Source: Actinomycetota bacterium (GTDB lineage: Bacteria > Actinomycetota > Acidimicrobiia > IMCC26256 > PALSA-610). From it: DNA of 64,000 nt. The stretch spans positions 11,594 to 75,593 of the forward strand of contig SXHN01000035.1 in the NCBI GenBank assembly GCA_005773635.1, in the 5' to 3' direction. The translations under genes were made by a program, and so were the position numbers. Of this stretch, positions 1-64,000 are shown piece by piece (positions within the stretch are counted from its first letter, which is position 1; each line of letters opens with the position of its first letter). The notes below the pieces were generated by a model. That model was not told the DNA's origin and did no database searches. It worked only from the letters and a program-made list of their open reading frames with translations.

Positions 1-1
1 C

Positions 2-148
2 CACGTTCGAGAAACCCGGGCGCTCATATCGGCATGCCAGTGCGACGATGGCTGCCCATCGTGCGTGCAATCGCCGAAATGCGGTAACTGGAACGAATAC
101 CTCAATAAACACGCGGCAATTCGCCTACTTGGCGTCATGCAGAGCTGA
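2..148 (+). CDS. DEAD/DEAH-box helicase, C-terminal tail only (DUF1998-type Cys cluster); the 5' part lies outside the window
   Basis: The frame from nt 2 reads HVRETRALISACQCDDGCPSCVQSPKCGNWNEYLNKHAAIRLLGVMQS, then TGA at 146-148. This CxC..GCPxC..PKCG tail is typical of the helicase that flanks actinobacterial Tad-like loci. It is absent from the ORF track because there is no start in the window. Confidence 0.7.
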   Translation, partial: HVRETRALISACQCDDGCPSCVQSPKCGNWNEYLNKHAAIRLLGVMQS

Positions 149-500
149 ACTCGACAACGGCACGGGCACGGGCGTAGACCACCGAGACTCCTACAACCCG
201 CACTGCTTCGGAAATGACCACAGTGGCTTCAAGGCCGTCGCACACACATCGCTCCAACTCTGCGCCGTTCAGACGAGCAATGACAGCAGCTGCATCAGTT
301 GCACCGGATCGGCCCAAACCTTGCGACAGTGCGGTAGCTGCAGCGAGTGCGGCGGCGTCGGCCACCGCACTCGCATGGGATCGTTTGGAAACCACAACGA
401 CACCTTGTGCTAGAGCAGCACAACACAGGGCACCCAACACCAACACCACCGACATCAGCACCGTGACTGAGCCCCGCGCCCTGCGTCGTGCTGTCACCAC
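135..500 (-). CDS. TadE-like pilus-assembly protein (helicase/secretion-neighbourhood type)
   Basis: 121 aa. A basic leader is followed by one hydrophobic helix (RRRARGSVTVLMSVVLVLGALCC). It is the last gene of the co-directional Tad-like operon and overlaps the upstream gene by 7 nt. Confidence 0.55.
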   Translation of the reverse strand: MVTARRRARGSVTVLMSVVLVLGALCCAALAQGVVVVSKRSHASAVADAAALAAATALSQGLGRSGATDAAAVIARLNGAELERCVCDGLEATVVISEAVRVVGVSVVYARARAVVEFSSA

Positions 501-862
501 TCGATGCGCATTGTGAGAGAACGCTGCATTGGAACGTCGGGCACCAGCAATCCAATGATGGGCAACGAGGTCTTCGCCACATGCCGAACGGTCGCTGTCA
601 TCGTTGGTCCATTGCGCTGCAAAGTCAATCCCGCTCCTGGCAGCTCACGGCGTACAGCCTCCATTGCATCCGCACCCGTCGAGTCGACAACCGCGGCTCG
701 TGCCGCTTCGCGAGTTGTATCAACGACGCGGATGTAGTCGCGGCCTATCACGAGCACCTGGAAAATAAGCAGCACCACGATCACTACCGCGGGCAATACC
801 AACGCAAACTCGACCGTTGCTTGACCATCTTGGCTTCGATCGTTGGCATGCGACGCGCTCAC
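494..862 (-). CDS. TadE family protein
   Basis: The TadE signature GQATVEFALVLPAVVIVVLLIFQ lies near the N-terminus. I chose the GTG at 862-860, which overlaps the TGA of the upstream Flp-like gene (GTGA). The longer 494-1069 ORF would overlap that gene in another frame. Confidence 0.6.
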   Translation of the reverse strand: MSASHANDRSQDGQATVEFALVLPAVVIVVLLIFQVLVIGRDYIRVVDTTREAARAAVVDSTGADAMEAVRRELPGAGLTLQRNGPTMTATVRHVAKTSLPIIGLLVPDVPMQRSLTMRIEW

Positions 863-1059
863 AGAATGCTCTTGGTCACAAAGCTCACTACCTTTCCGAA
901 AATCCCCGAAACCACTCCCGATTTGCTGAGAAACGAAATCAACAATCCGGCGAGAGCAGCAGCAGCAACAATCACGAGGGCATATTCGGCGGTGCTTTGA
1001 CCATCCTGATTGCGCCCGACTGCCTGCAATCGCGCCTGTACAAACCAAATCAACAACAT
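859..1059 (-). CDS. Flp/DUF4244-type small pilin-like protein
   Basis: 66 aa. It contains GQSTAEYALVIVAAAALAGLLISF, a Flp-like G/xTAEYA motif followed by a hydrophobic helix, and sits between the TadC-like and TadE genes. Confidence 0.55.
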   Translation of the reverse strand: MLLIWFVQARLQAVGRNQDGQSTAEYALVIVAAAALAGLLISFLSKSGVVSGIFGKVVSFVTKSIL

Positions 1060-1086
1060 GTGTACACATCCTTTATCTATCGACGG

Positions 1087-1737
1087 TTACATACCGTGCC
1101 ATCCGGCAACTAACGCTGGCACCACTGTGAGCAGTACAAACGCTGGAAGCACGCAGAGCACTAAGGGGAAGATCATTCGCACCGGAATGGTGCGAGCGTG
1201 CGCCGCGGCGGCACGCGCTTCACGCGTTCTCGCTTCGGCCGAGAGGCGCAGCAACGTCGGTTGCAGTGGAGTTCCGAGCGCCACCGCCATCGCCAAAACG
1301 CCGAACGCTTCGCACACCTCAGACGGCGACTGAGACGGATACATCAATGAATGACCCAGCGTGGCACCGAGGTCGGCGCGCCGAAGCACCGGCGTCAGAT
1401 GGACCTGTAGATTGGGATGAGCCCATTTCGCAGCGAGTTCCATCGACTGCAGCAACGATGCGCCAGATCCAATACCCACAGCGATGAGATCCAAGGCTGC
1501 CGGGAGCTCCGAACGCGCCACGCGCTCATCGTGACGCTCAATGCTGCGGCGCTTCATCGACGTGACTACCACCCAGGCATTCCTCACGAGCGGTACACGC
1601 GTCACGCGCGCTCCCGAGCGCCGACGTACGTGCTGGGCCGAACGAGTGGCATCTCTACGTTGCTGAGCGGTGATGATCTGCGCCGAGAACGCGAGCAAGG
1701 CCAAGCTCCAGCCCATTGACAGCATCGCGGCACTCAT
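1087..1737 (-). CDS. Type II secretion system F-family membrane protein (TadC-like)
   Basis: 216 aa multi-TM protein immediately downstream of the TadB-like gene, with a 4-nt overlap at 1734-1737. The function is assigned from its position in the Tad operon. Confidence 0.55.
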   Translation of the reverse strand: MSAAMLSMGWSLALLAFSAQIITAQQRRDATRSAQHVRRRSGARVTRVPLVRNAWVVVTSMKRRSIERHDERVARSELPAALDLIAVGIGSGASLLQSMELAAKWAHPNLQVHLTPVLRRADLGATLGHSLMYPSQSPSEVCEAFGVLAMAVALGTPLQPTLLRLSAEARTREARAAAAHARTIPVRMIFPLVLCVLPAFVLLTVVPALVAGWHGM

Positions 1738-2609
1738 GGCTGCAGATCACGCCCGATCAAGCGATGAATCCAACCCATCGCAATCACATCGAGTAGCGCG
1801 CCGATCGCGAAGCACGCGCGGCCGACCCCAGTATTGAACAGGACCCCCACACTTGACTGATCAATCACAGCCGCAAAGCCCAGATACCCAACTGGAGCAA
1901 GCATCACAACCCACGCCGACATGCGCGCCTGCGCGCTTTGCGCGCGCCGTTCGTGCTGCACGTCTATACGAGTCGCGAGCGATGCGGCAAGGCCATCGAG
2001 TGCACCGGCCGACGGCCCTCCCAACTCGTGGGCAAGTGTCATCGCCGCCGCAGCTGATCGAGCCGAGCCGATCGACGATTCGTCGACCCACGCCGCGCAA
2101 GCAGACTCCATCGATGCTCCCAACGTGAGTCGGCTTGTCAGCGTCTCCATGTCGTGAGCCAGCTGCGAAGAAGATCGCGCAACCGCGACGCAACCCGTCA
2201 CCACAGTTCCGCCCGCCCGCAGTTCCGCGGCCACGCAGCGCAACAGTTCCGGTACAGCATTGGCCCGAGCAATTGATCGCCGATTCCGACGAAACCAGAG
2301 CAAGCCGGGCCCGCCACCCAACGCGAAACCCCCGCAAACGATCAGATACGGCAGGCTCAGCAGCCAACCCAGGCCGATCAAACCGCTGGCACACAGCAGC
2401 CACGCCTGCACGGCCTCGCGCACCGAGATCGGCACCATCGCAGCCGTAATCCAACGATCGACCATTGCAACGAGCGGACCTCGAGCTCGTTGGGATGGCC
2501 GCAACTCGAGCGCTCGATCACGCGCGGCGACGACGTCGCCGCGCCGCCACGCGAGTACGGCAGCCGTGCTGAACACGACGGGAAGCCACACCGATCCAGT
2601 CGCCGTCAC
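1734..2609 (-). CDS. Type II secretion system F-family membrane protein (TadB-like)
   Basis: Multi-TM protein. The start is set at GTG 2609-2607, which overlaps the ATPase TGA (GTGA). The Arg/Cys-rich N-terminal 78 aa of the 369-aa ORF lie inside the ATPase gene and were discarded. Confidence 0.55.
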   Translation of the reverse strand: MTATGSVWLPVVFSTAAVLAWRRGDVVAARDRALELRPSQRARGPLVAMVDRWITAAMVPISVREAVQAWLLCASGLIGLGWLLSLPYLIVCGGFALGGGPGLLWFRRNRRSIARANAVPELLRCVAAELRAGGTVVTGCVAVARSSSQLAHDMETLTSRLTLGASMESACAAWVDESSIGSARSAAAAMTLAHELGGPSAGALDGLAASLATRIDVQHERRAQSAQARMSAWVVMLAPVGYLGFAAVIDQSSVGVLFNTGVGRACFAIGALLDVIAMGWIHRLIGRDLQP

Positions 2610-3709
2610 TGCACAACTCCCACGCCATCCGCACACGCCTGATGCCGCTCGCCGTCGCCGTGAACCAAGATCTGAACAACGCGACGAGCTCCGTCGGGAC
2701 GACGCTCGACATGCACCACAACCTCGATCGCAGCATCGATTTGGCGCCGTACCGCTTCGAGTGGAATCGACACGCCGCTCATCAGCGCAAGCGTTTCGAC
2801 TCGCGAACGGGCGTCGTACGCAGAATTCGCGTGCACGGTACACATCGAACCTCGGTGCCCGGTGTTCAATGCCTGCAACAGATCGAGAGCTTCTCCACCG
2901 CGCACTTCACCAACGACAATACGATCCGGTCGCATCCGCAACGCGGCGCGAACAAGGTCACGCACCGTCACTGCACCTGCGCCTTCACCATTGGCAGGGT
3001 GCCCTTCGAGGCGCACGAGATGCGGATGATCGACCCGTAGCTCGGCGGTTTCTTCAATCGTGATTATCCGCTCGGCCTGATTGACATCGCCAATGAGTGC
3101 ATTCAACAGCGTTGTCTTGCCTGCGTTCGTCGCTCCTGAAATCAACATGTTGCGACGACTCGCTATATGTTGCCGCAACTCTCGCGCGGTGTTCACGTCA
3201 TCACAGAATGCGTCCACCCCAATTGCCGTCGCCGCAAACCTTCTGATCGTGATGATCGGGCCGTCGGGCGCGAGCGGCGCCAACACGGCGTGCAACCGTG
3301 AGCCATCGGCCAGACGAGCGTCGACCATTGGCGAAGACCGATCGAGTCGCAATCCCAAGGGAGCAATGACTCGTTGGGCAATCGCCTCGATTGCTCGCGA
3401 CGACAACTCAATCGGCACCCGTTCCAACCTCCCGTTACGTTCCACATAACACCGCCCCGGACCATTGAGCATCACCTCGGAGACCTCGGGATCGTTCAGC
3501 AACGGCTCAATAGCGCCGAGACCAACTACTGCATCGAACAAATCAGTGATGACTTGCCGAGCTGAACCCGCATCGAGCAAAGGGTCGAATTCATGAACAA
3601 GAACGGCGATGCGCTCGCGCAACTCACCCGGTGCGATCGCGGTGAGCAGCCCAGCTTCGGCGAGCAACGCGTCGTGCACCAATCGTCGCAACGCCACGCG
3701 GTTCGTCAT
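2606..3709 (-). CDS. CpaF/TadA-family secretion ATPase
   Basis: 367 aa with Walker A GATNAGKTT, IITIEETAEL, and the VGEVRGGEALDLLQALNTGHRGSMCTVHANS block typical of VirB11/CpaF ATPases. Confidence 0.9.
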   Translation of the reverse strand: MTNRVALRRLVHDALLAEAGLLTAIAPGELRERIAVLVHEFDPLLDAGSARQVITDLFDAVVGLGAIEPLLNDPEVSEVMLNGPGRCYVERNGRLERVPIELSSRAIEAIAQRVIAPLGLRLDRSSPMVDARLADGSRLHAVLAPLAPDGPIITIRRFAATAIGVDAFCDDVNTARELRQHIASRRNMLISGATNAGKTTLLNALIGDVNQAERIITIEETAELRVDHPHLVRLEGHPANGEGAGAVTVRDLVRAALRMRPDRIVVGEVRGGEALDLLQALNTGHRGSMCTVHANSAYDARSRVETLALMSGVSIPLEAVRRQIDAAIEVVVHVERRPDGARRVVQILVHGDGERHQACADGVGVVQ

Positions 3710-4449
3710 GCCACGTTCTCATCGCGCATCGACAAACCCAAGCGGCGACACATCCGCGTGATTGGCACGAACACTGCGTGTGGCTCCCGTCGTAACAGCA
3801 CGCCGGCATCGACCGACCGTGCCACGTCGGGATCGATGTCAACCTCGCACAGCACCGGCCGACCCAATACCGACGAAACGTCGCGAACGCTCAGCGCACG
3901 ACCAGGCTCCGAGACGCACACGATTCCGGTGCTGCGTTCCACAAGATCAACCAGGGCCGAGGCGCGATGCAACGCGAGAAAGCACGGACGAATCACCATC
4001 AAAGCAAGGTCGGAGGCCCGCACTAACGAAGCAACCCCAGGCGCTGCGACGCATCCTGCATCGACCACATACAACGGCAAAGCGTGGCGAAGTGCACGCG
4101 CGACCACAGCACCGCGATCGGCACTGGCGTGGTCGAGGCTCGCCCGGCCTGCTGGAACCATCCGGAAACCCTCGTCGATCTCCACCGTCAGCGCGTCGAG
4201 CGCACCATCGCGCACCTCGACATCCGACTCGGCATCAAACAAAGCGCGGGCACCCAGACGAGCGCTCAGACGTACTCCACATACTGCCGGCTGATCCCCA
4301 GCGAGGTCGACCAAACGAACATCAGGATGGGCTTTGGCCACCACAGCAGCAACGACTGCAGCAACAACCGAGGTTCCCGAGCCGCCCTTCGGCGACCAAA
4401 TCGAAACCAACACAGAACACTTCCCAGCAACCGGCGCGAAGAACCACAC
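3706..4449 (-). CDS. CpaE-like / Ssd-type ParA-family protein of the helicase/secretion neighbourhood
   Basis: A deviant Walker A, VSIWSPKGGSGTSVVAAV, lies near the N-terminus. The gene overlaps the ATPase start by 4 nt. The start codon is uncertain. Confidence 0.6.
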   Translation of the reverse strand: MWFFAPVAGKCSVLVSIWSPKGGSGTSVVAAVVAAVVAKAHPDVRLVDLAGDQPAVCGVRLSARLGARALFDAESDVEVRDGALDALTVEIDEGFRMVPAGRASLDHASADRGAVVARALRHALPLYVVDAGCVAAPGVASLVRASDLALMVIRPCFLALHRASALVDLVERSTGIVCVSEPGRALSVRDVSSVLGRPVLCEVDIDPDVARSVDAGVLLRREPHAVFVPITRMCRRLGLSMRDENVA

Positions 4450-4566
4450 GCGAATGAACTGGGGAAGTTCAGGGGAAGATGAATCAAGCTACGCCAGACG
4501 TGACCGACCCGTCAAGCCGACGCAAAAGAATGCGGCGCCGGAAACACCGACGCCGCATCTTCTAAC

Positions 4567-4588
4567 ACAAAAATTCGCTTCAGCGAAT
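4567..4588 (-). terminator. Intrinsic terminator after the 25-aa peptide gene
   Basis: On the minus strand the sequence reads ATTCGC-TGAA-GCGAAT followed by TTTTTG. The 6-bp stem plus U-tract begins at the stop codon. Confidence 0.5.
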
Positions 4589-4665
4589 CAGGCCTCGCGT
4601 ACCTTTTTGGCAACGAGAGCACCGAGTGCCGCAAGCACTACCAAAATCAAAAGCTTTTTCACCAT
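4588..4665 (-). CDS. 25-aa hydrophobic peptide (MVKKLLILVVLAALGALVAKKVREA)
   Basis: ATG is preceded by AGGAGG with a 7-nt spacer, the product is a single TM-like helix, and a terminator hairpin follows. It is below the size cut-off of the ORF track. Confidence 0.45.
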   Translation of the reverse strand: MVKKLLILVVLAALGALVAKKVREA

Positions 4666-4757
4666 AAGGCAACCTCCTACTCCACGGGCTGGACAACCGC
4701 AATGTAGCCCGTCTCGCTCATGGGCGCTCGCTCACAGCATCAACTAAGTTCAGCGAT

Positions 4758-4848
4758 GGAGGTGCAAGGGGTCTGGTGGCCCCCCTTGTCTTCAACACAA
4801 GTGTGACGGGTACACCCCGTCGGGTGGGTTCGATTCCTGCCACCTCCG
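4758..4848 (+). tRNA. selC: tRNA-Sec (anticodon UCA)
   Basis: The acceptor GGAGGTG pairs with CACCTCC. The D stem is 6 bp (GGGGTC/GGCCCC) with a 4-nt loop TGGT. The anticodon arm is CTTGT-CTTCAAC-ACAAG, with TCA at 4792-4794. The variable arm has a 6-bp stem (GACGGG/CCCGTC) and the T loop is TTCGATT. selA and selB are in the same window. CCA is not encoded. Confidence 0.85.
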
Positions 4849-4870
4849 CTTGTCAATGGCGACTGCTTCG

Positions 4871-5587
4871 CTAGCCGAGGCCGCGGTTGTCTTGTTTGAG
4901 CGCAGTGTCGACACAGAGTGCTGCGGCCACAACGAGGCTGCAAAGAGGGTCGGCGAGCGGCGCGTGAATTTGCAGCACGTAGTTGTCCGCCGTGGTGAAC
5001 ATCGTCTTGGCCAAGCCCTCCCAAGTCTTGGAAATACGCGCGATTTCGGCGCCGTTCGCGTCTTGTACGTTGAAATTCCACGCCCGCCAGTTCTCCGCGT
5101 TGATGGCACCGACTTTTTGGCCACCCGCTTCCAACGAGAAGTGAATTTTTCCAAACACGTTGTCTTGGGTCACCATGCCCACGTTGGTACCGTCGGGTCG
5201 GTCGATCGAAAATTTCGACTTCATGAGCTTTGCGGGACGGGTCAGCGTGAGCACCGCATTGCCGCCAGCATCACGAATCTCGTATCGGTGCGTGAGGAAT
5301 TGATCGATGCTCAGCAGCGCCCGAGCCACCTTTTTCACCTTCGATTGGCCAACCTGGCACACCGATCCGATCTGGAGGCCAGCTTGGTCGTAGACCTTGT
5401 ATTCATTGGTCAATTCAATGATCTTGGCTTTTTGGTTGACCACCAAGATCGGTTCCGTAAATAGCGTGCCCCCGCCACCGGCCACCGGCGCAACCCCGGC
5501 CTGGCTTCGTACCTGATCTTGCGCCTTTTCGGCTTCGGTGTTGCCCTGAGGTTTCGAAAATCGGCTCGGCGTTTGGTCATCGGTCAT
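4871..5587 (-). CDS. Scramblase/LURP-one-like family protein
   Basis: 238 aa. A low-complexity N-terminus is followed by repeated beta-strand blocks (YKVYDQAG..IGSV, YEIRDAGGNAVLTLTR, FSIDRPDG, WNFNVQDANGAEIARISK), typical of bacterial scramblase-like proteins. Confidence 0.6.
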   Translation of the reverse strand: MTDDQTPSRFSKPQGNTEAEKAQDQVRSQAGVAPVAGGGGTLFTEPILVVNQKAKIIELTNEYKVYDQAGLQIGSVCQVGQSKVKKVARALLSIDQFLTHRYEIRDAGGNAVLTLTRPAKLMKSKFSIDRPDGTNVGMVTQDNVFGKIHFSLEAGGQKVGAINAENWRAWNFNVQDANGAEIARISKTWEGLAKTMFTTADNYVLQIHAPLADPLCSLVVAAALCVDTALKQDNRGLG

Positions 5588-5656
5588 AGCAATGTTCTCC
5601 TACGAAATTGGGTGCGTGTATCTTCGCAGATCCGACTGCCCCAGCGCGACGCAGCG

Positions 5657-7093
5657 CTATCCGAAGTACATGAAATATCCACGGCCGCTCTCGCCGCCCA
5701 GTTCCGCGAACGTGCCTTCAGTAAGGGTCGTCCCGGTACCACCCCATACAAACAGCGAACGTCCGATTACGGCGTTCATCGTTTGACGTAACGGGCTGGG
5801 CAGCGCCGACAGCGACACGATGCTCCCCGACGAATCAATCTTGACCGTCGCGCGGTCTCCCCACACGTACACAACTCCAGAATCATCGACCAACGCGCCG
5901 TCTACCCGCATCGACTTCTTGGTCTTCGATAACGCATTCGCGACCGCAGCGGCAAGCGTCGGTGCTGTCTGTGGCACTGACGCTTGCGGTTTGGCGCCCG
6001 ATGCAATCGTCGTTGAAGTTGCTGTAGCAGCCGCCTCTCTGAACAACGAAGTGGCGCGATTCGAAAGGGGCTGCCGTACGTATCCTTCCATTTTGGAGCG
6101 GAACGACACCGCGGATGAGTCAAGGGAGTCCCTCGCATCGGCCGCCGTATACGCAAACCGTAAGTGGTCTCCATCGAGGACCACAGCGCGACTTGCAATC
6201 GTCGAGCCCGCGATTGGAATTCTGGTCCATCTCGGAATCAACGCCGCCGTCGTGGAGAAGCGGTGCTGCTCGTAATCGGATCTGATCTCGGAACACATCG
6301 TTTCGGCATTCGCTCCTCGCAAGTTGCACGTGAGCTGCGCGATACGGCCAGTGTCGATCGGTTGGTGGTTGTGAATTACCGAACCCGCAGTAACCGCCTC
6401 GGGGCCGGAGTCGGCAGGCTCAGCCGCCGAGTTTCGAACGAAACGGGCCACCCGGTCGCTGACTGCAGTGACTGTGTGGTTCGCGGAAGCCGCACAATCG
6501 AATGAATCGACCGTGGCCTTCGTGAGATCCAGGCTCAGACCATACGTGCCGAAATCCCGACACACCATTGACATCCCAGTGCTCGAATTCACGTGCGCGT
6601 ACTGCACCGTCACCGATTCACCGCGCGCTGACTTATTTTTGAAGACTTGCAGCACCGCGCTGTCGTAAGTATCAGCACGATCGCACATCCAGCCAGCTGG
6701 CGCCAGCACGGTGGTGGAACCATCGCTATACAACTCAAAGCCCCTGGGCACCGGTGTAGAACCACCGCGCCCAACGACGTCGGCACGGTCGGTACCAGCA
6801 CAGCGCGTCACTGCGACCGCCACGGGAATTGTCGGTTGCGCCGACGACGCTTGTTGATCGTTGCGGGACGACAAATTGACATCAATCCGTGAAACCAACA
6901 CACCAACCGATGCCACACACATCGCCGCAGCAACAACCTTCGCGGCTTTCGGACCTCGCCGTCGACGTCGTTCGACCCGGCGGTGCAACTCGGGAGGAAT
7001 CGAGTGCTCACGACCGCGCGAGCCCGCGGACCGCACCACCTCAGAAAGTTCACCTGCCAACGAGCTTTCAAGATCGTCAGTCATCTTCGCCAT
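5657..7093 (-). CDS. Putative anti-sigma factor / membrane-anchored extracytoplasmic protein
   Basis: 478 aa. A cytoplasmic N-terminus and an Arg-rich stretch (RRVERRRRRGPKAAK) precede one TM helix and a large external domain. The start overlaps the ECF sigma stop by 17 nt. Confidence 0.45.
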   Translation of the reverse strand: MAKMTDDLESSLAGELSEVVRSAGSRGREHSIPPELHRRVERRRRRGPKAAKVVAAAMCVASVGVLVSRIDVNLSSRNDQQASSAQPTIPVAVAVTRCAGTDRADVVGRGGSTPVPRGFELYSDGSTTVLAPAGWMCDRADTYDSAVLQVFKNKSARGESVTVQYAHVNSSTGMSMVCRDFGTYGLSLDLTKATVDSFDCAASANHTVTAVSDRVARFVRNSAAEPADSGPEAVTAGSVIHNHQPIDTGRIAQLTCNLRGANAETMCSEIRSDYEQHRFSTTAALIPRWTRIPIAGSTIASRAVVLDGDHLRFAYTAADARDSLDSSAVSFRSKMEGYVRQPLSNRATSLFREAAATATSTTIASGAKPQASVPQTAPTLAAAVANALSKTKKSMRVDGALVDDSGVVYVWGDRATVKIDSSGSIVSLSALPSPLRQTMNAVIGRSLFVWGGTGTTLTEGTFAELGGESGRGYFMYFG

Positions 7094-7577
7094 CCGTTTC
7101 CAACAGCGTTCGTAGCTGTTCCAAGCCTCGAGCCACCGTCGATTTCACTGTGCCAACTGGGCACCGAAGGGTCCGCGCGGTCTCGCGTTCACTCATGTCG
7201 AGGTAATACCTGCACACGATCGCCGATCGTTGCTTGTCGCTGAGTTGTAGCAGCGCATCCCAAATCACGAACCGGCCGGTGGCAATTTCGGCCTCATCGG
7301 GCGTCGGGCGCGCCGCGGCAGCCAAGGTTCGCTCATCATGACGGCGCACCACCTGCACATGTCGGCCGTGAGATCGCACTCCGTTCACCACAGACCGCAG
7401 CAGGTACGCCCTGAAGGCTTGCGGGTCTCGTAGCTGCCGCAATCGGCCCGCGACCCTCAGAAACGCGTCCTGCGCTAAATCCTCGGCAAGTTCGGCGCTT
7501 CCCGTGAGGGCATAAGCAAGCCCACGAGCATCGGCGAAATGTTCGCGGTAGAGGTCGTCGACGGTTGGCGGCATCAT
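7077..7577 (-). CDS. ECF-type RNA polymerase sigma-70 family factor
   Basis: Region 2 (LYREHFADARGLAYALTGSAELAEDLAQDAFLRV) and a region 4 HTH (ERETARTLRCPVGTVKSTVARGLEQL) are present. The start is taken at the MM pair (7577); the ORF extends to 7640. Confidence 0.8.
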   Translation of the reverse strand: MMPPTVDDLYREHFADARGLAYALTGSAELAEDLAQDAFLRVAGRLRQLRDPQAFRAYLLRSVVNGVRSHGRHVQVVRRHDERTLAAAARPTPDEAEIATGRFVIWDALLQLSDKQRSAIVCRYYLDMSERETARTLRCPVGTVKSTVARGLEQLRTLLETDGEDD

Positions 7578-7736
7578 CGCAACAACCGACTCCAGATCCT
7601 GTACAACGACAACCTGCACCACCCCAACAGGACGCCCCACCAGTCGAAAAAGTTCCGGCTACCCCGCAAACCACGAATCCCCCGGGTGCTTCACCATTCA
7701 GCGCCAAGGGGACAGGTGGTTGAGTGGGTCACGACG

Positions 7737-8672
7737 TTAGACAGCGAGAAGGTCGCGGGCTCCCGTGTCGGCCGAAGGGTGCCGCAGTTTCGACATCGCC
7801 CGGGCTTCGATTTGACGAATCCGCTCGCGGGTGAGGTTGAAGTACTCCCCGACCTCCTCCAGAGTGCGGGGCTCGCCGCGATCGAGGCCGAAGCGCAATT
7901 TCAAGATGTCTCGTTCGCGGGGATCAAGCGGCGACAACAGCTTGTCGATCTCGCCGGGGAGCAGCGCAGATGCTGCCATCTCAAAGGGCGACTCTGCGGA
8001 TGGGTCTTGCACGACATCGCCAAGTTCCGCGTCGCCGTCTTCGCGCAAGGGTTCGCTGAGCGACAACGGCTCGGAGGCAAAACGCAGCGCCTCCGAGACC
8101 TTGTCTTCAGGCATCTCGCATTCGATCGCCAATTCCGCAATGGTGGCTGGGCGACCCATCTTGAGTTCCAAGCGGCTCCGAGCCTTTTGGAGCCGGGAAA
8201 GCGTGTCGCCCGCATGAACTGGAAGACGGATCGTGCGGCCGGTATTGGCGATTCCGCGAGTAATCGCCTGACGAATCCACCAGGTCGCGTACGTCGAGAA
8301 CTTGAAACCTTTGCGCCAATCGAATTTTTCGACCGCGTGCATCAGCCCAAGATTGCCTTCTTGAATCAAGTCGAGTAGTGGCAATCCGGAAGCCTGATAC
8401 TTCTTGGCGATCGAAACCACGAGGCGCAGGTTCGACTGCACAAACGTGCGCTCGGCAGTTTCACCCTCTCGGGCCACCCGGCGAAGCTCGCGTTTGCGCG
8501 CTGGCGTCGCATTTGGCGTTGCGGCCAATTCGTCACGCGCGGCGACTCCCGTTTCGATTAGCTGAGCAAGGCGTACCTCATCGTCCTTAGTGAGCAACTT
8601 GTACTGCCCGATGTCCGTGAGATACAAACGAACGAGGTCTTCTTCTTCACGGTCGACGCCTACTTTGGCCAA
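7737..8672 (-). CDS. Group 1/2 sigma-70 factor (SigB-like, lacks a long region 1.1)
   Basis: 311 aa with LIQEGNLGLMHAVEKFDWRKGFKFSTYATWWIRQAITR (region 2) and EEVGEYFNLTRERIRQIEARAMSKLRH (region 4.2). Confidence 0.9.
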   Translation of the reverse strand: MAKVGVDREEEDLVRLYLTDIGQYKLLTKDDEVRLAQLIETGVAARDELAATPNATPARKRELRRVAREGETAERTFVQSNLRLVVSIAKKYQASGLPLLDLIQEGNLGLMHAVEKFDWRKGFKFSTYATWWIRQAITRGIANTGRTIRLPVHAGDTLSRLQKARSRLELKMGRPATIAELAIECEMPEDKVSEALRFASEPLSLSEPLREDGDAELGDVVQDPSAESPFEMAASALLPGEIDKLLSPLDPRERDILKLRFGLDRGEPRTLEEVGEYFNLTRERIRQIEARAMSKLRHPSADTGARDLLAV

Positions 8673-8853
8673 TGCGAGATCCTTCTTCGTACTCGGTAAC
8701 GACGTGGACCCTTGGGCTCCCAGCTCTCCGTTTCCGGAGATCCCCTAGGCCATCTGGCTCTTGTACGATACGGATGCTGTCAAGAGGGCACCAAAGTCTT
8801 CTCCTGAGGTCACCGTTTCGACGAAAAACTATTGGAATTACAGGTTTGTACTT

Positions 8854-9195
8854 ATGGATGGCCAGAGCTTCGAACCGGCTCCTGAAATCGAGATCTCGAT
8901 CCTCACCGCCACGTTCGATGCGAACGAGGTATCCATCGAGGCGCTCGCTGCGGCACTCGCTCGCTACATCGTTATGACCCGACACGAGACCCATTGCCGC
9001 AACGTCGACCTCGTGGTTTCCACCACTGTGCCCGGCCGCTTTCTGGTTATCCAAAAGTGGGAGAACGACGCAGCAGCGCGGCGCCATCTCGATTCATTCG
9101 TCATGGCTGAAATGGCCAGAGAGGCCATTCCATTGCTGGCGAGCCAGCCGACCATCGATCTCTACGACAGCATTAGCGCCCACGACCTTGCGTGA
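8854..9195 (+). CDS. Antibiotic-biosynthesis-monooxygenase (ABM) domain protein
   Basis: An ABM-like ferredoxin fold pattern is present (C..VDLVVSTTVPGRFLVIQKWENDAAARRHLDS). The start is set at the internal ATG 8854; the ORF begins at 8761. Confidence 0.5.
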   Translation: MDGQSFEPAPEIEISILTATFDANEVSIEALAAALARYIVMTRHETHCRNVDLVVSTTVPGRFLVIQKWENDAAARRHLDSFVMAEMAREAIPLLASQPTIDLYDSISAHDLA

Positions 9196-9223
9196 GACGG
9201 CCAAGCGACCAATAGACGGAACG

Positions 9224-9403
9224 TCAGTCTTCGGGAACAGGAACCACCAGCACCGGCACCGGTGAGCGATGCACAAGGTTGTAGGCAACCGAGCCCAAGA
9301 TCGCACCGCGCACCGGCCCCGCACCTCCGTGTCCGACAACGATCATTCTCGCATCGCGTTGCTCAGCAACAAAGAGAATGCTCTCCGTCGGTCGATCCTC
9401 CAC
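9224..9403 (-). pseudogene. Universal stress protein, C-terminal half only (remnant or mini-USP)
   Basis: The minus frame reads VEDRPTESILFVAEQRDARMIVVGHGGAGPVRGAILGSVAYNLVHRSPVPVLVVPVPED*. This is the USP ATP-binding/C-terminal motif, but only 59 codons remain, preceded by an in-frame TGA at 9410-9412. It is below the ORF-track cut-off. Confidence 0.4.
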
Positions 9404-9488
9404 AAGCAGTCATGGGTAGGACACGCACGTGTAATCGCGGATTGGCACCGACGGTGCAAGGACCGAGCTATTCGACCACCGACGGTGG

Positions 9489-10091
9489 CTACACGCCTTG
9501 GCGTAAGAGATCGATAGGGGTCTTCGGCATGGGCCGGTCATCGGCGCCGGTCTCTGCACAAATCTCGCGGATACCGTCCCAGGTCATTGATTGGGCAGCC
9601 CAAAGCCGTTCGAATGCGGCGTCGGACGCGTCGCTGAAACCATGTTGCATGCGAAAGTCGTAGATGCGTTTCTGTTGGTGCACGTTGTGACCCAAGCGTG
9701 CTACCCGACCCCAGGTGTAGGTATCCCACGCTTGGCGTTCCCCGAGCGAAAGATCAGCATCGGCGGCGGCGCTTTCGAATCCACCGGAGATGCGATCCTT
9801 AGCGCGCAACAGCATGTGGGCGATCTCAGCGCGCGCATGAACTTCGGAAAAGGTGCGGGATTTATTGCGGGCTTCGAAGTTGCCACCACTCGCGAACAGT
9901 TGCGCAACGCCATCGACCACATCGGCATTGGTACCGAGAATCGGGTGTGGCAAGCCCTCGTCGATGCGAAGCGCGATGTCGATTCCCCCTGGGAAATCAA
10001 CCTGCGCGGCACAGTCTTCGATGATCGACCGAATTTCGTCTGCGTCGTAGGGAACGAGGTGAAACGGATCCGGCGTGACCGTGATTGTCAC
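9489..10091 (-). CDS. Hypothetical protein (third gene of the ferritin-like operon)
   Basis: 200-aa ORF with coding-like composition and a 4-nt overlap with the upstream gene. I recognise no family. Confidence 0.6.
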   Translation of the reverse strand: MTITVTPDPFHLVPYDADEIRSIIEDCAAQVDFPGGIDIALRIDEGLPHPILGTNADVVDGVAQLFASGGNFEARNKSRTFSEVHARAEIAHMLLRAKDRISGGFESAAADADLSLGERQAWDTYTWGRVARLGHNVHQQKRIYDFRMQHGFSDASDAAFERLWAAQSMTWDGIREICAETGADDRPMPKTPIDLLRQGV

Positions 10092-10918
10092 GACGCCGCA
10101 GCGGTTGCTGCCTGCGCCATTTCGATCATCGCGCGTGCTTCTTCCATTGCCTGCTTCGCAGTCTCGGCAAGTTCATCGCACTCTTCGACTGAGAATCCGG
10201 CAAGCGAGCGGAACTTGCGAGTGATCTGAATCGGGTTTTCTTCTTGCTCACCACGAAAGCCGCCGAGCGAAAATACTTTGTCGACCGTGCGCTGAAAGTC
10301 GAGTGCGCGCTCGCGGCGCTCGGGATCATCGGCGGTGAGCCTGCGCAGCCAGTCAGAGCCCATCTTCACGTGGGTGACTTCGTCGGCGAGCATCCAGTCT
10401 TCGCAGAACGTGAGGATCGGATCGCCACTAGATTCACCGAATGTCTTCATTGAAGAAAACACGTCGATCGCCAAACCTTCGAGCGCGCGATTGACACCAC
10501 ACAGCCGCATCACCGGATCGGTGTTGCATGCCGCGGCATACAAAAATGTGCTCTCGCCGTATTCACCGATGTCGGTGCCCATGTGATCCGAAAGCTTCAC
10601 TGAAATCTCGCAGTGACGACTTTCATCCCAACATTGACGAGCCATGTCGAGCTTCAACGCGAATGGCGCTTCGGTCTCATCAAAGTCGAAGCAGGTCCGG
10701 CCCGCGCCCTCGAGAGCTTGAATCTCACCCACGAAGATGCCGTGCATCAAGCTACGGCTTCGCTCGGTAGCAGCGGGTCGGTCGTAGTTCATCGCTGCAG
10801 GCCCGAGATTGCGAGTGCCCATCAACGCATTACGCGGGTCGAAAATCTGATCTTCGATCTTGTTACGACGGAATCGAGTGTCGCGAGCGAGTTCGGCTTC
10901 GGGAAGGTGCTTTTTCAT
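10088..10918 (-). CDS. Ferritin-like di-iron-type protein (DUF455-like)
   Basis: 276 aa, helical, with spaced E/H motifs (GEIQALEGAGR, CWDESRHCEI, ALEGLAID, LADEVTHVKMG) as in ferritin-like/DUF455 proteins. Confidence 0.5.
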   Translation of the reverse strand: MKKHLPEAELARDTRFRRNKIEDQIFDPRNALMGTRNLGPAAMNYDRPAATERSRSLMHGIFVGEIQALEGAGRTCFDFDETEAPFALKLDMARQCWDESRHCEISVKLSDHMGTDIGEYGESTFLYAAACNTDPVMRLCGVNRALEGLAIDVFSSMKTFGESSGDPILTFCEDWMLADEVTHVKMGSDWLRRLTADDPERRERALDFQRTVDKVFSLGGFRGEQEENPIQITRKFRSLAGFSVEECDELAETAKQAMEEARAMIEMAQAATAAAS

Positions 10919-11574
10919 ACCGTTGCTCCATTGTTTGCAGGTTGACTGCCGATGCTATCGGGGCCGGCGATGCCGCCCGCCTCAAGGATCAGCGCTTCAA
11001 GTTCGGTCTGACGTTGCATCGCTCGTTCTACCTTTTCGGCAGAATCCAGCAGCGACTGGATCAGCATCTCGCCTTCGGTCCAGTCGGCATATTCATCCTG
11101 AAGCGCATGATTCAGACTCCGAATCGTGGGCGAATCAGTGATTTCGCTGGTGCCATTGCGGTGGTAGGTATAGGCCGCAATTGTGCGGGGAATGAGGACC
11201 CGATAGACACCAACCAGCTTTTCAATCGTCTGACCTGGGGCTTCTGGCTCTCGAATCGCATCCATGAACTTCTCAAACGCTGAATTCGCCGGTACTGTCA
11301 TGCGATCAACGTTCATCTCACGAAGTTCCGGAAGCCGTTTGGTCCATAGCTCCGCGTGCCACGCATGGTGATAGCAGTGCCGCCCCAACACCATCTTGAC
11401 GTCGAGTTCAGGAACCGTCGCAACCCAGCCACCAAGAACCTCAAACAGTCTCATCTCAGCCCACCGGTAATTGCCGACCCGGCGCGCGGTCTCTTCGACG
11501 GTAAACAAGCCAGGAAGCGCTCGGCGGTCCCAGGGCGCAAAGGCAGTACGGACAGTTGAATCAGTCATACCCAC
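10915..11574 (-). CDS. Hypothetical helical protein (possibly ferritin-like)
   Basis: 219 aa. It contains HCYHHAWHAELW and QDEYADWTEGE motifs, and its stop overlaps the downstream gene by 4 nt. Confidence 0.5.
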   Translation of the reverse strand: MGMTDSTVRTAFAPWDRRALPGLFTVEETARRVGNYRWAEMRLFEVLGGWVATVPELDVKMVLGRHCYHHAWHAELWTKRLPELREMNVDRMTVPANSAFEKFMDAIREPEAPGQTIEKLVGVYRVLIPRTIAAYTYHRNGTSEITDSPTIRSLNHALQDEYADWTEGEMLIQSLLDSAEKVERAMQRQTELEALILEAGGIAGPDSIGSQPANNGATV

Positions 11575-11690
11575 AGTCTCGCGCAGAGCTTGACCAGAGA
11601 GTCAAGTAGAGGGCCATTTTTGCGGCGGCTTCGCCCCGACGAGGCAAGGCTCTTACCTACAAACCGCTTGCACTGCGCTTCTGAGCTGGA

Positions 11691-13304
11691 TCATCCGGGC
11701 CAGCGATTGGTGATCGGCAATCGCCGATCCTTGCCAAACGCCTTGCGAGTCACCCGCACACCGGGGGCAGCCTGGCGGCGTTTGTACTCGTTACGATCGA
11801 CCATCTGCGCCACCCTGGCGACGATGGCTTCATCGTGGCCTAGTGCCACAAGGGCTGCTATCGACAAATCATCTTCGACGTAGCCCTCGATGATCGGATC
11901 GAGCACTGCATAATCTGGAAGCGAGTCGCTGTCTTTTTGATCAGGCCGCAATTCTGCACTCGGTGGCTTTTGGATCGCCGCTCGCGGAATGAGGTCGAAC
12001 CCTGCACGTTGGTTGCGCTCTTCGCAAAGTTCATATACCAGCGTCTTCGGTACGTCTTTGATGACCGCGTACCCACCCGCCATGTCGCCGTACAGCGTTG
12101 CGTAGCCCGTGGCCATTTCGCTTTTGTTGCCGGTAGTGAGCACCATCCAGTTGAACTTGTTGGAAATACTCATCATCACGTTGCAGCGAATGCGCGCCTG
12201 CATATTTTCCTCAGCGGTGCCGGCGGAGGTGCCCTCAAATGTGTCGGCGAGCATCGATTCGAACGCGGCGTGTGCCGCTTCAATAGGAATGGTGACGGTT
12301 TCAATTCCGAGCCGTTCCGCGAGTGCAATCGCATCGGTAATGCTTCCCTCGCTGGAATATCGCGAAGGAAGCAGCACCCCATGCACACGTTCAGCGCCGA
12401 GGGCATCCACTGCGACCGCAGCGACGATTGAGGAGTCAATTCCACCCGAAAGTGCAACAGCCACTTCTGTGAATCCGGTCTTGCGCACATAATCACGCGT
12501 ACCAAGCACCAGCGCCTCGTACACCTCATGCACCGGGTTCAGCACAGTTTCCTTGCGAGTTGCTGCGAGATCATGGAGATCTACGATCAACAGATCTTCA
12601 ACGTATTGGCGCGCTCGGCCAACGACATTGCCGCTGGCATCGACAACCAACGAAGCACCATCAAACACCAGCTCGTCTTGCCCGCCGACAAGATTGCAAT
12701 ACACGATCGGCACGTTCGCTCGGCGGGCACGTTCGCTCAACATTGCTTCACGATCGGCGAGGCGGCCGCGAAAAAACGGAGAGGCATTGAGGTTCACGCA
12801 CACCTGCGCCCCCACCGCCGCCTGCGCTGCAATCGGACCTTGCGCGCTCCAGGCGTCCTCGCAAATCGAAACACCCACAGCAACACCAGCGATCTCGAAA
12901 ATCTGACCGGTCTCAGTTCCTGGTTCGAAATAGCGCTCCTCATCGAAGACCGCATAATTGGGGAGCAACTGTTTGCGATACGTGCCGACGATTGCGCCAT
13001 CTCGCAGCACTACCGCAGCGTTGTACAACGCACCATCAGCACGCAGGGGAACCCCCACAATGGCAGTCGTCGAACCAATCCGCGTTGCAAGGCGTTGCAC
13101 CACTTCAAGTGATTGCTCGACAAACGCCTCACGCAACAGGAGATCTTCTGGCGGATAGCCAGTGATGGTCAGCTCCGGAAACACAACGAGATCACAGGTC
13201 TGGGTAACCGCTGCTTGATACGCGCTCAGCACACGATCCGAGTTACCCGTGAGATCACCCACGACACAATTAATCTGTGCGCACGCGATACGCAGTTGAG
13301 CCAT
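11691..13304 (-). CDS. nadE: Glutamine-dependent NAD+ synthetase
   Basis: 537 aa. An N-terminal nitrilase/CN-hydrolase domain (LRIACAQIN..VVFPEL..CED) is followed by a C-terminal NAD synthetase PP-loop (ALSGGIDSS). Confidence 0.95.
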   Translation of the reverse strand: MAQLRIACAQINCVVGDLTGNSDRVLSAYQAAVTQTCDLVVFPELTITGYPPEDLLLREAFVEQSLEVVQRLATRIGSTTAIVGVPLRADGALYNAAVVLRDGAIVGTYRKQLLPNYAVFDEERYFEPGTETGQIFEIAGVAVGVSICEDAWSAQGPIAAQAAVGAQVCVNLNASPFFRGRLADREAMLSERARRANVPIVYCNLVGGQDELVFDGASLVVDASGNVVGRARQYVEDLLIVDLHDLAATRKETVLNPVHEVYEALVLGTRDYVRKTGFTEVAVALSGGIDSSIVAAVAVDALGAERVHGVLLPSRYSSEGSITDAIALAERLGIETVTIPIEAAHAAFESMLADTFEGTSAGTAEENMQARIRCNVMMSISNKFNWMVLTTGNKSEMATGYATLYGDMAGGYAVIKDVPKTLVYELCEERNQRAGFDLIPRAAIQKPPSAELRPDQKDSDSLPDYAVLDPIIEGYVEDDLSIAALVALGHDEAIVARVAQMVDRNEYKRRQAAPGVRVTRKAFGKDRRLPITNRWPG

Positions 13305-13396
13305 GGGACGATGCTACGAGCGAAGCTCAGCTGCGCACGCTTCGACCCGAACAAGGCTGAGCACCCAGCGCGACCCGAAGCCCGCCGTGATCCATC

Positions 13397-13428
13397 AAAG
13401 AAAGCCCCGCCGAAGCGGGGCTTTCTTT
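13397..13428. terminator. Perfect hairpin terminator downstream of glnII
   Basis: AAAGAAAGCCCCGC-CGAA-GCGGGGCTTTCTTT forms a 14-bp stem flanked by A/T runs on both sides, 24 nt after the glnII stop. Confidence 0.75.
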
Positions 13429-13451
13429 GGTGAAAATGGGTTGATTGTTAG

Positions 13452-14456
13452 CTACGCAAGCGCACCACAGATGGTTTCAACCATCAAGCCACACACTACA
13501 TATGGGTCGCAGTTTGCGTTCGGGCGACGATCTTCGAGGTAGCCCTTCTTGTCGATCTCGCACTGCCATGGGATACGAATTGACGCACCACGGTCGGAAA
13601 CTCCGTAGCTGAACTGGTCGTGACGCTGAGTCTCATGCGCACCCGTAAGGCGGCTTTCGATGTCGTGACCATAGCCAGCGATGTGCTTCGCCGTGACTTT
13701 GCCGAGGGCTTCACAGCCAGCGATGATTGAGTCCCAGCCGCCGTCTTCGCGCATGGCTTTCGTGCTGAAGTTGGTATGACAACCAGCACCATTCCAGTCG
13801 CCCTTCACCGGCTTGGCGTCGAGGGTCGCCATGACATCGAACTCTTCGGCGATGCGGTACAACAACCAACGAGAAACCCACAACTGGTCGGCCACCTCAA
13901 GGGTACCGAGCGGTCCAATCTGGTATTCCCATTGTCCGATCATCACTTCGGCATTCGTGCCGGATATTTCAATGCCCGCATCAATGCACGCATCGGTGTG
14001 CGCCTCAACGACATCGCGACCGAAAATCTCGTCGGCGCCGACACCGCAGTAATACCCGCCTTGTGGCGCAGGGAATCCGCTCTCGGGGAAACCATACGGA
14101 CGGCCATTCTTGTAGAACGTGTATTCCTGCTCGAGCCCGAACCATGGCTCTTGGTCCGCGTACTTCTCTGCCATCGCCTGCGCTTTGGCGCGAGTGTTCG
14201 TGGGGTGCGGTGTGAGATCCACAAGCAACACTTCGCACATCACCAACACGTCGTCGCCGCCGCGAATCGGGTCAGGACATGACCACACCGGACGCAACAC
14301 GCAGTCGCTTTTGTCGCCGGTTGCTTGATTCGTCGAAGACCCATCAAAGCCCCAAATAGGAAGCGACGCGCCGTCTTTTAGAATTTTGGTCTTGCTGCGC
14401 AATTTCGCCGTCGGCTCTGTGCCGTCGATCCAAATATATTCAGCCCTGTAGGCCAC
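13452..14456 (-). CDS. glnII: Glutamine synthetase type II
   Basis: 334 aa. The sequence (YIWIDGTEP..LRSKTK, WGFDGSSTNQA, GAGCHTNFS) is typical of eukaryote-like GSII as found in actinomycetes. Confidence 0.9.
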   Translation of the reverse strand: MAYRAEYIWIDGTEPTAKLRSKTKILKDGASLPIWGFDGSSTNQATGDKSDCVLRPVWSCPDPIRGGDDVLVMCEVLLVDLTPHPTNTRAKAQAMAEKYADQEPWFGLEQEYTFYKNGRPYGFPESGFPAPQGGYYCGVGADEIFGRDVVEAHTDACIDAGIEISGTNAEVMIGQWEYQIGPLGTLEVADQLWVSRWLLYRIAEEFDVMATLDAKPVKGDWNGAGCHTNFSTKAMREDGGWDSIIAGCEALGKVTAKHIAGYGHDIESRLTGAHETQRHDQFSYGVSDRGASIRIPWQCEIDKKGYLEDRRPNANCDPYVVCGLMVETICGALA

Positions 14457-14646
14457 GTTGATTCTCCTTCAACCGATTCGTACGAGCGTGTTCCAAACTC
14501 CCGGCGCCAAACTCTCTTCCAAGCCTGTGACCAGTCGTCAGGTTGTGCGAGCCTATAAAGCCCTTCGCCGCCGTGTCGAGGCGAAGAATGACCCTTGGCA
14601 CCGCAATCAGCTTCGTCACCTGGCATTTCGCGGTCGTGTCGCCAAT

Positions 14647-14663
14647 GTGAACGCTGTGTGAAC
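14647..14663. promoter_or_regulatory. Candidate GlnR box (GTGAAC-N5-GTGAAC) in the glnII/glnA divergent intergenic region
   Basis: The direct repeat gives an AC-n9-AC pattern on the complementary strand (GTTCAC-N5-GTTCAC). It lies about 55 nt upstream of glnA, and glnR is encoded next door. Confidence 0.3.
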
Positions 14664-14716
14664 GGGGTCCTACCCATACGAATTCAAGTCGGCGATAGAC
14701 CAGTCGGGTCCGTATC

Positions 14717-16054
14717 GTGAAGCATATGGAACCTCGCAACGAATACGTCATGCGCACCGTGGAAGAGCGCGGCGTGCGCTTCGTCCGGATGTGGTTCACC
14801 GACGTACTCGGCAAACTCAAGTCGTTTTCGATCACGCCCGCGGAGTTGCAAGTTGCGCTCGAGGAGGGCATGACATTCGATGGATCGGCCATCGAGGGCT
14901 ACACCCGTGTCCAAGAATCCGACATGCTGGCGCGGCCCGACGCATCAACATTCGAACTCTTGCCGTGGCGCGGCGACGACGCGCCAGTGGCCCGCATGTT
15001 CTGCGACATCACGCACTTCGATGGCACGCCGTTCGAAGGTGACCCTCGCTATGTGCTCAAGCGCAACCTCACGAAAGCCCACGAACTCGGCTTCACATTC
15101 TTCGTATCTCCAGAAATGGAATACTTCTATTTTCCGTCCGAGACCGACCCGACCCCACTTGATAATGGCGGCTTTTTCGATCTGACCACACAAGACATTG
15201 CAACTGAACTTCGCAAGCAGACAATCATGACGCTCGAAGCTATGGGTATACCAACGGAATACTCATTCCATGAAAACGGGCCGAGCCAGCACGAGATTGA
15301 TCTGCGTTATTCGGACGCAATGTCGATGGCCGACAACGTGATGACCTTTCGCCTCGTAGTCAAAGAAGTTGCTCGTGCCAACGGCGTGCACGCGACATTC
15401 ATGCCGAAGCCCATTGCGGGCGCATTCGGTTCTGGTATGCACACGCACCTTTCGCTCTTCCGAGGACCGGAGAACGCCTTCCACGACGCGAGCAACGAAT
15501 ACGGTCTATCCAACATCGGTCAGTCGTTCATTGCGGGATTGCTACGCCACGGTCGGGAAATCACCGCAGTCACGAATCAATGGACCAACAGCTACAAACG
15601 GCTAGTGATGGGTTATGAAGCGCCTGTATTTGTGTGCTGGGCGCGCAACAATCGCTCGGCACTCGTACGTGTGCCGCCCGCGAAAGCCAACCACGAAGGC
15701 GAGGCAACTCGCATTGAGTATCGAGCGCCCGACCCCGCCTGCAACCCCTATCTTGCGTTCTCAGTCATGCTCGCGGCGGGGATGCACGGTATCGAACAAA
15801 ATTATGAACTTCCAACAGAAGCAATGAACAACATCTTTGAGATGTCGCTTGATGAGCGATCTGCCGCCGGAATCGGAGCGTTGCCGACGTCACTCGACGA
15901 AGCAATCGACGCGATGGCAGATTCGGAGCTCGTCGCCGAAGCCCTCGGAGATCACGTTTTCGAATACTTCCTTCGCAACAAACGCGCCGAATGGGACGTG
16001 TACAAACAACAAGTCACACCATGGGAGCTCACGCGCTTCCTGGGCGACTTGTAG
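14717..16054 (+). CDS. glnA: Glutamine synthetase type I family
   Basis: 445 aa. Conserved stretches include VRFVRMWFTDVLGKLKSF, PEMEYFYF, HENGPSQHEIDL, KPIAGAFGSGMHTHLSLF and NRSALVRVP. The start could be the downstream Met. Confidence 0.9.
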   Translation: MKHMEPRNEYVMRTVEERGVRFVRMWFTDVLGKLKSFSITPAELQVALEEGMTFDGSAIEGYTRVQESDMLARPDASTFELLPWRGDDAPVARMFCDITHFDGTPFEGDPRYVLKRNLTKAHELGFTFFVSPEMEYFYFPSETDPTPLDNGGFFDLTTQDIATELRKQTIMTLEAMGIPTEYSFHENGPSQHEIDLRYSDAMSMADNVMTFRLVVKEVARANGVHATFMPKPIAGAFGSGMHTHLSLFRGPENAFHDASNEYGLSNIGQSFIAGLLRHGREITAVTNQWTNSYKRLVMGYEAPVFVCWARNNRSALVRVPPAKANHEGEATRIEYRAPDPACNPYLAFSVMLAAGMHGIEQNYELPTEAMNNIFEMSLDERSAAGIGALPTSLDEAIDAMADSELVAEALGDHVFEYFLRNKRAEWDVYKQQVTPWELTRFLGDL

Positions 16055-16065
16055 ACGGCCGCAAC

Positions 16066-16758
16066 ATGACTCAACCGCTGCTCATTTTTCCCGACCCACC
16101 ACCGCCGCTGCTGGTGCAGACTCTCGATTTCGCGAACATTCCTTACATCGCGGTTGCCAACACTTCCGTCGCCATGTCGGTCGAGCCTGCCGACGGTTGG
16201 GCGGGCGCAGTGATTGTGGCTGAGGAAGATCCCGAAAACGCATTCGGCATATGTCGAGCGTTGCGCAAGGGCGACTCACCGGTCGAGGGAGTGCTGCTGC
16301 TCATCAACGCTGGGCAACTCAGCGAGCTCGAACAGCGCGAGAATCTTTTCGACGACTTCTGCTTGTCGCCATTTCATCCCAAAGAGCTCGAGGCGCGGAT
16401 TCGACACCTCCAATATCGAGCCGGTCGCGGCAGTGACCCCGAAACTGGTGGATACGGAGAACTTGTCTTAAATTTTGAAACGTACCAAGCGATGATCAGC
16501 GACAAACCGCTCGACCTCACGTACATGGAATATGAGCTTCTCAAGTTCTTCGTGACGCACCCCGCGAAAGTATTCACGCGCGAACAACTGCTCTCGCGGG
16601 TCTGGGGCTATGAGTATTACGGCGGCGCACGGACAGTCGATGTTCACGTGCGAAGGCTGCGCGCGAAGCTCGGCGAGGAACACGCGAACCTGATTCAAAC
16701 GGTCCGCTCCGTGGGGTACCGCTTCGGCCAGACCCGATGGAATAGTCCCACCGAGTAG
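16066..16758 (+). CDS. glnR: OmpR-family orphan response regulator GlnR (nitrogen regulator)
   Basis: An atypical receiver is followed by a C-terminal wHTH (LDLTYMEYELLKFFVTHPAKVFTREQLLSRVWGYEYYGGARTVDVHVRRLRAKLGEEHANLIQTVRSVGYRF) that closely resembles actinomycete GlnR. It is adjacent to glnA. Confidence 0.8.
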   Translation: MTQPLLIFPDPPPPLLVQTLDFANIPYIAVANTSVAMSVEPADGWAGAVIVAEEDPENAFGICRALRKGDSPVEGVLLLINAGQLSELEQRENLFDDFCLSPFHPKELEARIRHLQYRAGRGSDPETGGYGELVLNFETYQAMISDKPLDLTYMEYELLKFFVTHPAKVFTREQLLSRVWGYEYYGGARTVDVHVRRLRAKLGEEHANLIQTVRSVGYRFGQTRWNSPTE

Positions 16759-16789
16759 CGCTGCCGGAAATCTCTCCCTACCAGTTTTC

Positions 16790-17173
16790 TTAGGGGCCGA
16801 CGTAGGCCCAGACCTCAATTTCCACGGCGCCACCGGCGGGCAGCGCGGCAACTTGTACCGTGGATCGAGCCGGTTTGTGTTCACCGAAGAACTCAGCATA
16901 AATGCTGTTGATCACTGGGAAATCGGCCAAATCAGCAACGAAAACAAGGGCTTTTGCGATGTCGTTCAGCGAACGGCCATGGTCTCCCAAAATGCCAGAG
17001 ATATTGGTCAGTGCTTGACGGGTTTGGGCTTCCACTCCCTCAGCAAGCGTTCCGGTAGCTGGGTCCAGACCGAGTTGTCCGGCGAGAATGATCCAATCGC
17101 CGGCCCGAACTGCGTGCGAATAGGGACCCATTGCCGGAGGCGCGCTGGGCGTAGTGAGCATTTCAACAACCAT
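16790..17173 (-). CDS. RidA/YjgF family reactive-intermediate deaminase
   Basis: 127 aa with GPYSHAV..G..I..AGQLGLDP and a PARSTVQVAALPAGGAVEIE tail. Confidence 0.85.
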   Translation of the reverse strand: MVVEMLTTPSAPPAMGPYSHAVRAGDWIILAGQLGLDPATGTLAEGVEAQTRQALTNISGILGDHGRSLNDIAKALVFVADLADFPVINSIYAEFFGEHKPARSTVQVAALPAGGAVEIEVWAYVGP

Positions 17174-17188
17174 GACTATGTCTCCTCA

Positions 17189-18889
17189 TTATTTTCGTAT
17201 AGTTCGAGCGATGCGCGATCCGAGCGCGGGAAACGTAGCCGGACGATCTCCGTCACTGCGAGTGACAGCGTTCCACGCCGCCGCAGCAGTCGCAACGAAC
17301 ACCGCGTCAGAACCGCGCCGAGGCGCGCCGGGATCGGGCAGGAGCTCAACGGTGACCTTCGGCATGTGTTTCGGTCGGATGATCCCGAAACTCCGAATAG
17401 TGAGGTCTTGCACCACACCATCGTCGTCGACTGTCAGCCCTTCACTAAGTACCCAACCAAGGGCCATATGCACTGCACCAATGCAGTAGCTCCGAGCCAC
17501 TGCGACATCGAGAATCTCGCCAGCCAACACGCGAAGTCGCACGTGCTCAATCCGATCACCATGATCCGACAGCTCAATAGCTACGCCAGCGACGCCACCA
17601 TTGGGATCAGCAACGCACACGTCGAGCAGCACTTCGAGCGAGCGCTCGTCAAGATTCTTTCGGCGATCAAATCCTGCGACTTCAATTGCACCTTCGAGTA
17701 GCACGGCGGCTTCCGCCCAAGGCGCTCGCTGTTCGTGAGATACCGGCGGGCCTGCAATGGTTTGCAACGACCAAGACACATGCGTCGGGATCGAGTAGGG
17801 GTTCGGGCTCACCACCAGCGGCATCGGCGACGACCCGGAGATGTGGCAGACCCCATTGATCAAAACTGCGGTTGCGCTGATCGGTGGCCGTTTCGGGCCG
17901 AGGCGCACAACGTCTTCTCGGGCTAATACGACGCGCACCGTACGGTCCGTAAGCGCCGCAAGTTCTCGGGCCGCACTTTCAACGATGCTGTTGCATTTCG
18001 AACCAAAGGCTCCGCCGTTGCCAGCCGCCGATGCCGGTTCGCCACCCGGTTCACACCATGAAGCGTCCGGTTCTAAATACGCCGGTTCAACGAAACACGT
18101 TGCAAGCGCCACTCCTCCCGCAGGTAGTGGCAAGTTGGCGAGTGGAGGAACTAATGGCGCAGTGGTGCGCCGGCCCTGAATTTTGGCGGCTTGACTCTTG
18201 GCTGAGGACAATGATGCACCGATGACCCATTCAGCTCCAGCAGCATTGACAGACGGGGCGTCCGACTCAAGCGGCTTGAGCACCGCCACCAACGCATCTC
18301 TCGGCGCAGTGTCGTCGGCGAAGCCACCTCTCCCGCAAACTGCGTCAGCATCGACGCACTGTGCGACACCGCCTTCACACATGCTGCGCTGCGACGCACG
18401 ATCGAGATCGCGATGCTCAACGCCGATCTCAGCGCCGCGCAGAGCTTCGATAATGGTGTTCCACCCTGTGCACCGACAAAGGTGCGCCGCAAGCGCACGA
18501 TCGATCGCAACGGCTGTTGGCTCCGAGTCAATCGCCACGAGAGGTAGACAACGCATCAAGATCCCCGGCGTACAGAATCCGCATTGGGCCGCGCCGGAAG
18601 CCAAGAAACGGTCAGCAAGTCGCGTCACTCGAATGGGGTCAACGCCTTCAAGGGTCGTGACTACTCGCCCCACGACGCGCGCCGCTGGCGTAACGCAGGA
18701 CACGCGCGGTGCGCCGTCCACCCACACTGTGCAACATCCACATTGTCCCTGAGGCGCACATCCGTCTTTGGGTGACATCAACCCAAGTCGCTCGCGCAAC
18801 ACCGACAACAGCGTTTCACCTTGATCTACGGCAACCACGACACTTTCGCCATTGCAAACAAAGCTGAGTTGCGACATGTCATCGACCAT
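17189..18889 (-). CDS. (2Fe-2S)-binding protein fused to an XDH/aldehyde-oxidase-like domain
   Basis: The N-terminus has GCAPQGQCGCCTVWVDG..VSC and AQCGFCTPG..CRCTGW, the small-subunit clusters of the xanthine dehydrogenase family. The C-terminal ~400 aa has GGAFGSK and other Mo-hydroxylase-like blocks. Confidence 0.65.
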   Translation of the reverse strand: MVDDMSQLSFVCNGESVVVAVDQGETLLSVLRERLGLMSPKDGCAPQGQCGCCTVWVDGAPRVSCVTPAARVVGRVVTTLEGVDPIRVTRLADRFLASGAAQCGFCTPGILMRCLPLVAIDSEPTAVAIDRALAAHLCRCTGWNTIIEALRGAEIGVEHRDLDRASQRSMCEGGVAQCVDADAVCGRGGFADDTAPRDALVAVLKPLESDAPSVNAAGAEWVIGASLSSAKSQAAKIQGRRTTAPLVPPLANLPLPAGGVALATCFVEPAYLEPDASWCEPGGEPASAAGNGGAFGSKCNSIVESAARELAALTDRTVRVVLAREDVVRLGPKRPPISATAVLINGVCHISGSSPMPLVVSPNPYSIPTHVSWSLQTIAGPPVSHEQRAPWAEAAVLLEGAIEVAGFDRRKNLDERSLEVLLDVCVADPNGGVAGVAIELSDHGDRIEHVRLRVLAGEILDVAVARSYCIGAVHMALGWVLSEGLTVDDDGVVQDLTIRSFGIIRPKHMPKVTVELLPDPGAPRRGSDAVFVATAAAAWNAVTRSDGDRPATFPALGSRIARTIRK

Positions 18890-18900
18890 CAGGGTGACAG

Positions 18901-19581
18901 CTACGAATTCGATGTCGCGGCAACTATCGCCGCGGCACGATCCGCGACCTCCAATGGAAACCGCAAGCTCGAAGACAGTGTGAGCACCGTCACACGATCA
19001 CCAATCACATGTACCAATGTTTCGACGACGAGGTGTTCGATCTCAAGCGCGGCGCCCGTCACACCTGAAACGCGGAATCCCAGTTGCGCGCCTCCTAGTG
19101 CTTGAGGTTTCAGCGCTTCGATCACAACATCGCGGGCCATCAGGGGCGCGCCTTCGAATGTCACGCGTAAACAACCCGCGAAGGCTGTCAGCGCATACGC
19201 CTTCGCCTGGCTCTCGGCCGCATCAGGCGACGCGAAGCGAGACCGATCGAGCACGATCACCGGTATCGGCCCCGCGGTTCGCTGCAACGTTGTCCGTACC
19301 CTTTGCACCGGTGGGTCGTCATCGCCGGGAGGCACCCACTGAGTACATCGACTCCGGCGCGCGGCATCGACTGCTTCGAGATCAACGACGTCGGTCGCGA
19401 CCCAATCCTCGCCCAATTGTTCAGCTTCCACCGTTTTCAGTGCAACAGGAGGGGCGCTAGTCGTCGTTCCCGGTGACGCCGAATTCGAGGACTGCAGCGT
19501 CGGCGAAGGCGACACCTTCGCGTCGCTTGCGCACGCGCTCAACGCAACGCCGCACAACATGACGAGGGCCACACGCGACAC
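18901..19581 (-). CDS. Putative lipoprotein
   Basis: A signal peptide with a lipobox (VALVMLCGVALSAC) follows GTG 19581, followed by an S/T/P-rich linker. The ORF extends to 19656 and the start is uncertain. Confidence 0.5.
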   Translation of the reverse strand: MSRVALVMLCGVALSACASDAKVSPSPTLQSSNSASPGTTTSAPPVALKTVEAEQLGEDWVATDVVDLEAVDAARRSRCTQWVPPGDDDPPVQRVRTTLQRTAGPIPVIVLDRSRFASPDAAESQAKAYALTAFAGCLRVTFEGAPLMARDVVIEALKPQALGGAQLGFRVSGVTGAALEIEHLVVETLVHVIGDRVTVLTLSSSLRFPLEVADRAAAIVAATSNS

Positions 19582-19634
19582 GACCCCGCGGGAGCGGGGT
19601 CGTGGCGACTGAAGCCGGGTTTCCGGCACGACAG

Positions 19635-19958
19635 CTAGCTGAACGATTGCCCACAACCGCAGGTGCGCTGCGCGTTGGGGTTATTAATCGTGAAACCGGC
19701 GCCTTGCAGACCGTCTTTAAAGTCAAGTGTGGCACCCGTGAGATGCTGCGCACTCGCTGGATCGACCACGACGCTGACTTCGCCATAGGAATGAGTGATG
19801 TCATCTTCAGCTTTTTCGCTGTCGAAAAACATCTCGTAGCTCATACCTGAACAACCGCCGGGGCGCACGGCAACCCGCAAAAACAGCGGCGCCTCACTGG
19901 CCTCTGACTCGATGAGTTGCTTGACCTTCTCTGAGGCCGTTTCAGTCACTGTGATCAT
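19635..19958 (-). CDS. HesB/IscA-family Fe-S cluster insertion protein
   Basis: 107 aa with LRVAVRPGGCSGMSY and a C-terminal CGCGQSFS. Confidence 0.9.
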   Translation of the reverse strand: MITVTETASEKVKQLIESEASEAPLFLRVAVRPGGCSGMSYEMFFDSEKAEDDITHSYGEVSVVVDPASAQHLTGATLDFKDGLQGAGFTINNPNAQRTCGCGQSFS

Positions 19959-20078
19959 GATTCCTCCGAACGTAGAGCAAGTACAGGGATGTTATCGGAC
20001 ACACTGGCCCGTTCCCGCAGGCAGTGCGTGCAACCGCGCGACATGCCGAGTTGTTCCCTCCAGTACGCTCAACGGACG

Positions 20079-21305
20079 ATGAACATGGACAACGACGAGC
20101 GAAGCGACTCGCTGCCGACCCCGCCTCCCGACCCGGGCGCAGTCGAGGCCGTCCTCGCTGGCGTATACGACCCCGAACTCGGGGTGTCGCTGGTGGAACT
20201 CGGCATGGTGAAGCATATCGAGGTAGCAGCCAACGGCGATGTGACCGTAGGCATATCGCTGACAACCGCCGCGTGCCCGCTTCGCGCGCAGATCGGCAAC
20301 GACGTCTCCAACAAGATCCGGGGTTTGCCCGGCGTCGGCGAGGTCACCGTCGACTATGCGGAGATGAACCAATCCGAGCGCTCCGACCTCATGCAACGCG
20401 CCAGAAAGCACGCTTCGCAAAACGCACCCTCCACGGCCGTGCGTCCCACCACCCGCGTGATTTCGATCGCGTCAGGCAAGGGCGGCGTCGGAAAATCGTC
20501 GGTGACCGTCAACCTCGCCGCGGCCTTAGCGCAACAAGGCCTGACCGTTGGCGTGCTTGATGCAGATATCTGGGGCTTCTCTGTTCCAAGGCTCCTGGGT
20601 GTCGCCGCTCGCCTTCAGGCCCAAAAGGTTGAGGGCAAGGGCATGATCGTGCCCGAAGAAATTTCCATCGGCACTGGTGTCGTGCGCGTCGTTTCAATGG
20701 GCCTCCTAGTCGACACTGAAGACTCCGCATTGATGTGGCGCGGGCTCATTTTGGCAAAGGCCTTCGAACAATTCCTGACCGATGTCGTCTGGGGTGATCT
20801 CGACTACCTCCTCATTGACATGCCACCCGGCACTGGCGACATTCAAATGGCGTTGTCGCGGCTCCTGCCCCAAGCCGAATTGTTAGTCGTGACGACACCG
20901 GCAAAGAACGCTCAGAAAGTCGCCGCACGCGTCACCGACATGGCGCGCCGCAGCTATCTCAAGGTACTGGGCGTCGTGGAGAACATGAGCGTGTTTGTTG
21001 CTCCCGACGGATCTGAACACGAAATCTTCGGCAGCGGCGGCGGTCGCAGGCTCGCGGCACTCACGGGTGCGCAACTCGTGGCCCGAATCCCCATCGAACC
21101 TGAAGTGAGTAGCACCGGCGACGAAGGCACCCCAGTTGTGGTCGCCTTGCCCCAAGCGGCAGCATCGATCGCCATGAGTGATCTCGCGGCGCGCATCGTG
21201 GCCGAACTGCTGCCACCCGTCGAAATGTCTGGTTGCACCGCGCGAATGCTCGATCTCATCAACGCCGCGGCAGCCACATCCGTGTCGAATGCTCCCGACG
21301 TTTAG
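20079..21305 (+). CDS. Mrp/NBP35 (ApbC) family Fe-S cluster carrier ATPase
   Basis: An N-terminal MIP18/DUF59 domain (VYDPELGVSLVELGMV) is followed by the P-loop IASGKGGVGKSSVTVNLA and DMPPGTGD. The start is set at ATG 20079. Confidence 0.9.
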   Translation: MNMDNDERSDSLPTPPPDPGAVEAVLAGVYDPELGVSLVELGMVKHIEVAANGDVTVGISLTTAACPLRAQIGNDVSNKIRGLPGVGEVTVDYAEMNQSERSDLMQRARKHASQNAPSTAVRPTTRVISIASGKGGVGKSSVTVNLAAALAQQGLTVGVLDADIWGFSVPRLLGVAARLQAQKVEGKGMIVPEEISIGTGVVRVVSMGLLVDTEDSALMWRGLILAKAFEQFLTDVVWGDLDYLLIDMPPGTGDIQMALSRLLPQAELLVVTTPAKNAQKVAARVTDMARRSYLKVLGVVENMSVFVAPDGSEHEIFGSGGGRRLAALTGAQLVARIPIEPEVSSTGDEGTPVVVALPQAAASIAMSDLAARIVAELLPPVEMSGCTARMLDLINAAAATSVSNAPDV

Positions 21306-24154
21306 TCGGTCATCCGTAAGGCGACCGCGGGTTTGATCTTCGACGCGCTCCGTGCCGGGCTCGCGGTCGCAAGCAGAGCGGCGACAACGGTCCCGACGAT
21401 CAGAATGCCCAAAACTGCGAACGGGACGCGGAATTCGATTCCGCCAAACTGATCGCTCAGCGTCACCGACCAAGCTCCAACCAGCCCTAATGCGACTCCG
21501 AGCACAGTTGCTTCAATCGTAATGAATGCGGTTTCGGCAATGAATGCCCGTCGAACCGACGAGTCGGTAAATCCGAGCGCGCGCAACACACCGATTTGGC
21601 GCCGTCGTTCCCGAACCGCGCGCACCATCACTACGCCAATGCCCGCGAGCCCAACAATGAGACCCAACGACAAATACACACGCATCAACGAAAAGAAACT
21701 CGCCTGCTGCGCAACAGTTTCTTCGACCAGGGTTTGAATCCGTTTTGCGTCAGCACCACGATTGAGAAACTCACGGTTTATCTCGTCTCGCAATCGAATC
21801 GCAGCATCTTTGTCGGTGGTGCGCACATTCGACTTCCAAGGAATCGCCCTTGCACCAGCCATCTCGCGCGCCGCCTCGATACTCCAAAGACCGCCGTTGA
21901 ACAACAGATCGTTTTCGGAACGCGCTGCGACCGTGAACTTCTTGCGGACGTTGGTGATCGGATCGGAGATGTCGACGGTGTCTCCGACTTCGTACGTGGT
22001 TGCCGGCGGCCCGGGTCCGCGCCGACCAAAGAAATCGTTGACAATGATGAGGTCGGGATTATTGGCTACGGCAAGATACGCAGCTTTATCCGTCGCATAC
22101 TTGTCGTCGCGATCTTTCAGTTTTGGGCCGCCGAATTGCGCGTACGCGTCATCGAAACCCGTCGCCAACCACAGCACCGGTTGATCGTCATCCGCTAGGT
22201 GAATCTCGATTTGAGAAGGTAATAGCGCAGCGGCGGCCGTCACTCCGCTGAGCTTGCGCAATTCCTCAATGGAAATCGGGTTCGTCGGATTCGAATCGAC
22301 AACCAGGTCGTAGCCACCCGACGCATTGGCTGCGAACTCATCAGTTTGGCTGGCAAACATGGCTGAAAATGTACTGATGTACACCAGCACGAAGATCACA
22401 ATCGAAAACATCGCCAGCAGCAAGCCGGTGCGGAATCGACGAGCGAGCGGGTACGCCAAACCAATGCGAACGGTAAGTGAGTTACCGAGAATCTTGCTCG
22501 CGCGGCGGCCGATCGATCCCTGCTTCATGGAGACAACGACAACCGCCGACATCACGAGCACAATGCCTTGAAGAAAGAACTGCGGTATCTGCAAATCAGC
22601 TCCGCGAACCAATGCAAGCGACAAGCCCGCGATACCCCAAGCCAAAGTAAACAAGGCCAACGAAACAATGGTCTTGTCGCGTTCGAAACGACGAACTAGC
22701 CAAGGTCCAACCCCGAGGGCAATCATGACCGGTCCGAGCATGATGCCATAGCCATCCCCGCCGACAACTCCAGCCGCGAACGTTGCCAGCCCTAACACGG
22801 CTAGTACGGCGCCCAGATACATACTCCGCTTACGGGGCCTGCGCATCGTGATCGCATTCAAATCGCGAATCGCGTGAATGATATTGAAGCGAGCGTTGCG
22901 AATGCTCGTCAAGACCACAGTTACCAACGCGATCATAAAACCCGCGCTTAACCCGGTTTGCACACTCGACAACTTGTAGGTGAACACCAGCGAAAGCCGA
23001 AAATCCTCGGCGCCAGTATTCAGAATACGGTTGGCGATCGTCATCAAGCCTTTGCCTAACAGCACGCCAACGAACGCACCCACCGCACTCGACACCAATG
23101 CGTAGAGCCAACCTTCGGTCGCAAACGCTCCGACTAGCGCAGATCGTCGCATCCCAACCGCGCGCAACATACCCAATTCAGATTTTCGTTCCTCCGCCAA
23201 CATCACGAAGATATTGACGAGCAACAAAATGGCCGCGAAAATCGCAAACGAACCCATCAGCGAATAGAACTGGCCGAGTTGTTTTCCGTTATCGTCAGCC
23301 GCGGTCAACAGATCCGACTTCACTTTCGTGACCCCAACACCCGTACCGCCAAGCACTTTGGTCATCGCTGCCGAAACCGAATCAGAACGGGCCGCACCGG
23401 TCTCGACATTGCCGTTGTTGGAAACGGCCAGAATCACAGATGGAGGTGCGGCAAACACCCCGACCTCGCCCTGAGCGAACAACGCCTCAACCGTTCCGGG
23501 AGCAACAAACACATTGTTCGAACGTTGTCCCCGCTGCGTCCAAAAGCCGGCGACGCCTCTGCGCGGCAGTATTCGATCGACCTTGAGCCGACGGTTCTGC
23601 CCATAGGCAAAAACCTCGATGGACTCGCCAATTTTGGTTCGGGTTCTGGCCGCGACGTCTTCACCGATCGCGGCAAAACCCGGCTTCGGCGTCCGCCCAA
23701 CAATGCCGGTCGCCTTGGGGTCTCCGCCGAACTGCTTGGCTATCTCGAAATCAATTTCAACCAGCGCGGCCTTAGGAACGGTCAGACGTTCGGTATCAGT
23801 TGATGTGACGGTTGCTCCAGCAACCACGAATTGCATCGCTCCATCAACACCATCTAGCGCCGCAATTGCTGGCAACTTCTCGGCAACGAGTTTGCCAGAA
23901 TCGAATCCGGAGGCAACCGCGATCTCGTCAATCGGACCGAGCTGCGTGAAGGCGCTCCGACGAATGGATGCCGTCAATGTGTCGCCAATCACTGCTGATC
24001 CGGTGATGAGTGCCGTTGCGAGCAGCGATCCAAAAATCACCAGGGTCGTTTCTCGCGGGCGGCGAATCATGTTTCGTAGTGCGAGCCTGCGAAGCACAGG
24101 ACGAAGCACGCAGATCCCGATGAACGGAATCGAAAACAACAACACCAAGAGCAT
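21302..24154 (-). CDS. ABC transporter permease, FtsX/MacB-type (double FtsX domain)
   Basis: 950 aa with two multi-TM FtsX-like modules separated by large periplasmic domains. It lies directly downstream of the ABC ATPase. Confidence 0.85.
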   Translation of the reverse strand: MLLVLLFSIPFIGICVLRPVLRRLALRNMIRRPRETTLVIFGSLLATALITGSAVIGDTLTASIRRSAFTQLGPIDEIAVASGFDSGKLVAEKLPAIAALDGVDGAMQFVVAGATVTSTDTERLTVPKAALVEIDFEIAKQFGGDPKATGIVGRTPKPGFAAIGEDVAARTRTKIGESIEVFAYGQNRRLKVDRILPRRGVAGFWTQRGQRSNNVFVAPGTVEALFAQGEVGVFAAPPSVILAVSNNGNVETGAARSDSVSAAMTKVLGGTGVGVTKVKSDLLTAADDNGKQLGQFYSLMGSFAIFAAILLLVNIFVMLAEERKSELGMLRAVGMRRSALVGAFATEGWLYALVSSAVGAFVGVLLGKGLMTIANRILNTGAEDFRLSLVFTYKLSSVQTGLSAGFMIALVTVVLTSIRNARFNIIHAIRDLNAITMRRPRKRSMYLGAVLAVLGLATFAAGVVGGDGYGIMLGPVMIALGVGPWLVRRFERDKTIVSLALFTLAWGIAGLSLALVRGADLQIPQFFLQGIVLVMSAVVVVSMKQGSIGRRASKILGNSLTVRIGLAYPLARRFRTGLLLAMFSIVIFVLVYISTFSAMFASQTDEFAANASGGYDLVVDSNPTNPISIEELRKLSGVTAAAALLPSQIEIHLADDDQPVLWLATGFDDAYAQFGGPKLKDRDDKYATDKAAYLAVANNPDLIIVNDFFGRRGPGPPATTYEVGDTVDISDPITNVRKKFTVAARSENDLLFNGGLWSIEAAREMAGARAIPWKSNVRTTDKDAAIRLRDEINREFLNRGADAKRIQTLVEETVAQQASFFSLMRVYLSLGLIVGLAGIGVVMVRAVRERRRQIGVLRALGFTDSSVRRAFIAETAFITIEATVLGVALGLVGAWSVTLSDQFGGIEFRVPFAVLGILIVGTVVAALLATASPARSASKIKPAVALRMTD

Positions 24155-24157
24155 GAA

Positions 24158-24850
24158 TCAGGCCTTCACCATGGCGTCGTCGCGCACGATTTGACCGTCG
24201 CGCATCGTTACTAATCGATCCGCTTGGCGCCCGACCTCTTCATCATGTGTCACGACGATGAGGGTCAACCCATCACGATTAAGTTCCGCAAGCAGCCCCA
24301 TCACAATGCCTGCAGTTTCAGAATCGAGTGCGCCAGTCGGTTCATCGGCCCACACGACTTTGGGGCTCCCAGCTAAGGCTCGCGCGACAGTGACTCTCTG
24401 TTGCTCCCCACCTGAGAGTTCGGTCGGGCGATTCTTTAACCGCCCACCCAAGCCGACGCGTTCCAAGGTTGCACTGGCCTTTTCACGAGCAGTTCTTGCG
24501 TCGACACCAGCCAACAACAACGGAAGTTCAACGTTTTCGACTGCGCTGAATACCGGAATCAGGTTGTACGCCTGAAAAATAAACCCCATCGAAGAAGCTC
24601 GGTGGCGGGTGCGCACGCTGTCCGGCATTGCATGAAGTTCCTGGCCGTCGAGCAGCACGGTTCCGCCGTCGATGTCATCAAGCCCCGACAAACAGTTCAG
24701 CAGTGTGGTCTTGCCGCATCCGGATGGACCCATGACCGACACCCACTGACCGGCATCGACTGAAAAATCGACTGACCTCAAAGCTTCGAGCTCCTCGGCA
24801 CCGGTTCGGTAGACCTTGCGCACACCACTTGCTACGAGGATCTCAGACAC
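24158..24850 (-). CDS. ABC transporter ATP-binding protein (MacB/LolD family)
   Basis: Walker A GPSGCGKTT, signature LSGGEQQRV and Walker B VVWADEPTGALD are all present. Confidence 0.9.
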   Translation of the reverse strand: MSEILVASGVRKVYRTGAEELEALRSVDFSVDAGQWVSVMGPSGCGKTTLLNCLSGLDDIDGGTVLLDGQELHAMPDSVRTRHRASSMGFIFQAYNLIPVFSAVENVELPLLLAGVDARTAREKASATLERVGLGGRLKNRPTELSGGEQQRVTVARALAGSPKVVWADEPTGALDSETAGIVMGLLAELNRDGLTLIVVTHDEEVGRQADRLVTMRDGQIVRDDAMVKA

Positions 24851-24931
24851 GTTCGCTCCTACTGCATTCGGATACGGCGAAGCTAGTAGCGCGTCCCGTT
24901 GTTGGTCCGTTTCAGGAGGTGGTGACCGACG

Positions 24932-25768
24932 TCACAGTCGGCGCCAAACTCCAGTAAATGAAGCACCCACGACCTTGCCTTCTGACTGCAGTTTCAACAA
25001 GTGCGCGTGCACTTGGCGCCGCGCCATCTCGACAAGTTCTTCGATCAAATCTGGATATATCGCTGCGACTAAATCTTTGATTCGCATTTCGTTCACAAGA
25101 AGCTTCAAAACGTGGCGCTCACGGGCCAAACGATGTTTGAGGTAATCGTCGAGCTTGTCGTAGGGAGCATCGATCACGTCTCCGTGGGCAGGAAGGATTC
25201 GCGTCAATCGCCGTATCGCTTTGAGCCGACGCAGTGATTCGAGATACGCCGTCATATCGCCGCCGCGTTTGGGATTTACGACAGTCGTTGTGCCGTTCAG
25301 TACGTGATCACCGGTGAACACCGAGCGTTCCTCTTCAAGATACAGACACAAATGATTCGGAGCGTGCCCAGGAGTGTGCAAGATCTGCAACCCCCACTCG
25401 GTGCCGTCGATCAGGTCGCCTTCGCCGAGTTTGCGGTCGACCTTGAGGTCGAACGCATCGGCTCTGGGAGCCTTCGGAAACGCTGAAAGTTCGGCACCGG
25501 TTCGCGCGACGAGCCGCTTCGCAGCGGGCCAGTGATCCGGATGAGTATGCGTCAATATCACCCACCGAATTCGCTCACGCATTGCAGCACCGATAATCGA
25601 TTCAATGTGCGAAGCATCGTCGGGTCCTGGGTCGATAACTGCAACCTCATCAATTCCTACGAGATAGGTATTGGTACCCGGACCAGTCATAACCCCTGGA
25701 TTCGGTGCGACAATGCGACGCACGAGGGGAGACAGCGCGGACGCAACGCCGGGTGTCAGATCGGCCAT
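24932..25768 (-). CDS. MBL-fold metallo-hydrolase
   Basis: The ILTHTHPDHW motif is present. The start is set at ATG 25768, directly after the NUDIX stop; the ORF extends to 25933. Confidence 0.8.
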   Translation of the reverse strand: MADLTPGVASALSPLVRRIVAPNPGVMTGPGTNTYLVGIDEVAVIDPGPDDASHIESIIGAAMRERIRWVILTHTHPDHWPAAKRLVARTGAELSAFPKAPRADAFDLKVDRKLGEGDLIDGTEWGLQILHTPGHAPNHLCLYLEEERSVFTGDHVLNGTTTVVNPKRGGDMTAYLESLRRLKAIRRLTRILPAHGDVIDAPYDKLDDYLKHRLARERHVLKLLVNEMRIKDLVAAIYPDLIEELVEMARRQVHAHLLKLQSEGKVVGASFTGVWRRL

Positions 25769-25769
25769 T

Positions 25770-26618
25770 TCAGGCAACGCTCTCGTCGGCGCACGATCGT
25801 TGTTGATGTTCATACTCAGATCGTTGAACGTCAATATCTGTTTGCCAGGAGGGTTCAAGCTGTTTCCAGCCGCGCCGGGCATCGCCGCGCGGCTCATGTG
25901 CGAGCATGACCCGTTCACCCGAAGCGTCATCAATCAAAAGTGAGGTGTGGTCGTTCGCGTGGCCTTCAGCTTCCGCGGCTGCGAGGGCTCCAACAATGTC
26001 GTGGGCACTATCGAATTGTTCCATAACCCTGAGTGTGCGCATCGTTGGGAAAATCAATTCGATTTCATCGTTACCCCATCGCCTCAGCATCTCGCCGGGG
26101 CGGACCCATTCAGACTCGACCGTCTCACCATTGTCGTGCGTGCCGACTTGTCCATCCGGAGCGTGAGCGAGCAAGAACCAAGTGTCATAGCGGCGCGGCT
26201 GGCCTTCAGGCGTCAGCCAGTGAGAAAACAAGAACATTGCGGCGCCCGCCACAGAAGCGTCCTGATCGAACAGCAACTCTGCAAACGACGACTCTCCCGC
26301 ATTCAACGATGCCCTTGCCGCTTCCAAGTCACCGCGGTGCTCCGCATCAGTTATGAGAAATCCCGACTCCTCAAATACCTCCCGTGCCGCAGCCGCCCAC
26401 CACCGCAACGACCCCTCGCGGCTCATCAATCGGTCAGTAGCCGCCACGTCGCGACCCGAGACAGCAACGTCGGCATCAGCGAGATCGACCGCGCCACCTG
26501 GAAACACATAAGCGCCAGGTCCGAAGACGGCTTGCGGGTTGCGTCGCAACATAAACACTTCCAGTTGCGGGTTGTCGCGTACCAGCATCACTGTCGCTGC
26601 GTCACGAATCGTTACCAC
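25770..26618 (-). CDS. NUDIX hydrolase
   Basis: A Nudix box is present (FPGGAVD...AAREVFEESGF). Confidence 0.7.
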   Translation of the reverse strand: MVTIRDAATVMLVRDNPQLEVFMLRRNPQAVFGPGAYVFPGGAVDLADADVAVSGRDVAATDRLMSREGSLRWWAAAAREVFEESGFLITDAEHRGDLEAARASLNAGESSFAELLFDQDASVAGAAMFLFSHWLTPEGQPRRYDTWFLLAHAPDGQVGTHDNGETVESEWVRPGEMLRRWGNDEIELIFPTMRTLRVMEQFDSAHDIVGALAAAEAEGHANDHTSLLIDDASGERVMLAHEPRGDARRGWKQLEPSWQTDIDVQRSEYEHQQRSCADESVA

Positions 26619-26700
26619 TGTGCAAGGTTACCGGGCCACGACGCCGACATTCGCCGCAACCATCTTGGCGCAAGTGCCGCGTTGTACGGTTGTTGTCGAT

Positions 26701-28050
26701 ATGAGTGATCCTCGGCGAGCCATACCTAGTGTCGAATCAGTCATTCAACAGCTCCGTATCGTGTTCGACCACGAGCTCCCGCACGAATTTCTTGCCGATA
26801 GCGCTCGGCAATCCGTCAGCGCGGCACGGGCACGCGCGAATGCCGGCGAGGATGTGTCCAGCGAAGCGGTCGTCGCCGACGCAATGGCGCAGACCCAAAC
26901 CCGACGTCACAACCTGCTCAAACCTGTCATCAACGCGACAGGCATTCTGTTGCATACGAATTTGGGCCGTGCACCATTAGGCGCCACCACAATCGCCGCA
27001 ATGACTGCAAACGCGCACTACACAAACTTGGAGTTCAACATCGTCGAAGGAACGCGCGGCTCGCGACACGACCGTGCCGGCGACCTACTGGCAATGGCGT
27101 GCGGTGCCGAAGCGGGTTTGGTAGTCAACAACAACGCAGCCGCAGTGGTTCTAGTGCTAGCGACAATGGCCCGAGGTCGAGAGGTCGTGGTGTCACGCGG
27201 CGAACTCGTCGAGATCGGTGGAGGATTTCGCGTCCCGGAAATCCTCGCGGAAACTGGCGCACGATTGGTGGAAGTTGGGACAACGAACCGCACCCGGCTT
27301 GGTGACTACCAGAATGCAGTCAATGCAGACACCGCAATGACCCTCAAGATTCACGCCTCCAACTATCGAATGATCGGATTCACCGAAGCAACACCCATTG
27401 CCGAACTCGCAACGCTTGAAGTGCCGGTAGTCGTCGACGCCGGATCGGGACTCTTGGATGAACAAACGCCGTGGCTGCACCAGCGCCCAGACTGGTTGGC
27501 CGATGAGCCCGGAGTGCGGCAATGCCTGGAGGCTGGAGCACACGTTGTCACCTTCAGTGGCGACAAACTTTTGGGCGGACCACAAGCTGGAATCATCGTT
27601 GGTCGTAAAGATCTCATCGAAGTCATTAAACGCCACCCACTCGCGCGCGCGTTGCGCTGCGACAAGGTGACCCTCGCTGGCTTACAGGCGGTCGCGTTGG
27701 CCTACCTCAATCGCGACGTTTCATCCCTGCCATTGTGGTCGATGGCAACAGAGCCACTCGACGCACTCAACGAACGGGCAAGTCGCATTTGCAGTCGACT
27801 CGCGGGATCCACAGTTGTGATTACCGAGGCGGCTGCGGGGGGCGGGTCATTGCCAGGGTGGACAATTCCATCACGGGGTGTGGCTCTCGTCGTCGACAAC
27901 ACGGCTCAAGCCTTGCGAGTACTTCGCATTGAGCACCGCGTTGTGGCTCTTACACGCGATTCGCATCTGGTATGCGATCTGCGCAGTGTCGACCCTAGCG
28001 AGGACTCGCGCCTCGTCTATGCGCTGCAGTCGATTACGAACAGTCAATGA
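26701..28050 (+). CDS. selA: L-seryl-tRNA(Sec) selenium transferase
   Basis: Starts MSDPRRAIPSVESVI. Conserved SelA blocks include INATGILLHTNLGRAPL, VSRGELVEIGGGFR.PE and FSGDKLLGGPQAGIIVG (PLP Lys). It overlaps selB by 4 nt. Confidence 0.9.
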   Translation: MSDPRRAIPSVESVIQQLRIVFDHELPHEFLADSARQSVSAARARANAGEDVSSEAVVADAMAQTQTRRHNLLKPVINATGILLHTNLGRAPLGATTIAAMTANAHYTNLEFNIVEGTRGSRHDRAGDLLAMACGAEAGLVVNNNAAAVVLVLATMARGREVVVSRGELVEIGGGFRVPEILAETGARLVEVGTTNRTRLGDYQNAVNADTAMTLKIHASNYRMIGFTEATPIAELATLEVPVVVDAGSGLLDEQTPWLHQRPDWLADEPGVRQCLEAGAHVVTFSGDKLLGGPQAGIIVGRKDLIEVIKRHPLARALRCDKVTLAGLQAVALAYLNRDVSSLPLWSMATEPLDALNERASRICSRLAGSTVVITEAAAGGGSLPGWTIPSRGVALVVDNTAQALRVLRIEHRVVALTRDSHLVCDLRSVDPSEDSRLVYALQSITNSQ

Positions 28051-29855
28051 ATACAAGGGTTATCGCCACCGCCGGCCACGTCGACCACGGCAAGTCAACG
28101 CTGATCCACGCGCTCACGGGAACTGACCCTGATCGATTCCCTGAAGAAAAGGCGCGTGGCCTCACCATCGACTTGGGTTTCGCATTCGCGCAACTCGGCG
28201 ACTACACGGTCGGCTTCGTTGATGTGCCCGGCCATGTGCGTTTCGTCAAGAACATGCTTGCGGGTGTTGGCGCGGTTGAAGTGGCGTTGCTGGTAGTCGC
28301 GGCCAACGAAGGTGTGATGCCGCAAACCGCAGAGCACATCCAGATACTGCAACTGTTCGGTATTGCGCACGGCGTCATCGCGCTCACGAAAGCAGCGTTG
28401 GTCGACGACGAAACACTCGAGCTTGCTGAGCTGGAATTGCTCGATGCGCTCGAAGAGACCACGCTTGCCCAATGGCCGATCATTGCCGTCGACACGCCGA
28501 GCGGCCTTGGCCTTGATCGCATTCGGTCGGAACTCGAACTAGCCCTGGAACGCGCGCCGGCACCGGTCGATCTTCATCGACCACGCATGTGGATTGACCG
28601 AGCTTTCGCAGCCAAGGGTGCCGGGACTGTCGTTACCGGGACGCTCACCCTCGGTTCGCTCCACGTCGATGAAGAAGTGATGATCGAACCCGCAGGGCGC
28701 AGCGCACGCATTCGAAGTATCCAGTCCGGCCACACGCGCGTTGCATCGGCAACGCCAGGCACAAGAGTCGCGCTCAACCTCGCAGGGGTCGACCATCACG
28801 AGGTGCAACGCGGAGATGCGGTGGTAGGGCTGGATATCTGGCACACCACCAACGTTGTCGACGTCGAATTCCAAACGTCCGGCTCCCATGAACTGCCCGC
28901 ACGAGGAACCGTTTCGGTGCACGTCGGGAGCGGGGAACGCACTGCTCGATGGCGCCGCCTCGACGCGACTGGGACGTATGGGCGCCTGCGATTCGACAGA
29001 CCCCTGGCGCTACAGCCCTCCGACCGTCTGGTGTTGCGCTCGACCGCCCGGCGAGCAGTCATGGGCGGCGCGGTCGTGACCGATGTTGCCCCGCCGCACC
29101 ATTGGAGGTCGCCAGACTCCTCGCTCACCACTGCTGCCGAAGGGGTCATTACGACAACGCCGTGGCTGAATCTCCAACAGATAATCGGCCGCGCCGGCCT
29201 CGACCCAACGACCGCACAGCACCAATTGCATCAATCGCAGCTGACGGGAGCGATCCACAACATCGACGATACGTATATCGCAGGTTCCGCGCTGCAACAT
29301 CTGACAACATCGATTCATGATGCAGTAACGGCCTACCACGAGACGCATCCCGACGAACCCGGCGCCAACTTGGCTGAGCTCAGCAACGCGGTGGGAATCG
29401 ACGCACGCAAGCTTCGTTCAGTCGCAGCGATGCTCACCGACTTGGTCATCGACCACGAAACAATTCGCTCACAAGACCATCTGGGCAAGGCATCCGAAAC
29501 ACCCGAAGGTCGATCATTTCTCCAACAGGTTGAGGCTGCGCCGTTTTCACCACCATCGCCCACCGACGTTGGAGTAGACCTCAAAATCGTCAAGCTGCTC
29601 GTTCGAGAAGGGCTCGTTGAACAGCACAGCGACCTCTATTTCGCAACGTCTGCTCTGGATCGAGCCAAGCATGTCGTTGCGGAAGCGATCATCGCAAAAG
29701 AAACGCTGACCATCGCAGACATTCGTGACCTACTGGGAACGAGCCGGAAGTACGCGCTGCCGATTGTTGCGGTACTCGATAGCGCGGGGATCACGCGGAG
29801 ACGAGGCGACGATCGAATCGCGGGACCGCGGGCTGAGCAGGCCGCGCTCGGCTAG
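28047..29855 (+). CDS. selB: Selenocysteine-specific translation elongation factor
   Basis: 602 aa. GTPase motifs [16 protein letters not shown] and a C-terminal winged-helix extension are present. It is translationally coupled to selA. Confidence 0.9.
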
Positions 29856-29858
29856 CGA

Positions 29859-30161
29859 TTACTGTTCCTTGCTGAAGTTCTGTTCCCAGTTGGAAAGATT
29901 TTCATTGAGCGTCCGCAGAAAATCGAATAACACCGTCGGCGGGACTTTGATGCGCGATACGACCTGACAGGGAACGCGAGTGACGGTCTGCCCATCTTGG
30001 GTCTGTGCCAGCGACGGCGGCTGGGTCACCGCGAAATCGAGCGTGAATTCGTGTGCGGTGTGCCATACCCCAAGGAAATTTGCATACACCCCGCTCGCGT
30101 TGGCTTCTGGGATCTGCATTTCGAAATGGATCGGTGGTTGAGGTTCAACTGGTTCAGTCAC
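29859..30161 (-). CDS. DUF3467-family protein
   Basis: 100 aa with the GVYANFLGVWHTAHEFTLDFAV ... VVSRIKVPP pattern. Confidence 0.6.
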   Translation of the reverse strand: MTEPVEPQPPIHFEMQIPEANASGVYANFLGVWHTAHEFTLDFAVTQPPSLAQTQDGQTVTRVPCQVVSRIKVPPTVLFDFLRTLNENLSNWEQNFSKEQ

Positions 30162-30191
30162 GGCTGAACATTAGTGTGCTAGGCAGCCGGT

Positions 30192-30455
30192 TCAGGCAGA
30201 AAGTAACCGCTCGCGCCGCTCCAACTCGGTAAGCCCTCCCCAGATCCCGTGCTGTTCTTTGGTTTCTACAGCAAACGCCAAACAATCTTCGCGCACGCTG
30301 CACGCGGCGCAGATTGCCTTAGCGCGCCGCTCACGCCGATCGCGTTCATCACGGCGCTCCGGTCGGCTCGGCGGGTAGAACGTACGCGCATTTGGGCCCC
30401 GACATTCAGCATCCAACTGCCACAACTTCGCGCGCGCTGGTGATTCACTCGCCAC
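30192..30455 (-). CDS. whiB: WhiB-family transcriptional regulator
   Basis: 87 aa with four Cys (C-x..-C-x2-C-x5-C), AKAICAACSVREDCLAFA and GIWGG. Confidence 0.9.
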   Translation of the reverse strand: MASESPARAKLWQLDAECRGPNARTFYPPSRPERRDERDRRERRAKAICAACSVREDCLAFAVETKEQHGIWGGLTELERRERLLSA

Positions 30456-30545
30456 TATTCACTCCCCTTACGACATGCCGTTAGAACGATGGCCGGAACG
30501 TATCGGGCCGACGCGCCGTTCGTAAAGAGGTGAATGAAGAAATAT

Positions 30546-31949
30546 TTACGACTCGGTCGCGTGCCCACCGCGATCTCGATAGTCCTTCGCCCCGCCAGCT
30601 TCCGGTTCAACCTCCAAAACGAGACCCTCGACGGCAACTACCCGCGCAGATTCTCCCATTTTCAGCGGTGTCGCGCGATTGGTTCGGGCTCGCCAGACAG
30701 TTTCTCGCAACGTAATCAAACCGTCGGGGTTGATATCGGTATTCGCAATACCCAACTCTCCGAGCATGCCCTCACGGCCAACAGTGGGCGTCGAGAACCT
30801 CGAACGCAACATCGCCGTCATTCCGGCGAGCATGAACAAAACGACTCCAATACACACAAGCACGATGATCCACCAAGACGGGTCGAGATCGCTCGAACCG
30901 CCATAGAGGGCTAGCGATCCCGCGACGAAGGAACCTGTGCCGATTGCGGTCCAGGGCCCTAGGCCGCCAGCTTGCACATCGACGCCGTAACCAAAAAACG
31001 CAATCACCAACAACCCAATCGCCCATCCCCGTACCGGCAGATGTGAAAATCCGAACGCGGCGAACGCCACACAGACTGCTCCAACCACTCCCGCGATTCC
31101 GATCGAGATCGTGAAAAACTCAAAGAGCAGCAACGAAGCGCCGAGGGCAAACAGGAAGTAGGCGGCCCACGGAGCACCCAAGGTGTGTTGAAGCTGCCCC
31201 GTGAGTGACAACTTCCGAAATCGCACCGGCTGATTGGGCTCCCGACGAGCGTCGCGTCCAGACCCTTTGACTTCCGCGGTTGACAACTTTTGAGGGCCTG
31301 CAGCGGTAACAATGGTTTTGCCATCGAGGCCGACGATGAGCTCACCAATGACGGGATCAATCGAGTCTGCCAGCTTGGATTCCTTGGCCTTGCGCGCGCT
31401 CACCGACGTTGAGCGCACCGATTCAATCGTCGAAACTCTTGTGGGATCGATCGGCAGATCCCTGAGATACTCCCGAGACATCGACTCGTTGTCATCGAGC
31501 CGCAACGGAGCAATAGGACCCAACTTGGCGTTGCTCGCCATCGACAAGAACGGGGCTGCTGCAGCGACAAGCGCGCTCCCGCCGCGAGCCTCGGCGCCGG
31601 CCTCGCCGACCCAGACGATGACTGGAACTTTGGCTTTGCGAATCGCGTCAGCAAGACGTTCGGGATCGGTATCAACCACGCCCTCACTGTCGAGCTGCAG
31701 AATGAGTGCAGTACTGCCATCGACTTCTGCATCATGAATGGCGTCAAGCAACAACGACGCGTTCGGCGGGTCGATCAACCCGCGGATCTGCACGACGTCG
31801 ATACCCTTGAAGCCCGTTGAAAGCTCGTCCGCAGCTTGCGATGGCGAGGCAAGCATCACAACTGCACCCAATGTGCACAATGCGATACCCAGAGTTGTTC
31901 GTCGGAGTGGGGTGGAGTTCATCATGTCGTGCATTAGCGTCAGCCTCAA
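30546..31949 (-). CDS. NfeD-family membrane-bound ClpP-class serine protease
   Basis: A signal/TM segment is followed by a ClpP-like domain, several TM helices and a C-terminal NfeD OB domain (LITLRETVWRARTN..GESARVVAVEGLVLEVEP). The start may be internal. Confidence 0.75.
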   Translation of the reverse strand: MRLTLMHDMMNSTPLRRTTLGIALCTLGAVVMLASPSQAADELSTGFKGIDVVQIRGLIDPPNASLLLDAIHDAEVDGSTALILQLDSEGVVDTDPERLADAIRKAKVPVIVWVGEAGAEARGGSALVAAAAPFLSMASNAKLGPIAPLRLDDNESMSREYLRDLPIDPTRVSTIESVRSTSVSARKAKESKLADSIDPVIGELIVGLDGKTIVTAAGPQKLSTAEVKGSGRDARREPNQPVRFRKLSLTGQLQHTLGAPWAAYFLFALGASLLLFEFFTISIGIAGVVGAVCVAFAAFGFSHLPVRGWAIGLLVIAFFGYGVDVQAGGLGPWTAIGTGSFVAGSLALYGGSSDLDPSWWIIVLVCIGVVLFMLAGMTAMLRSRFSTPTVGREGMLGELGIANTDINPDGLITLRETVWRARTNRATPLKMGESARVVAVEGLVLEVEPEAGGAKDYRDRGGHATES

Positions 31950-32875
31950 TGGAGCTGCGCCAATTCTGCTCCCAGTCGCGGGTAGTGATCGTTGCCGGCA
32001 AGGGCGGCGTGGGCAAGACGACGGTAACCGCGGCGTTGGCCCTCGCTGCTACTCGGGCGGGGCTGTCCGCGCTGATTTGTGAAGTTGAGGGCAAATCGGG
32101 TCTAGCTGCGGCCTTCGGTAGTGACGCTTTGGAGTACGACGAGCTGCACCTCGATGACCGCTTAACTGCTCGCACGTTGGCGCCCGACGACGCCATGGTC
32201 GACTACCTCGAATCGCATGGGATGAAACGGTTCTCACACCGACTGGCAAAATCCGGAGCGCTCGATGTGGTCGCTACGGCCGTCCCAGGCATGAAGGACA
32301 TTCTTGTGCTGGGCAAGATCAAGTCGCTCGAACAGCTGCCTGCCGCCGACCTGATCGTGGTGGACGCACCGGCAGCGGGCCATGCAATTACCTTCCTGCT
32401 CGCGGCCCAAGGGCTGCTCGACGCCATCCGAGTGGGGCCGATTCGCAAGCAAGCCACCGAGGTAGTGGAGATGCTCACCGACGCGACGAGATGCCAGGTG
32501 ATGTTGGTCACGCTGCCCGAAGAGACACCCGTCAACGAACTCATCGAGACTGCGTTTGCGGTCGAAGACCGCGCCGGAGTCGCGCTTGGGCCTGTCGTCG
32601 TAAACGGTTGCATGGCACCCTTGCGCGACCAGCCCGACAGCATCACGAGTCTGATGGCAGCTGGATTCTCTCTCACCACATCCACGCAAGCGATCGAGGC
32701 AGTCGCGTTTCGATCTAGCCGCCATGCGATGCAGGAGATTCAGATAGCTCGCCTCGCGGAGCAACTTCCGCTACCACAAATCCATTTACCGCAGCTTCTC
32801 ACGGCGGCAATCGGACGCGCCGAGCTCAACAAGCTTGCAGACGCGATGGCACACCAGATTGAGCTCTTGCAATGA
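31949..32875 (+). CDS. ArsA/GET3-like anion-transporting ATPase family protein
   Basis: The P-loop VVIVAGKGGVGKTTV follows ATG 31949. It is paired with a second ArsA-like gene through a 4-nt overlap. Confidence 0.8.
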   Translation: MELRQFCSQSRVVIVAGKGGVGKTTVTAALALAATRAGLSALICEVEGKSGLAAAFGSDALEYDELHLDDRLTARTLAPDDAMVDYLESHGMKRFSHRLAKSGALDVVATAVPGMKDILVLGKIKSLEQLPAADLIVVDAPAAGHAITFLLAAQGLLDAIRVGPIRKQATEVVEMLTDATRCQVMLVTLPEETPVNELIETAFAVEDRAGVALGPVVVNGCMAPLRDQPDSITSLMAAGFSLTTSTQAIEAVAFRSSRHAMQEIQIARLAEQLPLPQIHLPQLLTAAIGRAELNKLADAMAHQIELLQ

Positions 32876-33969
32876 CCGCCTTCGCGAACCTAGCGACGAC
32901 ACGAGAGATCATTGTCTGTTGCGGCACAGGTGGAGTCGGCAAGACGACCACCGCAGCAGTACTCGCGATCGAAGCCGCCCGCCGCGGTCGACGAGCGGTG
33001 GTCGTCACTATCGACCCCGCCAAACGGCTCGCCGACGCGCTCGGGCTGGACGCGCTGAGCGATGAGCCGAAGCTGATCGATCAACAAACATGGAACATTT
33101 TTGACCGCGATCCTGCCCGTTCCGGTCTTGCTCAGGGCACGTTAAGCGCGTTGATGCTCGACACCAAAAGCACCTTCGACAAGCTTGTACACGAACACGC
33201 CCCCGACGAGCCCGCCGCCGATCGCATACTCGACAATCGCTTTTATCGGAACATCTCTGGAGCACTCGGCGGTACGCAGGAATACATGGCGATGGAAAAG
33301 CTCCATGAACTCCACACAAGTGGCGAATTCGATCTCATCGTGATCGACACTCCGCCGTCGCGACACGCGCTCGACTTCTTGGACGCACCCGAACGGCTGA
33401 TGAGACTCCTCGACAACCGGATGTTTCGTTTACTCATGATGCCAACCAAGACGTATTTGAAATTGGCAGGAGCCGCATTGCAAGCATTGCTGCGCACGGT
33501 GTCTCGCGTCGTGGGTAGAGAAGTCGTTGACGATGCGATCGCATTCTTCCAGGCGTTTGAAGGCATGGAACAAGGATTTCGCGATCGTGCTGCGAAGGTG
33601 CAGGAGTTAATCGACGATCCCGCAACGGCCTTCGTGTTGGTCACAACGCCACGCCGTGATGCGGTCGATGAAGCAACGTATTTTGCGCAACGACTCGAAA
33701 GTAATGGGTTGCAGGTAGCCGGCTTGATCGTGAACCGAATCCACCCTGAGTTCGGTTCGGAGTCTCCCGAATCGTTGCGAGCGCTGGCTCATGGCAACGC
33801 CGCGATCCTCAACCTCGCCGATTTTCGTGAGATTGCAATCCGCGAACGGGAGACTCTCGAAACGCTAACGGCGAGGATCCCTAGCGATGCAGTTGGTTAC
33901 GTGCCGCTGCTCGACGAAGACGTGCACAACATCGCAACGCTGGCCACCGTAGCCACCCACCTCTTCTAA
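32872..33969 (+). CDS. ArsA/GET3-like anion-transporting ATPase family protein
   Basis: P-loop CCGTGGVGKTTTAA, plus DPAKRLADALG and VIDTPP motifs. Confidence 0.85.
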   Translation: MTAFANLATTREIIVCCGTGGVGKTTTAAVLAIEAARRGRRAVVVTIDPAKRLADALGLDALSDEPKLIDQQTWNIFDRDPARSGLAQGTLSALMLDTKSTFDKLVHEHAPDEPAADRILDNRFYRNISGALGGTQEYMAMEKLHELHTSGEFDLIVIDTPPSRHALDFLDAPERLMRLLDNRMFRLLMMPTKTYLKLAGAALQALLRTVSRVVGREVVDDAIAFFQAFEGMEQGFRDRAAKVQELIDDPATAFVLVTTPRRDAVDEATYFAQRLESNGLQVAGLIVNRIHPEFGSESPESLRALAHGNAAILNLADFREIAIRERETLETLTARIPSDAVGYVPLLDEDVHNIATLATVATHLF

Positions 33970-34076
33970 ACCTCGGTTCTGATCCTCTGGGAGCGCCCAA
34001 ACGGGCGCTCCCACGCGCGCAAAACCTGCCAAAGTTCAGCTCGGAGCCGTAGACGGGCGGCAACTAGCCTCCGCTG

Positions 34077-34466
34077 TTGATGAAGGTCTTAATTGCTGCC
34101 GATGCCGAGTGGGTTCGCAACACGATCAGGGGCGCATTTGTCGCTACTGGCCAAACCGTGATCGAGGTCGTGCGCGGTCAGGATGTCAGAAAGACCGTTG
34201 CTGTCGAATCACCCGACTTGGTGATCCTTGATAGCCAAATTGGCAATATGGGTGGTGTTGCCGTTGCGCTCGACTTGCGACTCGAAGAAGGTGCGGGCCG
34301 GCTCGACCGTTCCACCATCATCTTGTTGCTCGACCGCGAGGCCGACGAGTTCGTAGCGAAGCGCGCCAATGCGGACGCAACGCTCGTGAAGCCACTCGAT
34401 GCAGGCACGTTACGCCGCACCGCCAAGCGCCTCTTGACGAACTCTGTCGCGGCGACGCGCTCGTGA
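34077..34466 (+). CDS. Single-domain response regulator (CheY-like receiver)
   Basis: 129 aa with KVLIAADA, DLVILDSQIGNMGG and TLVKP receiver motifs. Confidence 0.75.
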   Translation: MMKVLIAADAEWVRNTIRGAFVATGQTVIEVVRGQDVRKTVAVESPDLVILDSQIGNMGGVAVALDLRLEEGAGRLDRSTIILLLDREADEFVAKRANADATLVKPLDAGTLRRTAKRLLTNSVAATRS

Positions 34467-35227
34467 ACGACATTGAGCTAGCGGGCCGCGTTGCGCGCGA
34501 AGCCGGAAAGCTGCTGCTGGAGATCCGCGCCCAAGCCGCGATCGATGGCCTCGATGGAAAAGCACTGAAGGACAAGGGCGACCACGACAGCAACGTTTTG
34601 ATCCTTGATCGTTTGCGCACAGAACGCCCGAACGACGCGATTCTTTCCGAGGAATCCAAGGACTCCGCCGAACGCCTCGCGTCGGACCGCGTGTGGATCG
34701 TCGACCCCGTCGACGGCACGCGCGAATATTCAGAAGGCCGCGAAGACTGGGCTGTGCATATCGCGCTGGTTTCCAATGGCATTCCGATCGTGGGCGCGGT
34801 TGCTCTGCCGTCGCTCGACAAGGTGCTCGTCACAAAACCCGCACCTTCAATTGTTCCATCGAACGCGCCCAAGCCGCGGCTTGTGGTGTCACGGTCGCGG
34901 CCGCCGAAACTCGCGGAATACCTTGCAGGCATTCTCGGCGCCGACCTGGTACCAATGGGATCCGCGGGAGCGAAGACGATGTCGATCATCTTGGGCCAGT
35001 CGGATATTTACGCGCACTCCGGCGGTCAATACGAATGGGATTCGTGCGCTCCAGTTGCTGTCGCTTCGGCTGCGGGATTGCACTGTTCACGCCTTGACGG
35101 ATCCGATCTCATATACAACAACGCCGATCCGTATCTGCCAGATTTGTTGGTGTGCCACAAGCAATACGCAGTGCGGGTGCTCGCGGCGATCGCGTCTGCA
35201 CCAGCGGGCTCCTTCGACACCGCCTGA
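34463..35227 (+). CDS. cysQ: 3'(2'),5'-bisphosphate nucleotidase / inositol monophosphatase family
   Basis: LSEES, WIVDPVDGTREY and WDSCAPVAVASAAG motifs are present. A GTGA overlap joins it to the receiver gene. Confidence 0.8.
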   Translation: MNDIELAGRVAREAGKLLLEIRAQAAIDGLDGKALKDKGDHDSNVLILDRLRTERPNDAILSEESKDSAERLASDRVWIVDPVDGTREYSEGREDWAVHIALVSNGIPIVGAVALPSLDKVLVTKPAPSIVPSNAPKPRLVVSRSRPPKLAEYLAGILGADLVPMGSAGAKTMSIILGQSDIYAHSGGQYEWDSCAPVAVASAAGLHCSRLDGSDLIYNNADPYLPDLLVCHKQYAVRVLAAIASAPAGSFDTA

Positions 35228-35292
35228 TTGGCAGGCGCCGCACGCCTGGCGACACACGGTTGCCGTCGCACGGTCGACGCGTTTGGCGAGTC

Positions 35293-35338
35293 GGCGACAC
35301 AGAGCCCAGACGGTTGGCGACACAGAGCCCAGACGGTT
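35293..35338. repeat. Perfect 2 x 23-bp tandem repeat (GGCGACACAGAGCCCAGACGGTT)
   Basis: The units are 35293-35315 and 35316-35338. A shortened copy, GGCGACACACGGTT, lies at 35248-35261. All are in the intergenic region upstream of tRNA-Pro. Confidence 0.9.
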
Positions 35339-35492
35339 GGCGCGTTTGTGTACCCCCGGCGGTCGAATAACGCGCCAACCCGGCATGACCCTTCAGCGAC
35401 GGCGCGAAAGTCGACCGCCCACGGTACGAAAACGCGCCAACGCTTCGAACCGCCGGGAGGGTCGACGGATAGAGTGCCCCAGCTTCACCAAA

Positions 35493-35570
35493 CGGGGTGT
35501 AGCGCAGCTTGGTTAGCGCGCAGCGTTCGGGACGCTGAGGCCCCGGGTTCAAATCCCGGCACCCCGACCA
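35493..35570 (+). tRNA. tRNA-Pro (anticodon CGG), CCA encoded
   Basis: The acceptor CGGGGTG pairs with CACCCCG. The anticodon arm is CAGCG-TTCGGGA-CGCTG, the T arm is CCGGG-TTCAAAT-CCCGG, and the 3' end is ACCA. Confidence 0.9.
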
Positions 35571-35733
35571 CATAAGTCCAGTTCAGAGCCTATGCAATTC
35601 AACTAGGCAAAACCGGCAGGCAAATTCCATCCCGCGAGCATCCCGCGGACGATTGAAAAAGCAGTCGCGAAAACCGACGCGAGCAGTCGAAGCGCTGTAG
35701 CGCAGCGACCCACGCGAATTTGCCGAACGGGTA

Positions 35734-35772
35734 CTTGCATAACGCTCACAGACCGGGCAATCGGAGCGGGTT
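35734..35772 (+). repeat. Island repeat copy R1
   Basis: CTTGCATAACGCTCACAGACCGGGCAATCGGAGCGGGTT. Confidence 0.9.
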
Positions 35773-35858
35773 ACCCCGCGACTCTCGATGCTTGACTCAC
35801 ACACTGCCATCAGGGCATTATGCGCCGGTGTTGAAGCGGCGCACTTCTCGACGCGGCC

Positions 35859-36407
35859 TTGCGAAACTGCGAGCACGGTGTGATTGACGACGAGGCCCAA
35901 GTCGCTGTCGAAGTCGTTGTGACCCGACATGACATTGCCGCGTTAATGCGCTCGTTTGAGGGCGATGCGCCTGCTCGAATGCGCTTCGTTGGTGGGTCGT
36001 GGATGTTTCTTAAAGGTTTGAGTGGTGTCTCCGCCGTGGTTTTCACGATAGTGACACCGTGGGCATGGGTTCTTGTCGCTCTTGAAGGTGCCGTGCTCAC
36101 TCTCGAATTCGTAGGTCGTCGACAACAACAATCGTTGTACCCCGTCGCCGCATTCAACGGCCAGTATCTCGCATCTCCGGAGGGGATGGTACGGACCAAT
36201 AGCTTTTCGCAAACAACAGTGGCGTGGCCGAGTATCGTCGCACGAAGTACCGGCGATCGTTACCTCATCTTGTGCGGCGGTTCCGGTTGGGTGATCCCAT
36301 TTCGCTGTTTCAACTCCGACGAGCATCGCGAACATTTCCACGGTGTTCTCATGCACGTTGCAGCGAAAGATTCACCCAACCCGAACGCGTCATCTCCCAG
36401 CACATAG
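35859..36407 (+). CDS. YcxB-like small membrane protein (two central TM helices)
   Basis: The sequence has VVVTRHDIAALMRS..., two hydrophobic helices (GVSAVVFTIVTPWAWVLVALEGAVLTL) and a C-terminal WPSIV..YLILCGGSGWVIPFRCF, matching the YcxB-type layout. The start is uncertain (TTG 35859 or GTG 35880). Confidence 0.5.
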   Translation: MRNCEHGVIDDEAQVAVEVVVTRHDIAALMRSFEGDAPARMRFVGGSWMFLKGLSGVSAVVFTIVTPWAWVLVALEGAVLTLEFVGRRQQQSLYPVAAFNGQYLASPEGMVRTNSFSQTTVAWPSIVARSTGDRYLILCGGSGWVIPFRCFNSDEHREHFHGVLMHVAAKDSPNPNASSPST

Positions 36408-36424
36408 CTCTCTGCCGCCCGGTG

Positions 36425-36462
36425 CTTGCATAACGAGGCGGATCGGGCATTCGGAGCGGTTG
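36425..36462 (+). repeat. Island repeat copy R2
   Basis: CTTGCATAACGAGGCGGATCGGGCATTCGGAGCGGTTG, beginning 17 nt after the stop of the YcxB-like gene. Confidence 0.85.
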
Positions 36463-36467
36463 TCGAT

Positions 36468-36782
36468 CTACTCGGGTAATACGAATGACTGAGCGGCAAT
36501 CACGATGGCGTCTCCGCTTTGCATCTCGATCGTTAGCTCGCCGGGCGCAACACTCAATGAGTTGACCGAGACGCTGGGACCCCACGGTTGTTGACGGGAC
36601 ACACGGACTTCGAGCACTTCCTTTGCAACGAGGGCAAAGGTGCTCACTGCATTGCTCAGGAGAACAACGGCGCTACCGGTGGCCCAGTCGAACTCGACGC
36701 TGAGCAGAGTGGCGTCATGGAAGTCCATCGACGTGAAGGTACTGCCCTGCGTCACGACACGTCTGCCGTTTGGTACTTGCAT
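36468..36782 (-). CDS. Hypothetical small protein, inverted relative to the repeat array
   Basis: 104-aa ORF with a beta-rich, coding-like sequence (MDFHDATLLSVEFDWATGSAVVLLSN...). Its ATG (36782) lies inside the CTTGCAT of repeat R3; an alternative start is M19 at 36728. Confidence 0.5.
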   Translation of the reverse strand: MQVPNGRRVVTQGSTFTSMDFHDATLLSVEFDWATGSAVVLLSNAVSTFALVAKEVLEVRVSRQQPWGPSVSVNSLSVAPGELTIEMQSGDAIVIAAQSFVLPE

Positions 36783-36797
36783 AACGCTCGCAGACCG
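36776..36797 (+). repeat. Island repeat copy R3, left half (interrupted by IS)
   Basis: CTTGCATAACGCTCGCAGACCG; the match to the consensus then stops abruptly at 36798. Confidence 0.85.
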
Positions 36798-38225
36798 AAG
36801 GTCCTATGTGTTGTCAAGGGGTTGTTTCGGCGGTGCTGGCACACCAGTGATGAGTCAGTCGTGTTGACGACAAGGTCTTATTAAGCCATGCGGTGCCGAG
36901 GCTTTGTTGGTGGCGGGCCGGCAGTTCGTTCGAGAGACAACCGTGTTGGTGTCAGGGCATTCGTAAGCCAGGCCCGCCACACTCTTTGTGGTGTTATCGG
37001 TTGATGAGGTGGGGGTAGACCTCCCGTGCGACGTAACGCTTCAAGATGCGCATGATCTCGCGGGTTGGGCGTCCATCAGCTGTACGTCGTGCAACATATT
37101 TGCGGGTGCGTTCATCGTTACCCATCCGGGTTAACACGATCCGCCACAGTGCATGGTTGGCTTGACGGTTCCCGCCTGGATTGACTTTCATACGTTTCGA
37201 TTTACCTGTGGATGCTTTCAATGGTGCGACGCCACACATATGCGCGAACGCTGCTTCACTTTTCAAACGTTCGGGATTATCGCCCGCCGCGACGAGTAAC
37301 ACCGCAGCTGTGTAGGTCCCGACGCCGTATACCTCACGCAACGTCGGGGCGGTCCGGCGGACGAGCTGTTCGAGGAGCTCATCGAGTCGGGCCCTATCGG
37401 CATCGAGCGCGACGACGCGCCGCCCCAAGGTTTGGATCGCGAGTTTTGTCGCGTACACGACAGTGTCGCTCTTAGGGTTTGGTCGTAACGCGGCGGCGGT
37501 CTTCGCGAGACGTTCTCGTGAAACATCCCGGAATTGTTCACGGATCGTCTCGGGTGCCGTGAAGCCGAGGTGTCGGATCTGATTCAGATATTTGATCCGC
37601 ACATCGCGTGCCGAACGACGAGCGACAAGTAACGCACGGATCGCTTCCACGTCACCATCACCGGTCTTCGCGACCCCTTCAGCACGTCGCGAGAGCGCGG
37701 CGCGTGCGGCTTCGATCGCGTCGAGTTCGTCGGATTTGCCGTTACGACGCCGATCCTGACGGTTGGGACGGTCAACTTCGATCACGATCACGTCGTGGCG
37801 TTGCAAGAAACGTTTGATCCCCGCACCATACGAACCCGTGCCTTCGACTCCGACCCGGGTCGATCTCGCCATGAGCCGCGAGCCAGTCATGCAGGCTGCG
37901 GAACCCGGCCGCTGTCGTCGGGAATGATTCCACACCCAAGACACCACCGTTGTGGTCGAGTACTGCAGCCACACGTTCGTCCGCGTGCGTGTCAATGCCA
38001 CCCGTTACCGGGCCGCGAATATCTACGATGGTCATCTGCCATCCCTTCTTGGTTTAACGGTATTGAGGGGTGGCACGCACGTCCCGTGAAAGAGACCCTG
38101 TCGTGCTGGCTGCGCTAACAGTCAGCACGGTCACTCTCTGGAACGGGGCGTGCCCTATTTCAGTCCCGGCCTTATCGGCGAACACCCCGGAATGTGAACC
38201 GACTTGCACAACCCCATTCTCACTG
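36798..38225 (-). mobile_element. IS110/IS1111-family insertion sequence (~1.43 kb) inserted in repeat copy R3
   Basis: The element is bounded by the two halves of repeat R3. It carries a DEDD-type IS110 transposase. Sub-terminal inverted repeats GTTGTCAAG (36810-36818) and CTTGCACAAC (38203-38212) each lie 12 nt from an end. The boundaries are accurate to +/-2 nt. Confidence 0.75.
36994..38035 (-). pseudogene. IS110-family transposase, frameshifted
   Basis: The N-terminus (MTIVDIRGPVTGGIDTHADERVAAVLD..LHDWLAAHGEI, ORF 37772-38035) continues in another frame as RVGVEGTGSYGAGIKRFL...GKSDELDAIEAARA (ORF 36994-38001). The frame switches at the CCCGGG run at 37854-37859. Confidence 0.75.
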
Positions 38226-38244
38226 GGCAATCGGGGCGGGTTGG
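38226..38244 (+). repeat. Island repeat copy R3, right half
   Basis: GGCAATCGGGGCGGGTTGG resumes the consensus exactly where the left half stopped. Confidence 0.8.
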
Positions 38245-38277
38245 AACCAACGTTGTGAACACGGAGTCTTAAGAGGT

Positions 38278-38727
38278 GTGAAGCTTTCTTTTGTTGTTCG
38301 AACGCTGTCTCTAGTCATGCTGTTCTCGGCCTGCAACAACCCTCAAACCAGAAGTTCCCCTGTCACTACCACTTTGGGAGGGCAAGCGTCGTCGACCTCA
38401 ACGACGTTGCCTGCGATCGAGATCCGCAAATTCTCGGCGAAGCTCGGGTGCGGTCCGTCGGATGGTGCCTGGATATATATGGAGGTTGAGCTTGGAACTG
38501 CGCAAACGGTGTTCGCGGAAGTCTCCCAAGATGGACGGTCGTATGGGAGGTCTAAGAACACCCGCGCAGAGGCGGACTCGTTGATCCGTCTGGGATTTGA
38601 TCCTGCCGTTGAGAATACGAGTGACCCAAATTTGCGGGTCACGCTCTTCAGCATCGACGGACGTACGACAAGGAATCTCGGTGAACGGACAGTTGAACCA
38701 CATCCGCCAGACCGGAAGTGTGGATGA
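38278..38727 (+). CDS. Putative lipoprotein
   Basis: After a GTG start the sequence reads VKLSFVVRTLSLVMLFSAC (signal peptide plus lipobox), followed by an S/T-rich linker. Confidence 0.6.
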   Translation: MKLSFVVRTLSLVMLFSACNNPQTRSSPVTTTLGGQASSTSTTLPAIEIRKFSAKLGCGPSDGAWIYMEVELGTAQTVFAEVSQDGRSYGRSKNTRAEADSLIRLGFDPAVENTSDPNLRVTLFSIDGRTTRNLGERTVEPHPPDRKCG

Positions 38728-38749
38728 GGTGCACAACTGGCGTTCCCCG

Positions 38750-38792
38750 CTTGCAATAACACGCACAGACCGGGCAATCTGAGCGGATGGTT
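38750..38792 (+). repeat. Island repeat copy R4
   Basis: CTTGCAATAACACGCACAGACCGGGCAATCTGAGCGGATGGTT, beginning 22 nt after the preceding stop. It contains the ATG of the next gene. Confidence 0.9.
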
Positions 38793-39266
38793 TTGCGTCG
38801 CACGTCGGTGATCCTCGGTCTTGCGTTCGTCGTCGCCGGATGCTTTCAATCATCTGGTAAGAGCAACATCAATTTGGGCCTTGTCGAACCCTGCTCTTGG
38901 CTAAGAATCCAAGATGTGCGTCGGATTATTGGCCCGAATGTTGGGGTTGGTGCGCCCAATCCGCACTTTCCGCAGTGCAGTTTTGACTACACAAGTGCGA
39001 CTGGAATCCGCACAGATCTGGTTGTCGGATACGGGGAAGTAACTGCGCAGTCGATTCGGAGCTTCACGCTCCCAAATCATCGTAACCAGGTCGTCGAAAA
39101 TCTTGGCGATCACGCAGTCTTCCTTGAGGCAGCTTCTCTAGATGACGGCAACAACATCATTTTGGTTGTCGCCTCGCACAACCGGTCGCTTCTCATTGGG
39201 GGAGAATTTTTGAACCTTGATCAAGCAAAGCAACTCGCCGCACTGGTCATCGCGAAATGGACTTAA
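38787..39266 (+). CDS. Putative lipoprotein (DUF3558-like layout)
   Basis: MVLRRTSVILGLAFVVAGC forms a lipobox, and the mature part has two further Cys. The ATG lies inside repeat R4. Confidence 0.6.
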   Translation: MVLRRTSVILGLAFVVAGCFQSSGKSNINLGLVEPCSWLRIQDVRRIIGPNVGVGAPNPHFPQCSFDYTSATGIRTDLVVGYGEVTAQSIRSFTLPNHRNQVVENLGDHAVFLEAASLDDGNNIILVVASHNRSLLIGGEFLNLDQAKQLAALVIAKWT

Positions 39267-39283
39267 CGCACATCGGTAACCGA

Positions 39284-39324
39284 CTTGCATAACGAGCGCG
39301 GACCGGGCAATCTGATTGGGTTGG
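39284..39324 (+). repeat. Island repeat copy R5
   Basis: CTTGCATAACGAGCGCGGACCGGGCAATCTGATTGGGTTGG, beginning 17 nt after the preceding stop. Confidence 0.9.
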
Positions 39325-39356
39325 TCCTAAGACTGGTTTGATGGACGGATGGATTC

Positions 39357-39805
39357 GTGCCAGAGCCCGAGGATCCTCGCAGTTTTGCCATGATGACGAG
39401 ATGGATCATCCTTGCGCTGTTCTCGCCAGTCGTGATTTTGGGGTTGATCGGTGCTGTCGCGGCGCCAACAACATTCGAGCGAATTGCCGTATTCGCTTTT
39501 GGTGCTGGTTTCTCAGTGTTCGCTGGCGAGTGTGGAGGCAACGCGTCGAGGTTCACGAAACTCAGATAGTCATCGTCGGTTTCGCAAGGCGGCGCGTTTT
39601 GGGTCGAACTGATGTCCGATCGTTATCGTACGAAGGGCTATCTCGCTCGCTAGTGCTGAACACCATTGCAGGAAAGCGCGTTACCGTTTCCTTTATAGGT
39701 CAAGGCAAGAGTCGCTCCGAGGCCTTTGGTCGGGGCTCAGAAGCGACGATTGCTGAATTGGCCGCGTACCTGGGCGTGCCATTCGACGGCGCAAGATCGA
39801 ACTGA
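39357..39805 (+). pseudogene. 2-TM membrane protein with C-terminal beta-rich domain, apparent frameshift
   Basis: The N-terminus with two TM helices (WIILALFSPVVILGLIGAVAAP, IAVFAFGAGFSVFAG) ends at TAG 39569. A plausible C-terminus (VEVHETQIVIVGFARRRVLGRTDVRSLSYEG...) continues in the frame of ORF 39338-39805. The switch lies near 39535-39555. Confidence 0.4.
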
Positions 39806-39844
39806 CTGATGCACCTGAGTAGCAGCGCGGCCACGGGCACGGGA

Positions 39845-39913
39845 CTTGCATAACGCTCACCGTGTTGCGCTGGCGATAGCGGCCCGCACCGGGTATCGTG
39901 CAGCGGTGGCTGG
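39845..39913 (+). repeat. Island repeat copy R6, with a 27-nt insert in its centre
   Basis: CTTGCATAACGCTCAC [CGTGTTGCGCTGGCGATAGCGGCCCGC] ACCGGGTATCGTGCAGCGGTGGCTGG. Confidence 0.8.
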
Positions 39914-40316
39914 TGGTCGTGGGGACGCAAAGCGGCAGGCGAGCGAGGACCTCATCGTGGCCTTCGTTACACCGCTCCTCGATAGCGATGAGGGGATCGT
40001 GGCCGTCGTGGCTGCAGCCTGTGGCCCTCTGCCGCCGTTCACACCGCTGATTCCTCTGTTCGGTGTGATCGCGATGTTCACGCGATGGCTTGGAGTCTTC
40101 GCTTTGGTCGCGACGAACCAGAGGCTTCTGTTGGTGCGGCGCGCCAAGTTCTGGCAGGGATTGCCGCAGAAAATCGACCTCGCGGAACCGTTGGAAAGTG
40201 TCGACGTGACTAGTTGGCGGGACGGCTCGCGCTACGGCAAGCTCCGTATCGAGATCGGGGGCGAGGCGAGGCGACTGTGCGTGCCGCACCCTTTAATCGC
40301 GACGTTCCGACCATGA
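39906..40316 (+). CDS. 2-TM membrane protein with C-terminal beta-rich (PH-like) domain
   Basis: GTG 39906 lies inside repeat R6. Two helices (IVAVVAAACGPLPPF..LIPLFGVIAMF, LGVFALVATN) are followed by LLLVRRAKFW...GKLRIEIGGEARRL. The ORF could start earlier, at 39846. Confidence 0.55.
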   Translation: MAGGRGDAKRQASEDLIVAFVTPLLDSDEGIVAVVAAACGPLPPFTPLIPLFGVIAMFTRWLGVFALVATNQRLLLVRRAKFWQGLPQKIDLAEPLESVDVTSWRDGSRYGKLRIEIGGEARRLCVPHPLIATFRP

Positions 40317-40442
40317 TCTCGGCGATCACTCGCTCCTCGTCGACGGCATCAACGCCAACACAGGATGACCCACCGAAACCCCGATCACCGGAATAACCCG
40401 ACAACCACTTGACAGATCACCGGAATAACTGCCGTTATAGAA

Positions 40443-40484
40443 TTGCAATCACGATCGCAGAGCGGGCAATCTTGGCGGGTGGCT
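40443..40484 (+). repeat. Island repeat copy R8 (most divergent)
   Basis: TTGCAATCACGATCGCAGAGCGGGCAATCTTGGCGGGTGGCT. Confidence 0.75.
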
Positions 40485-40541
40485 AGGAGATCGTCGTTGT
40501 TGGTCTGTTTCGCTGCTGCTGTGATTCTCGGTGGCTGTTCG

Positions 40542-40781
40542 TCATCGAGCGATTCTCCAGCATCTCCTGATGCCTATTTGTGGTTCGTCGCCCGGCACTT
40601 CTTTCGCTTCAGCCAGATGGATCTCGGTCTGACCATCGAACTCCGCCAGGGTCCCGACGACAAGCGCCGACGGCGACGCTGCGATCGAGCGGGTTCCCAG
40701 GCTTTCAGGAAGCACGCCCGAGGCCGGGTCAAGCACCAGCACCAACCCGTTCGGCGGCGATATGCGTGACATCAGACTCAT
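40542..40781 (-). CDS. Hypothetical 79-aa protein (third gene of overlapping module)
   Basis: MSLMSRISPPNGLVLVLDPASGVLPESLGTRSIAASPSALVVGTLAEFDGQTEIHLAE... The ATG overlaps the stop of the HTH gene (ATGA). Confidence 0.5.
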   Translation of the reverse strand: MSLMSRISPPNGLVLVLDPASGVLPESLGTRSIAASPSALVVGTLAEFDGQTEIHLAEAKEVPGDEPQIGIRRCWRIAR

Positions 40782-41014
40782 TGCGGACCATCTACGGTTA
40801 CGACCTCGCCGGGCGTCGCACACGCGATCAAGTTGATGCCGGTCTCGTATAACAGTCCGGCTTCTTCGAGCTGCTCGGGGTTCAGTGTTCGTCCGCGCCA
40901 TCGATGGCCTGCAACATCGTTTCGTTTGAGGTGTGCCATGACCGTGTTGCGATCGATTCCAAACTGCTCTGCCAAGGCGTTGATCTCAGCGCCTTGGCAG
41001 TCGGCGCGCCGCAT
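40778..41014 (-). CDS. Small helix-turn-helix protein
   Basis: GAEINALAEQFGIDRNTVMAHLKRNDV is a resolvase/HTH_23-like HTH. The start is taken at ATG 41014, which shares one nt with the upstream stop; the ORF extends to 41056. Confidence 0.55.
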   Translation of the reverse strand: MRRADCQGAEINALAEQFGIDRNTVMAHLKRNDVAGHRWRGRTLNPEQLEEAGLLYETGINLIACATPGEVVTVDGPQ

Positions 41015-41271
41015 CAGCTTCGTTGTGTAGGTCGTACACGGAACCCTCTGAGGCACGCACCGCTATCGCAGAACGCACCAATCGTTGTGCCCGGACCATT
41101 GAGAAGACCCGAGACCTGGGCGGGCGTCATCGTGGGCAGGTTGTGAACCGTCACCCCAGGTAGGTTGCCAAACCGAGCGACGTCGTCGGCGTACATGCTC
41201 GCGTCGACAATCGTCGACCCGTTCGGTAGTCCGTGAACCCCGCTGATGACGTTGACATTGCCGCTGTACAT
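41014..41271 (-). CDS. Hypothetical 85-aa protein (possible orphan toxin-type C-terminal domain)
   Basis: MYSGNVNVISGVHGLPNGSTIVDASMYADDVARFGNLPGVTVHNL...IGAFCDSGACL. The composition is coding-like and the stop overlaps the HTH gene start. The function is a guess from context. Confidence 0.35.
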   Translation of the reverse strand: MYSGNVNVISGVHGLPNGSTIVDASMYADDVARFGNLPGVTVHNLPTMTPAQVSGLLNGPGTTIGAFCDSGACLRGFRVRPTQRS

Positions 41272-41393
41272 CCGAAGCCGCCAGCACCCGTCTCGACACC
41301 GAAGGCCGCCAACACCTCAAAGCCACCCTCGAAGGCCTCCTCCTCCGCACCGAAGCCCGACGCTGGGCCAGCTGAGAAAGCCAGACGCGGCTA

Positions 41394-41954
41394 TCAGGCA
41401 AGCATCGGCATCCGGTCGACATCGGTGAGATCCGGGTCGACATCGACCAGTCGATCCTCGAAAGCCGGCCACCCCCTGCTAGCAACGAAGTCAGCCTCGG
41501 AACGCGACACCGGGACCAGCCAGACGATCACGACGTTCTCGAACTGCCCGAACTCATCCGGCAGATAGACGGGGATCGCCGCGTACAGCGCCTCCATCGT
41601 CGACATCGAAAAAAGCGGCCCCCGGGGACCCACTACATCGCCGCGCAGCAGAGCCGAGCCAGAGGCCAAAACGTCTAGCCCGACCTGCTGCAACAAACCC
41701 GGCACGGGCCCTTCCCGAAGGCGCTCCGGCACGATCATCATGAACTCGTGCCGCACCGGCTTGCCCGATCGCCGTGAAGGAAGCGGCGTTGAACTCAGTC
41801 CCAGTGTCGAGAACACCGAGCAGCCCGAGAGCACCCCAGGAGTGAACCTCACCACCTGGAACGGCAAATTGAAGCCGTCGGCGTCCTTCGACCATCCCAG
41901 CTCAATCTCGCCGAGAAAGCGCTCCAGATGACCCACCAGCCCCGGCGTCACCAT
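41394..41954 (-). CDS. SUFU-like (suppressor-of-fused domain) immunity-type protein
   Basis: HLERFLG..., FSTLGLS, HEFMMIV, LLRGDVVGP, ALYAAIPVYLPDEF, VIVWLVPVSRSEADFV..GW..FEDRL match the layout of bacterial SUFU-domain proteins. The start is taken at M13. Confidence 0.6.
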   Translation of the reverse strand: MVTPGLVGHLERFLGEIELGWSKDADGFNLPFQVVRFTPGVLSGCSVFSTLGLSSTPLPSRRSGKPVRHEFMMIVPERLREGPVPGLLQQVGLDVLASGSALLRGDVVGPRGPLFSMSTMEALYAAIPVYLPDEFGQFENVVIVWLVPVSRSEADFVASRGWPAFEDRLVDVDPDLTDVDRMPMLA

Positions 41955-43039
41955 CGTCGGTTGCCCGCGCCACGGTTGCAAGGCCCGCACTCCAACCCAA
42001 CGCCCGTGTTGTAGTCATCGAGCACCTGTCGCCGCGTCACCTCCGCCGGAAACTCCCGGTTCGACCACGAAGGATTATGTGACCCATCCCGGTCCCGCGG
42101 TACCCGGTTGCGGTCGGGCGTGCGTGGCCATCGATATTCGACCGCCGGAAATCGCTCAATGGTCTCCAGCGATTCTTTGAGCATCTCAATCGCTTCGCGG
42201 TACGCGGAACGGCGAACATCCTCTTCGTCGCACTTGACTGCAACCGTTCGTGAAAACTTCGTGTCAAACACACGTTCCGCGAGTAGCCACTTGGCATACT
42301 CAGTCTTCGCTCCGACGTTGTCGGGCGACAGCGCTATCGATTCCTTTAACCATTCGACCCGTGGTTTGTTGCTTCGCATCGCGGCCCGGAACATCGCATA
42401 CGACTCGAAATATGCAGTGCCGAACATCCTCGGGGCTTGCCGCAGGTGTTTCCTGATGAAGGGCCACTTCCTCAATCGTTGAAGTCCGAAGGCTGTCCAC
42501 GAAGCGATCCGCGTCGCGATTCGCAGCGCTGCGTCCCTCTCTGACGAAATCGGTTCCGAAAAGCTCCGCGACGCGACTAGGCATCCATTCGCTTTGCGGA
42601 GCCTCACCGTCGCGACCAAGCTCTGCGAAACGCGAAATATCCCACAGTCGATCTTGTACCGACATGGATGCCACATCGTGTCAACGACCGACTTCACAAA
42701 TTTGAGCTCTTCGCCAACTTCAACGCCAGCAAACGGACTACCTGGCCCTGCGAATCGACCGAGATGATGTCCCGACGTACCAGCAAACGTGAGTTCGTCA
42801 ACAACAACCGGTCGTATCGATGCCAACAAGTCATCGTTTGCTGCGTGCTCGAATGTGTTGACCTCAAATTGCACGGTGCGCGCCCATGGTCGACGTACCC
42901 AAATCCATCGCAATGAGACCAGCAAAAGGACACAGGACACGGTCCAAGCTGCAATCTCGCCTTTAGCTTTGGATAGCCAATCCGGCCAGGATCCAAATAC
43001 GGACCCAAGCAGCCAAGACGCAATGTGCATGTTCGCCAT
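41948..43039 (-). CDS. Hypothetical 2-TM membrane protein with helical C-terminal domain
   Basis: 363 aa. N-terminal helices (IASWLLGSVFGSW, AAWTVSCVLLLVSLRWIWV) precede a soluble domain. It lies 2 nt downstream of the deoxyribosyltransferase gene, and its stop overlaps the SUFU-like gene. Confidence 0.55.
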   Translation of the reverse strand: MANMHIASWLLGSVFGSWPDWLSKAKGEIAAWTVSCVLLLVSLRWIWVRRPWARTVQFEVNTFEHAANDDLLASIRPVVVDELTFAGTSGHHLGRFAGPGSPFAGVEVGEELKFVKSVVDTMWHPCRYKIDCGIFRVSQSLVATVRLRKANGCLVASRSFSEPISSERDAALRIATRIASWTAFGLQRLRKWPFIRKHLRQAPRMFGTAYFESYAMFRAAMRSNKPRVEWLKESIALSPDNVGAKTEYAKWLLAERVFDTKFSRTVAVKCDEEDVRRSAYREAIEMLKESLETIERFPAVEYRWPRTPDRNRVPRDRDGSHNPSWSNREFPAEVTRRQVLDDYNTGVGLECGPCNRGAGNRRW

Positions 43040-43041
43040 CG

Positions 43042-43512
43042 TCAGTCGCTCAATCGTTCAATTGCTACATCGAGGACGGTCTCAATGCAACCGCCAGACT
43101 TGATAATGAACCACTCCACCTGCAGATTCACGACTGCGGCCTCGTTATCACCGGACTTGCGAAAATCGCTGCGCAACCCAATCACACGCTTTCGCAGCGC
43201 AGATGCGTAACCGATCTCGGCCGCAGTACCGCTGTCCACGTCGGGACCGTCGAGAAACGCCAGAACCGCATCGCAGGTCTCGATCATTTCGGCATTGCGT
43301 CGCCCGATGTAAGCATTCACTTCAGCGAGACGCGCGGCGCGACGCGGATTTCCCTCGGGCAACGCCAAGATCGCTCCGATCTCGGACGGGAGAGTCCATG
43401 GATCAAGCGGTTCGAAACCAACTTCCCGCAAGGCCGGCAAGACGACCTCGGCCAAGTACATAGCACCCGAGGCAGTGAAGCCCAAAGGACCAGCCACGTA
43501 CACGCGGACCAT
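43042..43512 (-). CDS. Nucleoside 2-deoxyribosyltransferase family protein
   Basis: MVRVYVAGPLGF... and CDAVLAFLDGPDVDSGTAAEIGYASAL match the NDT fold with the D.GT..E.G catalytic block. The ORF extends to 43581. Confidence 0.7.
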   Translation of the reverse strand: MVRVYVAGPLGFTASGAMYLAEVVLPALREVGFEPLDPWTLPSEIGAILALPEGNPRRAARLAEVNAYIGRRNAEMIETCDAVLAFLDGPDVDSGTAAEIGYASALRKRVIGLRSDFRKSGDNEAAVVNLQVEWFIIKSGGCIETVLDVAIERLSD

Positions 43513-43821
43513 CGGCGGATTCTTCACGGAATCATTCTGTCGCAAGAGATTCTGCGTGTCACCTCCAGCGATACACCCCATGCAGTGCGTAAAGATTGCG
43601 GGACTGCCAGGTCCGACTGACGAAGATACGAGATCGGCGCCAAGACCTTGTTAAGCACCGACCTGTGGTGCCTATGAGCGAGCAGCGATTCTCAATGACT
43701 GAAGATCGTCACCGCCATCGCCTGTACCCTGGGTCGGCGGAATGCGTCGTCGCCGAGTTGTGCGACTCATCGCCGAAAACCGTGATCAGGTCGGGCGCAC
43801 ATCGTTCGACCCGAACGCTGT

Positions 43822-44853
43822 CTAATTGATCCGTTTCGCGATGAGATCGAGGAGTGGGTTGTCGTCAATTGGCATCGGCAAGCGGAACCCGGCGTCGCGG
43901 TGCAGATAGCTGATGCGGGTCATGATTGCAGTACTGCGAACCATGGCCAATGTTTCGTACCACTCAAAATGCTGCAGCGCGCGACCCGATACAGATTCAT
44001 AGCGAGCGACGATTGCGGCGCGATCGGGAAACCCCGCGAGATCACGACCGAGCAATAAACGCGTGGTGCTCTCGAGAGTTGTAAGCCACGCGATGTCGTG
44101 TTCCGGAGCCCCAATTGACGTCATGTCCCAGTCGAGTATCGCAAGGATCGAAAGATCATCGCTGAATATCACATTGCCCAAACGAACATCACCCCACAAC
44201 AGCACGGGTTCGCCTTCAACTTCCGGACAATGCGATCGGCACCACATGAGTGCTTCGGTGAGCGTCGCTACCGGCGATCCTGCGCTCGACCAATCTAGGT
44301 AGTCGGACCAGAAATCGAGCTCGGCGTGGTTGTCGCGCGTCGGTACACCTGCGGCAAGCGCAAGGTCCGAACGATGAATGCTCGCGACCGCACCGACGTA
44401 ATTCGTGTGGACCGTCGCTCGTTGCGTTTCGGTGAGCGAAAGCAGCCATGGGTCGAACGCCGCTACTTCGCCAACGATACGACCCTGAATACGCGGCATC
44501 ACCACAAACGGGCAACCGAGCCACTGCTCATCGGTCACCAGCTTTGGCGATGCTACGGGCACGCCAGCATCCGCAGCGGCGTGCTGCGCGATCGTTTGCT
44601 GATACAGGTCGTAGTCGCGAAACGTCGCGGCCGCGGGTGGGGCGAGTCGCACAACGAAATCATTGATTCGTTCGTGTGCAGAGTCTGTTTCGCTGCTCCA
44701 CCCAAGCTCAACGATCACGGTCTCGCTCGTATATCCGACCGACGGGTGTTGTGCGCTCACCACCCGCACATCGCGAACTCCTAGGCGCTGCGCGGTAAAC
44801 GCCGCAAGCGCGGCGCCGATCACATACGGGTCGCGGTGGTTCACTAATGCCAT
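43822..44853 (-). CDS. Phosphotransferase (APH/choline-kinase-like) family protein
   Basis: VLLWGDVRLGNVIF and ILDWDMTSIGAPEHDIAW match the Brenner and DxD kinase motifs. Confidence 0.75.
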   Translation of the reverse strand: MALVNHRDPYVIGAALAAFTAQRLGVRDVRVVSAQHPSVGYTSETVIVELGWSSETDSAHERINDFVVRLAPPAAATFRDYDLYQQTIAQHAAADAGVPVASPKLVTDEQWLGCPFVVMPRIQGRIVGEVAAFDPWLLSLTETQRATVHTNYVGAVASIHRSDLALAAGVPTRDNHAELDFWSDYLDWSSAGSPVATLTEALMWCRSHCPEVEGEPVLLWGDVRLGNVIFSDDLSILAILDWDMTSIGAPEHDIAWLTTLESTTRLLLGRDLAGFPDRAAIVARYESVSGRALQHFEWYETLAMVRSTAIMTRISYLHRDAGFRLPMPIDDNPLLDLIAKRIN

Positions 44854-44932
44854 AGCGCACTCAACATGTCGTCGACGCTCACATTCGGCAATGTAGGCCT
44901 TGCAACGTCGCCGCGGCCTCGCAGCAACTGCA

Positions 44933-45559
44933 TCAAAAATCCGTGCACCATTTCAGCACGGCAGCAACAATGGCCGAAGGCTCGTTGGATTCAAGCTCCA
45001 CCAACTTCGCGTCACCGCCGAACCACGTGATGCGCTCGGCTCGCTCATCCAAGGGTGTGGTCGACGCAGGGGTCTCGATGGCGAGCACCGGCTGATCAAT
45101 TATCGCCCAAAATCGTTGAACAAACGCACTACTCAGATTCACCCCATACCCATACCGAGTGCGCGGGTCGGTTCCGGTCGCCGGCGGTGGTGTGCTCGCC
45201 AACGGATCGTCGACGATGGCACGAAGACTGTCGTAGAACTCATCTATTTGTTCTCGGGCACCCAACCACGGACCGCCCAGCCCGTCGACAATGACAACGC
45301 GACCACACCCTGCGCCCGCCGCGTGCACCAGCGCACAGTGCGCGTGTTCACCTACCCCAACCAATGTCGAAGCGGCCTCCGACGGGAGCATCCAGCGCGC
45401 GAACGAAATCGGAACCATCGGGTCGTAGTGCCCACTACGCGGCGCCGGCGCGATCCCATGCCCAGGTAAATCGGGAATGATCCAGTCCGTTGGAGCTGCG
45501 GCCCGCCATAGCGCTCCCCCGTGCAGATCACCTAGCTCATGCAACAACATCACGGTCAT
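44933..45559 (-). CDS. Alpha/beta-hydrolase-fold-like protein (nucleophile motif degenerate)
   Basis: 208 aa. The sequence has LLHELGD..PDLPGHG but VGVGEHAH in place of GxSxG. The stop overlaps the upstream hydrolase gene. Confidence 0.4.
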   Translation of the reverse strand: MTVMLLHELGDLHGGALWRAAAPTDWIIPDLPGHGIAPAPRSGHYDPMVPISFARWMLPSEAASTLVGVGEHAHCALVHAAGAGCGRVVIVDGLGGPWLGAREQIDEFYDSLRAIVDDPLASTPPPATGTDPRTRYGYGVNLSSAFVQRFWAIIDQPVLAIETPASTTPLDERAERITWFGGDAKLVELESNEPSAIVAAVLKWCTDF

Positions 45560-46458
45560 GCCTCAACCGCACTCTCGACTTCGTCAACAAACTCCGAGAT
45601 TGCAGCGAGTGTCACTGAGGGATTTTCTAGATGCACATAATGACCGGTGCCAGCAACCACGACGTGACGAGCACGCAACCATCCGATCCGTTCTTGCTCC
45701 TCTTCAGCAGTGAGATCACGCCAGGTGTCGTGCTCGGTGCCCGTTATGACCAACACCGGGCACTGGACGCGTCGCTGCTCTTCGGCCAATAGTTCCACGT
45801 TGAAATCGCTCGGGATACCAATACCGAACATCGGGTCGGCCTTCCATACCCATCCGCCATTCGGGCCACGTCGCGTGCCGTGCCGCGCGAGGTGCAACGC
45901 CCAATCATCCGACAAACGCAGATTATTAGCGCCCCGACGCTGCGCCATCTCCTCAACCGAACTCCACTCTCGACGATCGTCGAACACATTTCGATCGGTG
46001 CGGCGCGCGGCATCTTGGATCATCGAACGAATGTCGTCAGGCACGACGAACGCGGCCGGTGGTGGCCCGAGGCCGTCGATCACCACAAGCCACCGAACCA
46101 GTTCGGGAAATGCGCCAGCCAACCCGATCCCTTGCCCGCCCCCAAACGAATGCGCGACGACTCCCACCGGGCCGACGCCGAACGACCGGACGAGCAATGC
46201 GAGATCTTGATGAATCAACGCCCACGCGAAACCCGTGTCGAGCGGCCCACTGTCGCCGTGGCCGCGAAAGTCGATCGCGATGGCGCGGTACCCGAGCGCA
46301 GCGATTTGTGGAGCGATTTCATCGAACATACGGCCGTGGTCGTAAGCACCGTGCAACAGCAACACCGGTGGTGAGCTCGAATCACCCCAACACCAGAGCC
46401 GCAAATTGGTTCGATTGACTGCGACCATCTCCACCTGATCGGGTTCGCGCAGTTTCAT
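45556..46458 (-). CDS. Alpha/beta hydrolase
   Basis: PVLLLHGAYDHG, DFRGHGDS, the nucleophile elbow VVAHSFGGG and a C-terminal GHYVHLE are present. The start is set at ATG 46458. Confidence 0.8.
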   Translation of the reverse strand: MKLREPDQVEMVAVNRTNLRLWCWGDSSSPPVLLLHGAYDHGRMFDEIAPQIAALGYRAIAIDFRGHGDSGPLDTGFAWALIHQDLALLVRSFGVGPVGVVAHSFGGGQGIGLAGAFPELVRWLVVIDGLGPPPAAFVVPDDIRSMIQDAARRTDRNVFDDRREWSSVEEMAQRRGANNLRLSDDWALHLARHGTRRGPNGGWVWKADPMFGIGIPSDFNVELLAEEQRRVQCPVLVITGTEHDTWRDLTAEEEQERIGWLRARHVVVAGTGHYVHLENPSVTLAAISEFVDEVESAVEA

Positions 46459-46548
46459 TTCCGCTGTGACATCCTTCTTGCTGTGATCGGTTCGATGATC
46501 ATTACCGACCAAGGCGACGCAAACGAAATCAATTTCATCAACGCGTCG

Positions 46549-47553
46549 CTACGACAACGCCGCACGCGCCAGCGCGAACACCGATGTATCCACCGTAAGT
46601 TCATTCGCGAGCGAATACCAATAGCCACCAGCAGCCACGAACTGTGGGAGCATACGCAACGTTGTGTCGATTTCCTCCCACGACAGATCCAAGGTAGCGG
46701 GAGAGTGCCGGGTACCAGCCGCCTTCACAATCGCACGGGCTCGGTCCGGCGCATTGTCTTGGAGCGCGGACATGATCAACACTCCTACGGCAACGATTTC
46801 GCCGTGCAGAATCGTGCGACCTGTCACATGCTCAAAGCAATACGCGAAAAAGTGTTCCGATCCTTCCTCAAAGCGCGCATGCCCCAACTCGTGACAGCGC
46901 CAACCGATTTCTCTGTGTTGCTCCATCAGCCGACGTAGGCCCTCGTCGGTAGCCTCGTGAACCAATTCTGCGATTGCTTCCAACTCACAAATCGACGCGA
47001 GCGAAGCAGCCGCGGCAACATCATCCCAAGCAGGGCCGTGGCCATTGCGCACTGCGAGTTCCCAGTCGAAACGCGCAGTATGGCAACTCAACACATCACC
47101 TATCCCTGCCCGGATCATCGCTAACGGCGCTGCACGCATGAGTTCGTAGTCGACGTAGACCATCTCCGGTACTGCATCGCCCTCATATCGAACGTTCGAC
47201 CCATCGCGCAACGCGGTCATGCGCGTGAAACAGGCGTCCACTGATGGAAGGCTTGGCACTTGGTGTAGGGATATCTCACGCCGCCAGTGGATCCACTTCG
47301 CCGTATCCATCGCGCTGCCACCACCGATCCCCACCACAGCATCGGCCCCCGGAAGGTCGCGGGCAAGACCGTCAAGGAACCCCTTCGACAAATCTCCAGG
47401 AGTGACAAGAGCAAGAGGTTCGCTCCCCCAGACATCACGGAGGTGCTCCCATGGTTCGGGATGTGCAACCACAATCGCAGGTCCGATCGCCGCACCAAGC
47501 CGTTGGGCAATGTTGCGACCGTACGAAACCTCGAATGGCGAGGCCGATGTCAC
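46549..47553 (-). CDS. Iron-containing alcohol dehydrogenase / glycerol-1-phosphate-dehydrogenase-like (DHQS superfamily)
   Basis: VVGIGGGSAMDTAKW (NAD-binding glycine motif), GIGDVLSCHTA and HGEIVAVG metal-ligand-like blocks are present. Confidence 0.6.
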   Translation of the reverse strand: MTSASPFEVSYGRNIAQRLGAAIGPAIVVAHPEPWEHLRDVWGSEPLALVTPGDLSKGFLDGLARDLPGADAVVGIGGGSAMDTAKWIHWRREISLHQVPSLPSVDACFTRMTALRDGSNVRYEGDAVPEMVYVDYELMRAAPLAMIRAGIGDVLSCHTARFDWELAVRNGHGPAWDDVAAAASLASICELEAIAELVHEATDEGLRRLMEQHREIGWRCHELGHARFEEGSEHFFAYCFEHVTGRTILHGEIVAVGVLIMSALQDNAPDRARAIVKAAGTRHSPATLDLSWEEIDTTLRMLPQFVAAGGYWYSLANELTVDTSVFALARAALS

Positions 47554-47647
47554 TGGCGTCCGATCTTTGCATGCATAGGCCGTGCGAATCTACTGTGCAG
47601 CCTTCACTCACACTTGCGTTGCCGGCGTCCAGAAAGGCTACGACCCG

Positions 47648-48892
47648 ATGAACACTGACCTTCCGGCTGCACTCGGGGGAACGCCAGTTCGCGGAACTCA
47701 GCAATACCCCCGTTGGCCACAATGGGACGAGGCCGAACGCGCGGGACTCAACGCAGTGCTTGATTCTGGGTCGTGGTGGAGTGGCGATGGTGCGTACGCA
47801 ACAACATTCGCTCGGGATTTCGCGCACTACCACAACGCGCGCTTCGGGCTCGCGCTGACAAACGGAACCCACACGCTCGAGGCCGCGATGGTCGCGTGTG
47901 AGATCGGCGAAGGCGACGAAGTAATTGTTCCTGCGTTGACCTTTGTGGCGAGCGCCGGTGCTGTGCTCGCCGTCAACGCAACACCGGTCATCGTTGACAT
48001 TGAGACCGAGACCCTGTGTATCGACATCGACAAAGCCGAAGCCGCAATTACCGATCGAACCAAGGCGATACTCGGGGTCTATGTCGCTGGCGCGCCACCG
48101 GACCTTGATCGGCTGATCGAACTGTGCGCCCGCAAAGGGATACGCCTTATCGAAGACTGCGCACACGCGCACGGCACGGTTTGGCGCGGCCAGGGTGCCG
48201 GCAGTTTCGGAAGCTTTGGCAGCTTCTCATTCCAGTCTTCGAAACTCATGACCGCCGGCGAAGGCGGCGCATTGATCTGCAACGACGAAACGCTGCGCGC
48301 CAGAGCCGAGAGCTATATCAACTGCGGCCGTAGCGAGGATGGACACTGGTACCACCATCCCAATCTCGGATCAAACTTGCGAATGACAGAATGGCAAGGC
48401 GCGGTTCTTTCGTCGCAACTGGCACGTTTCCCTTCGCAAAATTCCATCCGCAACGCCAACGCGATCAGGCTGAGCGCCGCACTCGCCGAGATTCCCGGCC
48501 TCAGCGCCCAACCGCGCGATCCGCGCATGGATTCGCAAGGCAACTACTGCTTCGTCTGGCATTACGACCGAGAATCGTTCGCAGGGTTGTCGCTACGCTC
48601 CTTCGAATTGGCAATGGAACAAGAAGGAATACCGTTGGGTGTTTCGTATCCGAGCCTCAACACCCTCGAAGTATTTCGTACCGCGAACTTCGGCCCTCGT
48701 CTGCGCAACTCGGCACCCACGACCGACTACGCAGCCTTACACCTCCCGATCGCGGAGCATGCAGCTACTTCGACGGTTTGGATGGAGCATCGAGTGTTGC
48801 TCGGCACGCACGAGGACGTACTCGACGTCGCAATCGCTGCGGCGCGCATTCAACGCAATGCGGCACAACTCACAAAGCTTGGCGCAACATGA
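47648..48892 (+). CDS. DegT/DnrJ/EryC1/StrS-family PLP aminotransferase
   Basis: LALTNGTHTLEAA, VIVPALTFVASA, IEDCAHAHG and SFQSSKLMTAGEGG (PLP Lys) are present. The start is set at ATG 47648. Confidence 0.85.
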   Translation: MNTDLPAALGGTPVRGTQQYPRWPQWDEAERAGLNAVLDSGSWWSGDGAYATTFARDFAHYHNARFGLALTNGTHTLEAAMVACEIGEGDEVIVPALTFVASAGAVLAVNATPVIVDIETETLCIDIDKAEAAITDRTKAILGVYVAGAPPDLDRLIELCARKGIRLIEDCAHAHGTVWRGQGAGSFGSFGSFSFQSSKLMTAGEGGALICNDETLRARAESYINCGRSEDGHWYHHPNLGSNLRMTEWQGAVLSSQLARFPSQNSIRNANAIRLSAALAEIPGLSAQPRDPRMDSQGNYCFVWHYDRESFAGLSLRSFELAMEQEGIPLGVSYPSLNTLEVFRTANFGPRLRNSAPTTDYAALHLPIAEHAATSTVWMEHRVLLGTHEDVLDVAIAAARIQRNAAQLTKLGAT

Positions 48893-49725
48893 CGAACATC
48901 GTGGAGTTCGAACCAGGAGCTGGGCGAGGAGTGCTCATCATCACTGCACACGCCGACGATGCTGCATTATTCCTCGGTGGAACAATCGCGCGTTGGGTCG
49001 ACGCCGATTGGCGCGTCATAGTGGTGCGCGTCACCGACGATCGGTGGGATTCGTATCAAATGAACGAAGCGGAAACGACCATCGCTAACAAACACCAATT
49101 CGATGCCGCGCTCGCCGCGCTTGGCGTCGCCGAGGTTGTCGAGCTGGACTACCCCACCGACACACTCGGCGACGCCAGTGAAGTCGATCTACGAGAGAGA
49201 ATCATCAAGCTGATCCGAACGCACCGTCCGTACGCGCTAGCTACATTCGATCCGTACGCGATGTATCACGAAGACAATCAGGATCACCTCATGATCGCGG
49301 CCGCAACCGACGAAGCATTTTGGACCGCGCAGTTCGACAAACATCACCCCGAGCACTTCGCTGAAGGCCTTGGGCCCCATGGGGTATTCGAACGGTGGTA
49401 TTTCGGGCGTCGCGTCACCGACGTCACTGACGTCGTTGACATCAGCTCCACTATCGACCGCAAGATTTCCGCCGCTCTGTGTCACGACGCCATGCTGCGC
49501 AACCTCGTGCAGCAACTCAAACTGCAAGCGCGGACCGGGGGCTGGCGTATCCCGTTGTTGGACGATCTCCGCAATGGAGACCTTTCGGTACTGATCGATC
49601 CGATGCTTCGTCAACAGGCATCGTCGGTAGGTCATCGATATGGCGTGGCGATGGCCGAAGAATTTCGAGTGGTGCGTTTCGGCGGGTTGAGCGCGTTGCT
49701 AGAAACGCTCGGCGAACGGATCTAA
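48889..49725 (+). CDS. PIG-L/LmbE-family N-acetylglucosaminyl deacetylase
   Basis: VLIITAHADDAALFLGGT and the HEDNQDH motif are present. An ATGA overlap joins it to the aminotransferase gene. Confidence 0.8.
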   Translation: MTNIVEFEPGAGRGVLIITAHADDAALFLGGTIARWVDADWRVIVVRVTDDRWDSYQMNEAETTIANKHQFDAALAALGVAEVVELDYPTDTLGDASEVDLRERIIKLIRTHRPYALATFDPYAMYHEDNQDHLMIAAATDEAFWTAQFDKHHPEHFAEGLGPHGVFERWYFGRRVTDVTDVVDISSTIDRKISAALCHDAMLRNLVQQLKLQARTGGWRIPLLDDLRNGDLSVLIDPMLRQQASSVGHRYGVAMAEEFRVVRFGGLSALLETLGERI

Positions 49726-49854
49726 CCGCCTGCGACCGAAGCACCATCTCCAAGTATGGATCCGAGGCCCGATAGCCGATCGTGGTCGCGAACTAGTCAC
49801 GCCGCCGTTACTGAACCGCGACCACGGTGAACCTGACTGCGCGCGGTGGAGTCG

Positions 49855-50673
49855 TTACAGGCCGTGTGAACCGTGCTCGGCGAGGCACGAGACTTCTTCA
49901 CCCTCTTTGACTTGCCCGCCACCAACACCGGTCAAAGCCGCAAAGGGTCCGCACGCATTGGGCCGGATCCAGACGTGCGCCATGAGGTTCGGTAAACCAT
50001 TCGTGCCATCCGCGCACGGTTCGCCAATCACACGGAACCCGGCCAATCGACCCGACGGCGGCGGGAAAAAACACAAATCTTCGTGCACATGAAATTGCAT
50101 GAGTTTGCCTGCTGCCATGGGGACATTGTCGAGCGTGAAACGTTCGGGCATAAAGAACATCGCTGCTTCGAGCGTACGCACTCCAGTTTGATCGACCTTG
50201 TAGACCAACGACTCCGGTTCCGAAGGATCCAGATACACGTCGTCGTTCATTCGGTCCCAGCGAATCAGGTGCTCTTCGCCCGTCGACTCGTCGCCAACCG
50301 TGACGAAACCATTCGCGAGAGCCTCTTCGTAACTCGACCCCACGGGCAAGATATTGATCGTGTCCACAAGCAACTTCTCGGCGTACTTTTGCTGTTCGGC
50401 TGTCACACCTTCGATCCCTGACAGATCGACGCCGTCGGGATCAAGCGTCCCATCCGGCAGAACCGGCAACGGCTTCGCTGGCTTCGGCGCAGGAACATGG
50501 TGGTCTGGTCCGTGTTCCTTTCCGTGTTCGGTATCGTGTTCACCCGTCGTTGTCGTCGACTTCGGTACCGTCGTGGTCGACGTTTCTCTCGCCGCCGGTT
50601 GCGAGGAATTGCTGCCGCATCCGGCAACCGCAACAACCAAAGACACCATGACAAGTGCGCGAACAGTCTTCAT
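49855..50673 (-). CDS. Secreted lipoprotein of unknown function
   Basis: MKTVRALVMVSLVVAVAGC forms a lipobox, followed by T/H-rich low-complexity sequence. The ORF extends to 50790. Confidence 0.55.
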   Translation of the reverse strand: MKTVRALVMVSLVVAVAGCGSNSSQPAARETSTTTVPKSTTTTGEHDTEHGKEHGPDHHVPAPKPAKPLPVLPDGTLDPDGVDLSGIEGVTAEQQKYAEKLLVDTINILPVGSSYEEALANGFVTVGDESTGEEHLIRWDRMNDDVYLDPSEPESLVYKVDQTGVRTLEAAMFFMPERFTLDNVPMAAGKLMQFHVHEDLCFFPPPSGRLAGFRVIGEPCADGTNGLPNLMAHVWIRPNACGPFAALTGVGGGQVKEGEEVSCLAEHGSHGL

Positions 50674-50740
50674 GTTGCTCAGGCTACTGCCGACTACATC
50701 ACCATTCACAGCGGCGCCGCGCCCTCGGTACGCTGTCGCC

Positions 50741-51793
50741 ATGGCCCCCGACATCGCATCCGACGAGCGTCGCTGGATACAAGCGACCACAGTTGACGGA
50801 TCAGATTCGGCACCCCTGAGCTACCAACAAATCGCTGCGTGGCGCGAAAACGGAGCGGTGGTCGTCGATCAACTCGTGCCAACTGCTCTCGTGTCGCAAA
50901 GTCGCGCTGCGATTATCGCCGCAACGCGCGACGTCGACGACCAGCAACCAGGAGATTTCGGAAGTGGCGGGAGTTTCGTGTTTCCGGCCGAATGCAATGA
51001 GTTCAACCAACTCACGCTTCACCCTCGGCTTCTTGGCGCTGTAGCGCAACTCCTTGGCACCGCGGTGCGCGAGATTCGCCTGACCCAGTCGGATCTGTGG
51101 GTAAAGCGGGGACGAAGCACCGCATTCGACGATCCATATGACAACGATGACCAACGAATACACGTCGACTATCCCAATCATTCCCTCACCCACCCACCAG
51201 AATGGAATAGCCCCGAAGCCGTCGAGGTGATTATCTACGCCGACGACGTCAGCCATTGCGACGGAGCGACTTCAGTGGTATTACGAACCGGCGATGATGA
51301 CCCGGCCTACCAATGGCCAATAGTCGACACGCCTGGCGTCGGCGAACATCCATGGATCAATAGCCGTGGGTATGCAGAAAGTGTGCTGAGAGATTCCGCG
51401 CCGACGGTTGCGCAGTGGCGCGCGGAACACCTCTACGCGCGCGAGCAACACGTGCACTTTCAACCCGGCACTGTGCTGTTGTATCGCCACGACACCTGGC
51501 ATCGCGGCACACCCGTCAGGGCAGGCGCGCATCGAGTCGCGCACAATCTCACATTTCGAAAAGCGGCGAGCGAGTGGATCAGTACATTGCACGAAGGCTG
51601 GGCGTGGGCGATGTACCGCCGCCGACAAACGATGGAACGACTTATCGCAGGCGCGACTGTCGATCAACGCTGCGTGCTCGGATTCCCAAAACCAGGCCAC
51701 CCGTATTGGACCGTACGGACAATCGCAGCAGTCCAAGCCCGGTACGGCCCGCTCGGCATCGAAATGAGCGAGTACTCATCCGCGATGGATTGA
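50741..51793 (+). CDS. Phytanoyl-CoA dioxygenase (PhyH) family Fe(II)/2OG oxygenase
   Basis: RIHVDYPNHSL (H.D) and TWHRGTPV...AHR are typical PhyH motifs. The start is set at ATG 50741. Confidence 0.65.
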   Translation: MAPDIASDERRWIQATTVDGSDSAPLSYQQIAAWRENGAVVVDQLVPTALVSQSRAAIIAATRDVDDQQPGDFGSGGSFVFPAECNEFNQLTLHPRLLGAVAQLLGTAVREIRLTQSDLWVKRGRSTAFDDPYDNDDQRIHVDYPNHSLTHPPEWNSPEAVEVIIYADDVSHCDGATSVVLRTGDDDPAYQWPIVDTPGVGEHPWINSRGYAESVLRDSAPTVAQWRAEHLYAREQHVHFQPGTVLLYRHDTWHRGTPVRAGAHRVAHNLTFRKAASEWISTLHEGWAWAMYRRRQTMERLIAGATVDQRCVLGFPKPGHPYWTVRTIAAVQARYGPLGIEMSEYSSAMD

Positions 51794-51866
51794 ACGCCCG
51801 TCCACCGGACACGGCGAGCGCAACACCGATACTCTGCCGCCGACCCGCCAAACCAGGAGTAACCCA

Positions 51867-52739
51867 ATGGCCGAATCGACCGACACGAACTCAACCGAAC
51901 GCTTCGAGAACGGATTCTCTGGTCGCGTCGCTGTAGTAACCGGTGGCGGCACCGGTATGGGTCGCGAGCTCGTACGCCAACTCGCCGCCGCGGGCTGCGA
52001 CGTCGCGACGTGCGACGTGATGCCCGACAACTTGGCTGAGACCGAAAAACTCTGCGCCGCCGATGGGAGCCCTGGCGCTGTGTTGTCGTTCGTCGCAGAC
52101 GTGTCGAATGAAGACCAAATCATTGCGTTTCGCGACGCAGTCTTAGCCTGGCGACCAGTCGTACACCTACTCTTCAACAACGCTGGAGTGAGCGGCGGCG
52201 GAAGCTTCATCAGCGACGGTCGCGACCAGTGGGACAAGACCTTTGCGGTGTGTTGGAACGGCGTGTATTTCACGAGCCGAGCGTTCATGCCGACGTTGGT
52301 GAGTGCTCCCGTAGGACACATCATCAACACAAGTTCCGTCAACGGCATGTGGGCCGCACTCGGGCCTGGCAATCCTCATACTGCATACAGCGCGGCGAAA
52401 TTTGCGGTGAAGGGGTTCACCGAAGCACTGATCACCGACTTTCGCATCAATGCTCCCCACTTGCGAGCCACACTTGTGATGCCAGGGTGGGTCGGCACAT
52501 CTATTGCGATCAACTCAATGAAATTGCACGGAGCCGACAACAACGGCCTCGCAGGTTTTGGTGAGTTGTTCCGAGACAACGCGCCTGTCACCGCAGCAAT
52601 GGCAGCGCAGCAGATTCTCGGCGCGGTACAACGCGACGAATGGCGCGTCTTGATCGGCGACGACGCACACCGAATCGACGACGCAATCCGGGCCAACCCC
52701 AGCAACACGTTCGAATTCAACCCCTACGCACCCAGTTAA
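51867..52739 (+). CDS. SDR-family oxidoreductase
   Basis: VAVVTGGGTGMGRE, NNAG and YSAAKFAVKG are present. Confidence 0.85.
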   Translation: MAESTDTNSTERFENGFSGRVAVVTGGGTGMGRELVRQLAAAGCDVATCDVMPDNLAETEKLCAADGSPGAVLSFVADVSNEDQIIAFRDAVLAWRPVVHLLFNNAGVSGGGSFISDGRDQWDKTFAVCWNGVYFTSRAFMPTLVSAPVGHIINTSSVNGMWAALGPGNPHTAYSAAKFAVKGFTEALITDFRINAPHLRATLVMPGWVGTSIAINSMKLHGADNNGLAGFGELFRDNAPVTAAMAAQQILGAVQRDEWRVLIGDDAHRIDDAIRANPSNTFEFNPYAPS

Positions 52740-52794
52740 CCCAAATCGCAGCTGCTGGCGCGATTGCGCAATACAGATCCGTTATGTTCTCCAC

Positions 52795-53184
52795 ATGACT
52801 CACAACGTTGTTCACTTTGCCATACACGCGGATGATGTTGAGCGTGCTCGAGGCTTCTACGAAGCTGTCTTCGGTTGGCGCTTCGAAGCGTGGGGGCCGC
52901 CGGGCTTCTACAACATCGTCACAGGCACCGAGGCAAGCCCAGGAATTCATGGCGCACTCCACCAGCGAGACGAAACACTCACCGGCACAGGAACGCGCGG
53001 CTACACCTGCACAGTTGCAGTCGATGACCTTGACGCGATCAGGCGCATGGTCGTAGCGAATGGCGGGACGATCGTGTACGAAGAAATCGAGATCCCCACA
53101 GTGGGAACGCTGACGCATTTCGTCGACACTGAAGGCAACGAACTCGCAGCGATGAAGTACACGCGGCCGATGTTCGGCGCGTAA
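52795..53184 (+). CDS. VOC/glyoxalase-family protein
   Basis: 129 aa with VVHFAIHADDVERARGFYEAVFGWRF and HFVDTEGNELA. Confidence 0.75.
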   Translation: MTHNVVHFAIHADDVERARGFYEAVFGWRFEAWGPPGFYNIVTGTEASPGIHGALHQRDETLTGTGTRGYTCTVAVDDLDAIRRMVVANGGTIVYEEIEIPTVGTLTHFVDTEGNELAAMKYTRPMFGA

Positions 53185-53297
53185 CCGAAGAGCTACGAAA
53201 CCAATAACCGAATTTCGCCTAGAGGTCCAAACGAAACTGCCGCTGGTTCTGAATGCGTTCCAGACAACCTAGACACTGAGCAGTTATGTTGCGTTCG

Positions 53298-54323
53298 TCA
53301 TGTTGCGGACAGCCGTAGCAGGCGTCGGGCATTGGCATCAAATACCACAGCTAGTTCGGAGTCGCCGTGCGACGGATCGCGGCTTTGATCCCAGCCGGCC
53401 AGGTTCGTACCCGCAACCAGATGGTCGGGGCCGAACGCGTCCAACAACGCGTTCAGCGCCTTTGGCCCGCCGACGTGTGCATCCCACCAAAACCGCTTGA
53501 GTCGCTGACCCACGGCGCCTTCGTCGCGTAACCATTCTGGTGACCACGGCCGCGTTCGCGCCGCGTGTTCGAGCCGTTCGGCCAACCACGCGGTTGCACC
53601 GCCGCCGTGCGAAACGCAAATGTCGAGCGCCGGGTGCCGCTCCAACACACCACCCAATACCAGCGTCGATACCGCAAGAGTTTCTTCGTATAAGAAACCG
53701 AGCCACAAGTCGCCGTCGAAACGCGCGAGCCGCTCATCACGGCGCGGTGAATCAATGCCATCGGGTGCAGGATGAATGAACAGCGGAACATCAAGCTCGA
53801 CACAAGTCGCATACACCATGTCAAGGCTTGCATCGTCAAGAGGCACGCCAAGATCCGTCCCGATGTAGGGAGCAAGCAATCCGAGTTCGTTGACAGATCG
53901 GCGAAGTTCAATTGCCGCGGCCTCAGGATCCTGCATAGGTAGTTGCGCGAATCCTGCGAGCCGTGTCGGCGCTGTTGCGACAACGGCAGCGAGTTCGTCG
54001 TTGTGGCGTTGACAAAAGGCGATCGCCCATTCCGATTCGATGTGCGAGAAATATGTGAGCGGGTTCGGTGACAGCACTTGTAGCTCAATGCCGTGGTCGT
54101 CCATCATCGCGATACGAAGCGCGACATCCATGAACGCGGAGTTGCGATAGCGCACGCCGGTAAGCGTGTACCCGCCAACCCGGTAACACGGCAACCGCCC
54201 AGTGGTCTCGTCACCTTCGTCGAGATCGGGCCCGTACGGACCGGCCGCGCCGAGGGTGCTTTCCAGCACTACGTGCGCATGCAGATCGATCACTTCCCGA
54301 ACACGACCGGGTACGTTCCCCAA
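53298..54323 (-). CDS. Amidohydrolase-2 (ACMSD-like) family protein
   Basis: VIDLHAHVV, FIHP and CVSHGGG metal-ligand pattern. Confidence 0.7.
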   Translation of the reverse strand: MGNVPGRVREVIDLHAHVVLESTLGAAGPYGPDLDEGDETTGRLPCYRVGGYTLTGVRYRNSAFMDVALRIAMMDDHGIELQVLSPNPLTYFSHIESEWAIAFCQRHNDELAAVVATAPTRLAGFAQLPMQDPEAAAIELRRSVNELGLLAPYIGTDLGVPLDDASLDMVYATCVELDVPLFIHPAPDGIDSPRRDERLARFDGDLWLGFLYEETLAVSTLVLGGVLERHPALDICVSHGGGATAWLAERLEHAARTRPWSPEWLRDEGAVGQRLKRFWWDAHVGGPKALNALLDAFGPDHLVAGTNLAGWDQSRDPSHGDSELAVVFDANARRLLRLSAT

Positions 54324-55501
54324 TAACTACGGGTGTTATTTGGGTCTAGCTGTGCGGGATTCATCGGATCGGGTCGACCGTTCGCGGCGATTACCGCGTT
54401 TACAGCAACCGGAACAAGGCCGTAAAGATGATCATCCGCATTGACACCGCCGAGCGAGTCCATTCCTGCGGCGAGGTCTTGGCCGATGCATGCATGCATG
54501 CCGAGACCAAAGCTCAATCCCCACCTCCAAACGCCTGCGGGCAATTCACGATTGGGGTCGAACGCGTCGGGATCATCACCAAACACGGCTTGTTCGCGGT
54601 TTGCAGTGTTGAGATCGATTTCGACTTTGTCGCCCTTGCGCACCAATGTGCCATTAGCAAGTTCGATATCTGCCAACGCCCATCGCAACGCCACGGGGCT
54701 CGATGGTTGCAATCGAATCGTTTCGTGAGTGCACCGCTGCAAAAACGCGAGGTCGCTCTGAGCATCGGCGAGCGATTCGGGGTGAGCCTCAGTGTACGTA
54801 AATACGTTGTGCAGCGTACGGACGAACGCGGTCGCCGACGTGTGTGCGCCCGCGAGCAGATAAAAACACGTCTCGCGCAAAACCACATCCGAAGGCAACT
54901 CAAGCTTGTCCTGATTGCGCAGCAAGATCGTCAGCACATCGCGAGGTAGATCTGCTTCTTCGATCTCACCAGCTTCGAAACGACTGATTTCGCTTCGCCG
55001 CCGCGCAATTGATGGCTGCAAGAACTCGGCGTCGAAGGCACGTAACGCTGCAGCAACCTCTTCACGCTTCGCCTCTTTGTTGCCAGCGAAGTGTGCGAGG
55101 GTCGCACCTTCGATGAACAGCATGAGATACGAATACAGGTCGAAGGTTTCTTGTGGCGTTCCTAACGGCCTGTCAACGCCGGCGGTGAGCGCGGCGAGGT
55201 TCATCATCATCTGGTGACTCAATGTCACGAGTTCCGCATGGCCCTCGGCAACGTACGGCGCCAACGTCGACTGAACAACCGGAGGAAACAGTTCACGCTC
55301 GTACCAGGAGTGTGTATCGCGACGGAACAGACGATTCTCCAGACGACGTCGAGCGCGATGCTCATCGCCATGCAAGTTCACGAGCACGTCTGCCATCACG
55401 ACATCACCATCGTCGTAGAGCGCTTGGCGCAAATCCTTTTGCCGAAATACCTCACGAGCATCTTCGTACGTGGAAATCGTGATTACATTCGATTCACTCA
55501 T
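54290..55501 (-). CDS. Cytochrome P450
   Basis: The heme loop FGLGMHACIGQDLA, the ETIRL (ExxR) motif and AGAHTSAT (I-helix) are present. The start at ATG 55501 is preceded by GAAGGTGAG. Confidence 0.9.
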   Translation of the reverse strand: MSESNVITISTYEDAREVFRQKDLRQALYDDGDVVMADVLVNLHGDEHRARRRLENRLFRRDTHSWYERELFPPVVQSTLAPYVAEGHAELVTLSHQMMMNLAALTAGVDRPLGTPQETFDLYSYLMLFIEGATLAHFAGNKEAKREEVAAALRAFDAEFLQPSIARRRSEISRFEAGEIEEADLPRDVLTILLRNQDKLELPSDVVLRETCFYLLAGAHTSATAFVRTLHNVFTYTEAHPESLADAQSDLAFLQRCTHETIRLQPSSPVALRWALADIELANGTLVRKGDKVEIDLNTANREQAVFGDDPDAFDPNRELPAGVWRWGLSFGLGMHACIGQDLAAGMDSLGGVNADDHLYGLVPVAVNAVIAANGRPDPMNPAQLDPNNTRSYWGTYPVVFGK

Positions 55502-56300
55502 AGAGCTCACCTTCTTCTCCATTCGCGCGCGGCGCGATGTTCGTGACACCAAGTCCGAGACCGCCGTCAACTGTCAACACGGCGCCCGTTGTCCACTGCG
55601 CTAGTGCAAGGTATTCAATCGCTTCAGCAACTTCGCTACCCGTTCCTACCCGGCCCAACGCATGGCTACTCGCAAGACGCTGCAGATAGTCGGCAGCAGT
55701 TTCGGTGGTGGCGACACCCGCCCGTTCGTTGATTTCGGTGAGTACAGCTCCCGGTCGCACGCACCCCACACGAATACCTCGTGGTCCGAGTTCGGCCGCA
55801 AGTACACCGGTAAGCGATTCAACTGCGCCCTTCGTCGCCGCGTACGCCGCCACGCCAGGAAACGCTCGCTGGGTGTGCACGCTGCCAAGAAACACGACAC
55901 ACCCCTTAGATACGCCAAGGGCGGCACTGGCCAACCCGGTGAGGAGCATCGGTGCGATCACATTGGTCGTGAACAGATCCACAAGTTCCGGCTCAACCAG
56001 TGTTTCGATCGCTCCGCGATAGATGTTGGCCGCGTTATTGACAAGGAGATCGAGTTTGTCTCCCCCATGTTGAATCGCAGCACTCAAGATTCGTTCGCGG
56101 TCATCGTGGTTGGTTACGTCGCCCACCACACCCAGGCACGCCGAGCCAAGATCCGCGACAACGGCATCGATCTTGTGAGCTCGCCGACCACAAATGGTGA
56201 CGCGTGCACCACCCGCGACGAAATAGCGCGCGGTGGCTTCGCCGATCCCCGACCCGCCGCCAGTAATCAATACCGACATTCCCGCAATAGTCCCAACCAT
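55494..56300 (-). CDS. SDR-family oxidoreductase
   Basis: SVLITGGGSGIGEA, NNAA and YAATKGAVESL are present. The ATG shares one nt with the ThuA gene stop. Confidence 0.85.
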   Translation of the reverse strand: MVGTIAGMSVLITGGGSGIGEATARYFVAGGARVTICGRRAHKIDAVVADLGSACLGVVGDVTNHDDRERILSAAIQHGGDKLDLLVNNAANIYRGAIETLVEPELVDLFTTNVIAPMLLTGLASAALGVSKGCVVFLGSVHTQRAFPGVAAYAATKGAVESLTGVLAAELGPRGIRVGCVRPGAVLTEINERAGVATTETAADYLQRLASSHALGRVGTGSEVAEAIEYLALAQWTTGAVLTVDGGLGLGVTNIAPRANGEEGELYE

Positions 56301-57019
56301 CAGCGGTCTCCCGTTGCCCACGCCGCCGCGCGTCGCAGAATCGCGCGGTGCGTTGCATGCGTCAGTGACTCCACACCATGACCGAGTAAGTCGGTTACCA
56401 CCCGACCATCGCCAACTGCGCGTGCCCACAACAGTGGATGATCTCGGCCACCATGAGTGCCAGTTAGCAACGCCACGAGACCGTCGGATTCATCAAGAAA
56501 TCCGTACACCTCATCGTGAACGTCGAATGGCCCCACGCCTGCAGTAATCGGGTGCTCCGCGGATGCCGGCAAACAGGACACACGCACCCAGCCAACTTCC
56601 GGATGCAACGATCGATCCCAGTTCCATGTCGCGCCCGTGAGCTCGTGCCATAGGGGGTCAGCGTCGAAACAGATCACCGCGGTGTGCAGTGCTAACAAAC
56701 CTCCGCCGCCGCGAACATACGTGTCCAACAACGCGATGTCGAGCGGATCAACGACATAGCGCCATTCGGCGCGCTGCGCTTCGTAGCGTTGAGCTTCCAT
56801 GCGCCATCGCAACGCGTTGACCGTTACGAGATCCCACGGTGCACATTTGCCCGAAGTGCCGTCTCGCAATTGGGCAAAAAACGCACGGGGCTCGTGTTCG
56901 ATCGTCGTCGTGATCCACGGCGATCCGGTATCACGCTGCGCCAGCAAACCCGCGAGCTCCTGCGACGTTGCGGCGAAATCGTGAGTAGGCCCGCCCGACA
57001 ACAGCAAGTTGTTGATCAA
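56300..57019 (-). CDS. ThuA-domain protein
   Basis: 239 aa with GGGLLALHTA, HPIT.G, DEVY and LLWAR, a pattern like trehalose-utilisation ThuA/class-I glutamine-amidotransferase-like proteins. Confidence 0.55.
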   Translation of the reverse strand: MINNLLLSGGPTHDFAATSQELAGLLAQRDTGSPWITTTIEHEPRAFFAQLRDGTSGKCAPWDLVTVNALRWRMEAQRYEAQRAEWRYVVDPLDIALLDTYVRGGGGLLALHTAVICFDADPLWHELTGATWNWDRSLHPEVGWVRVSCLPASAEHPITAGVGPFDVHDEVYGFLDESDGLVALLTGTHGGRDHPLLWARAVGDGRVVTDLLGHGVESLTHATHRAILRRAAAWATGDR

Positions 57020-57831
57020 CGATCGCCAGTTCCGACAGTGTCGACCGATAGCGGGCGAGGCAGCGTGGCGATCACGCTCATCGTCACTCCACCATCAACA
57101 AGCAACTCGGTACCAGTGATGTACGCGGCTTCATCCGACAACAGAAATAACACCGCTCCTGCTACATCGCCCGCGGTGCCAAGGCGGCCAAGTGGCACAC
57201 GCTGCGCACGACGCTCGCGGATATCGGGATCGCTGTAGATCGGCTCCGACATCCCAGCGTCGATGAGGCCAGGAGCAACCGCATTGACCCGAATACCGAA
57301 CTGGCCCCATTCCAAGGCCATCTGCTGCGTGAGCCGGGCAATGGCAGCTTTCGTCGCACCGTAGGCGCCGGCATTGGGCCCAGGTGCGACGCCATTCATT
57401 GAAGTGATCGCGACGATCGAACCTGCCTGCTGCTCAGCGACCATTCGGCGAGCAACAGATCGCGCAGCGACGAACGTTCCAGTGAGATTCACATTGGTAA
57501 CAGTTCGCCAATCGGCAACCGAAATGTCAAGCAACGGACCAAACCGAACGATGCCCGCGTTGCACACCAACGCAACCGGCGCTGTGCAGCCCGCGGCCTC
57601 GCCAAACCGATCCAACGCGATGTTCATGGCGGTTTCATCGGTCGTGTCGGCCACCAGCGCTACCGCGGCCGATCCAATCGCCGCGGCGCGACTCTCAGCC
57701 GCTTCGGCATCCGCATCCAGTACACCGACGAACCAGCCAGAACGGGCAGCGGCGGTAGCGATTTCGGCACCGAGACCGTTGCCCGCCCCGGTCACGATCA
57801 CGGTGGGGCGAGATTCGCCCACAGCGCTCAT
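57016..57831 (-). CDS. SDR-family oxidoreductase
   Basis: VIVTGAGNGLGAEIA, NAG and YGATKAAIARL are present. An ATGA overlap joins it to the upstream amidohydrolase. Confidence 0.85.
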   Translation of the reverse strand: MSAVGESRPTVIVTGAGNGLGAEIATAAARSGWFVGVLDADAEAAESRAAAIGSAAVALVADTTDETAMNIALDRFGEAAGCTAPVALVCNAGIVRFGPLLDISVADWRTVTNVNLTGTFVAARSVARRMVAEQQAGSIVAITSMNGVAPGPNAGAYGATKAAIARLTQQMALEWGQFGIRVNAVAPGLIDAGMSEPIYSDPDIRERRAQRVPLGRLGTAGDVAGAVLFLLSDEAAYITGTELLVDGGVTMSVIATLPRPLSVDTVGTGDR

Positions 57832-59165
57832 GGATGCACAACATCCCACGTGAGCGGCCTCGTCGACCACATGCCTAGCTTCTCACCCGGCAATGGGTTT
57901 CGCGTAGGCCATGGACGATTCAAATCAACTTCAACGCCTCGACAGAACACGTTGCGCAAACGAGCGCGGTCCTGAAGCACCGTGACATCTTGAGATGGGT
58001 CACCCTCGATCACAATGATGTCGGCGGCGGCACCGGCGGCGATAACTCCAATGGAGTCATCGGGTTGTTGGAGCGCGAACGCCCCGTTGCGAGTCGCGCA
58101 ACTGATGGCTTGCAACGGCGTCAGGCCAAGGGCTGCAACAAACACCTCAAGTTCGCGTGCATGCCAGTGCCCGTATGGAGTGAGCGAGAAGCCACTTTCC
58201 GAGCCACACAACAAACGCACACCCGCGTCGTACGCCCTGCGAAGCATCGCCGCGGTCGCAGCAATTTCGCCGCGGAAAATATCGACTTGATGAGTGGCTG
58301 CTCCCACCTTCGCACCATGATCCGCCAGGTTCGCGAGAAACGTGAATGTGGGAGCAATCGCAGCACCCGATTCGACTACGGCTTCCAACGCAACATCATC
58401 AATGAAGCTCGCATGCAAAATGAGATCCACTCCAGCTTGCGCGGCAAGCAGAGTCGACGTCGCGTTGCGGCAATGCGCGATGGTTGGCGTTTCGAGATCG
58501 TGCGCGGTATCGACGACGGCACGCAGTTCATCGAGAGTCCAGACGGTGAGTTCACCAGCACGGTTGGGCACCGACCCTGTGGCATGAATCTTTATCCAAT
58601 CCGCCCCGTATTTCACCTGTTGGCGGGTGGTGCGCACCATCTCATCGCGGTCGCGCATCACATGCGCATATCCGAGTTGTCCGTCATCGGGGATCAACCG
58701 GCCCGCAGTACCGCCTGCTGCGGTGAGCAGGGCGTTCATCCCCGAGGTCATGCGAGGCCCTTCGACCATGCCGGCATCGATCGCGTCTCGCAGAGCTGGG
58801 CCAAGGTTGAAGATGCAATCGGCGTCGAGAAAACCCGTCACGCCCGCGCGCAACAATTTCTGCACGTTGAAGGCAGCAAGCAACATTGCAGTCGATGCCT
58901 CGCGATGAAAAAACAACTCATCGTTACTTGCCGGTTCACCAAATGTGATGTGGCAGTGAGCATCGATGAGCCCCGGCATGACCGTCAAACCCGTCACGTC
59001 AATCACCGTGGTTGTGGCGTCTGAACCAAGTTCCAGATCACTTGTCGATGAAGGCGCCACCGACACGATCCGGTCGCCTTCGATCACGACGTCGGCGTTC
59101 GGCATCACCGCGGCGCCGGTGCCATCGATCACAGCGCCGTTGCGCAGCAATACGCGAGTGTTCAT
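57828..59165 (-). CDS. Metal-dependent amidohydrolase (imidazolonepropionase/dihydroorotase superfamily)
   Basis: PGLIDAHCHITFG, IKIHATG, and downstream H and D ligands are present. Confidence 0.8.
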   Translation of the reverse strand: MNTRVLLRNGAVIDGTGAAVMPNADVVIEGDRIVSVAPSSTSDLELGSDATTTVIDVTGLTVMPGLIDAHCHITFGEPASNDELFFHREASTAMLLAAFNVQKLLRAGVTGFLDADCIFNLGPALRDAIDAGMVEGPRMTSGMNALLTAAGGTAGRLIPDDGQLGYAHVMRDRDEMVRTTRQQVKYGADWIKIHATGSVPNRAGELTVWTLDELRAVVDTAHDLETPTIAHCRNATSTLLAAQAGVDLILHASFIDDVALEAVVESGAAIAPTFTFLANLADHGAKVGAATHQVDIFRGEIAATAAMLRRAYDAGVRLLCGSESGFSLTPYGHWHARELEVFVAALGLTPLQAISCATRNGAFALQQPDDSIGVIAAGAAADIIVIEGDPSQDVTVLQDRARLRNVFCRGVEVDLNRPWPTRNPLPGEKLGMWSTRPLTWDVVHP

Positions 59166-60409
59166 TCGGTTTCGACAAACCGATCGAGAGCGTCCGACAC
59201 TGCGGAACCCGCAGGCAATCGATCAACACCTATTGCAAGATCGACTGCGCGTTGGAAGTTATGAATGAGGCGTTCGTGCCAGCCGATCTGAAACGGCTGT
59301 GCTCCGGGCGATTCGATCGATGCTTGAATCGGCGCCATGTTTGCAGTGTCTTGCGCCATCACGGTGTCGAAAAGGGCAAGGCGGTCGAGGTGTTCTTGCG
59401 GCACCTCATCGCCTTCCCAAGCGGGTGCGAACCACTGCAGTTCCAGTTCCATGTGCGAAGTATCGACTGGCCACATGCACAAAAACGTAAACGCTCCGGT
59501 GTCCATAGGCACAACCAAATTCGGAAAGATGCCGAACGAGGTAGAAGTCTGACGCCAAATCAACGGCACTGACGGGTTGTCATGCTCATCCGACACCATC
59601 GCGAAGTCGCGAAGCGCTTCATACTTCTCAGTCGTCAATCGACTGTGACCGTTGGGAAGCATGCTCACCGTCACGGAGCGATCGTCGTAGAGCAACGCGG
59701 CGTTGTCGGGGTGCACAGTGCGCACGTGGTACACCTCAAGAAACGCATCAACCATGAGCTTCCAGTTCGCTGAAATGCGGTGAGTCTGTGTGCCGACGCG
59801 GCGCAACGCGGGGCCATTGATCTCTTTCATCTGGTCGCATATCGGTCCGAGAAACTCAGTGAGCGGTGCAGCGTTCGTAGCTTCGTTAACGAACACCCAG
59901 CCTTCCCACACTTCGCACCGCACCGGGACAAGCGCAAGCGCGTCGGTGTCGAGTTCTGCAAAGCTCCGAGCATCCGGAACCGCTTTGAGTTGACCTTCAG
60001 TGTCGTAGGACCACGAGTGATACTGACACGTAAGTCGTTTCGCCACACCGCATTCGTCGCGCGTGACGGGGGCACCGCGATGTCGACAAGCGTTGTAAAA
60101 GGCCCGCAAAACATCGTCTTTCCCGCGCACGATCACAATCGGCGCACCGGAACGACTGAATAACCGATAGGCACCATGTTGTGGCCATTCGGATTCGTGG
60201 CCAACGAATAGCCACGTGCGATGAAACACGCGTTCCATTTCCAACGCGAAGAACTCAGGGTCTGTGTAACGGCTTGTCGGGATGAGCGGCACTGGAATCG
60301 AATCTTGCGATGGACCAGTGCGAGCCTTTTCTATTTCGATGCGCTCACGAATAGTGCGTTCCAGGGTTGCGTCCATGAGCTTTCCTACATCCGATCCAGA
60401 TTGTGCCAC
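59162..60409 (-). CDS. Rieske (2Fe-2S) aromatic-ring-hydroxylating oxygenase, alpha subunit
   Basis: The Rieske motif CRHRGAPV...CQYHSWSY and a mononuclear-iron region (EVYHVRTVHP) are present. Confidence 0.85.
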   Translation of the reverse strand: MAQSGSDVGKLMDATLERTIRERIEIEKARTGPSQDSIPVPLIPTSRYTDPEFFALEMERVFHRTWLFVGHESEWPQHGAYRLFSRSGAPIVIVRGKDDVLRAFYNACRHRGAPVTRDECGVAKRLTCQYHSWSYDTEGQLKAVPDARSFAELDTDALALVPVRCEVWEGWVFVNEATNAAPLTEFLGPICDQMKEINGPALRRVGTQTHRISANWKLMVDAFLEVYHVRTVHPDNAALLYDDRSVTVSMLPNGHSRLTTEKYEALRDFAMVSDEHDNPSVPLIWRQTSTSFGIFPNLVVPMDTGAFTFLCMWPVDTSHMELELQWFAPAWEGDEVPQEHLDRLALFDTVMAQDTANMAPIQASIESPGAQPFQIGWHERLIHNFQRAVDLAIGVDRLPAGSAVSDALDRFVETE

Positions 60410-61242
60410 GGCGACACGACAAGTTCGATCGCGTCACGAAATACGACAACGTGAGCGGGTACCGGGTCCACGAGTTGGGCCCACGGCGTTTCGTCGGTGA
60501 ACACGGCGCCGTCGCCAGGCAGCACAAGTTGAGTCGGAAACGCCATGCCCTTGTCGTAGAACGTTCGATCGCAAATGCCGTTACCCCAATAGATGTAATC
60601 GTTCGCGGTTACGAATTCCGGCGCAGGGGCGACCGTGCTGCCATCATCTGGGTTCGGCATGGTGACCGTCGCGGCAAAACTGCTGCCCGCCTCGCCAACC
60701 ATCGTGGTCACCACATCGCCGACACGAGTGTGTTCAACCCGAGACGAACGAGTGATCACATCAACGGGATCCATCGAACCTTTCGATGAACGCGCATCGA
60801 CCACCATGTAGCGCGGCGCGCCCTGCGCATCCGCCACGTACATCGACCATTCGGCCCGTATGCCTTTCGCTAATCCAGACACCCGGTACACATTCAGGGT
60901 AAGCAGATGTGCAGGGTCGTCGTCGACTGTGCAACGCATCGGCGTCGACTCGAAACCCGCGGGCAATCCAAGACGACTTCCAAGACCGGCGACCACCTCG
61001 GGCTTCAGCCGAAATACCCAGTAAATCGATGGCGGGTCGGCCTCGACGGTGAAACGAACGTACGGCTTCTCTTTGCCAATCGCGATCAACAAACCCTGCA
61101 TGAATGCCATCTGACCGTACAAAAAGCGCTTTAGAGCCTTGCGACCAAAGCGACCCAAGGGCGTGAGGGGTTTTGCCAGCGCGGCTGCTTCGGGCGACCC
61201 TGCGCCCGCTACTTTACGTCGTTTAGTAAACACTGTTAACAT
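60385..61242 (-). CDS. Hypothetical protein (first gene of the oxidative operon)
   Basis: About 285 aa from ATG 61242, with coding-like composition. I recognise no family confidently. Confidence 0.5.
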   Translation of the reverse strand: MLTVFTKRRKVAGAGSPEAAALAKPLTPLGRFGRKALKRFLYGQMAFMQGLLIAIGKEKPYVRFTVEADPPSIYWVFRLKPEVVAGLGSRLGLPAGFESTPMRCTVDDDPAHLLTLNVYRVSGLAKGIRAEWSMYVADAQGAPRYMVVDARSSKGSMDPVDVITRSSRVEHTRVGDVVTTMVGEAGSSFAATVTMPNPDDGSTVAPAPEFVTANDYIYWGNGICDRTFYDKGMAFPTQLVLPGDGAVFTDETPWAQLVDPVPAHVVVFRDAIELVVSPWHNLDRM

Positions 61243-61286
61243 GCTATCCACCTCGCCGTTACGCGTGCACACCTCGAAGGAGAAAC

Positions 61287-63002
61287 ATGCCAGTTCCCGG
61301 TACGCTCACGACTGCTCCCCAGGTTGACTTCGAGCTAGAAGTTGTCGCAGGCCAATGGCCGTCCGACATCAGCGGCGAGATGGTGTTTTCTAGCCCGAAC
61401 AACAGCCGCAAGCTCAACGCGGCGATCTTCGATTGGGGCGCGATTGTTCGATTGTCGCTCGAACCGGGCGGCCGCGGCGCGGCACCGCAGCACTTCGCGT
61501 GGCAAACAAGGACCATTCAAACGCCGGGCAAACGCCTCTTCGATCTTCACCCAGAACTGTTTCATGGCACCCCGACTGGATACCAGTCACCGTTCGGCCC
61601 ATCCAACGCGTCGAATACCGCGCCACTGCCGTGGGGTAACCGTCTCTACACAACCTGGGATGCCGGGCGACCAGTGGAGTTGAACCCCGAGACGCTGGAG
61701 TTCGTGGGCGAAGTCGGTCACCTCGACAGTTGGGGCGGATCTTCAATGGAAACCGCGGGAGTAATGCCGTTTCTGTTTTCGTCGGCGCACCCGGTCGTGG
61801 ATCCAGAACGCAACTGTTTATGGACAGTGAAGATGGATTTCGTCATGGAACCGTCGTTCGGATTGCGACCCGCGGTCGTGCGATACGACCCCGACGGCAC
61901 AACAGTGAAGTACTGGCCGCTTGACGGCATCGTGTTCGGGAGCTCGATCCACACGGTCAGCCAGACCCGAAACTGGGTGATCCTCGCCGACTCCGGCAAC
62001 TTCAAAGCCGACCCCAACGAAGTATTCGGAGGGGAACGCACCGTAACGATCGACGACGAAGTACCAGTGTGGCTGATTCGCAAAGATCAACTGGACGGAC
62101 TTGCGTCGGGCACGCCGGTCAAGCCCGTACCGTTCATGATGTCACCTTCGGTCGGCCACTACTACGCGCGTTGGGACGACACCGATGGAGTGTCCGTGGT
62201 GTGGGAAGGCATGGACCTCATGGACCTCGGCCAGTACCTCAAGGCCAGCGATCTCGACGTGAACGGCAAACCGATCGACCCCGATCTCGTCGGTCTGTAC
62301 AACATGGCGATGGCACCCGAAACAATCGTCGAGGTGCAGTTCGACCCCGAGACCGGCAAGGTCACTGAACAAGGCAGCTACAAAGCCGACTGGACGTTCA
62401 ACCTGCAGCTCTCCGCGATCGACTGGAGCACCGAAGGGATGTCCAATCCCACATTGCACCACGTGTCGTATCAGGGCTGTCGCCCCGGCAACATCACCGA
62501 CCGTGCTGCGCGCCTCTACGAGGGACGCATCGATCGTGAACTCGTAGCTCGCGAAACACCGGGAGTACTTGCCACCTTCGAACGCGGAAGTATGGAACTC
62601 AAATCGAAGTGGGAATACTCCGACCTTGGCGATCACATCACATCGCCGACGTTCGCGCCACGCAATGTCGGTGCTGACGCGTCGCTGAGCAGCTACTCCG
62701 GCAACAAGCCCGGCGGTCACGACGGCTATGTAGTGCAACCGGTCCAAAACGACAATGGATTCAGAGTCGAAGTGTTCGACGCGGCCAACGTTGGGGCCGG
62801 TCCGGTGGCGGTGTTGCAGGGCACCAACAAAGAATGCGTGCCGATGGTGCTGCACTCGGCATGGATGCCCGCATACCACGAACTCGCGCCCGCCGAACGG
62901 TTGAAGTTCTCCTCGGAGCTCTCGGAAGCTCGCCTCGCTTCAGTACCAGAAGAGTTACGAACGTCGGTGCATCACGTCGCTGCAGAATGCGACGAAATTT
63001 AG
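61287..63002 (+). CDS. Carotenoid-oxygenase (RPE65/CCD/lignostilbene dioxygenase)-like protein
   Basis: 571 aa, beta-propeller-like, with spaced His-containing blocks (SSAHPVVDP, SIHTVSQTRNWVIL, VGHYYARW, VLHSAWMP). Assigned by overall pattern only. Confidence 0.45.
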   Translation: MPVPGTLTTAPQVDFELEVVAGQWPSDISGEMVFSSPNNSRKLNAAIFDWGAIVRLSLEPGGRGAAPQHFAWQTRTIQTPGKRLFDLHPELFHGTPTGYQSPFGPSNASNTAPLPWGNRLYTTWDAGRPVELNPETLEFVGEVGHLDSWGGSSMETAGVMPFLFSSAHPVVDPERNCLWTVKMDFVMEPSFGLRPAVVRYDPDGTTVKYWPLDGIVFGSSIHTVSQTRNWVILADSGNFKADPNEVFGGERTVTIDDEVPVWLIRKDQLDGLASGTPVKPVPFMMSPSVGHYYARWDDTDGVSVVWEGMDLMDLGQYLKASDLDVNGKPIDPDLVGLYNMAMAPETIVEVQFDPETGKVTEQGSYKADWTFNLQLSAIDWSTEGMSNPTLHHVSYQGCRPGNITDRAARLYEGRIDRELVARETPGVLATFERGSMELKSKWEYSDLGDHITSPTFAPRNVGADASLSSYSGNKPGGHDGYVVQPVQNDNGFRVEVFDAANVGAGPVAVLQGTNKECVPMVLHSAWMPAYHELAPAERLKFSSELSEARLASVPEELRTSVHHVAAECDEI

Positions 63003-63133
63003 AGCACGCAAGCTCTCACATGAGCCTGCCCACATCGATCACACGTCGTCATGCCATCGCAAGGCTCACATTCGCAGCGTGATACTTGCGACGCGGCGCT
63101 CACCGATTCAACGAATAAGAACGGCATCGACCG

Positions 63134-64000
63134 GTGAACGAGCCGCTTAATGCCGCGCTGCTCGCGGTGTTGCGCGACCGGCTCGGAATCGTCGACCTGC
63201 AGTACCAAAGCGGCGCGACGCCGGTCACACTTCACGGCGGGCACTCCTCGGATCTCTACCACTTCGCACTCGAAGGCGCACCGACACCATTCGATGGGTC
63301 GCTCGTGCTCCGCGTCATACGAAAGCGTTCCGACGAACGTGCCGCCCGCGAGCGCGATGCACAAGATGCCGCCGCTCAGGCCGGATACCCGACACCAAGC
63401 GTGTTCCTCTTTGGAGGCTCCGAAGCCGGTTTGGGGAATCCGTTTTCAATCATGCGAGCTGTAACGGGTCAGACGCCACTTGCCGCAGCTGGCATCGTCG
63501 GGCTACCACGGCTCTTTCGAGAAATTCCTGGCACGCTCGCCAATGTGATGGCACAGCTACACAGATTGCCGATCGAGGTCTCTGACGGCGTCGATGAACT
63601 TCTCGCTGGCGTCGCAGATCGAGACATCTTTGCTTGGCTCGCTGCCCGCCGCCCGTCTGAGTATCAACGAGTGTTATGCCATGGCGACCTCCACGGAGAG
63701 AACATCCTCGTGGTCAATGGCGAAGTAACCGCGGTACTCGATTGGGAGCTCGCGTGCGGAGGGCCCCGCGAGCTCGATGTTGCCCGTACTGCCCTCATCC
63801 TGGCGGTATTGCCCGGCATCTCACGCACCGCGGCGCGTTTGCTCGCGCGAGTTGGCCAACGCAGCGCCAACCGTTTCGTCGACTCATACCGACAATTGTG
63901 TCCTGTCGATACTGCGATCCTCGCTTGGTTCGACGTCGCCCACACCGCTCGCGCTCTCAACGTAGCCAGTGGGCATGGCACCATCGCCGATGCGTGGCGC
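63134..64000 (+). CDS. Phosphotransferase (APH-like) family protein, 3' end outside the window
   Basis: The frame from GTG 63134 is open to the window end. It contains VLCHGDLHGENILV and VLDWELACGGPRELDVA kinase motifs. It is absent from the ORF track because there is no stop in the window. Confidence 0.7.
   Translation, partial: MNEPLNAALLAVLRDRLGIVDLQYQSGATPVTLHGGHSSDLYHFALEGAPTPFDGSLVLRVIRKRSDERAARERDAQDAAAQAGYPTPSVFLFGGSEAGLGNPFSIMRAVTGQTPLAAAGIVGLPRLFREIPGTLANVMAQLHRLPIEVSDGVDELLAGVADRDIFAWLAARRPSEYQRVLCHGDLHGENILVVNGEVTAVLDWELACGGPRELDVARTALILAVLPGISRTAARLLARVGQRSANRFVDSYRQLCPVDTAILAWFDVAHTARALNVASGHGTIADAWR

Follow-up and report, generated by a model that had tools for sequence, protein, structure and literature searches.

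Integrons and the Bacteroidales rAID-1 clusters (recombinase-associated acquired interbacterial defence; bioRxiv 10.1101/471110; PMC12247911) are among the described systems closest to a gene array that we analysed in a 64-kb stretch of DNA (the window) from an uncultured Acidimicrobiia bacterium. With integrons, the system shares single-gene units that are delimited by one recurring site and mostly co-oriented, unrelated accessory cargo (GNAT, nucleotidyltransferase, toxin-antitoxin, lipoproteins), recombinase-less arrays (CALINs) and IS110-family insertions in the sites. It differs in that its site does not form a folded imperfect palindrome, IntI is absent, each unit has a promoter-like site in place of the single Pc of integrons, and arrays can reach both sides of the recombinase. 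Orphan immunity genes are found among the cargo as in rAID-1, but the window system belongs to Actinomycetota and has an unrelated motif. Furthermore, its recombinase is enclosed by a pair of inverted motif copies from which arrays diverge to either side, the window array lacks a recombinase, and only one cassette is immunity-like by fold while the others encode lipoproteins, 2-TM bPH proteins and, at other loci, small enzymes. The array is best read as resembling integrons and rAID-1 without being a member of either, and it probably represents a new, integron-like way to string together and express accessory genes.

Recombinase-in-trio (RIT) elements carry tyrosine-recombinase genes between terminal inverted repeats. 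They are classified among the simple tyrosine-recombinase elements (PMC8138268). Like the element described below, RIT elements are multi-copy and mobile, but that element has a single recombinase where RIT has three, its unit measures ~1.1 kb, and its ends would double as outward promoters. In Acinetobacter pdif modules, Xer-family sites likewise delimit small, often single-gene, serial modules. However, pdif sites are dif-like (11-6-11 bp), alternate in orientation and are used by host XerC/D, whereas the window sites are co-oriented, without dif-like symmetry and linked to a dedicated mobile recombinase. Correia elements and promoter-bearing MITEs are also short intergenic repeats from or like transposon ends, with outward promoters for unrelated downstream genes. 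Here, the recombinase of the parent element is a tyrosine recombinase and not a DDE transposase, and ordered one-per-gene arrays with a start codon within the repeat replace scattered insertions. Putative mobile promoters are recognized by 80% identity over 50 nt (PMC3575422), and the whole-unit identity of ~60% found here is below this value.

The window holds seven repeat copies upstream of seven small, unrelated genes (Table 1). A previous sequence-only reading of this DNA had announced eight co-oriented copies; its list holds seven, all of which lie where it placed them on the plus strand, and none occurs elsewhere in the 64 kb, as it had noted. It was also right about the IS-split copy, the 27-nt insert in copy 6, the adjacent tRNA-Pro and the missing integrase (no homologue anywhere in the window by tblastn). 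The repeats are real and far above chance. An exact CTTGCATAACG occurs five times within 4.2 kb (35734, 36425, 36776, 39284, 39845) and has no further match on either strand of the window, while ~0.03 matches to an exact 11-mer are expected in 64 kb. GGGCAWTC is found 13 times in the window compared to 5.0 ± 2.1 times in shuffles, and six of the 13 are inside the array. Window copies measure ~45–58 bp; the unit, previously given as ~42 bp, extends to about 55–58 nt and opens with an (A/T)CTGCCG block 1–8 nt past the preceding stop codon. Invariant alignment columns are TTGCA and GGGCA.T (the GGGCAWT block), and the 11–12 nt centre, taken before to vary, is either CGCTCACAGACC or CGAGCGCGGACC. 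Units are tightly packed from stop codon to repeat to start codon. Identity is 0.61 within the array and 0.56–0.61 between genomes, and the cassette proteins have no BLASTP similarity to one another, suggesting selection and not recent duplication. Even the copies that face an inverted gene (window copy 2, L034b) keep the common orientation, which is not required of a promoter alone. A GTG (35828) in the second box after copy 1 opens a 19-codon ORF overlapping GTG 35880, and the doublet of copy 1 and this box is ~75% identical to L034 3197–3100.

Table 1. Features of the array and its flanks, in window coordinates.
Feature	Coordinates	Strand	Support
tRNA-Pro(CGG), array head, 164 nt upstream of first repeat	35493..35570	+	ARAGORN; Rfam tRNA
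Repeat copy 1 (TTGCAT-17-CAATCG)	35718..35775	+	E 3.5e-17; TIR-only HMM E 6.6e-4
Second, related promoter-like box (TTGACT-18-CATTAT, GGGCATTATGCGCC type)	35790..35830	+	
Cassette 1: 2-TM YcxB/bPH-like protein	35880..36407	+	Pfam YcxB E 5e-4
Repeat copy 2, no co-oriented gene downstream	36411..36465	+	TIR-only HMM E 4.7e-4
Cassette 2 (inverted): 86-aa all-beta protein	36468..36728	-	825 family representatives
Repeat copy 3, left part (-35 block and spacer)	36762..36797	+	
IS110-family element, splits copy 3 between its two blocks	36798..38224	-	Pfam; ends set against relatives
Repeat copy 3, right part (GGGCAATCGGGGCGGG)	38225..38245	+	
Cassette 3: lipoprotein, leader with Shine-Dalgarno	38278..38727	+	
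Repeat copy 4; ATG 38787 is 7 nt past GGGCAATC	38735..38792	+	includes TIR-only HMM match
Cassette 4: lipoprotein	38787..39266	+	
Repeat copy 5	39268..39326	+	TIR-only HMM E 8.6e-7
Cassette 5: 2-TM + bPH_6 gene, frameshift-broken (39357-39569 and 39533-39805)	39357..39805	+	
Repeat copy 6, 27-nt insert, GGGTATC box; GTG 39903 is 8 nt past box	39845..39913	+	
Cassette 6: 2-TM + beta-domain protein	39903..40316	+	
Repeat copy 7; GTG 40479 is 7 nt past GGGCAATC	40427..40484	+	includes TIR-only HMM match
Cassette 7: lipoprotein signal peptide only; truncated at the start of the minus-strand block	40479..40769	+	
Array right flank	40542..43039	-	HTH gene, Tox-HDC-like toxin fragment, SUFU immunity gene, 363-aa unknown; Pfam
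Tox-HDC-like toxin fragment	41014-41271	-	Pfam
SUFU immunity gene	41394-41990	-	Pfam

The TTGCA and GGGCAWT blocks of the window repeats lie at promoter spacing, with 17–18 bp between the hexamers. Among 46 collected sequences (two partly overlapping sets), the spacing is 17 bp in 26, 18 bp in 16 and 16 bp in one. Within the split copy, the last 22 nt of the IS110-family element (38203–38224), whose transposase is frameshifted, provide TTGCAC, which is separated by 18 bp from the CAATCG already in place. In 7 of 21 boxes, the ATG or GTG that opens a long ORF (≥60 codons) is located 7–8 nt past GGGCAWTC (background 1.3% per position), and lipoprotein signal peptides start exactly in this register (window 38787 and 40479; L034 3103; L144 2125; L151 834; L156). 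This suggests that the repeat is a leaderless promoter whose predicted +1 coincides with the start codon. Each repeat might bear an outward sigma-70-type promoter (-35 TTGCAT, 17–18 bp spacer, -10 CAATCN after GGG), and transcription would begin right at the downstream gene's start codon or a few nucleotides ahead of it. Thus, every array unit would have its own, often leaderless, promoter. Against a promoter, roughly half of the copies have no T at position -7 of the -10-like hexamer, and none has a T at -12. The sigma-70-type geometry is the most obvious property of the repeat and had been overlooked before.

Motif arrays also adjoin tRNA-Thr and other places in related metagenome contigs. 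In L034, five to six copies lie directly 3' of tRNA-Thr; each unit holds a single gene, and one of these genes is inverted. All L034 copies share one orientation, including those ahead of inverted genes. Further copies are present in L021/L024, L131 and L144, and no copy was found in 80 syntenic loci of relatives. Scatter as a generic repeat, named earlier as an outcome that would speak against cassettes, was not found, the motif being lineage-restricted and arranged in arrays. Every accessible assembly of the window locus (L233–L238, L047) is colinear and ~100% identical, and contigs of the nearest relatives stop at tRNA-Pro.

In related Acidimicrobiia, a ~1.1 kb mobile unit that encodes one XerC/D-family tyrosine recombinase has the motif as its terminal inverted repeats. 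The XerD-like gene lies between outward-pointing motif copies in L144, L153–L157, L166, L174, L217 and L228, and both ends of each element are complete, inverted and co-varying copies. Different element loci have only a stretch of ~1.03–1.16 kb in common, which is bounded by the motif ends. An HMM built from 18 element ends alone (TIR-only HMM) matches five intact window repeats in the correct strand and register (E 8.6e-7 to 9.5e-3), with no other match below E 0.5 in 97 kb. Of 29 further copies near the elements, 22 face outward from the recombinase gene, and downstream of such further copies are genes for a lipoprotein, GNAT, nucleotidyltransferase, DinB-like protein and BrnT/A (toxin-antitoxin). 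In L156, a repeat of its own precedes lipoprotein A; in L157, an element end stands there instead, and the breakpoint falls within the motif. A motif was not detectable by HMM at 61 of 80 recombinase loci.

We infer that the repeats are copies, without the recombinase, of the terminal repeat found in a small mobile element, whose autonomous forms (~1.1 kb) encode a single XerC/D-family tyrosine recombinase. The window would hold a recombinase-less ('CALIN-like') cassette array of seven head-to-tail units beside tRNA-Pro, in which promoter-bearing recombinase sites mark the edges of the units and the genes, unrelated to one another, code for small exported, membrane or immunity-like proteins. 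This array was most likely assembled by recombination at the repeats with the recombinase acting in trans, and the same exchange could reshuffle it. The anatomy of the repeats, their similarity to the element ends, the register of the start codons and the arrays in other genomes are observed; activity as a promoter, recognition by the recombinase and exchange of cassettes are inferred. We give this explanation an even chance of being correct. The cassette-like reading proposed earlier is partly supported and fares better than expected, given the arrays, the unrelated and inverted genes and the link to XerC/D element ends, but the site is not attC-like. On the other side, the recombinase is absent from the 64 kb, no unit-wise gain, loss or shuffling is seen at the window locus among the accessible, ~100% identical assemblies, co-localisation of arrays and elements is confounded by lineage, and tyrosine integrases near other arrays are mutually diverse. 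Moreover, the motif contains no pair of inverted 11–13 bp arms around a 6–8 bp spacer and its block spacing varies by ±1, which is atypical for a tyrosine-recombinase core site. Inverted terminal repeats alone do not permit excision of an element by simple site-specific recombination.

Promoter geometry and start-codon register would fit a shared promoter/operator only, i.e., the regulon motif of one alternative sigma factor or regulator, with no cassette exchange. Envelope and accessory genes would then cluster by chance, and the XerD-like element and IS110 would target an abundant motif or bear look-alike outward promoters. The conserved spacer and upstream block fit an operator or activator site, and GGGYAWT resembles the GGGTAT-type -10 of sigma-B/F-like factors. 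The L151 orthologue of the cassette 4 lipoprotein retains the -10/+1 half (GGGCATTC-N7-ATG) outside any array, and two unrelated mobile elements sit inside the motif, as for a favoured target. However, we regard a regulon motif as unlikely given the lack of copies in the remaining 59 kb of the window and the 80 syntenic loci, the copies that precede inverted genes and thus have nothing to transcribe, the tight packing of the units, and element ends that are complete, inverted and co-varying instead of halves of one disrupted target.

It is also rather improbable that the repeats are miniature (MITE-like), non-autonomous derivatives of the XerD-like element which inserted singly into existing intergenic regions and were retained for the promoters that they supply, as in Correia elements, the genes never having moved as cassettes. 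The repeats are similar to the element ends, the outward promoter-like structure fits, and the native module of L156 and L034a look like back-to-back inverted ends with the interior deleted. Yet the window copies have only a weak inverted arm on their upstream side (5.5–8 of 11 matches in an incomplete comparison), and no target-site duplications were seen. Also speaking against single insertions are the one orientation of 7/7 window and all L034 copies, even before inverted genes, and the near absence of leftover intergenic DNA between stop codon and repeat. The array genes are unrelated ORFans (no mutual similarity by BLASTP among the cassette proteins) with a lower GC (0.56 versus 0.59), as would be expected had they been acquired along with the repeats.

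A classical integron cassette array or attC cluster without integrase is highly improbable. IS1111-attC elements insert into integron attC sites, and the single gene per repeat, the shared orientation apart from an occasional inverted cassette and the IS110-family insertion in a site would agree. But a test for structure conserved across the copies, as proposed in the sequence-only reading, was negative: RNAalifold gives 0 conserved pairs and no hairpin, and the folding of individual copies does not surpass that of shuffles for either strand (z-scores -1.1 to +0.7). The 42–58 nt unit lacks R''/L''-L'/R' symmetry and has a promoter-like site each time, IntI is absent, and the linked recombinase scores 72 bits against the integron-integrase cut-off of 265 bits. 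Integron membership is refuted by the structure tests, and the repeats do not resemble attC, REP or terminator sequences. They are not MIRU-like either, a kinship suggested in the earlier reading. A REP/BIME-type palindrome, terminator or structured RNA leader is disfavoured and hardly credible: despite the intergenic position and long hairpins around some recombinase-proximal copies (L155–L157), the repeats have no Rfam match, consensus structure, T-run or terminator call, and start codons inside the repeat leave no leader to fold.

One gene per unit, as first described, holds overall, except that unit 5 is frameshifted (its sequence is identical in L233) and unit 7 is a signal peptide only. 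The start of the inverted ORF of unit 2 is corrected to M19 (36728). By its predicted structure (AF2 pLDDT 94; Foldseek match 8owu_E, TMq 0.76), the product of this ORF shares the fold of polymorphic-toxin immunity proteins. This immunity-fold cassette, together with the adjoining SUFU immunity gene and toxin fragment, is cargo in support of the recombinase-less cassette array.

The repeat is real. Seven co-oriented copies of one element lie between 35.7 and 40.5 kb of the window (Table); the sequence-only reading had claimed eight while itself listing seven. Its statement that the 64 kb hold no further copy stands, since an nhmmer profile of the copies finds none elsewhere in the window. CTTGCATAACG has exactly five occurrences, all inside 4.2 kb, with no other on either strand of the 64 kb, and GGGCAWTC is found 13 times in the window compared with 5.0 ± 2.1 in shuffles, six of the 13 being within the array. 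The conserved unit measures ~55–58 nt. It opens with an (A/T)CTGCCG block 1–8 nt past the previous stop codon and runs to the following start codon or stops just short of it. The copies are spaced 350–1450 nt apart with one gene between each pair. Copy 1 begins 164 nt from the end of tRNA-Pro(CGG), and a search for a second repeat of the tRNA 3′ end (at least 12 nt) as an island boundary found none. Directly upstream of tRNA-Pro, a 23-nt tandem duplication (GTYGGCGACACAGAGCCCAGACG twice) is followed by 41-nt inverted arms (GTTGGCGCGTTT...AACGCGCC and GGCGCG...AACGCGCCAAC), which are 80% complementary and 24 nt apart. The gap before copy 7 is unusually long (126 nt) and contains a 15-nt direct repeat, GATCACCGGAATAAC, whose two copies lie 38 nt apart and flank a perfect TTGACA.

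Coordinates of the features discussed (window positions; repeat copies are given by the start of their left block)
Feature	Position	Strand	Remark
tRNA-SeC	4757-4849		anticodon TCA
23-nt tandem duplication	35290-35441		with the 41-nt inverted arms, directly upstream of tRNA-Pro
Repeat copy 1	35734		
Second promoter-like box	35790-35830		after copy 1, related to the repeat
19-codon ORF	35828-35887		starts with GTG
Unit 1	35880-36407		2-TM YcxB/bPH-like protein
Repeat copy 2	36425		
Unit 2	36468-36728	minus	86-aa gene, inverted
Repeat copy 3	36776		right part at 38225
IS110-family element	36798-38224	minus	1,427 bp, interrupts copy 3
IS110 transposase ORFs	37772-38035, 36994-38001		frameshifted
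IS110 end	38197-38212		
Unit 3	38278-38727		lipoprotein
Repeat copy 4	38750		
Unit 4	38787-39266		lipoprotein
Left edge of copy 5	39278-39293		
Repeat copy 5	39284		
Unit 5	39357-39805		frameshifted 2-TM + bPH_6 gene
Repeat copy 6	39845		27-nt insert
Unit 6	39903-40316		2-TM + beta-domain protein
15-nt direct repeat	40378-40430		in gap before copy 7
Repeat copy 7	40443		
Unit 7	from 40479		lipoprotein signal peptide, then truncated
Orphan polymorphic-toxin-type block	40542-43581	minus	
Small HTH gene	40778-41056	minus	right of array
Tox-HDC-like fragment	41014-41271	minus	85 aa, right of array
SUFU-family immunity gene	41394-41990	minus	E 6e-14
363-aa unknown	within 40542-43581	minus	
Nucleoside 2-deoxyribosyltransferase	43042-43581	minus	

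The invariant columns of the repeat alignment are TTGCA and GGGCA.T, which we read as the −35 and −10 hexamers of a promoter with GGG before the −10. The putative −35 hexamer is TTGCAT, with the variants TCGACA, TCGCAT and TTGACA, and the putative −10 hexamer is CAATCT, CAATCG, CATTCG or CAATAT. Among 46 collected sequences, pooled from two partly overlapping sets, the spacer between the hexamers is 17 bp (n = 26), 18 bp (n = 16) or 16 bp (n = 1). At the sequence level, the repeats fit the sigma-70-family arrangement of hexamers 16–18 bp apart and a start 6–8 nt downstream. The −10 (CAATCN) departs from the canonical form: position −12 is a C, and about half of the copies lack the T at −7. GGGYAWT is also similar to the GGGTAT-type −10 known from sigma-B/F-like factors. 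At 7 of 21 boxes, the ATG or GTG of a long ORF lies exactly 7–8 nt past GGGCAWTC, compared with a background of 1.3% per position, and in this register the start codon coincides with the predicted +1. It is found in window units 4, 6 and 7 (ATG 38787, GTG 39903 and GTG 40479) and in four of the loci from other metagenomes or MAGs that we compared with the window (L numbers), namely L034 (3103), L144 (2125), L151 (834) and L008, the last with a 400-codon cyclase gene; in L156 a lipoprotein signal peptide begins in the same register. A start codon at +1 is the arrangement of leaderless mRNAs, which is common in Actinomycetota. The remaining units have leaders of 30–100 nt with Shine-Dalgarno-like sequences. 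It is well supported that the repeat is built like a promoter whose start falls on the start codon of the next gene, and the copies are predicted to be active as promoters. A resemblance upstream of the SUFU gene (41949–41966) was discarded for its wrong spacing and its position inside a coding region. The second box, after copy 1, is followed 6 nt past its CATTAT by a 19-codon ORF. The stop codon of this ORF overlaps GTG 35880, at which the YcxB-like gene probably starts (GTGATTGA), and the ORF may be leaderless and translationally coupled to that gene.

The motif heads each of the seven units, which span 70–175 codons and of which six are co-oriented. BLASTP among the cassette products revealed no mutual similarity, and comparison with Pfam, NCBIfam and PADLOC gave only weak YcxB/bPH_6 matches in Pfam and no family in the other two. 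The unit 2 protein is a member of a large family of 85–105 aa (825 representatives), in which alignments start at its M19. Its AlphaFold model (pLDDT 94) predicts an immunity-protein fold, matching chains D and E of 8owu (114–115 residues; TMq 0.73–0.76), a polymorphic-toxin/immunity complex in which we take these chains to be the immunity protein PIM7(Bc). The model also matches 5v77, an uncharacterised Neisseria protein. No motif copy was found near the unit 2 homologues of other organisms (L239-L242). To the right, the orphan polymorphic-toxin-type block truncates the last cassette of the array. The GC content of the array is 0.56 compared with ~0.59 around it. The lower GC, the immunity-like fold and the adjacent toxin/immunity genes suggest that the locus is variable, acquired and partly immunity-related.

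Outside the window, the motif is linked to a recombinase. In L144, a gene for a XerC/D-family tyrosine recombinase (2187–3167) lies between two outward-pointing motif copies, and the same bracketing by inverted outward copies is seen in L153-L157 (for L155, with the recombinase at 6912–7823), L166, L174, L217 and L228. Among 80 recombinase loci, 19 have at least one end copy and nine have both. Different loci of this XerD-like element have only ~1.03–1.16 kb in common, bounded by the motif copies, and the spacer co-varies at both ends of one element (TCGCATAAGCGTCCCAGAGC in L217, AACCGGGCCGGAGC in L228, GACTCGACAGAACGAGCGCGGAGC in L153/L154). Hence, the copies are true terminal inverted repeats, and the unit that they bound is small and mobile. 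A profile made solely from 18 element ends finds five intact repeats in the window (E 8.6e-7 to 9.5e-3) and all copies in L034, L021, L007 and L008 with correct strand and register; over 97 kb it gives no other match below E 0.5. It is well supported that the window repeat and the terminal repeats of the XerD-like unit are members of one sequence family. Extra copies near the elements mostly point away from the recombinase (11/16 on the left, 11/13 on the right) and are followed by genes for lipoproteins, secreted proteins, GNAT, nucleotidyltransferase, DinB-like, DHFR-like and hydrolase proteins and a BrnT/A pair, a cargo that we judge to resemble that of chromosomal integrons. Moreover, L156 and L157 have the same lipoprotein gene, including leader and −10 box; it is headed by its own repeat in L156 and by an element end in L157, and the breakpoint falls inside the motif.

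In NCBIfam, the L144-type recombinase is Xer-like and scores below every equivalog cut-off. Its relatives (66–85% aa) are numerous in Actinomycetota MAGs, often several per genome, and the XerD-like family looks like an undescribed family of IS-like elements with a single tyrosine recombinase; literature searches found no description of the element or the motif. More than 400 such relatives occur among GTDB genomes (L153-L232) in Acidimicrobiia, Streptosporangiaceae and even MAGs labelled Acidobacteriota or Chloroflexota. Recombinase subfamilies without the motif have other flanking hairpins, e.g., CCGCCTGGCCGG...CCGGCCAGGCGG. A phage-type tyrosine integrase adjoins arrays or the XerD-like unit in L034 (523–1665), L144 (3–1109), L159 and L162; the L034 and L144 proteins are 35% identical and convergent with a lipoprotein cassette in both loci.

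Scanning 185,579 species genomes and JGI metagenomes for the pattern turned up, chance matches aside, motif copies in a small group of Acidimicrobiia contigs and nowhere else. In L034, 5–6 copies in one orientation directly follow tRNA-Thr on its 3′ side. Each of its units has a single gene, in one case an inverted thioesterase gene, and the phage-type integrase lies at the far end of the array. Two copies in L021/L024 adjoin an element integrated at tRNA-Val, the copy in the MAG L007 lies at the contig end next to IS21, L131 and L144 are from an Ilumatobacteraceae MAG with motif copies, and L008 has a possible copy. The nearest relatives, L048 and L065, are syntenic with the window up to tRNA-Pro, where both contigs end. 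Ends at or near arrays or at the heading tRNA are also seen in L007, L024, L131, L144 and L233, which would fit a break of the assembly where DNA is repeated or varies between strains. Repeat identity within the array (mean 0.61 over the ~60-column unit) is not above that between genomes (0.56–0.61); hence, selection holds the motif, and neither gene conversion nor a recent duplication accounts for it. In L151, an orthologue of the unit 4 lipoprotein (55% aa identity), located between purC and tRNA-Gly, retains GGGCATTC-N7-ATG without the −35 half.

The repeat is best described as a promoter-carrying sequence, derived from the ends of recombinase elements, that frames single-gene cassettes. 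We infer that cassettes would be gained and lost by recombination at the repeats. This exchange is favored by the uniform orientation of the repeats even ahead of inverted genes, the tight packing of stop codon, repeat and start codon, the unrelated cargo with lower GC, the divergence of arrays from the recombinase and the L156/L157 junction within the motif. Against it, the window has no recombinase: the sequence-only reading had noted the absence of an integrase, and indeed neither tyrosine-recombinase similarity nor remnants were found in the 64 kb. Furthermore, all accessible assemblies of the locus (L233-L238, L047) are identical and thus uninformative on unit exchange, no canonical core site (arms with a 6–8 bp spacer) is recognisable in the motif, and the co-localisation with the recombinase is confounded by lineage. 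The sequencing runs SRR8894379, SRR8894381 and SRR8894382 contain the locus. A live alternative is that the repeat is purely the promoter of a regulon that mobile elements target or mimic. Likewise live is the reading that MITE-like elements inserted here and were co-opted as promoters. A MITE or Correia-like element has a terminal inverted repeat on either side of a short interior, and a target-site duplication. In the native module of L156 and in L034a, inverted ends clearly lie back to back; the window copies, however, keep only the (A/T)CTGCCG of the upstream inverted arm, with 5.5–8 of 11 matches (partial scores), and no target-site duplications were seen. Because these partial arm scores are weak, we do not claim a two-ended MITE-like structure for the window.

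[quoted passage not shown] In rAID-1, a XerD-family recombinase occurs together with short orphan-immunity genes in one orientation and with motifs conserved between the genes; its biogenesis is unknown, and the assembly of rAID-type immunity arrays is an open question (PMC12247911). The window shares the short, mostly co-oriented genes, each after a conserved motif. In contrast to rAID-1, it has no contiguous XerD-family recombinase, which the related loci L144, L153-L157, L166, L174, L217 and L228 do have. As to the orphan-immunity cargo of rAID-1, one cassette of the window has a predicted immunity fold (8owu_E, TMq 0.76), and the SUFU gene and the Tox-HDC fragment are adjacent. The motif, phylum and GC context also differ. 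Hence, with no contiguous recombinase and a different phylum and motif, the array is not a member of rAID-1. The integron analogy of the sequence-only reading holds in part for the architecture and fails for the site chemistry. Integron attC sites are hairpin-folding imperfect palindromes (R″-L″...L′-R′, with extrahelical bases) of 57–141 nt, whereas the window repeat has no such fold. The window also lacks IntI, and the motif-linked recombinase elsewhere scores 72–78 bits against the integron-integrase cut-off of 265 bits. While integron cassettes are promoterless and served by a single Pc, each unit here has its own −35/−10-like pair, as judged from its sequence. Without attC fold and IntI, the array is not an integron. 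pdif modules have a 28-bp dif-like site (11-6-11) in alternating orientation, whereas the window consensus has no such symmetry and all copies are co-oriented. For the promoter aspect, the closest analogues are promoter-bearing MITEs (Correia elements) and putative mobile promoters, the latter defined by an identity of 80% or more across 50 nt or more ahead of genes that are not paralogues (PMC3575422). The window genes are non-paralogous. Mean identity is 0.61 over ~60 columns, and only a ~36-nt core appears, by alignment reading, to come close to 80%. RIT elements, which have inverted ends, are the closest analogue for the tyrosine-recombinase unit with inverted ends.

The remaining readings do not survive. 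RNAalifold found no pairs across 15 copies, single copies as ssDNA fold no better than shuffles on both strands (z −1.1 to +0.7), Rfam gave no match to the repeat and a terminator scan returned nothing at the repeats. A small stem in copy 1 (CGCTC/GAGCG) is not conserved; its left arm alternates between CGCTC and CGAGC opposite a constant GAGCG, without co-variation. Hence, the repeat is not attC-, REP- or terminator-like, and a structured RNA is rejected on the missing pairs, shuffle-level folds and missing Rfam match. A REP/BIME, i.e., a palindrome scattered in intergenic regions, is discarded because there is no stem and no copy in the other 59 kb of the window or in the 80 loci of relatives syntenic with its left flank. 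The MIRU-type comparison fails because the copies are not tandem but have a gene between each. Dissimilar cassette proteins and the lack of excess within-array identity dismiss an origin by tandem duplication, and the absence of motif matches in viral contigs dismisses a phage origin.

A wider reading of the cassettes is possible, albeit rather unlikely: Acidimicrobiia, and perhaps other Actinomycetota, might possess an undescribed gene-capture platform. A mobile XerC/D-family recombinase would use leaderless-promoter sites of ~45 bp, each captured gene would bring its own promoter or be fused to one at the start codon, and arrays would extend outward from either end of the recombinase unit. 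Arrays without a recombinase, like the one at tRNA-Pro, would then be banks of immunity, envelope and small-enzyme genes. If true, this would amount to a Gram-positive equivalent of integrons and rAID systems that follows another site logic. The locus and its relatives provide a compact, sequence-defined system, in which a ~1.1 kb recombinase unit and a ~45-bp site are joined by single-gene units as the third part. The ~45-bp site also appears to act as a promoter placed for transcription from the start codon. If the recombinase acts on it, this would explain the precise fusion of unrelated genes to a common leaderless promoter and offer a testable model of cassette capture with built-in expression. 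The promoter part alone, if true, would be a clear case of a mobile-element end reused as promoter for many unrelated genes in an uncultured lineage. To our knowledge, integrons are essentially unknown in Actinomycetota, and we know of no cassette arrays with built-in leaderless promoters described in the phylum.

The IS110-family element has inserted exactly between the −35-like block of copy 3 and its −10-like block. One of its ends (AACCGACTTGCACAAC) is identical to the left edge of copy 5 at 15 of 16 positions and restores a promoter-like pair, TTGCAC-18-CAATCG, ahead of the downstream lipoprotein gene. The element is not specialised on the repeat, as relatives in L128 and L129 are inserted elsewhere. 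A target core of ~14 nt (..CTGCC|CG[AG]TC..) is common to related ISs of L128 and L151; both ends are missing in L152. Far to the left of the array, the window contains a tRNA-SeC gene, and thus the organism probably uses selenocysteine.

What the first reader, a model, noticed from the sequence alone, without database searches (positions are those of the whole stretch)
36776..38244. IS110/IS1111-family element inserted precisely in the centre of repeat copy R3
The repeat consensus runs to ...CAGACCG at 36797 and resumes with GGCAATCGG... at 38226. The intervening ~1428 bp encodes an IS110-type DEDD transposase. It carries sub-terminal inverted repeats (GTTGTCAAG at 36810-36818; CTTGCACAAC at 38203-38212), each 12 nt from an end, as in the IS1111 subgroup. 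No obvious target duplication is visible. IS110-family elements are known to be sequence-specific, with REP elements, attC sites and transposon IRs as targets, so the repeat behaves as a recognised recombination target. The IS end next to the right half (CTTGCACAAC-CCCATT-CTCACT) resembles the displaced left half of the repeat (CTTGCATAAC-G-CTCAC-AGACC). This regenerates a TTGCAC-N18-CAATCG arrangement in front of the downstream lipoprotein gene. The transposase is frameshifted at the CCCGGG run at 37854-37859.
Basis: partly seen in the sequence, partly recalled or inferred. Interest (0 to 1): 0.6.

Follow-up and report, generated by a model that had tools for sequence, protein, structure and literature searches.

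The report
Guide-RNA insertion sequence splitting a repeat
A 1.4-kb mobile element of the IS110 family, which appears to choose its landing site with its own guide RNA, sits exactly in the middle of one copy of a short host repeat; its transposase gene is broken, and it is an ordinary but well-resolved example of a known kind.

Summary
Confirmed. Window 36798-38225 is a 1,428-bp IS110-family insertion sequence with its transposase on the minus strand. It splits one copy of a ~45-nt host repeat, and joining 36797 to 38226 restores the repeat colinearly.

- **Target:** the genome holds at least 23 repeat copies. Twenty-two related elements (69-75% identical) in other genomes of the family end at the same bases. 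They sit at the same point of the same or a similar motif, which also occurs uninterrupted there.
- **Mechanism:** the 196-nt end downstream of the transposase gene folds into two stem/internal-loop/hairpin modules with 14 compensatory pairs. The loop strands match the target flank and the element's own ends, and they change with them across relatives. This is a bridge (seek) RNA.
- **Transposase:** it carries a +1-nt frameshift, assembled identically in two sequencing runs. Intact relatives encode one 346-348-aa protein, so this copy is disabled.

Three side claims are weaker:
- The sub-terminal inverted repeat is neither above chance nor conserved.
- The nearest named relative is ISEc21 (IS110 group, not IS1111).
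- The rebuilt TTGCAC-N18-CAATCG is real sequence but untested as a promoter.

New member of a known kind. This scan has met many IS110 bridge-RNA elements before.

The parts
36762..36797 (+). Left half of host repeat copy R3 (holds the TTGCAT word at 36777-36782)
   Evidence: matches the other copies and aligns colinearly once rejoined to 38226.
36798..38225 (-). IS110-family insertion sequence, 1,428 bp, transposase on the minus strand
   Evidence: Pfam domains. 22 relatives share both termini next to unrelated flanks.
36798..36811 (-). Element end downstream of the transposase gene (RE tip; left donor arm in transposase orientation)
   Evidence: conserved A(A/T)G(C/G)TCCTATG in all relatives. 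The host base pair before it is always CG.
36812..36817 (-). Outward-facing TTGACA, the -35 half of a promoter completed only when the two ends are joined in a circle
   Evidence: invariant in 20/20 relatives. Joined to the other end, it gives TTGACA-N17/18-GAGNAT (sequence inference).
36827..36982 (-). Bridge/seek RNA candidate: two stem/internal-loop/hairpin modules (target-binding 36909-36982, donor-binding 36827-36899)
   Evidence: 97.8% of cells paired against 24-51% when slid. 14 pairs show compensatory change.
36955..36963 (-). Left target guide (5' strand of the first loop): same sense as the target flank next to the tnp-upstream end, plus the first core base
   Evidence: 8/9 here and a mean of 7.35/9 over 20 elements. 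It changes with the flank (GGGCATTCG / GGCAGTTCG / GGCAGTTAT types); permutation p<1e-4.
36925..36931 (-). Right target guide (GAACG, 36927-36931) plus a 2-nt handshake-like pair (36925-36926)
   Evidence: complementary to core CG plus 3 nt. The match is perfect in L050 and L056, which carry private changes. The next 2 nt complement the last 2 nt of the element's end (TT or AT, by group).
36872..36881 (-). Left donor guide (5' strand of the second loop)
   Evidence: 9/10 identical to the element's own end 36798-36807. This copy's private G-to-C change is present in both.
36845..36850 (-). Right donor guide (UCACUG in RNA)
   Evidence: complementary to the first 6 nt of the tnp-upstream end (CAGTGA in transposase orientation). 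Invariant, as that end is.
36994..37869 (-). Transposase, C-terminal reading frame (291 aa plus stop)
   Evidence: PF01548 positions 47-148 and PF02371.
37775..38035 (-). Transposase, N-terminal reading frame (87 aa); the frames part at the run 37854-37859
   Evidence: PF01548 positions 2-47. One extra base compared with intact relatives.
38066..38160 (-). Conserved ~90-nt hairpin in the non-coding end upstream of the transposase gene, function unknown
   Evidence: nearly invariant in sequence across relatives, with compensatory changes in the apical stem. No change with the target.
38161..38212 (-). Variable spacer of the upstream end. It includes 38197-38212, which is 15/16 identical to repeat copy R5 (39278-39293), and TTGCAC at 38204-38209 on the + strand
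38213..38225 (-). Element end upstream of the transposase gene (LE tip, ...CTCACTG on the + strand)
   Evidence: conserved in all 22 relatives.
38226..38262 (+). Right half of host repeat copy R3
38278..38727 (+). Downstream host gene: small lipoprotein-like ORF (signal peptide ending in a Cys lipobox), now cut off from the repeat's left half
   Evidence: ORF with no Pfam hit. The lipobox is read from the translation.

Best explanation
An IS110-family, RNA-guided insertion sequence recombined as a circle into the centre of a dispersed host repeat.

The non-coding end downstream of its transposase gene encodes a two-loop bridge (seek) RNA.
- One internal loop pairs with both strands of the repeat around a CG core.
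- The other loop pairs with the element's own joined ends.
- The DEDD/Ser transposase then exchanges strands without duplicating the target.

An outward TTGACA at one end and GAGAAT at the other would form a promoter only in the circle.

This copy has since acquired a +1-nt frameshift at codon ~57 of the transposase. It can no longer move by itself, though it might with a transposase supplied in trans.

Shown here: boundaries, target identity, RNA structure, guide/flank correspondence and the frameshift. Inferred: that the RNA is made, which strand it comes from, the circle intermediate and the junction promoter.
For: - Domains and family model: (NF033542, 'IS110 family RNA-guided transposase', 164 bits against a cut-off of 140 for an intact relative).
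- Rejoined flanks equal an intact repeat.
- At least 23 repeat copies in the genome.
- 22 relatives have identical termini. Their targets are CG|GGCAWT, CG|GCAGWT and similar. The uninterrupted motif occurs 4-5 times each in two of those genomes, with 0 control hits.
- The downstream end folds into two bridge-RNA-like modules with strong covariation.
- The loop strands match the target and donor and change with them.
- The geometry equals that of IS621: a long 5' guide that includes the core, a short 3' guide, and 2 handshake bases 3' of it (PMC11208160, PMC11208158).
- Intact relatives have one 346-348-aa ORF. The window has one extra base, seen in two runs.
Against: - No RNA data exist: no RNA run holds the stretch.
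- The RNA strand is not settled. The opposite strand folds more stably in 20/20 relatives, and the G-U versus A-C counts are 5 versus 9.
- The right target guide is short. In most elements, this one included, it has a central mismatch.
- The left target guide here has one mismatch to the occupied site, while a perfectly matching copy at 36442-36462 is empty.
- Only one copy is in the assembled genome, so specificity rests on relatives, which are not independent of each other.
- Rfam has no matching family.
Confidence: 0.85

Rival explanations
1. The functional guide RNA is not the tnp-sense transcript of the downstream end. It is either the opposite-strand transcript of the same region or an RNA from the 190-nt upstream end, as in ISEc21 and IS621.
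For: - Opposite-strand folds are more stable in all 20 sequences.
- The nearest named relative, ISEc21, keeps its seekRNA upstream.
- The upstream end holds a very conserved hairpin.
Against: - The upstream hairpin is invariant between groups that use different targets, so it cannot specify them.
- It is one long stem, not two large internal loops.
- The order and lengths of the guides and the handshake position fit the IS621 plan only in the tnp sense (PMC11208158).
- G+U-rich strands fold more stably for compositional reasons.
Confidence: 0.12
2. The element's upstream end is shaped, by capture or conversion from a repeat copy or by selection, to replace the displaced half of the repeat. Insertion would then rebuild a -35/-10 arrangement and keep the downstream lipoprotein gene expressed.
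For: - TTGCAC-N18-CAATCG stands at 38204-38233, against the native TTGCAT-N17-CAATCG.
- The IS end resembles the displaced half (p about 0.025).
- 38197-38212 is 15/16 identical to copy R5, including 6 nt outside the repeat core.
- In several repeat copies a start codon follows 6-10 nt after the second hexamer.
Against: - TTGCAC is absent from all 22 relatives at that place.
- A simple sigma-70 scan does not call the repeat a promoter.
- There are no transcript data.
- In some copies a better promoter-like site lies after the repeat.
- One 16-nt match could be chance, or a local conversion without function.
Confidence: 0.2
3. The element came to lie inside a repeat by duplication or homologous exchange of an already occupied repeat, or by mis-assembly, not by targeted insertion.
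For: - There is a single assembled copy.
- Contigs of the runs break at the repeat and at 37514-37547.
Against: - Relatives in several genera lie at the same base of the motif, with unrelated outer flanks.
- A contig crosses the left junction. Contigs with 21-31 nt on the element's side cross the right junction.
- The guide loops match the flanks.
Confidence: 0.03
4. The frame change at 37854-37859 is a programmed ribosomal frameshift, or a sequencing error, and the transposase is made.
For: The change lies in a C/G homopolymer run.
Against: - Six relatives encode a single uninterrupted 346-348-aa ORF with one base fewer here.
- The extra base is present in contigs of two runs, one at depth 54.
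- Programmed frameshifting is not a known trait of this family (own knowledge).
Confidence: 0.04

Closest known systems
IS621 and its bridge RNA (IS110 group; Durrant et al. 2024, PMC11208160; Hiraizumi et al. 2024, PMC11208158)
   Same: - DEDD plus Ser/Thr-Gly transposase.
- Two internal loops, each with a long 5' strand identical to the top strand up to the core and a short 3' strand complementary to the core plus the right arm.
- Two handshake bases 3' of that.
- A 2-nt core and no target duplication.
- A repeat as target.
   Different: - The RNA lies downstream of the gene here, not upstream.
- No detectable sequence match to solved IS621 chains or to Rfam.
- The core differs between target (CG) and donor (CA, in transposase orientation).
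- There is an extra conserved hairpin upstream.
ISEc21 (IS110 group; Siddiquee et al. 2024, PMC11187229)
   Same: - Nearest named transposase: 46% identity over 88% of the length.
- Similar size class (345-385 aa).
- The bottom-strand match lies 5' of the top-strand match in the RNA.
- Its circle junction also creates a promoter.
   Different: - ISEc21 carries its seekRNA in the upstream end and has a very short downstream end.
- Its target is an IS3-family transposase gene, not a host repeat.
IS1111-group elements (ISEc11, ISPa11, IS4321/IS5075, IS1111-attC)
   Same: - The guide RNA lies in a long non-coding end downstream of the gene.
- Transposase of about 340 aa with a Thr-Gly variant of the motif.
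- Insertion in one orientation into repeats (REP, attC, transposon ends).
   Different: - No significant sub-terminal inverted repeats.
- The order of strand matches is the IS110 one.
- The transposase is closest to ISEc21.
- A second long non-coding end lies upstream.
ISPpu9/ISPpu10, which target REP or one conserved intergenic sequence in Pseudomonas putida (PMC12288879; bioRxiv 10.64898/2026.03.19.712850, abstracts only)
   Same: IS110-family elements that land in many copies of one host intergenic repeat.
   Different: A different host phylum and a different repeat. Here the repeat is direction-bound to the following genes and shows no conserved hairpin.

Membership tests
IS110 family (broad sense, RNA-guided DEDD transposases) | N-terminal RuvC-like DEDD domain (PF01548) and C-terminal PF02371 domain | tested here: met
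   PF01548 is split over the two frames (profile positions 2-47 and 47-148). PF02371 scores E 1.4e-15.
IS110 family (broad sense, RNA-guided DEDD transposases) | Curated family model reached by the full-length protein | tested here: met
   an intact relative (L046, 348 aa) scores 164 bits against the cut-off of 140 for NF033542.
IS110 family (broad sense, RNA-guided DEDD transposases) | Conserved G..P....S/T-G motif in the C-terminal domain | tested here: met
   Read in the translation: G-V-A-P-L-K-A-S-T-G, the Thr-Gly variant. The motif is as described in PMC11187229.
IS110 family (broad sense, RNA-guided DEDD transposases) | Site- and orientation-specific insertion without target duplication | tested here: met
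IS110 family (broad sense, RNA-guided DEDD transposases) | Non-coding end encodes a structured RNA whose loops match target and donor | tested here: met
   (computational only; no RNA data).
IS110 family (broad sense, RNA-guided DEDD transposases) | Circular intermediate whose junction forms a promoter | not testable with these tools
   Only the sequence fits: an invariant TTGACA lies 13-14 nt from one end, and GAGNAT starts 4 nt into the other.
IS1111 subgroup | Sub-terminal inverted repeats of 7-17 bp | tested here: not met
the best inverted repeat in this copy is 8 bp (p about 0.07). None of ten relatives tested has a significant one.
IS1111 subgroup | Long non-coding end with the guide RNA downstream of the gene | tested here: met
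   An equally long upstream end exists too.
IS1111 subgroup | Top-strand match 5' of bottom-strand match in the RNA (PMC11187229) | tested here: not met
   in the tnp sense, the bottom-strand (same-sense) guide is 5' and the top-strand guide is 3'. This holds only if the RNA is tnp-sense (one search leaves that open).
IS1111 subgroup | Transposase groups with IS1111-type transposases in a tree | not tested
   No ISfinder reference set was at hand. The nearest annotated named relative is ISEc21.
IS110 subgroup, ISEc21 cluster | Transposase similarity and size (345-385 aa) | tested here: met
   346-348 aa in intact relatives; 46% identity over 88% to the ISEc21-family transposase.
IS110 subgroup, ISEc21 cluster | Guide RNA in the upstream non-coding end, short downstream end | tested here: not met
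   the upstream structure does not vary with the target, and the guide loops are downstream.

The most novel reading that the evidence does not exclude
These Acidimicrobiia elements would form an undescribed architectural lineage with three traits.
- An ISEc21-like (IS110-group) transposase whose complete two-loop bridge RNA has moved to the downstream end.
- A second, sequence-invariant ~90-nt hairpin of unknown role kept upstream.
- An upstream sub-terminal region patterned on the displaced half of the target, so that insertion into a promoter-like repeat rebuilds the -35/-10 spacing for the host gene.
Probability: 0.2. Interest if true: 0.5.

Novelty: new member of a known kind. Interest (0 to 1): 0.3.

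Why it matters
The finding gives a worked natural example of bridge-RNA targeting in an uncultured freshwater actinobacterial lineage, with guide and target changing together across about 20 relatives. It shows that a conserved, promoter-like host repeat is the landing site. For annotation, it explains the split repeat, the pseudogene, and both structured non-coding ends. It adds no new principle. The mixed IS110/IS1111 traits and the target-like element end are the only points a specialist might follow up.

Tried and rejected
- **Rfam:** a scan of 34000-41000 at E<=1 found only tRNA-Pro and a chance miRNA hit.
- **Solved structures:** a sequence search found no match.
- **RNA evidence:** no RNA holder is listed among public runs.
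- **Empty site:** contigs gave no joint across the element, so none was seen.
- **Orthologous locus:** neither flank was found in the two same-genus genomes, so no uninterrupted orthologous locus could be aligned.
- **ORF 36471-36782 (minus strand):** no homologue in 62 genomes of the family and no Pfam hit. Its coding status stays open.
- **Promoter scan:** the sigma-70 consensus scan does not call the repeat a promoter.
- **attC-like reading of the repeat:** rejected. No conserved dyad symmetry, and the two main variants differ in which arms could pair.
- **sigma-54 reading:** rejected on spacing.
- **RNA strand:** fold energy and wobble counts were inconclusive.
- **L045 flank as proof of the circle junction:** the flank begins with 8 nt of the other IS end but then matches internal IS sequence, so it is a rearrangement. 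I did not use it.
- **A segment just 5' of the first stem:** it resembles the right target arm in the same sense in several relatives but not in this copy. It overlaps the stem and has no place in the IS621 plan. Left unexplained.

Full report
**Observation.**
- The word ending at 36797 and the word starting at 38226 each recur in other repeat copies of the window, with none expected by chance.
- When 36754-36797 is joined to 38226-38262, the product aligns without a gap to five uninterrupted copies.
- A profile built from these copies finds at least 23 copies in the 3.56-Mb draft genome. They cluster on contigs C8, C53, C30, C72 and C18, with single copies on C20, C11 and C35.
- The intervening 1,428 bp carry a minus-strand IS110-type transposase. 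PF01548 is split between two frames at profile position 47, followed by PF02371.
- An intact relative reaches the curated NCBIfam model 'IS110 family RNA-guided transposase'.

**Boundaries and target.**
Only this copy, plus a 102-nt remnant on C20, is in the assembly. I therefore used relatives.
- Genomes of the same family hold many elements 69-75% identical over the full length. Record titles of more distant hits name Acidimicrobiales and Ilumatobacteraceae MAGs.
- For 22 of these I located both ends.
  - All start with A(A/T)G(C/G)TCCTATG and end with CTCACTG on the window strand.
  - The host base pair before the start is CG in 21 of the 22; the exception is L045, set aside below.
  - The host sequence after the end falls into types GGCAWT, GCAGWT and one outlier.
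- The flanks differ further out, so these are independent insertions.
- One element from another genus (L005) sits in a recognisable copy of the same repeat. Five from a third genus sit in a related motif.
- That related motif occurs uninterrupted 4-5 times in each of two of those genomes, with no hits to the reversed control.
- In transposase orientation the target reads LT-CG-RT and the joined ends read ...CTT-CA-GTGAG. Only one base is shared, and nothing is duplicated.

**How it works.**
- Structure of the downstream end.
  - The 196-nt end downstream of the gene aligns well across 20 relatives. It folds into two like modules: a long stem, a 13+13-nt internal loop and an inner hairpin.
  - On the named structure, 97.8% of cells pair, against 24-51% when partners are slid. 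Fourteen pairs show compensatory change, and no shuffle reaches the observed values.
- First loop (target).
  - The 5' strand of the first loop (36955-36963) has the same sequence as the host flank beside the tnp-upstream end plus the first core base. The match is 8/9 here and 9/9 in several relatives, with a mean of 7.35/9.
  - This strand switches between three forms in step with the three flank types (permutation p<1e-4). Relatedness inflates that figure.
  - The 3' strand holds GAACG, complementary to the core CG plus three bases. Most elements, this one included, have a central mismatch.
  - Two relatives with private changes in this word (L050, L056) match their own flanks perfectly.
  - The next two bases complement the last two bases of the element's end, and they change from AA to AU exactly where that end changes from TT to AT.
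- Second loop (donor).
  - Its 5' strand (36872-36881) repeats the element's own end (36798-36807) in 9 of 10 positions, including a change private to this copy.
  - Its 3' strand complements the first six bases of the other end.
- Comparison with IS621.
  - This is the IS621 plan of left and right target and donor guides with handshake bases (PMC11208160, PMC11208158).
  - An invariant outward TTGACA lies 13-14 nt from one end, and GAGNAT lies just inside the other end. Together they would give a promoter only in the circle, as shown for ISEc11 and ISEc21 (PMC11187229).

**Caveats on the RNA.**
- No RNA run holds the stretch, and Rfam has no matching family.
- The opposite strand folds more stably in all 20 sequences, and wobble counts do not decide the strand.
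- I favour the transposase sense because only then do guide lengths, core inclusion and handshake position fit the solved system.

**The upstream end.**
- The upstream 190-nt end holds a different feature: a ~90-nt hairpin that is almost invariant in sequence across relatives which use different targets. It therefore cannot be the target guide. Its role is unknown.
- Between the hairpin and the tip lies a spacer that varies in length and sequence.

**State of this copy.**
- Six relatives encode a single 346-348-aa protein.
- The window has one extra base in or next to the C run at 37854-37859.
- Logan contigs of two runs from one study reproduce 37518-38225 without any difference, one at depth 54. 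The frameshift is therefore real in that population rather than a slip of one assembly.
- Both runs may be the source of the MAG, so they are not independent of it.
- Several relatives are also degraded.

**Classification.**
Its left arm is the conserved TTGACA.
- The closest annotated named transposase is ISEc21, at 46% identity over 88%. ISEc21 keeps its RNA upstream and has a short downstream end.
- In the tnp sense the order of strand matches is the IS110 one, while the RNA position is the IS1111 one.
- Siddiquee et al. note such exceptions: IS110-type elements with a downstream end, and 26 elements with two long ends.
- I therefore file this as a new member of the IS110 family in the broad sense, with the subgroup open.

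**The repeat and the rebuilt spacing.**
- The repeat points the same way as the ORFs that follow it. In several copies a start codon follows the second hexamer by 6-10 nt, which suggests a promoter for leaderless or short-leader messages.
- A plain sigma-70 scan does not call it a promoter, and its 45-nt conservation exceeds what a promoter needs.
- The element's upstream end resembles the displaced half. It is 15/16 identical to copy R5, including six bases outside the repeat core, and gives TTGCAC-N18-CAATCG.
- Relatives lack that word. I regard a functional hybrid promoter as possible (about 0.2) and untested.

**Other copies.**
- Contig ends in the runs show another sequence that shares 38190-38223 but differs to its left.
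- They also show a second continuation after 38241 that begins within the last 21 nt of the element. Neither is in the MAG.
- This hints at a second copy in another repeat, but it cannot be resolved from contigs.

Noticed in passing
window 38197-38212 and 39278-39293: The element's sub-terminal segment is 15/16 identical to the left part of repeat copy R5. The identity includes 6 nt upstream of the conserved repeat core, where other copies differ. These are the only two such sites in the genome within 1 mismatch.
   Followed up: partly
window 36442-36462: The repeat copy 350 bp upstream reads GGGCATTCG. That is a perfect 9/9 match to the element's left target guide, yet the copy is unoccupied. 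The occupied copy has one mismatch.
   Followed up: partly
window 38066-38160 (minus strand): A ~90-nt hairpin upstream of the transposase start is almost invariant in sequence across relatives 70% identical overall, with compensatory changes only in its apical stem. Its function is unknown, and it is not a target guide.
   Followed up: partly
window 39861-39887: Repeat copy R6 carries a 27-nt insert replacing two bases, 5 nt upstream of the point where the IS sits in R3. It is not an IS footprint of the expected precise kind.
   Followed up: partly
G000:C20:2576-2677 (L002): A 102-nt remnant is 87% identical to the transposase gene (window 37502-37603). It lies about 500 nt from an intact repeat copy (C20:2030-2071).
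   Followed up: partly
window 38190-38241 (runs X1-X3): Contigs of the runs branch here. A 7.6-kb contig shares 38190-38223 but continues differently to the left, and another contig continues differently after 38241. This is probably a second, diverged copy in another repeat. It is absent from the MAG.
   Followed up: partly
window 36468-36782 (minus strand): A 104-aa ORF has its ATG inside the TTGCAT word of R3's left half. It has no Pfam hit and no homologue in 62 related genomes. If it is real, the IS lies 15 nt upstream of its start.
   Followed up: partly
window 35493-35570 and 4757-4849: tRNA-Pro(CGG) lies directly before the first repeat copy of the array. A tRNA-Sec gene lies at 4757-4849.
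   Followed up: no
L045 (G067:C2), flank next to the tnp-downstream end: The flank begins with 8 nt of the element's other end and then matches 9 nt of the element's own first-loop region. This is a junction-like rearrangement or a self-insertion.
   Followed up: partly
window 35792-35821: A sigma-70-like site (TTGACT-N18-CATTAT) lies about 20 nt after repeat copy R1. Similar words follow two copies on C53, and the second hexamer again sits in a GGGCAWT context.
   Followed up: no
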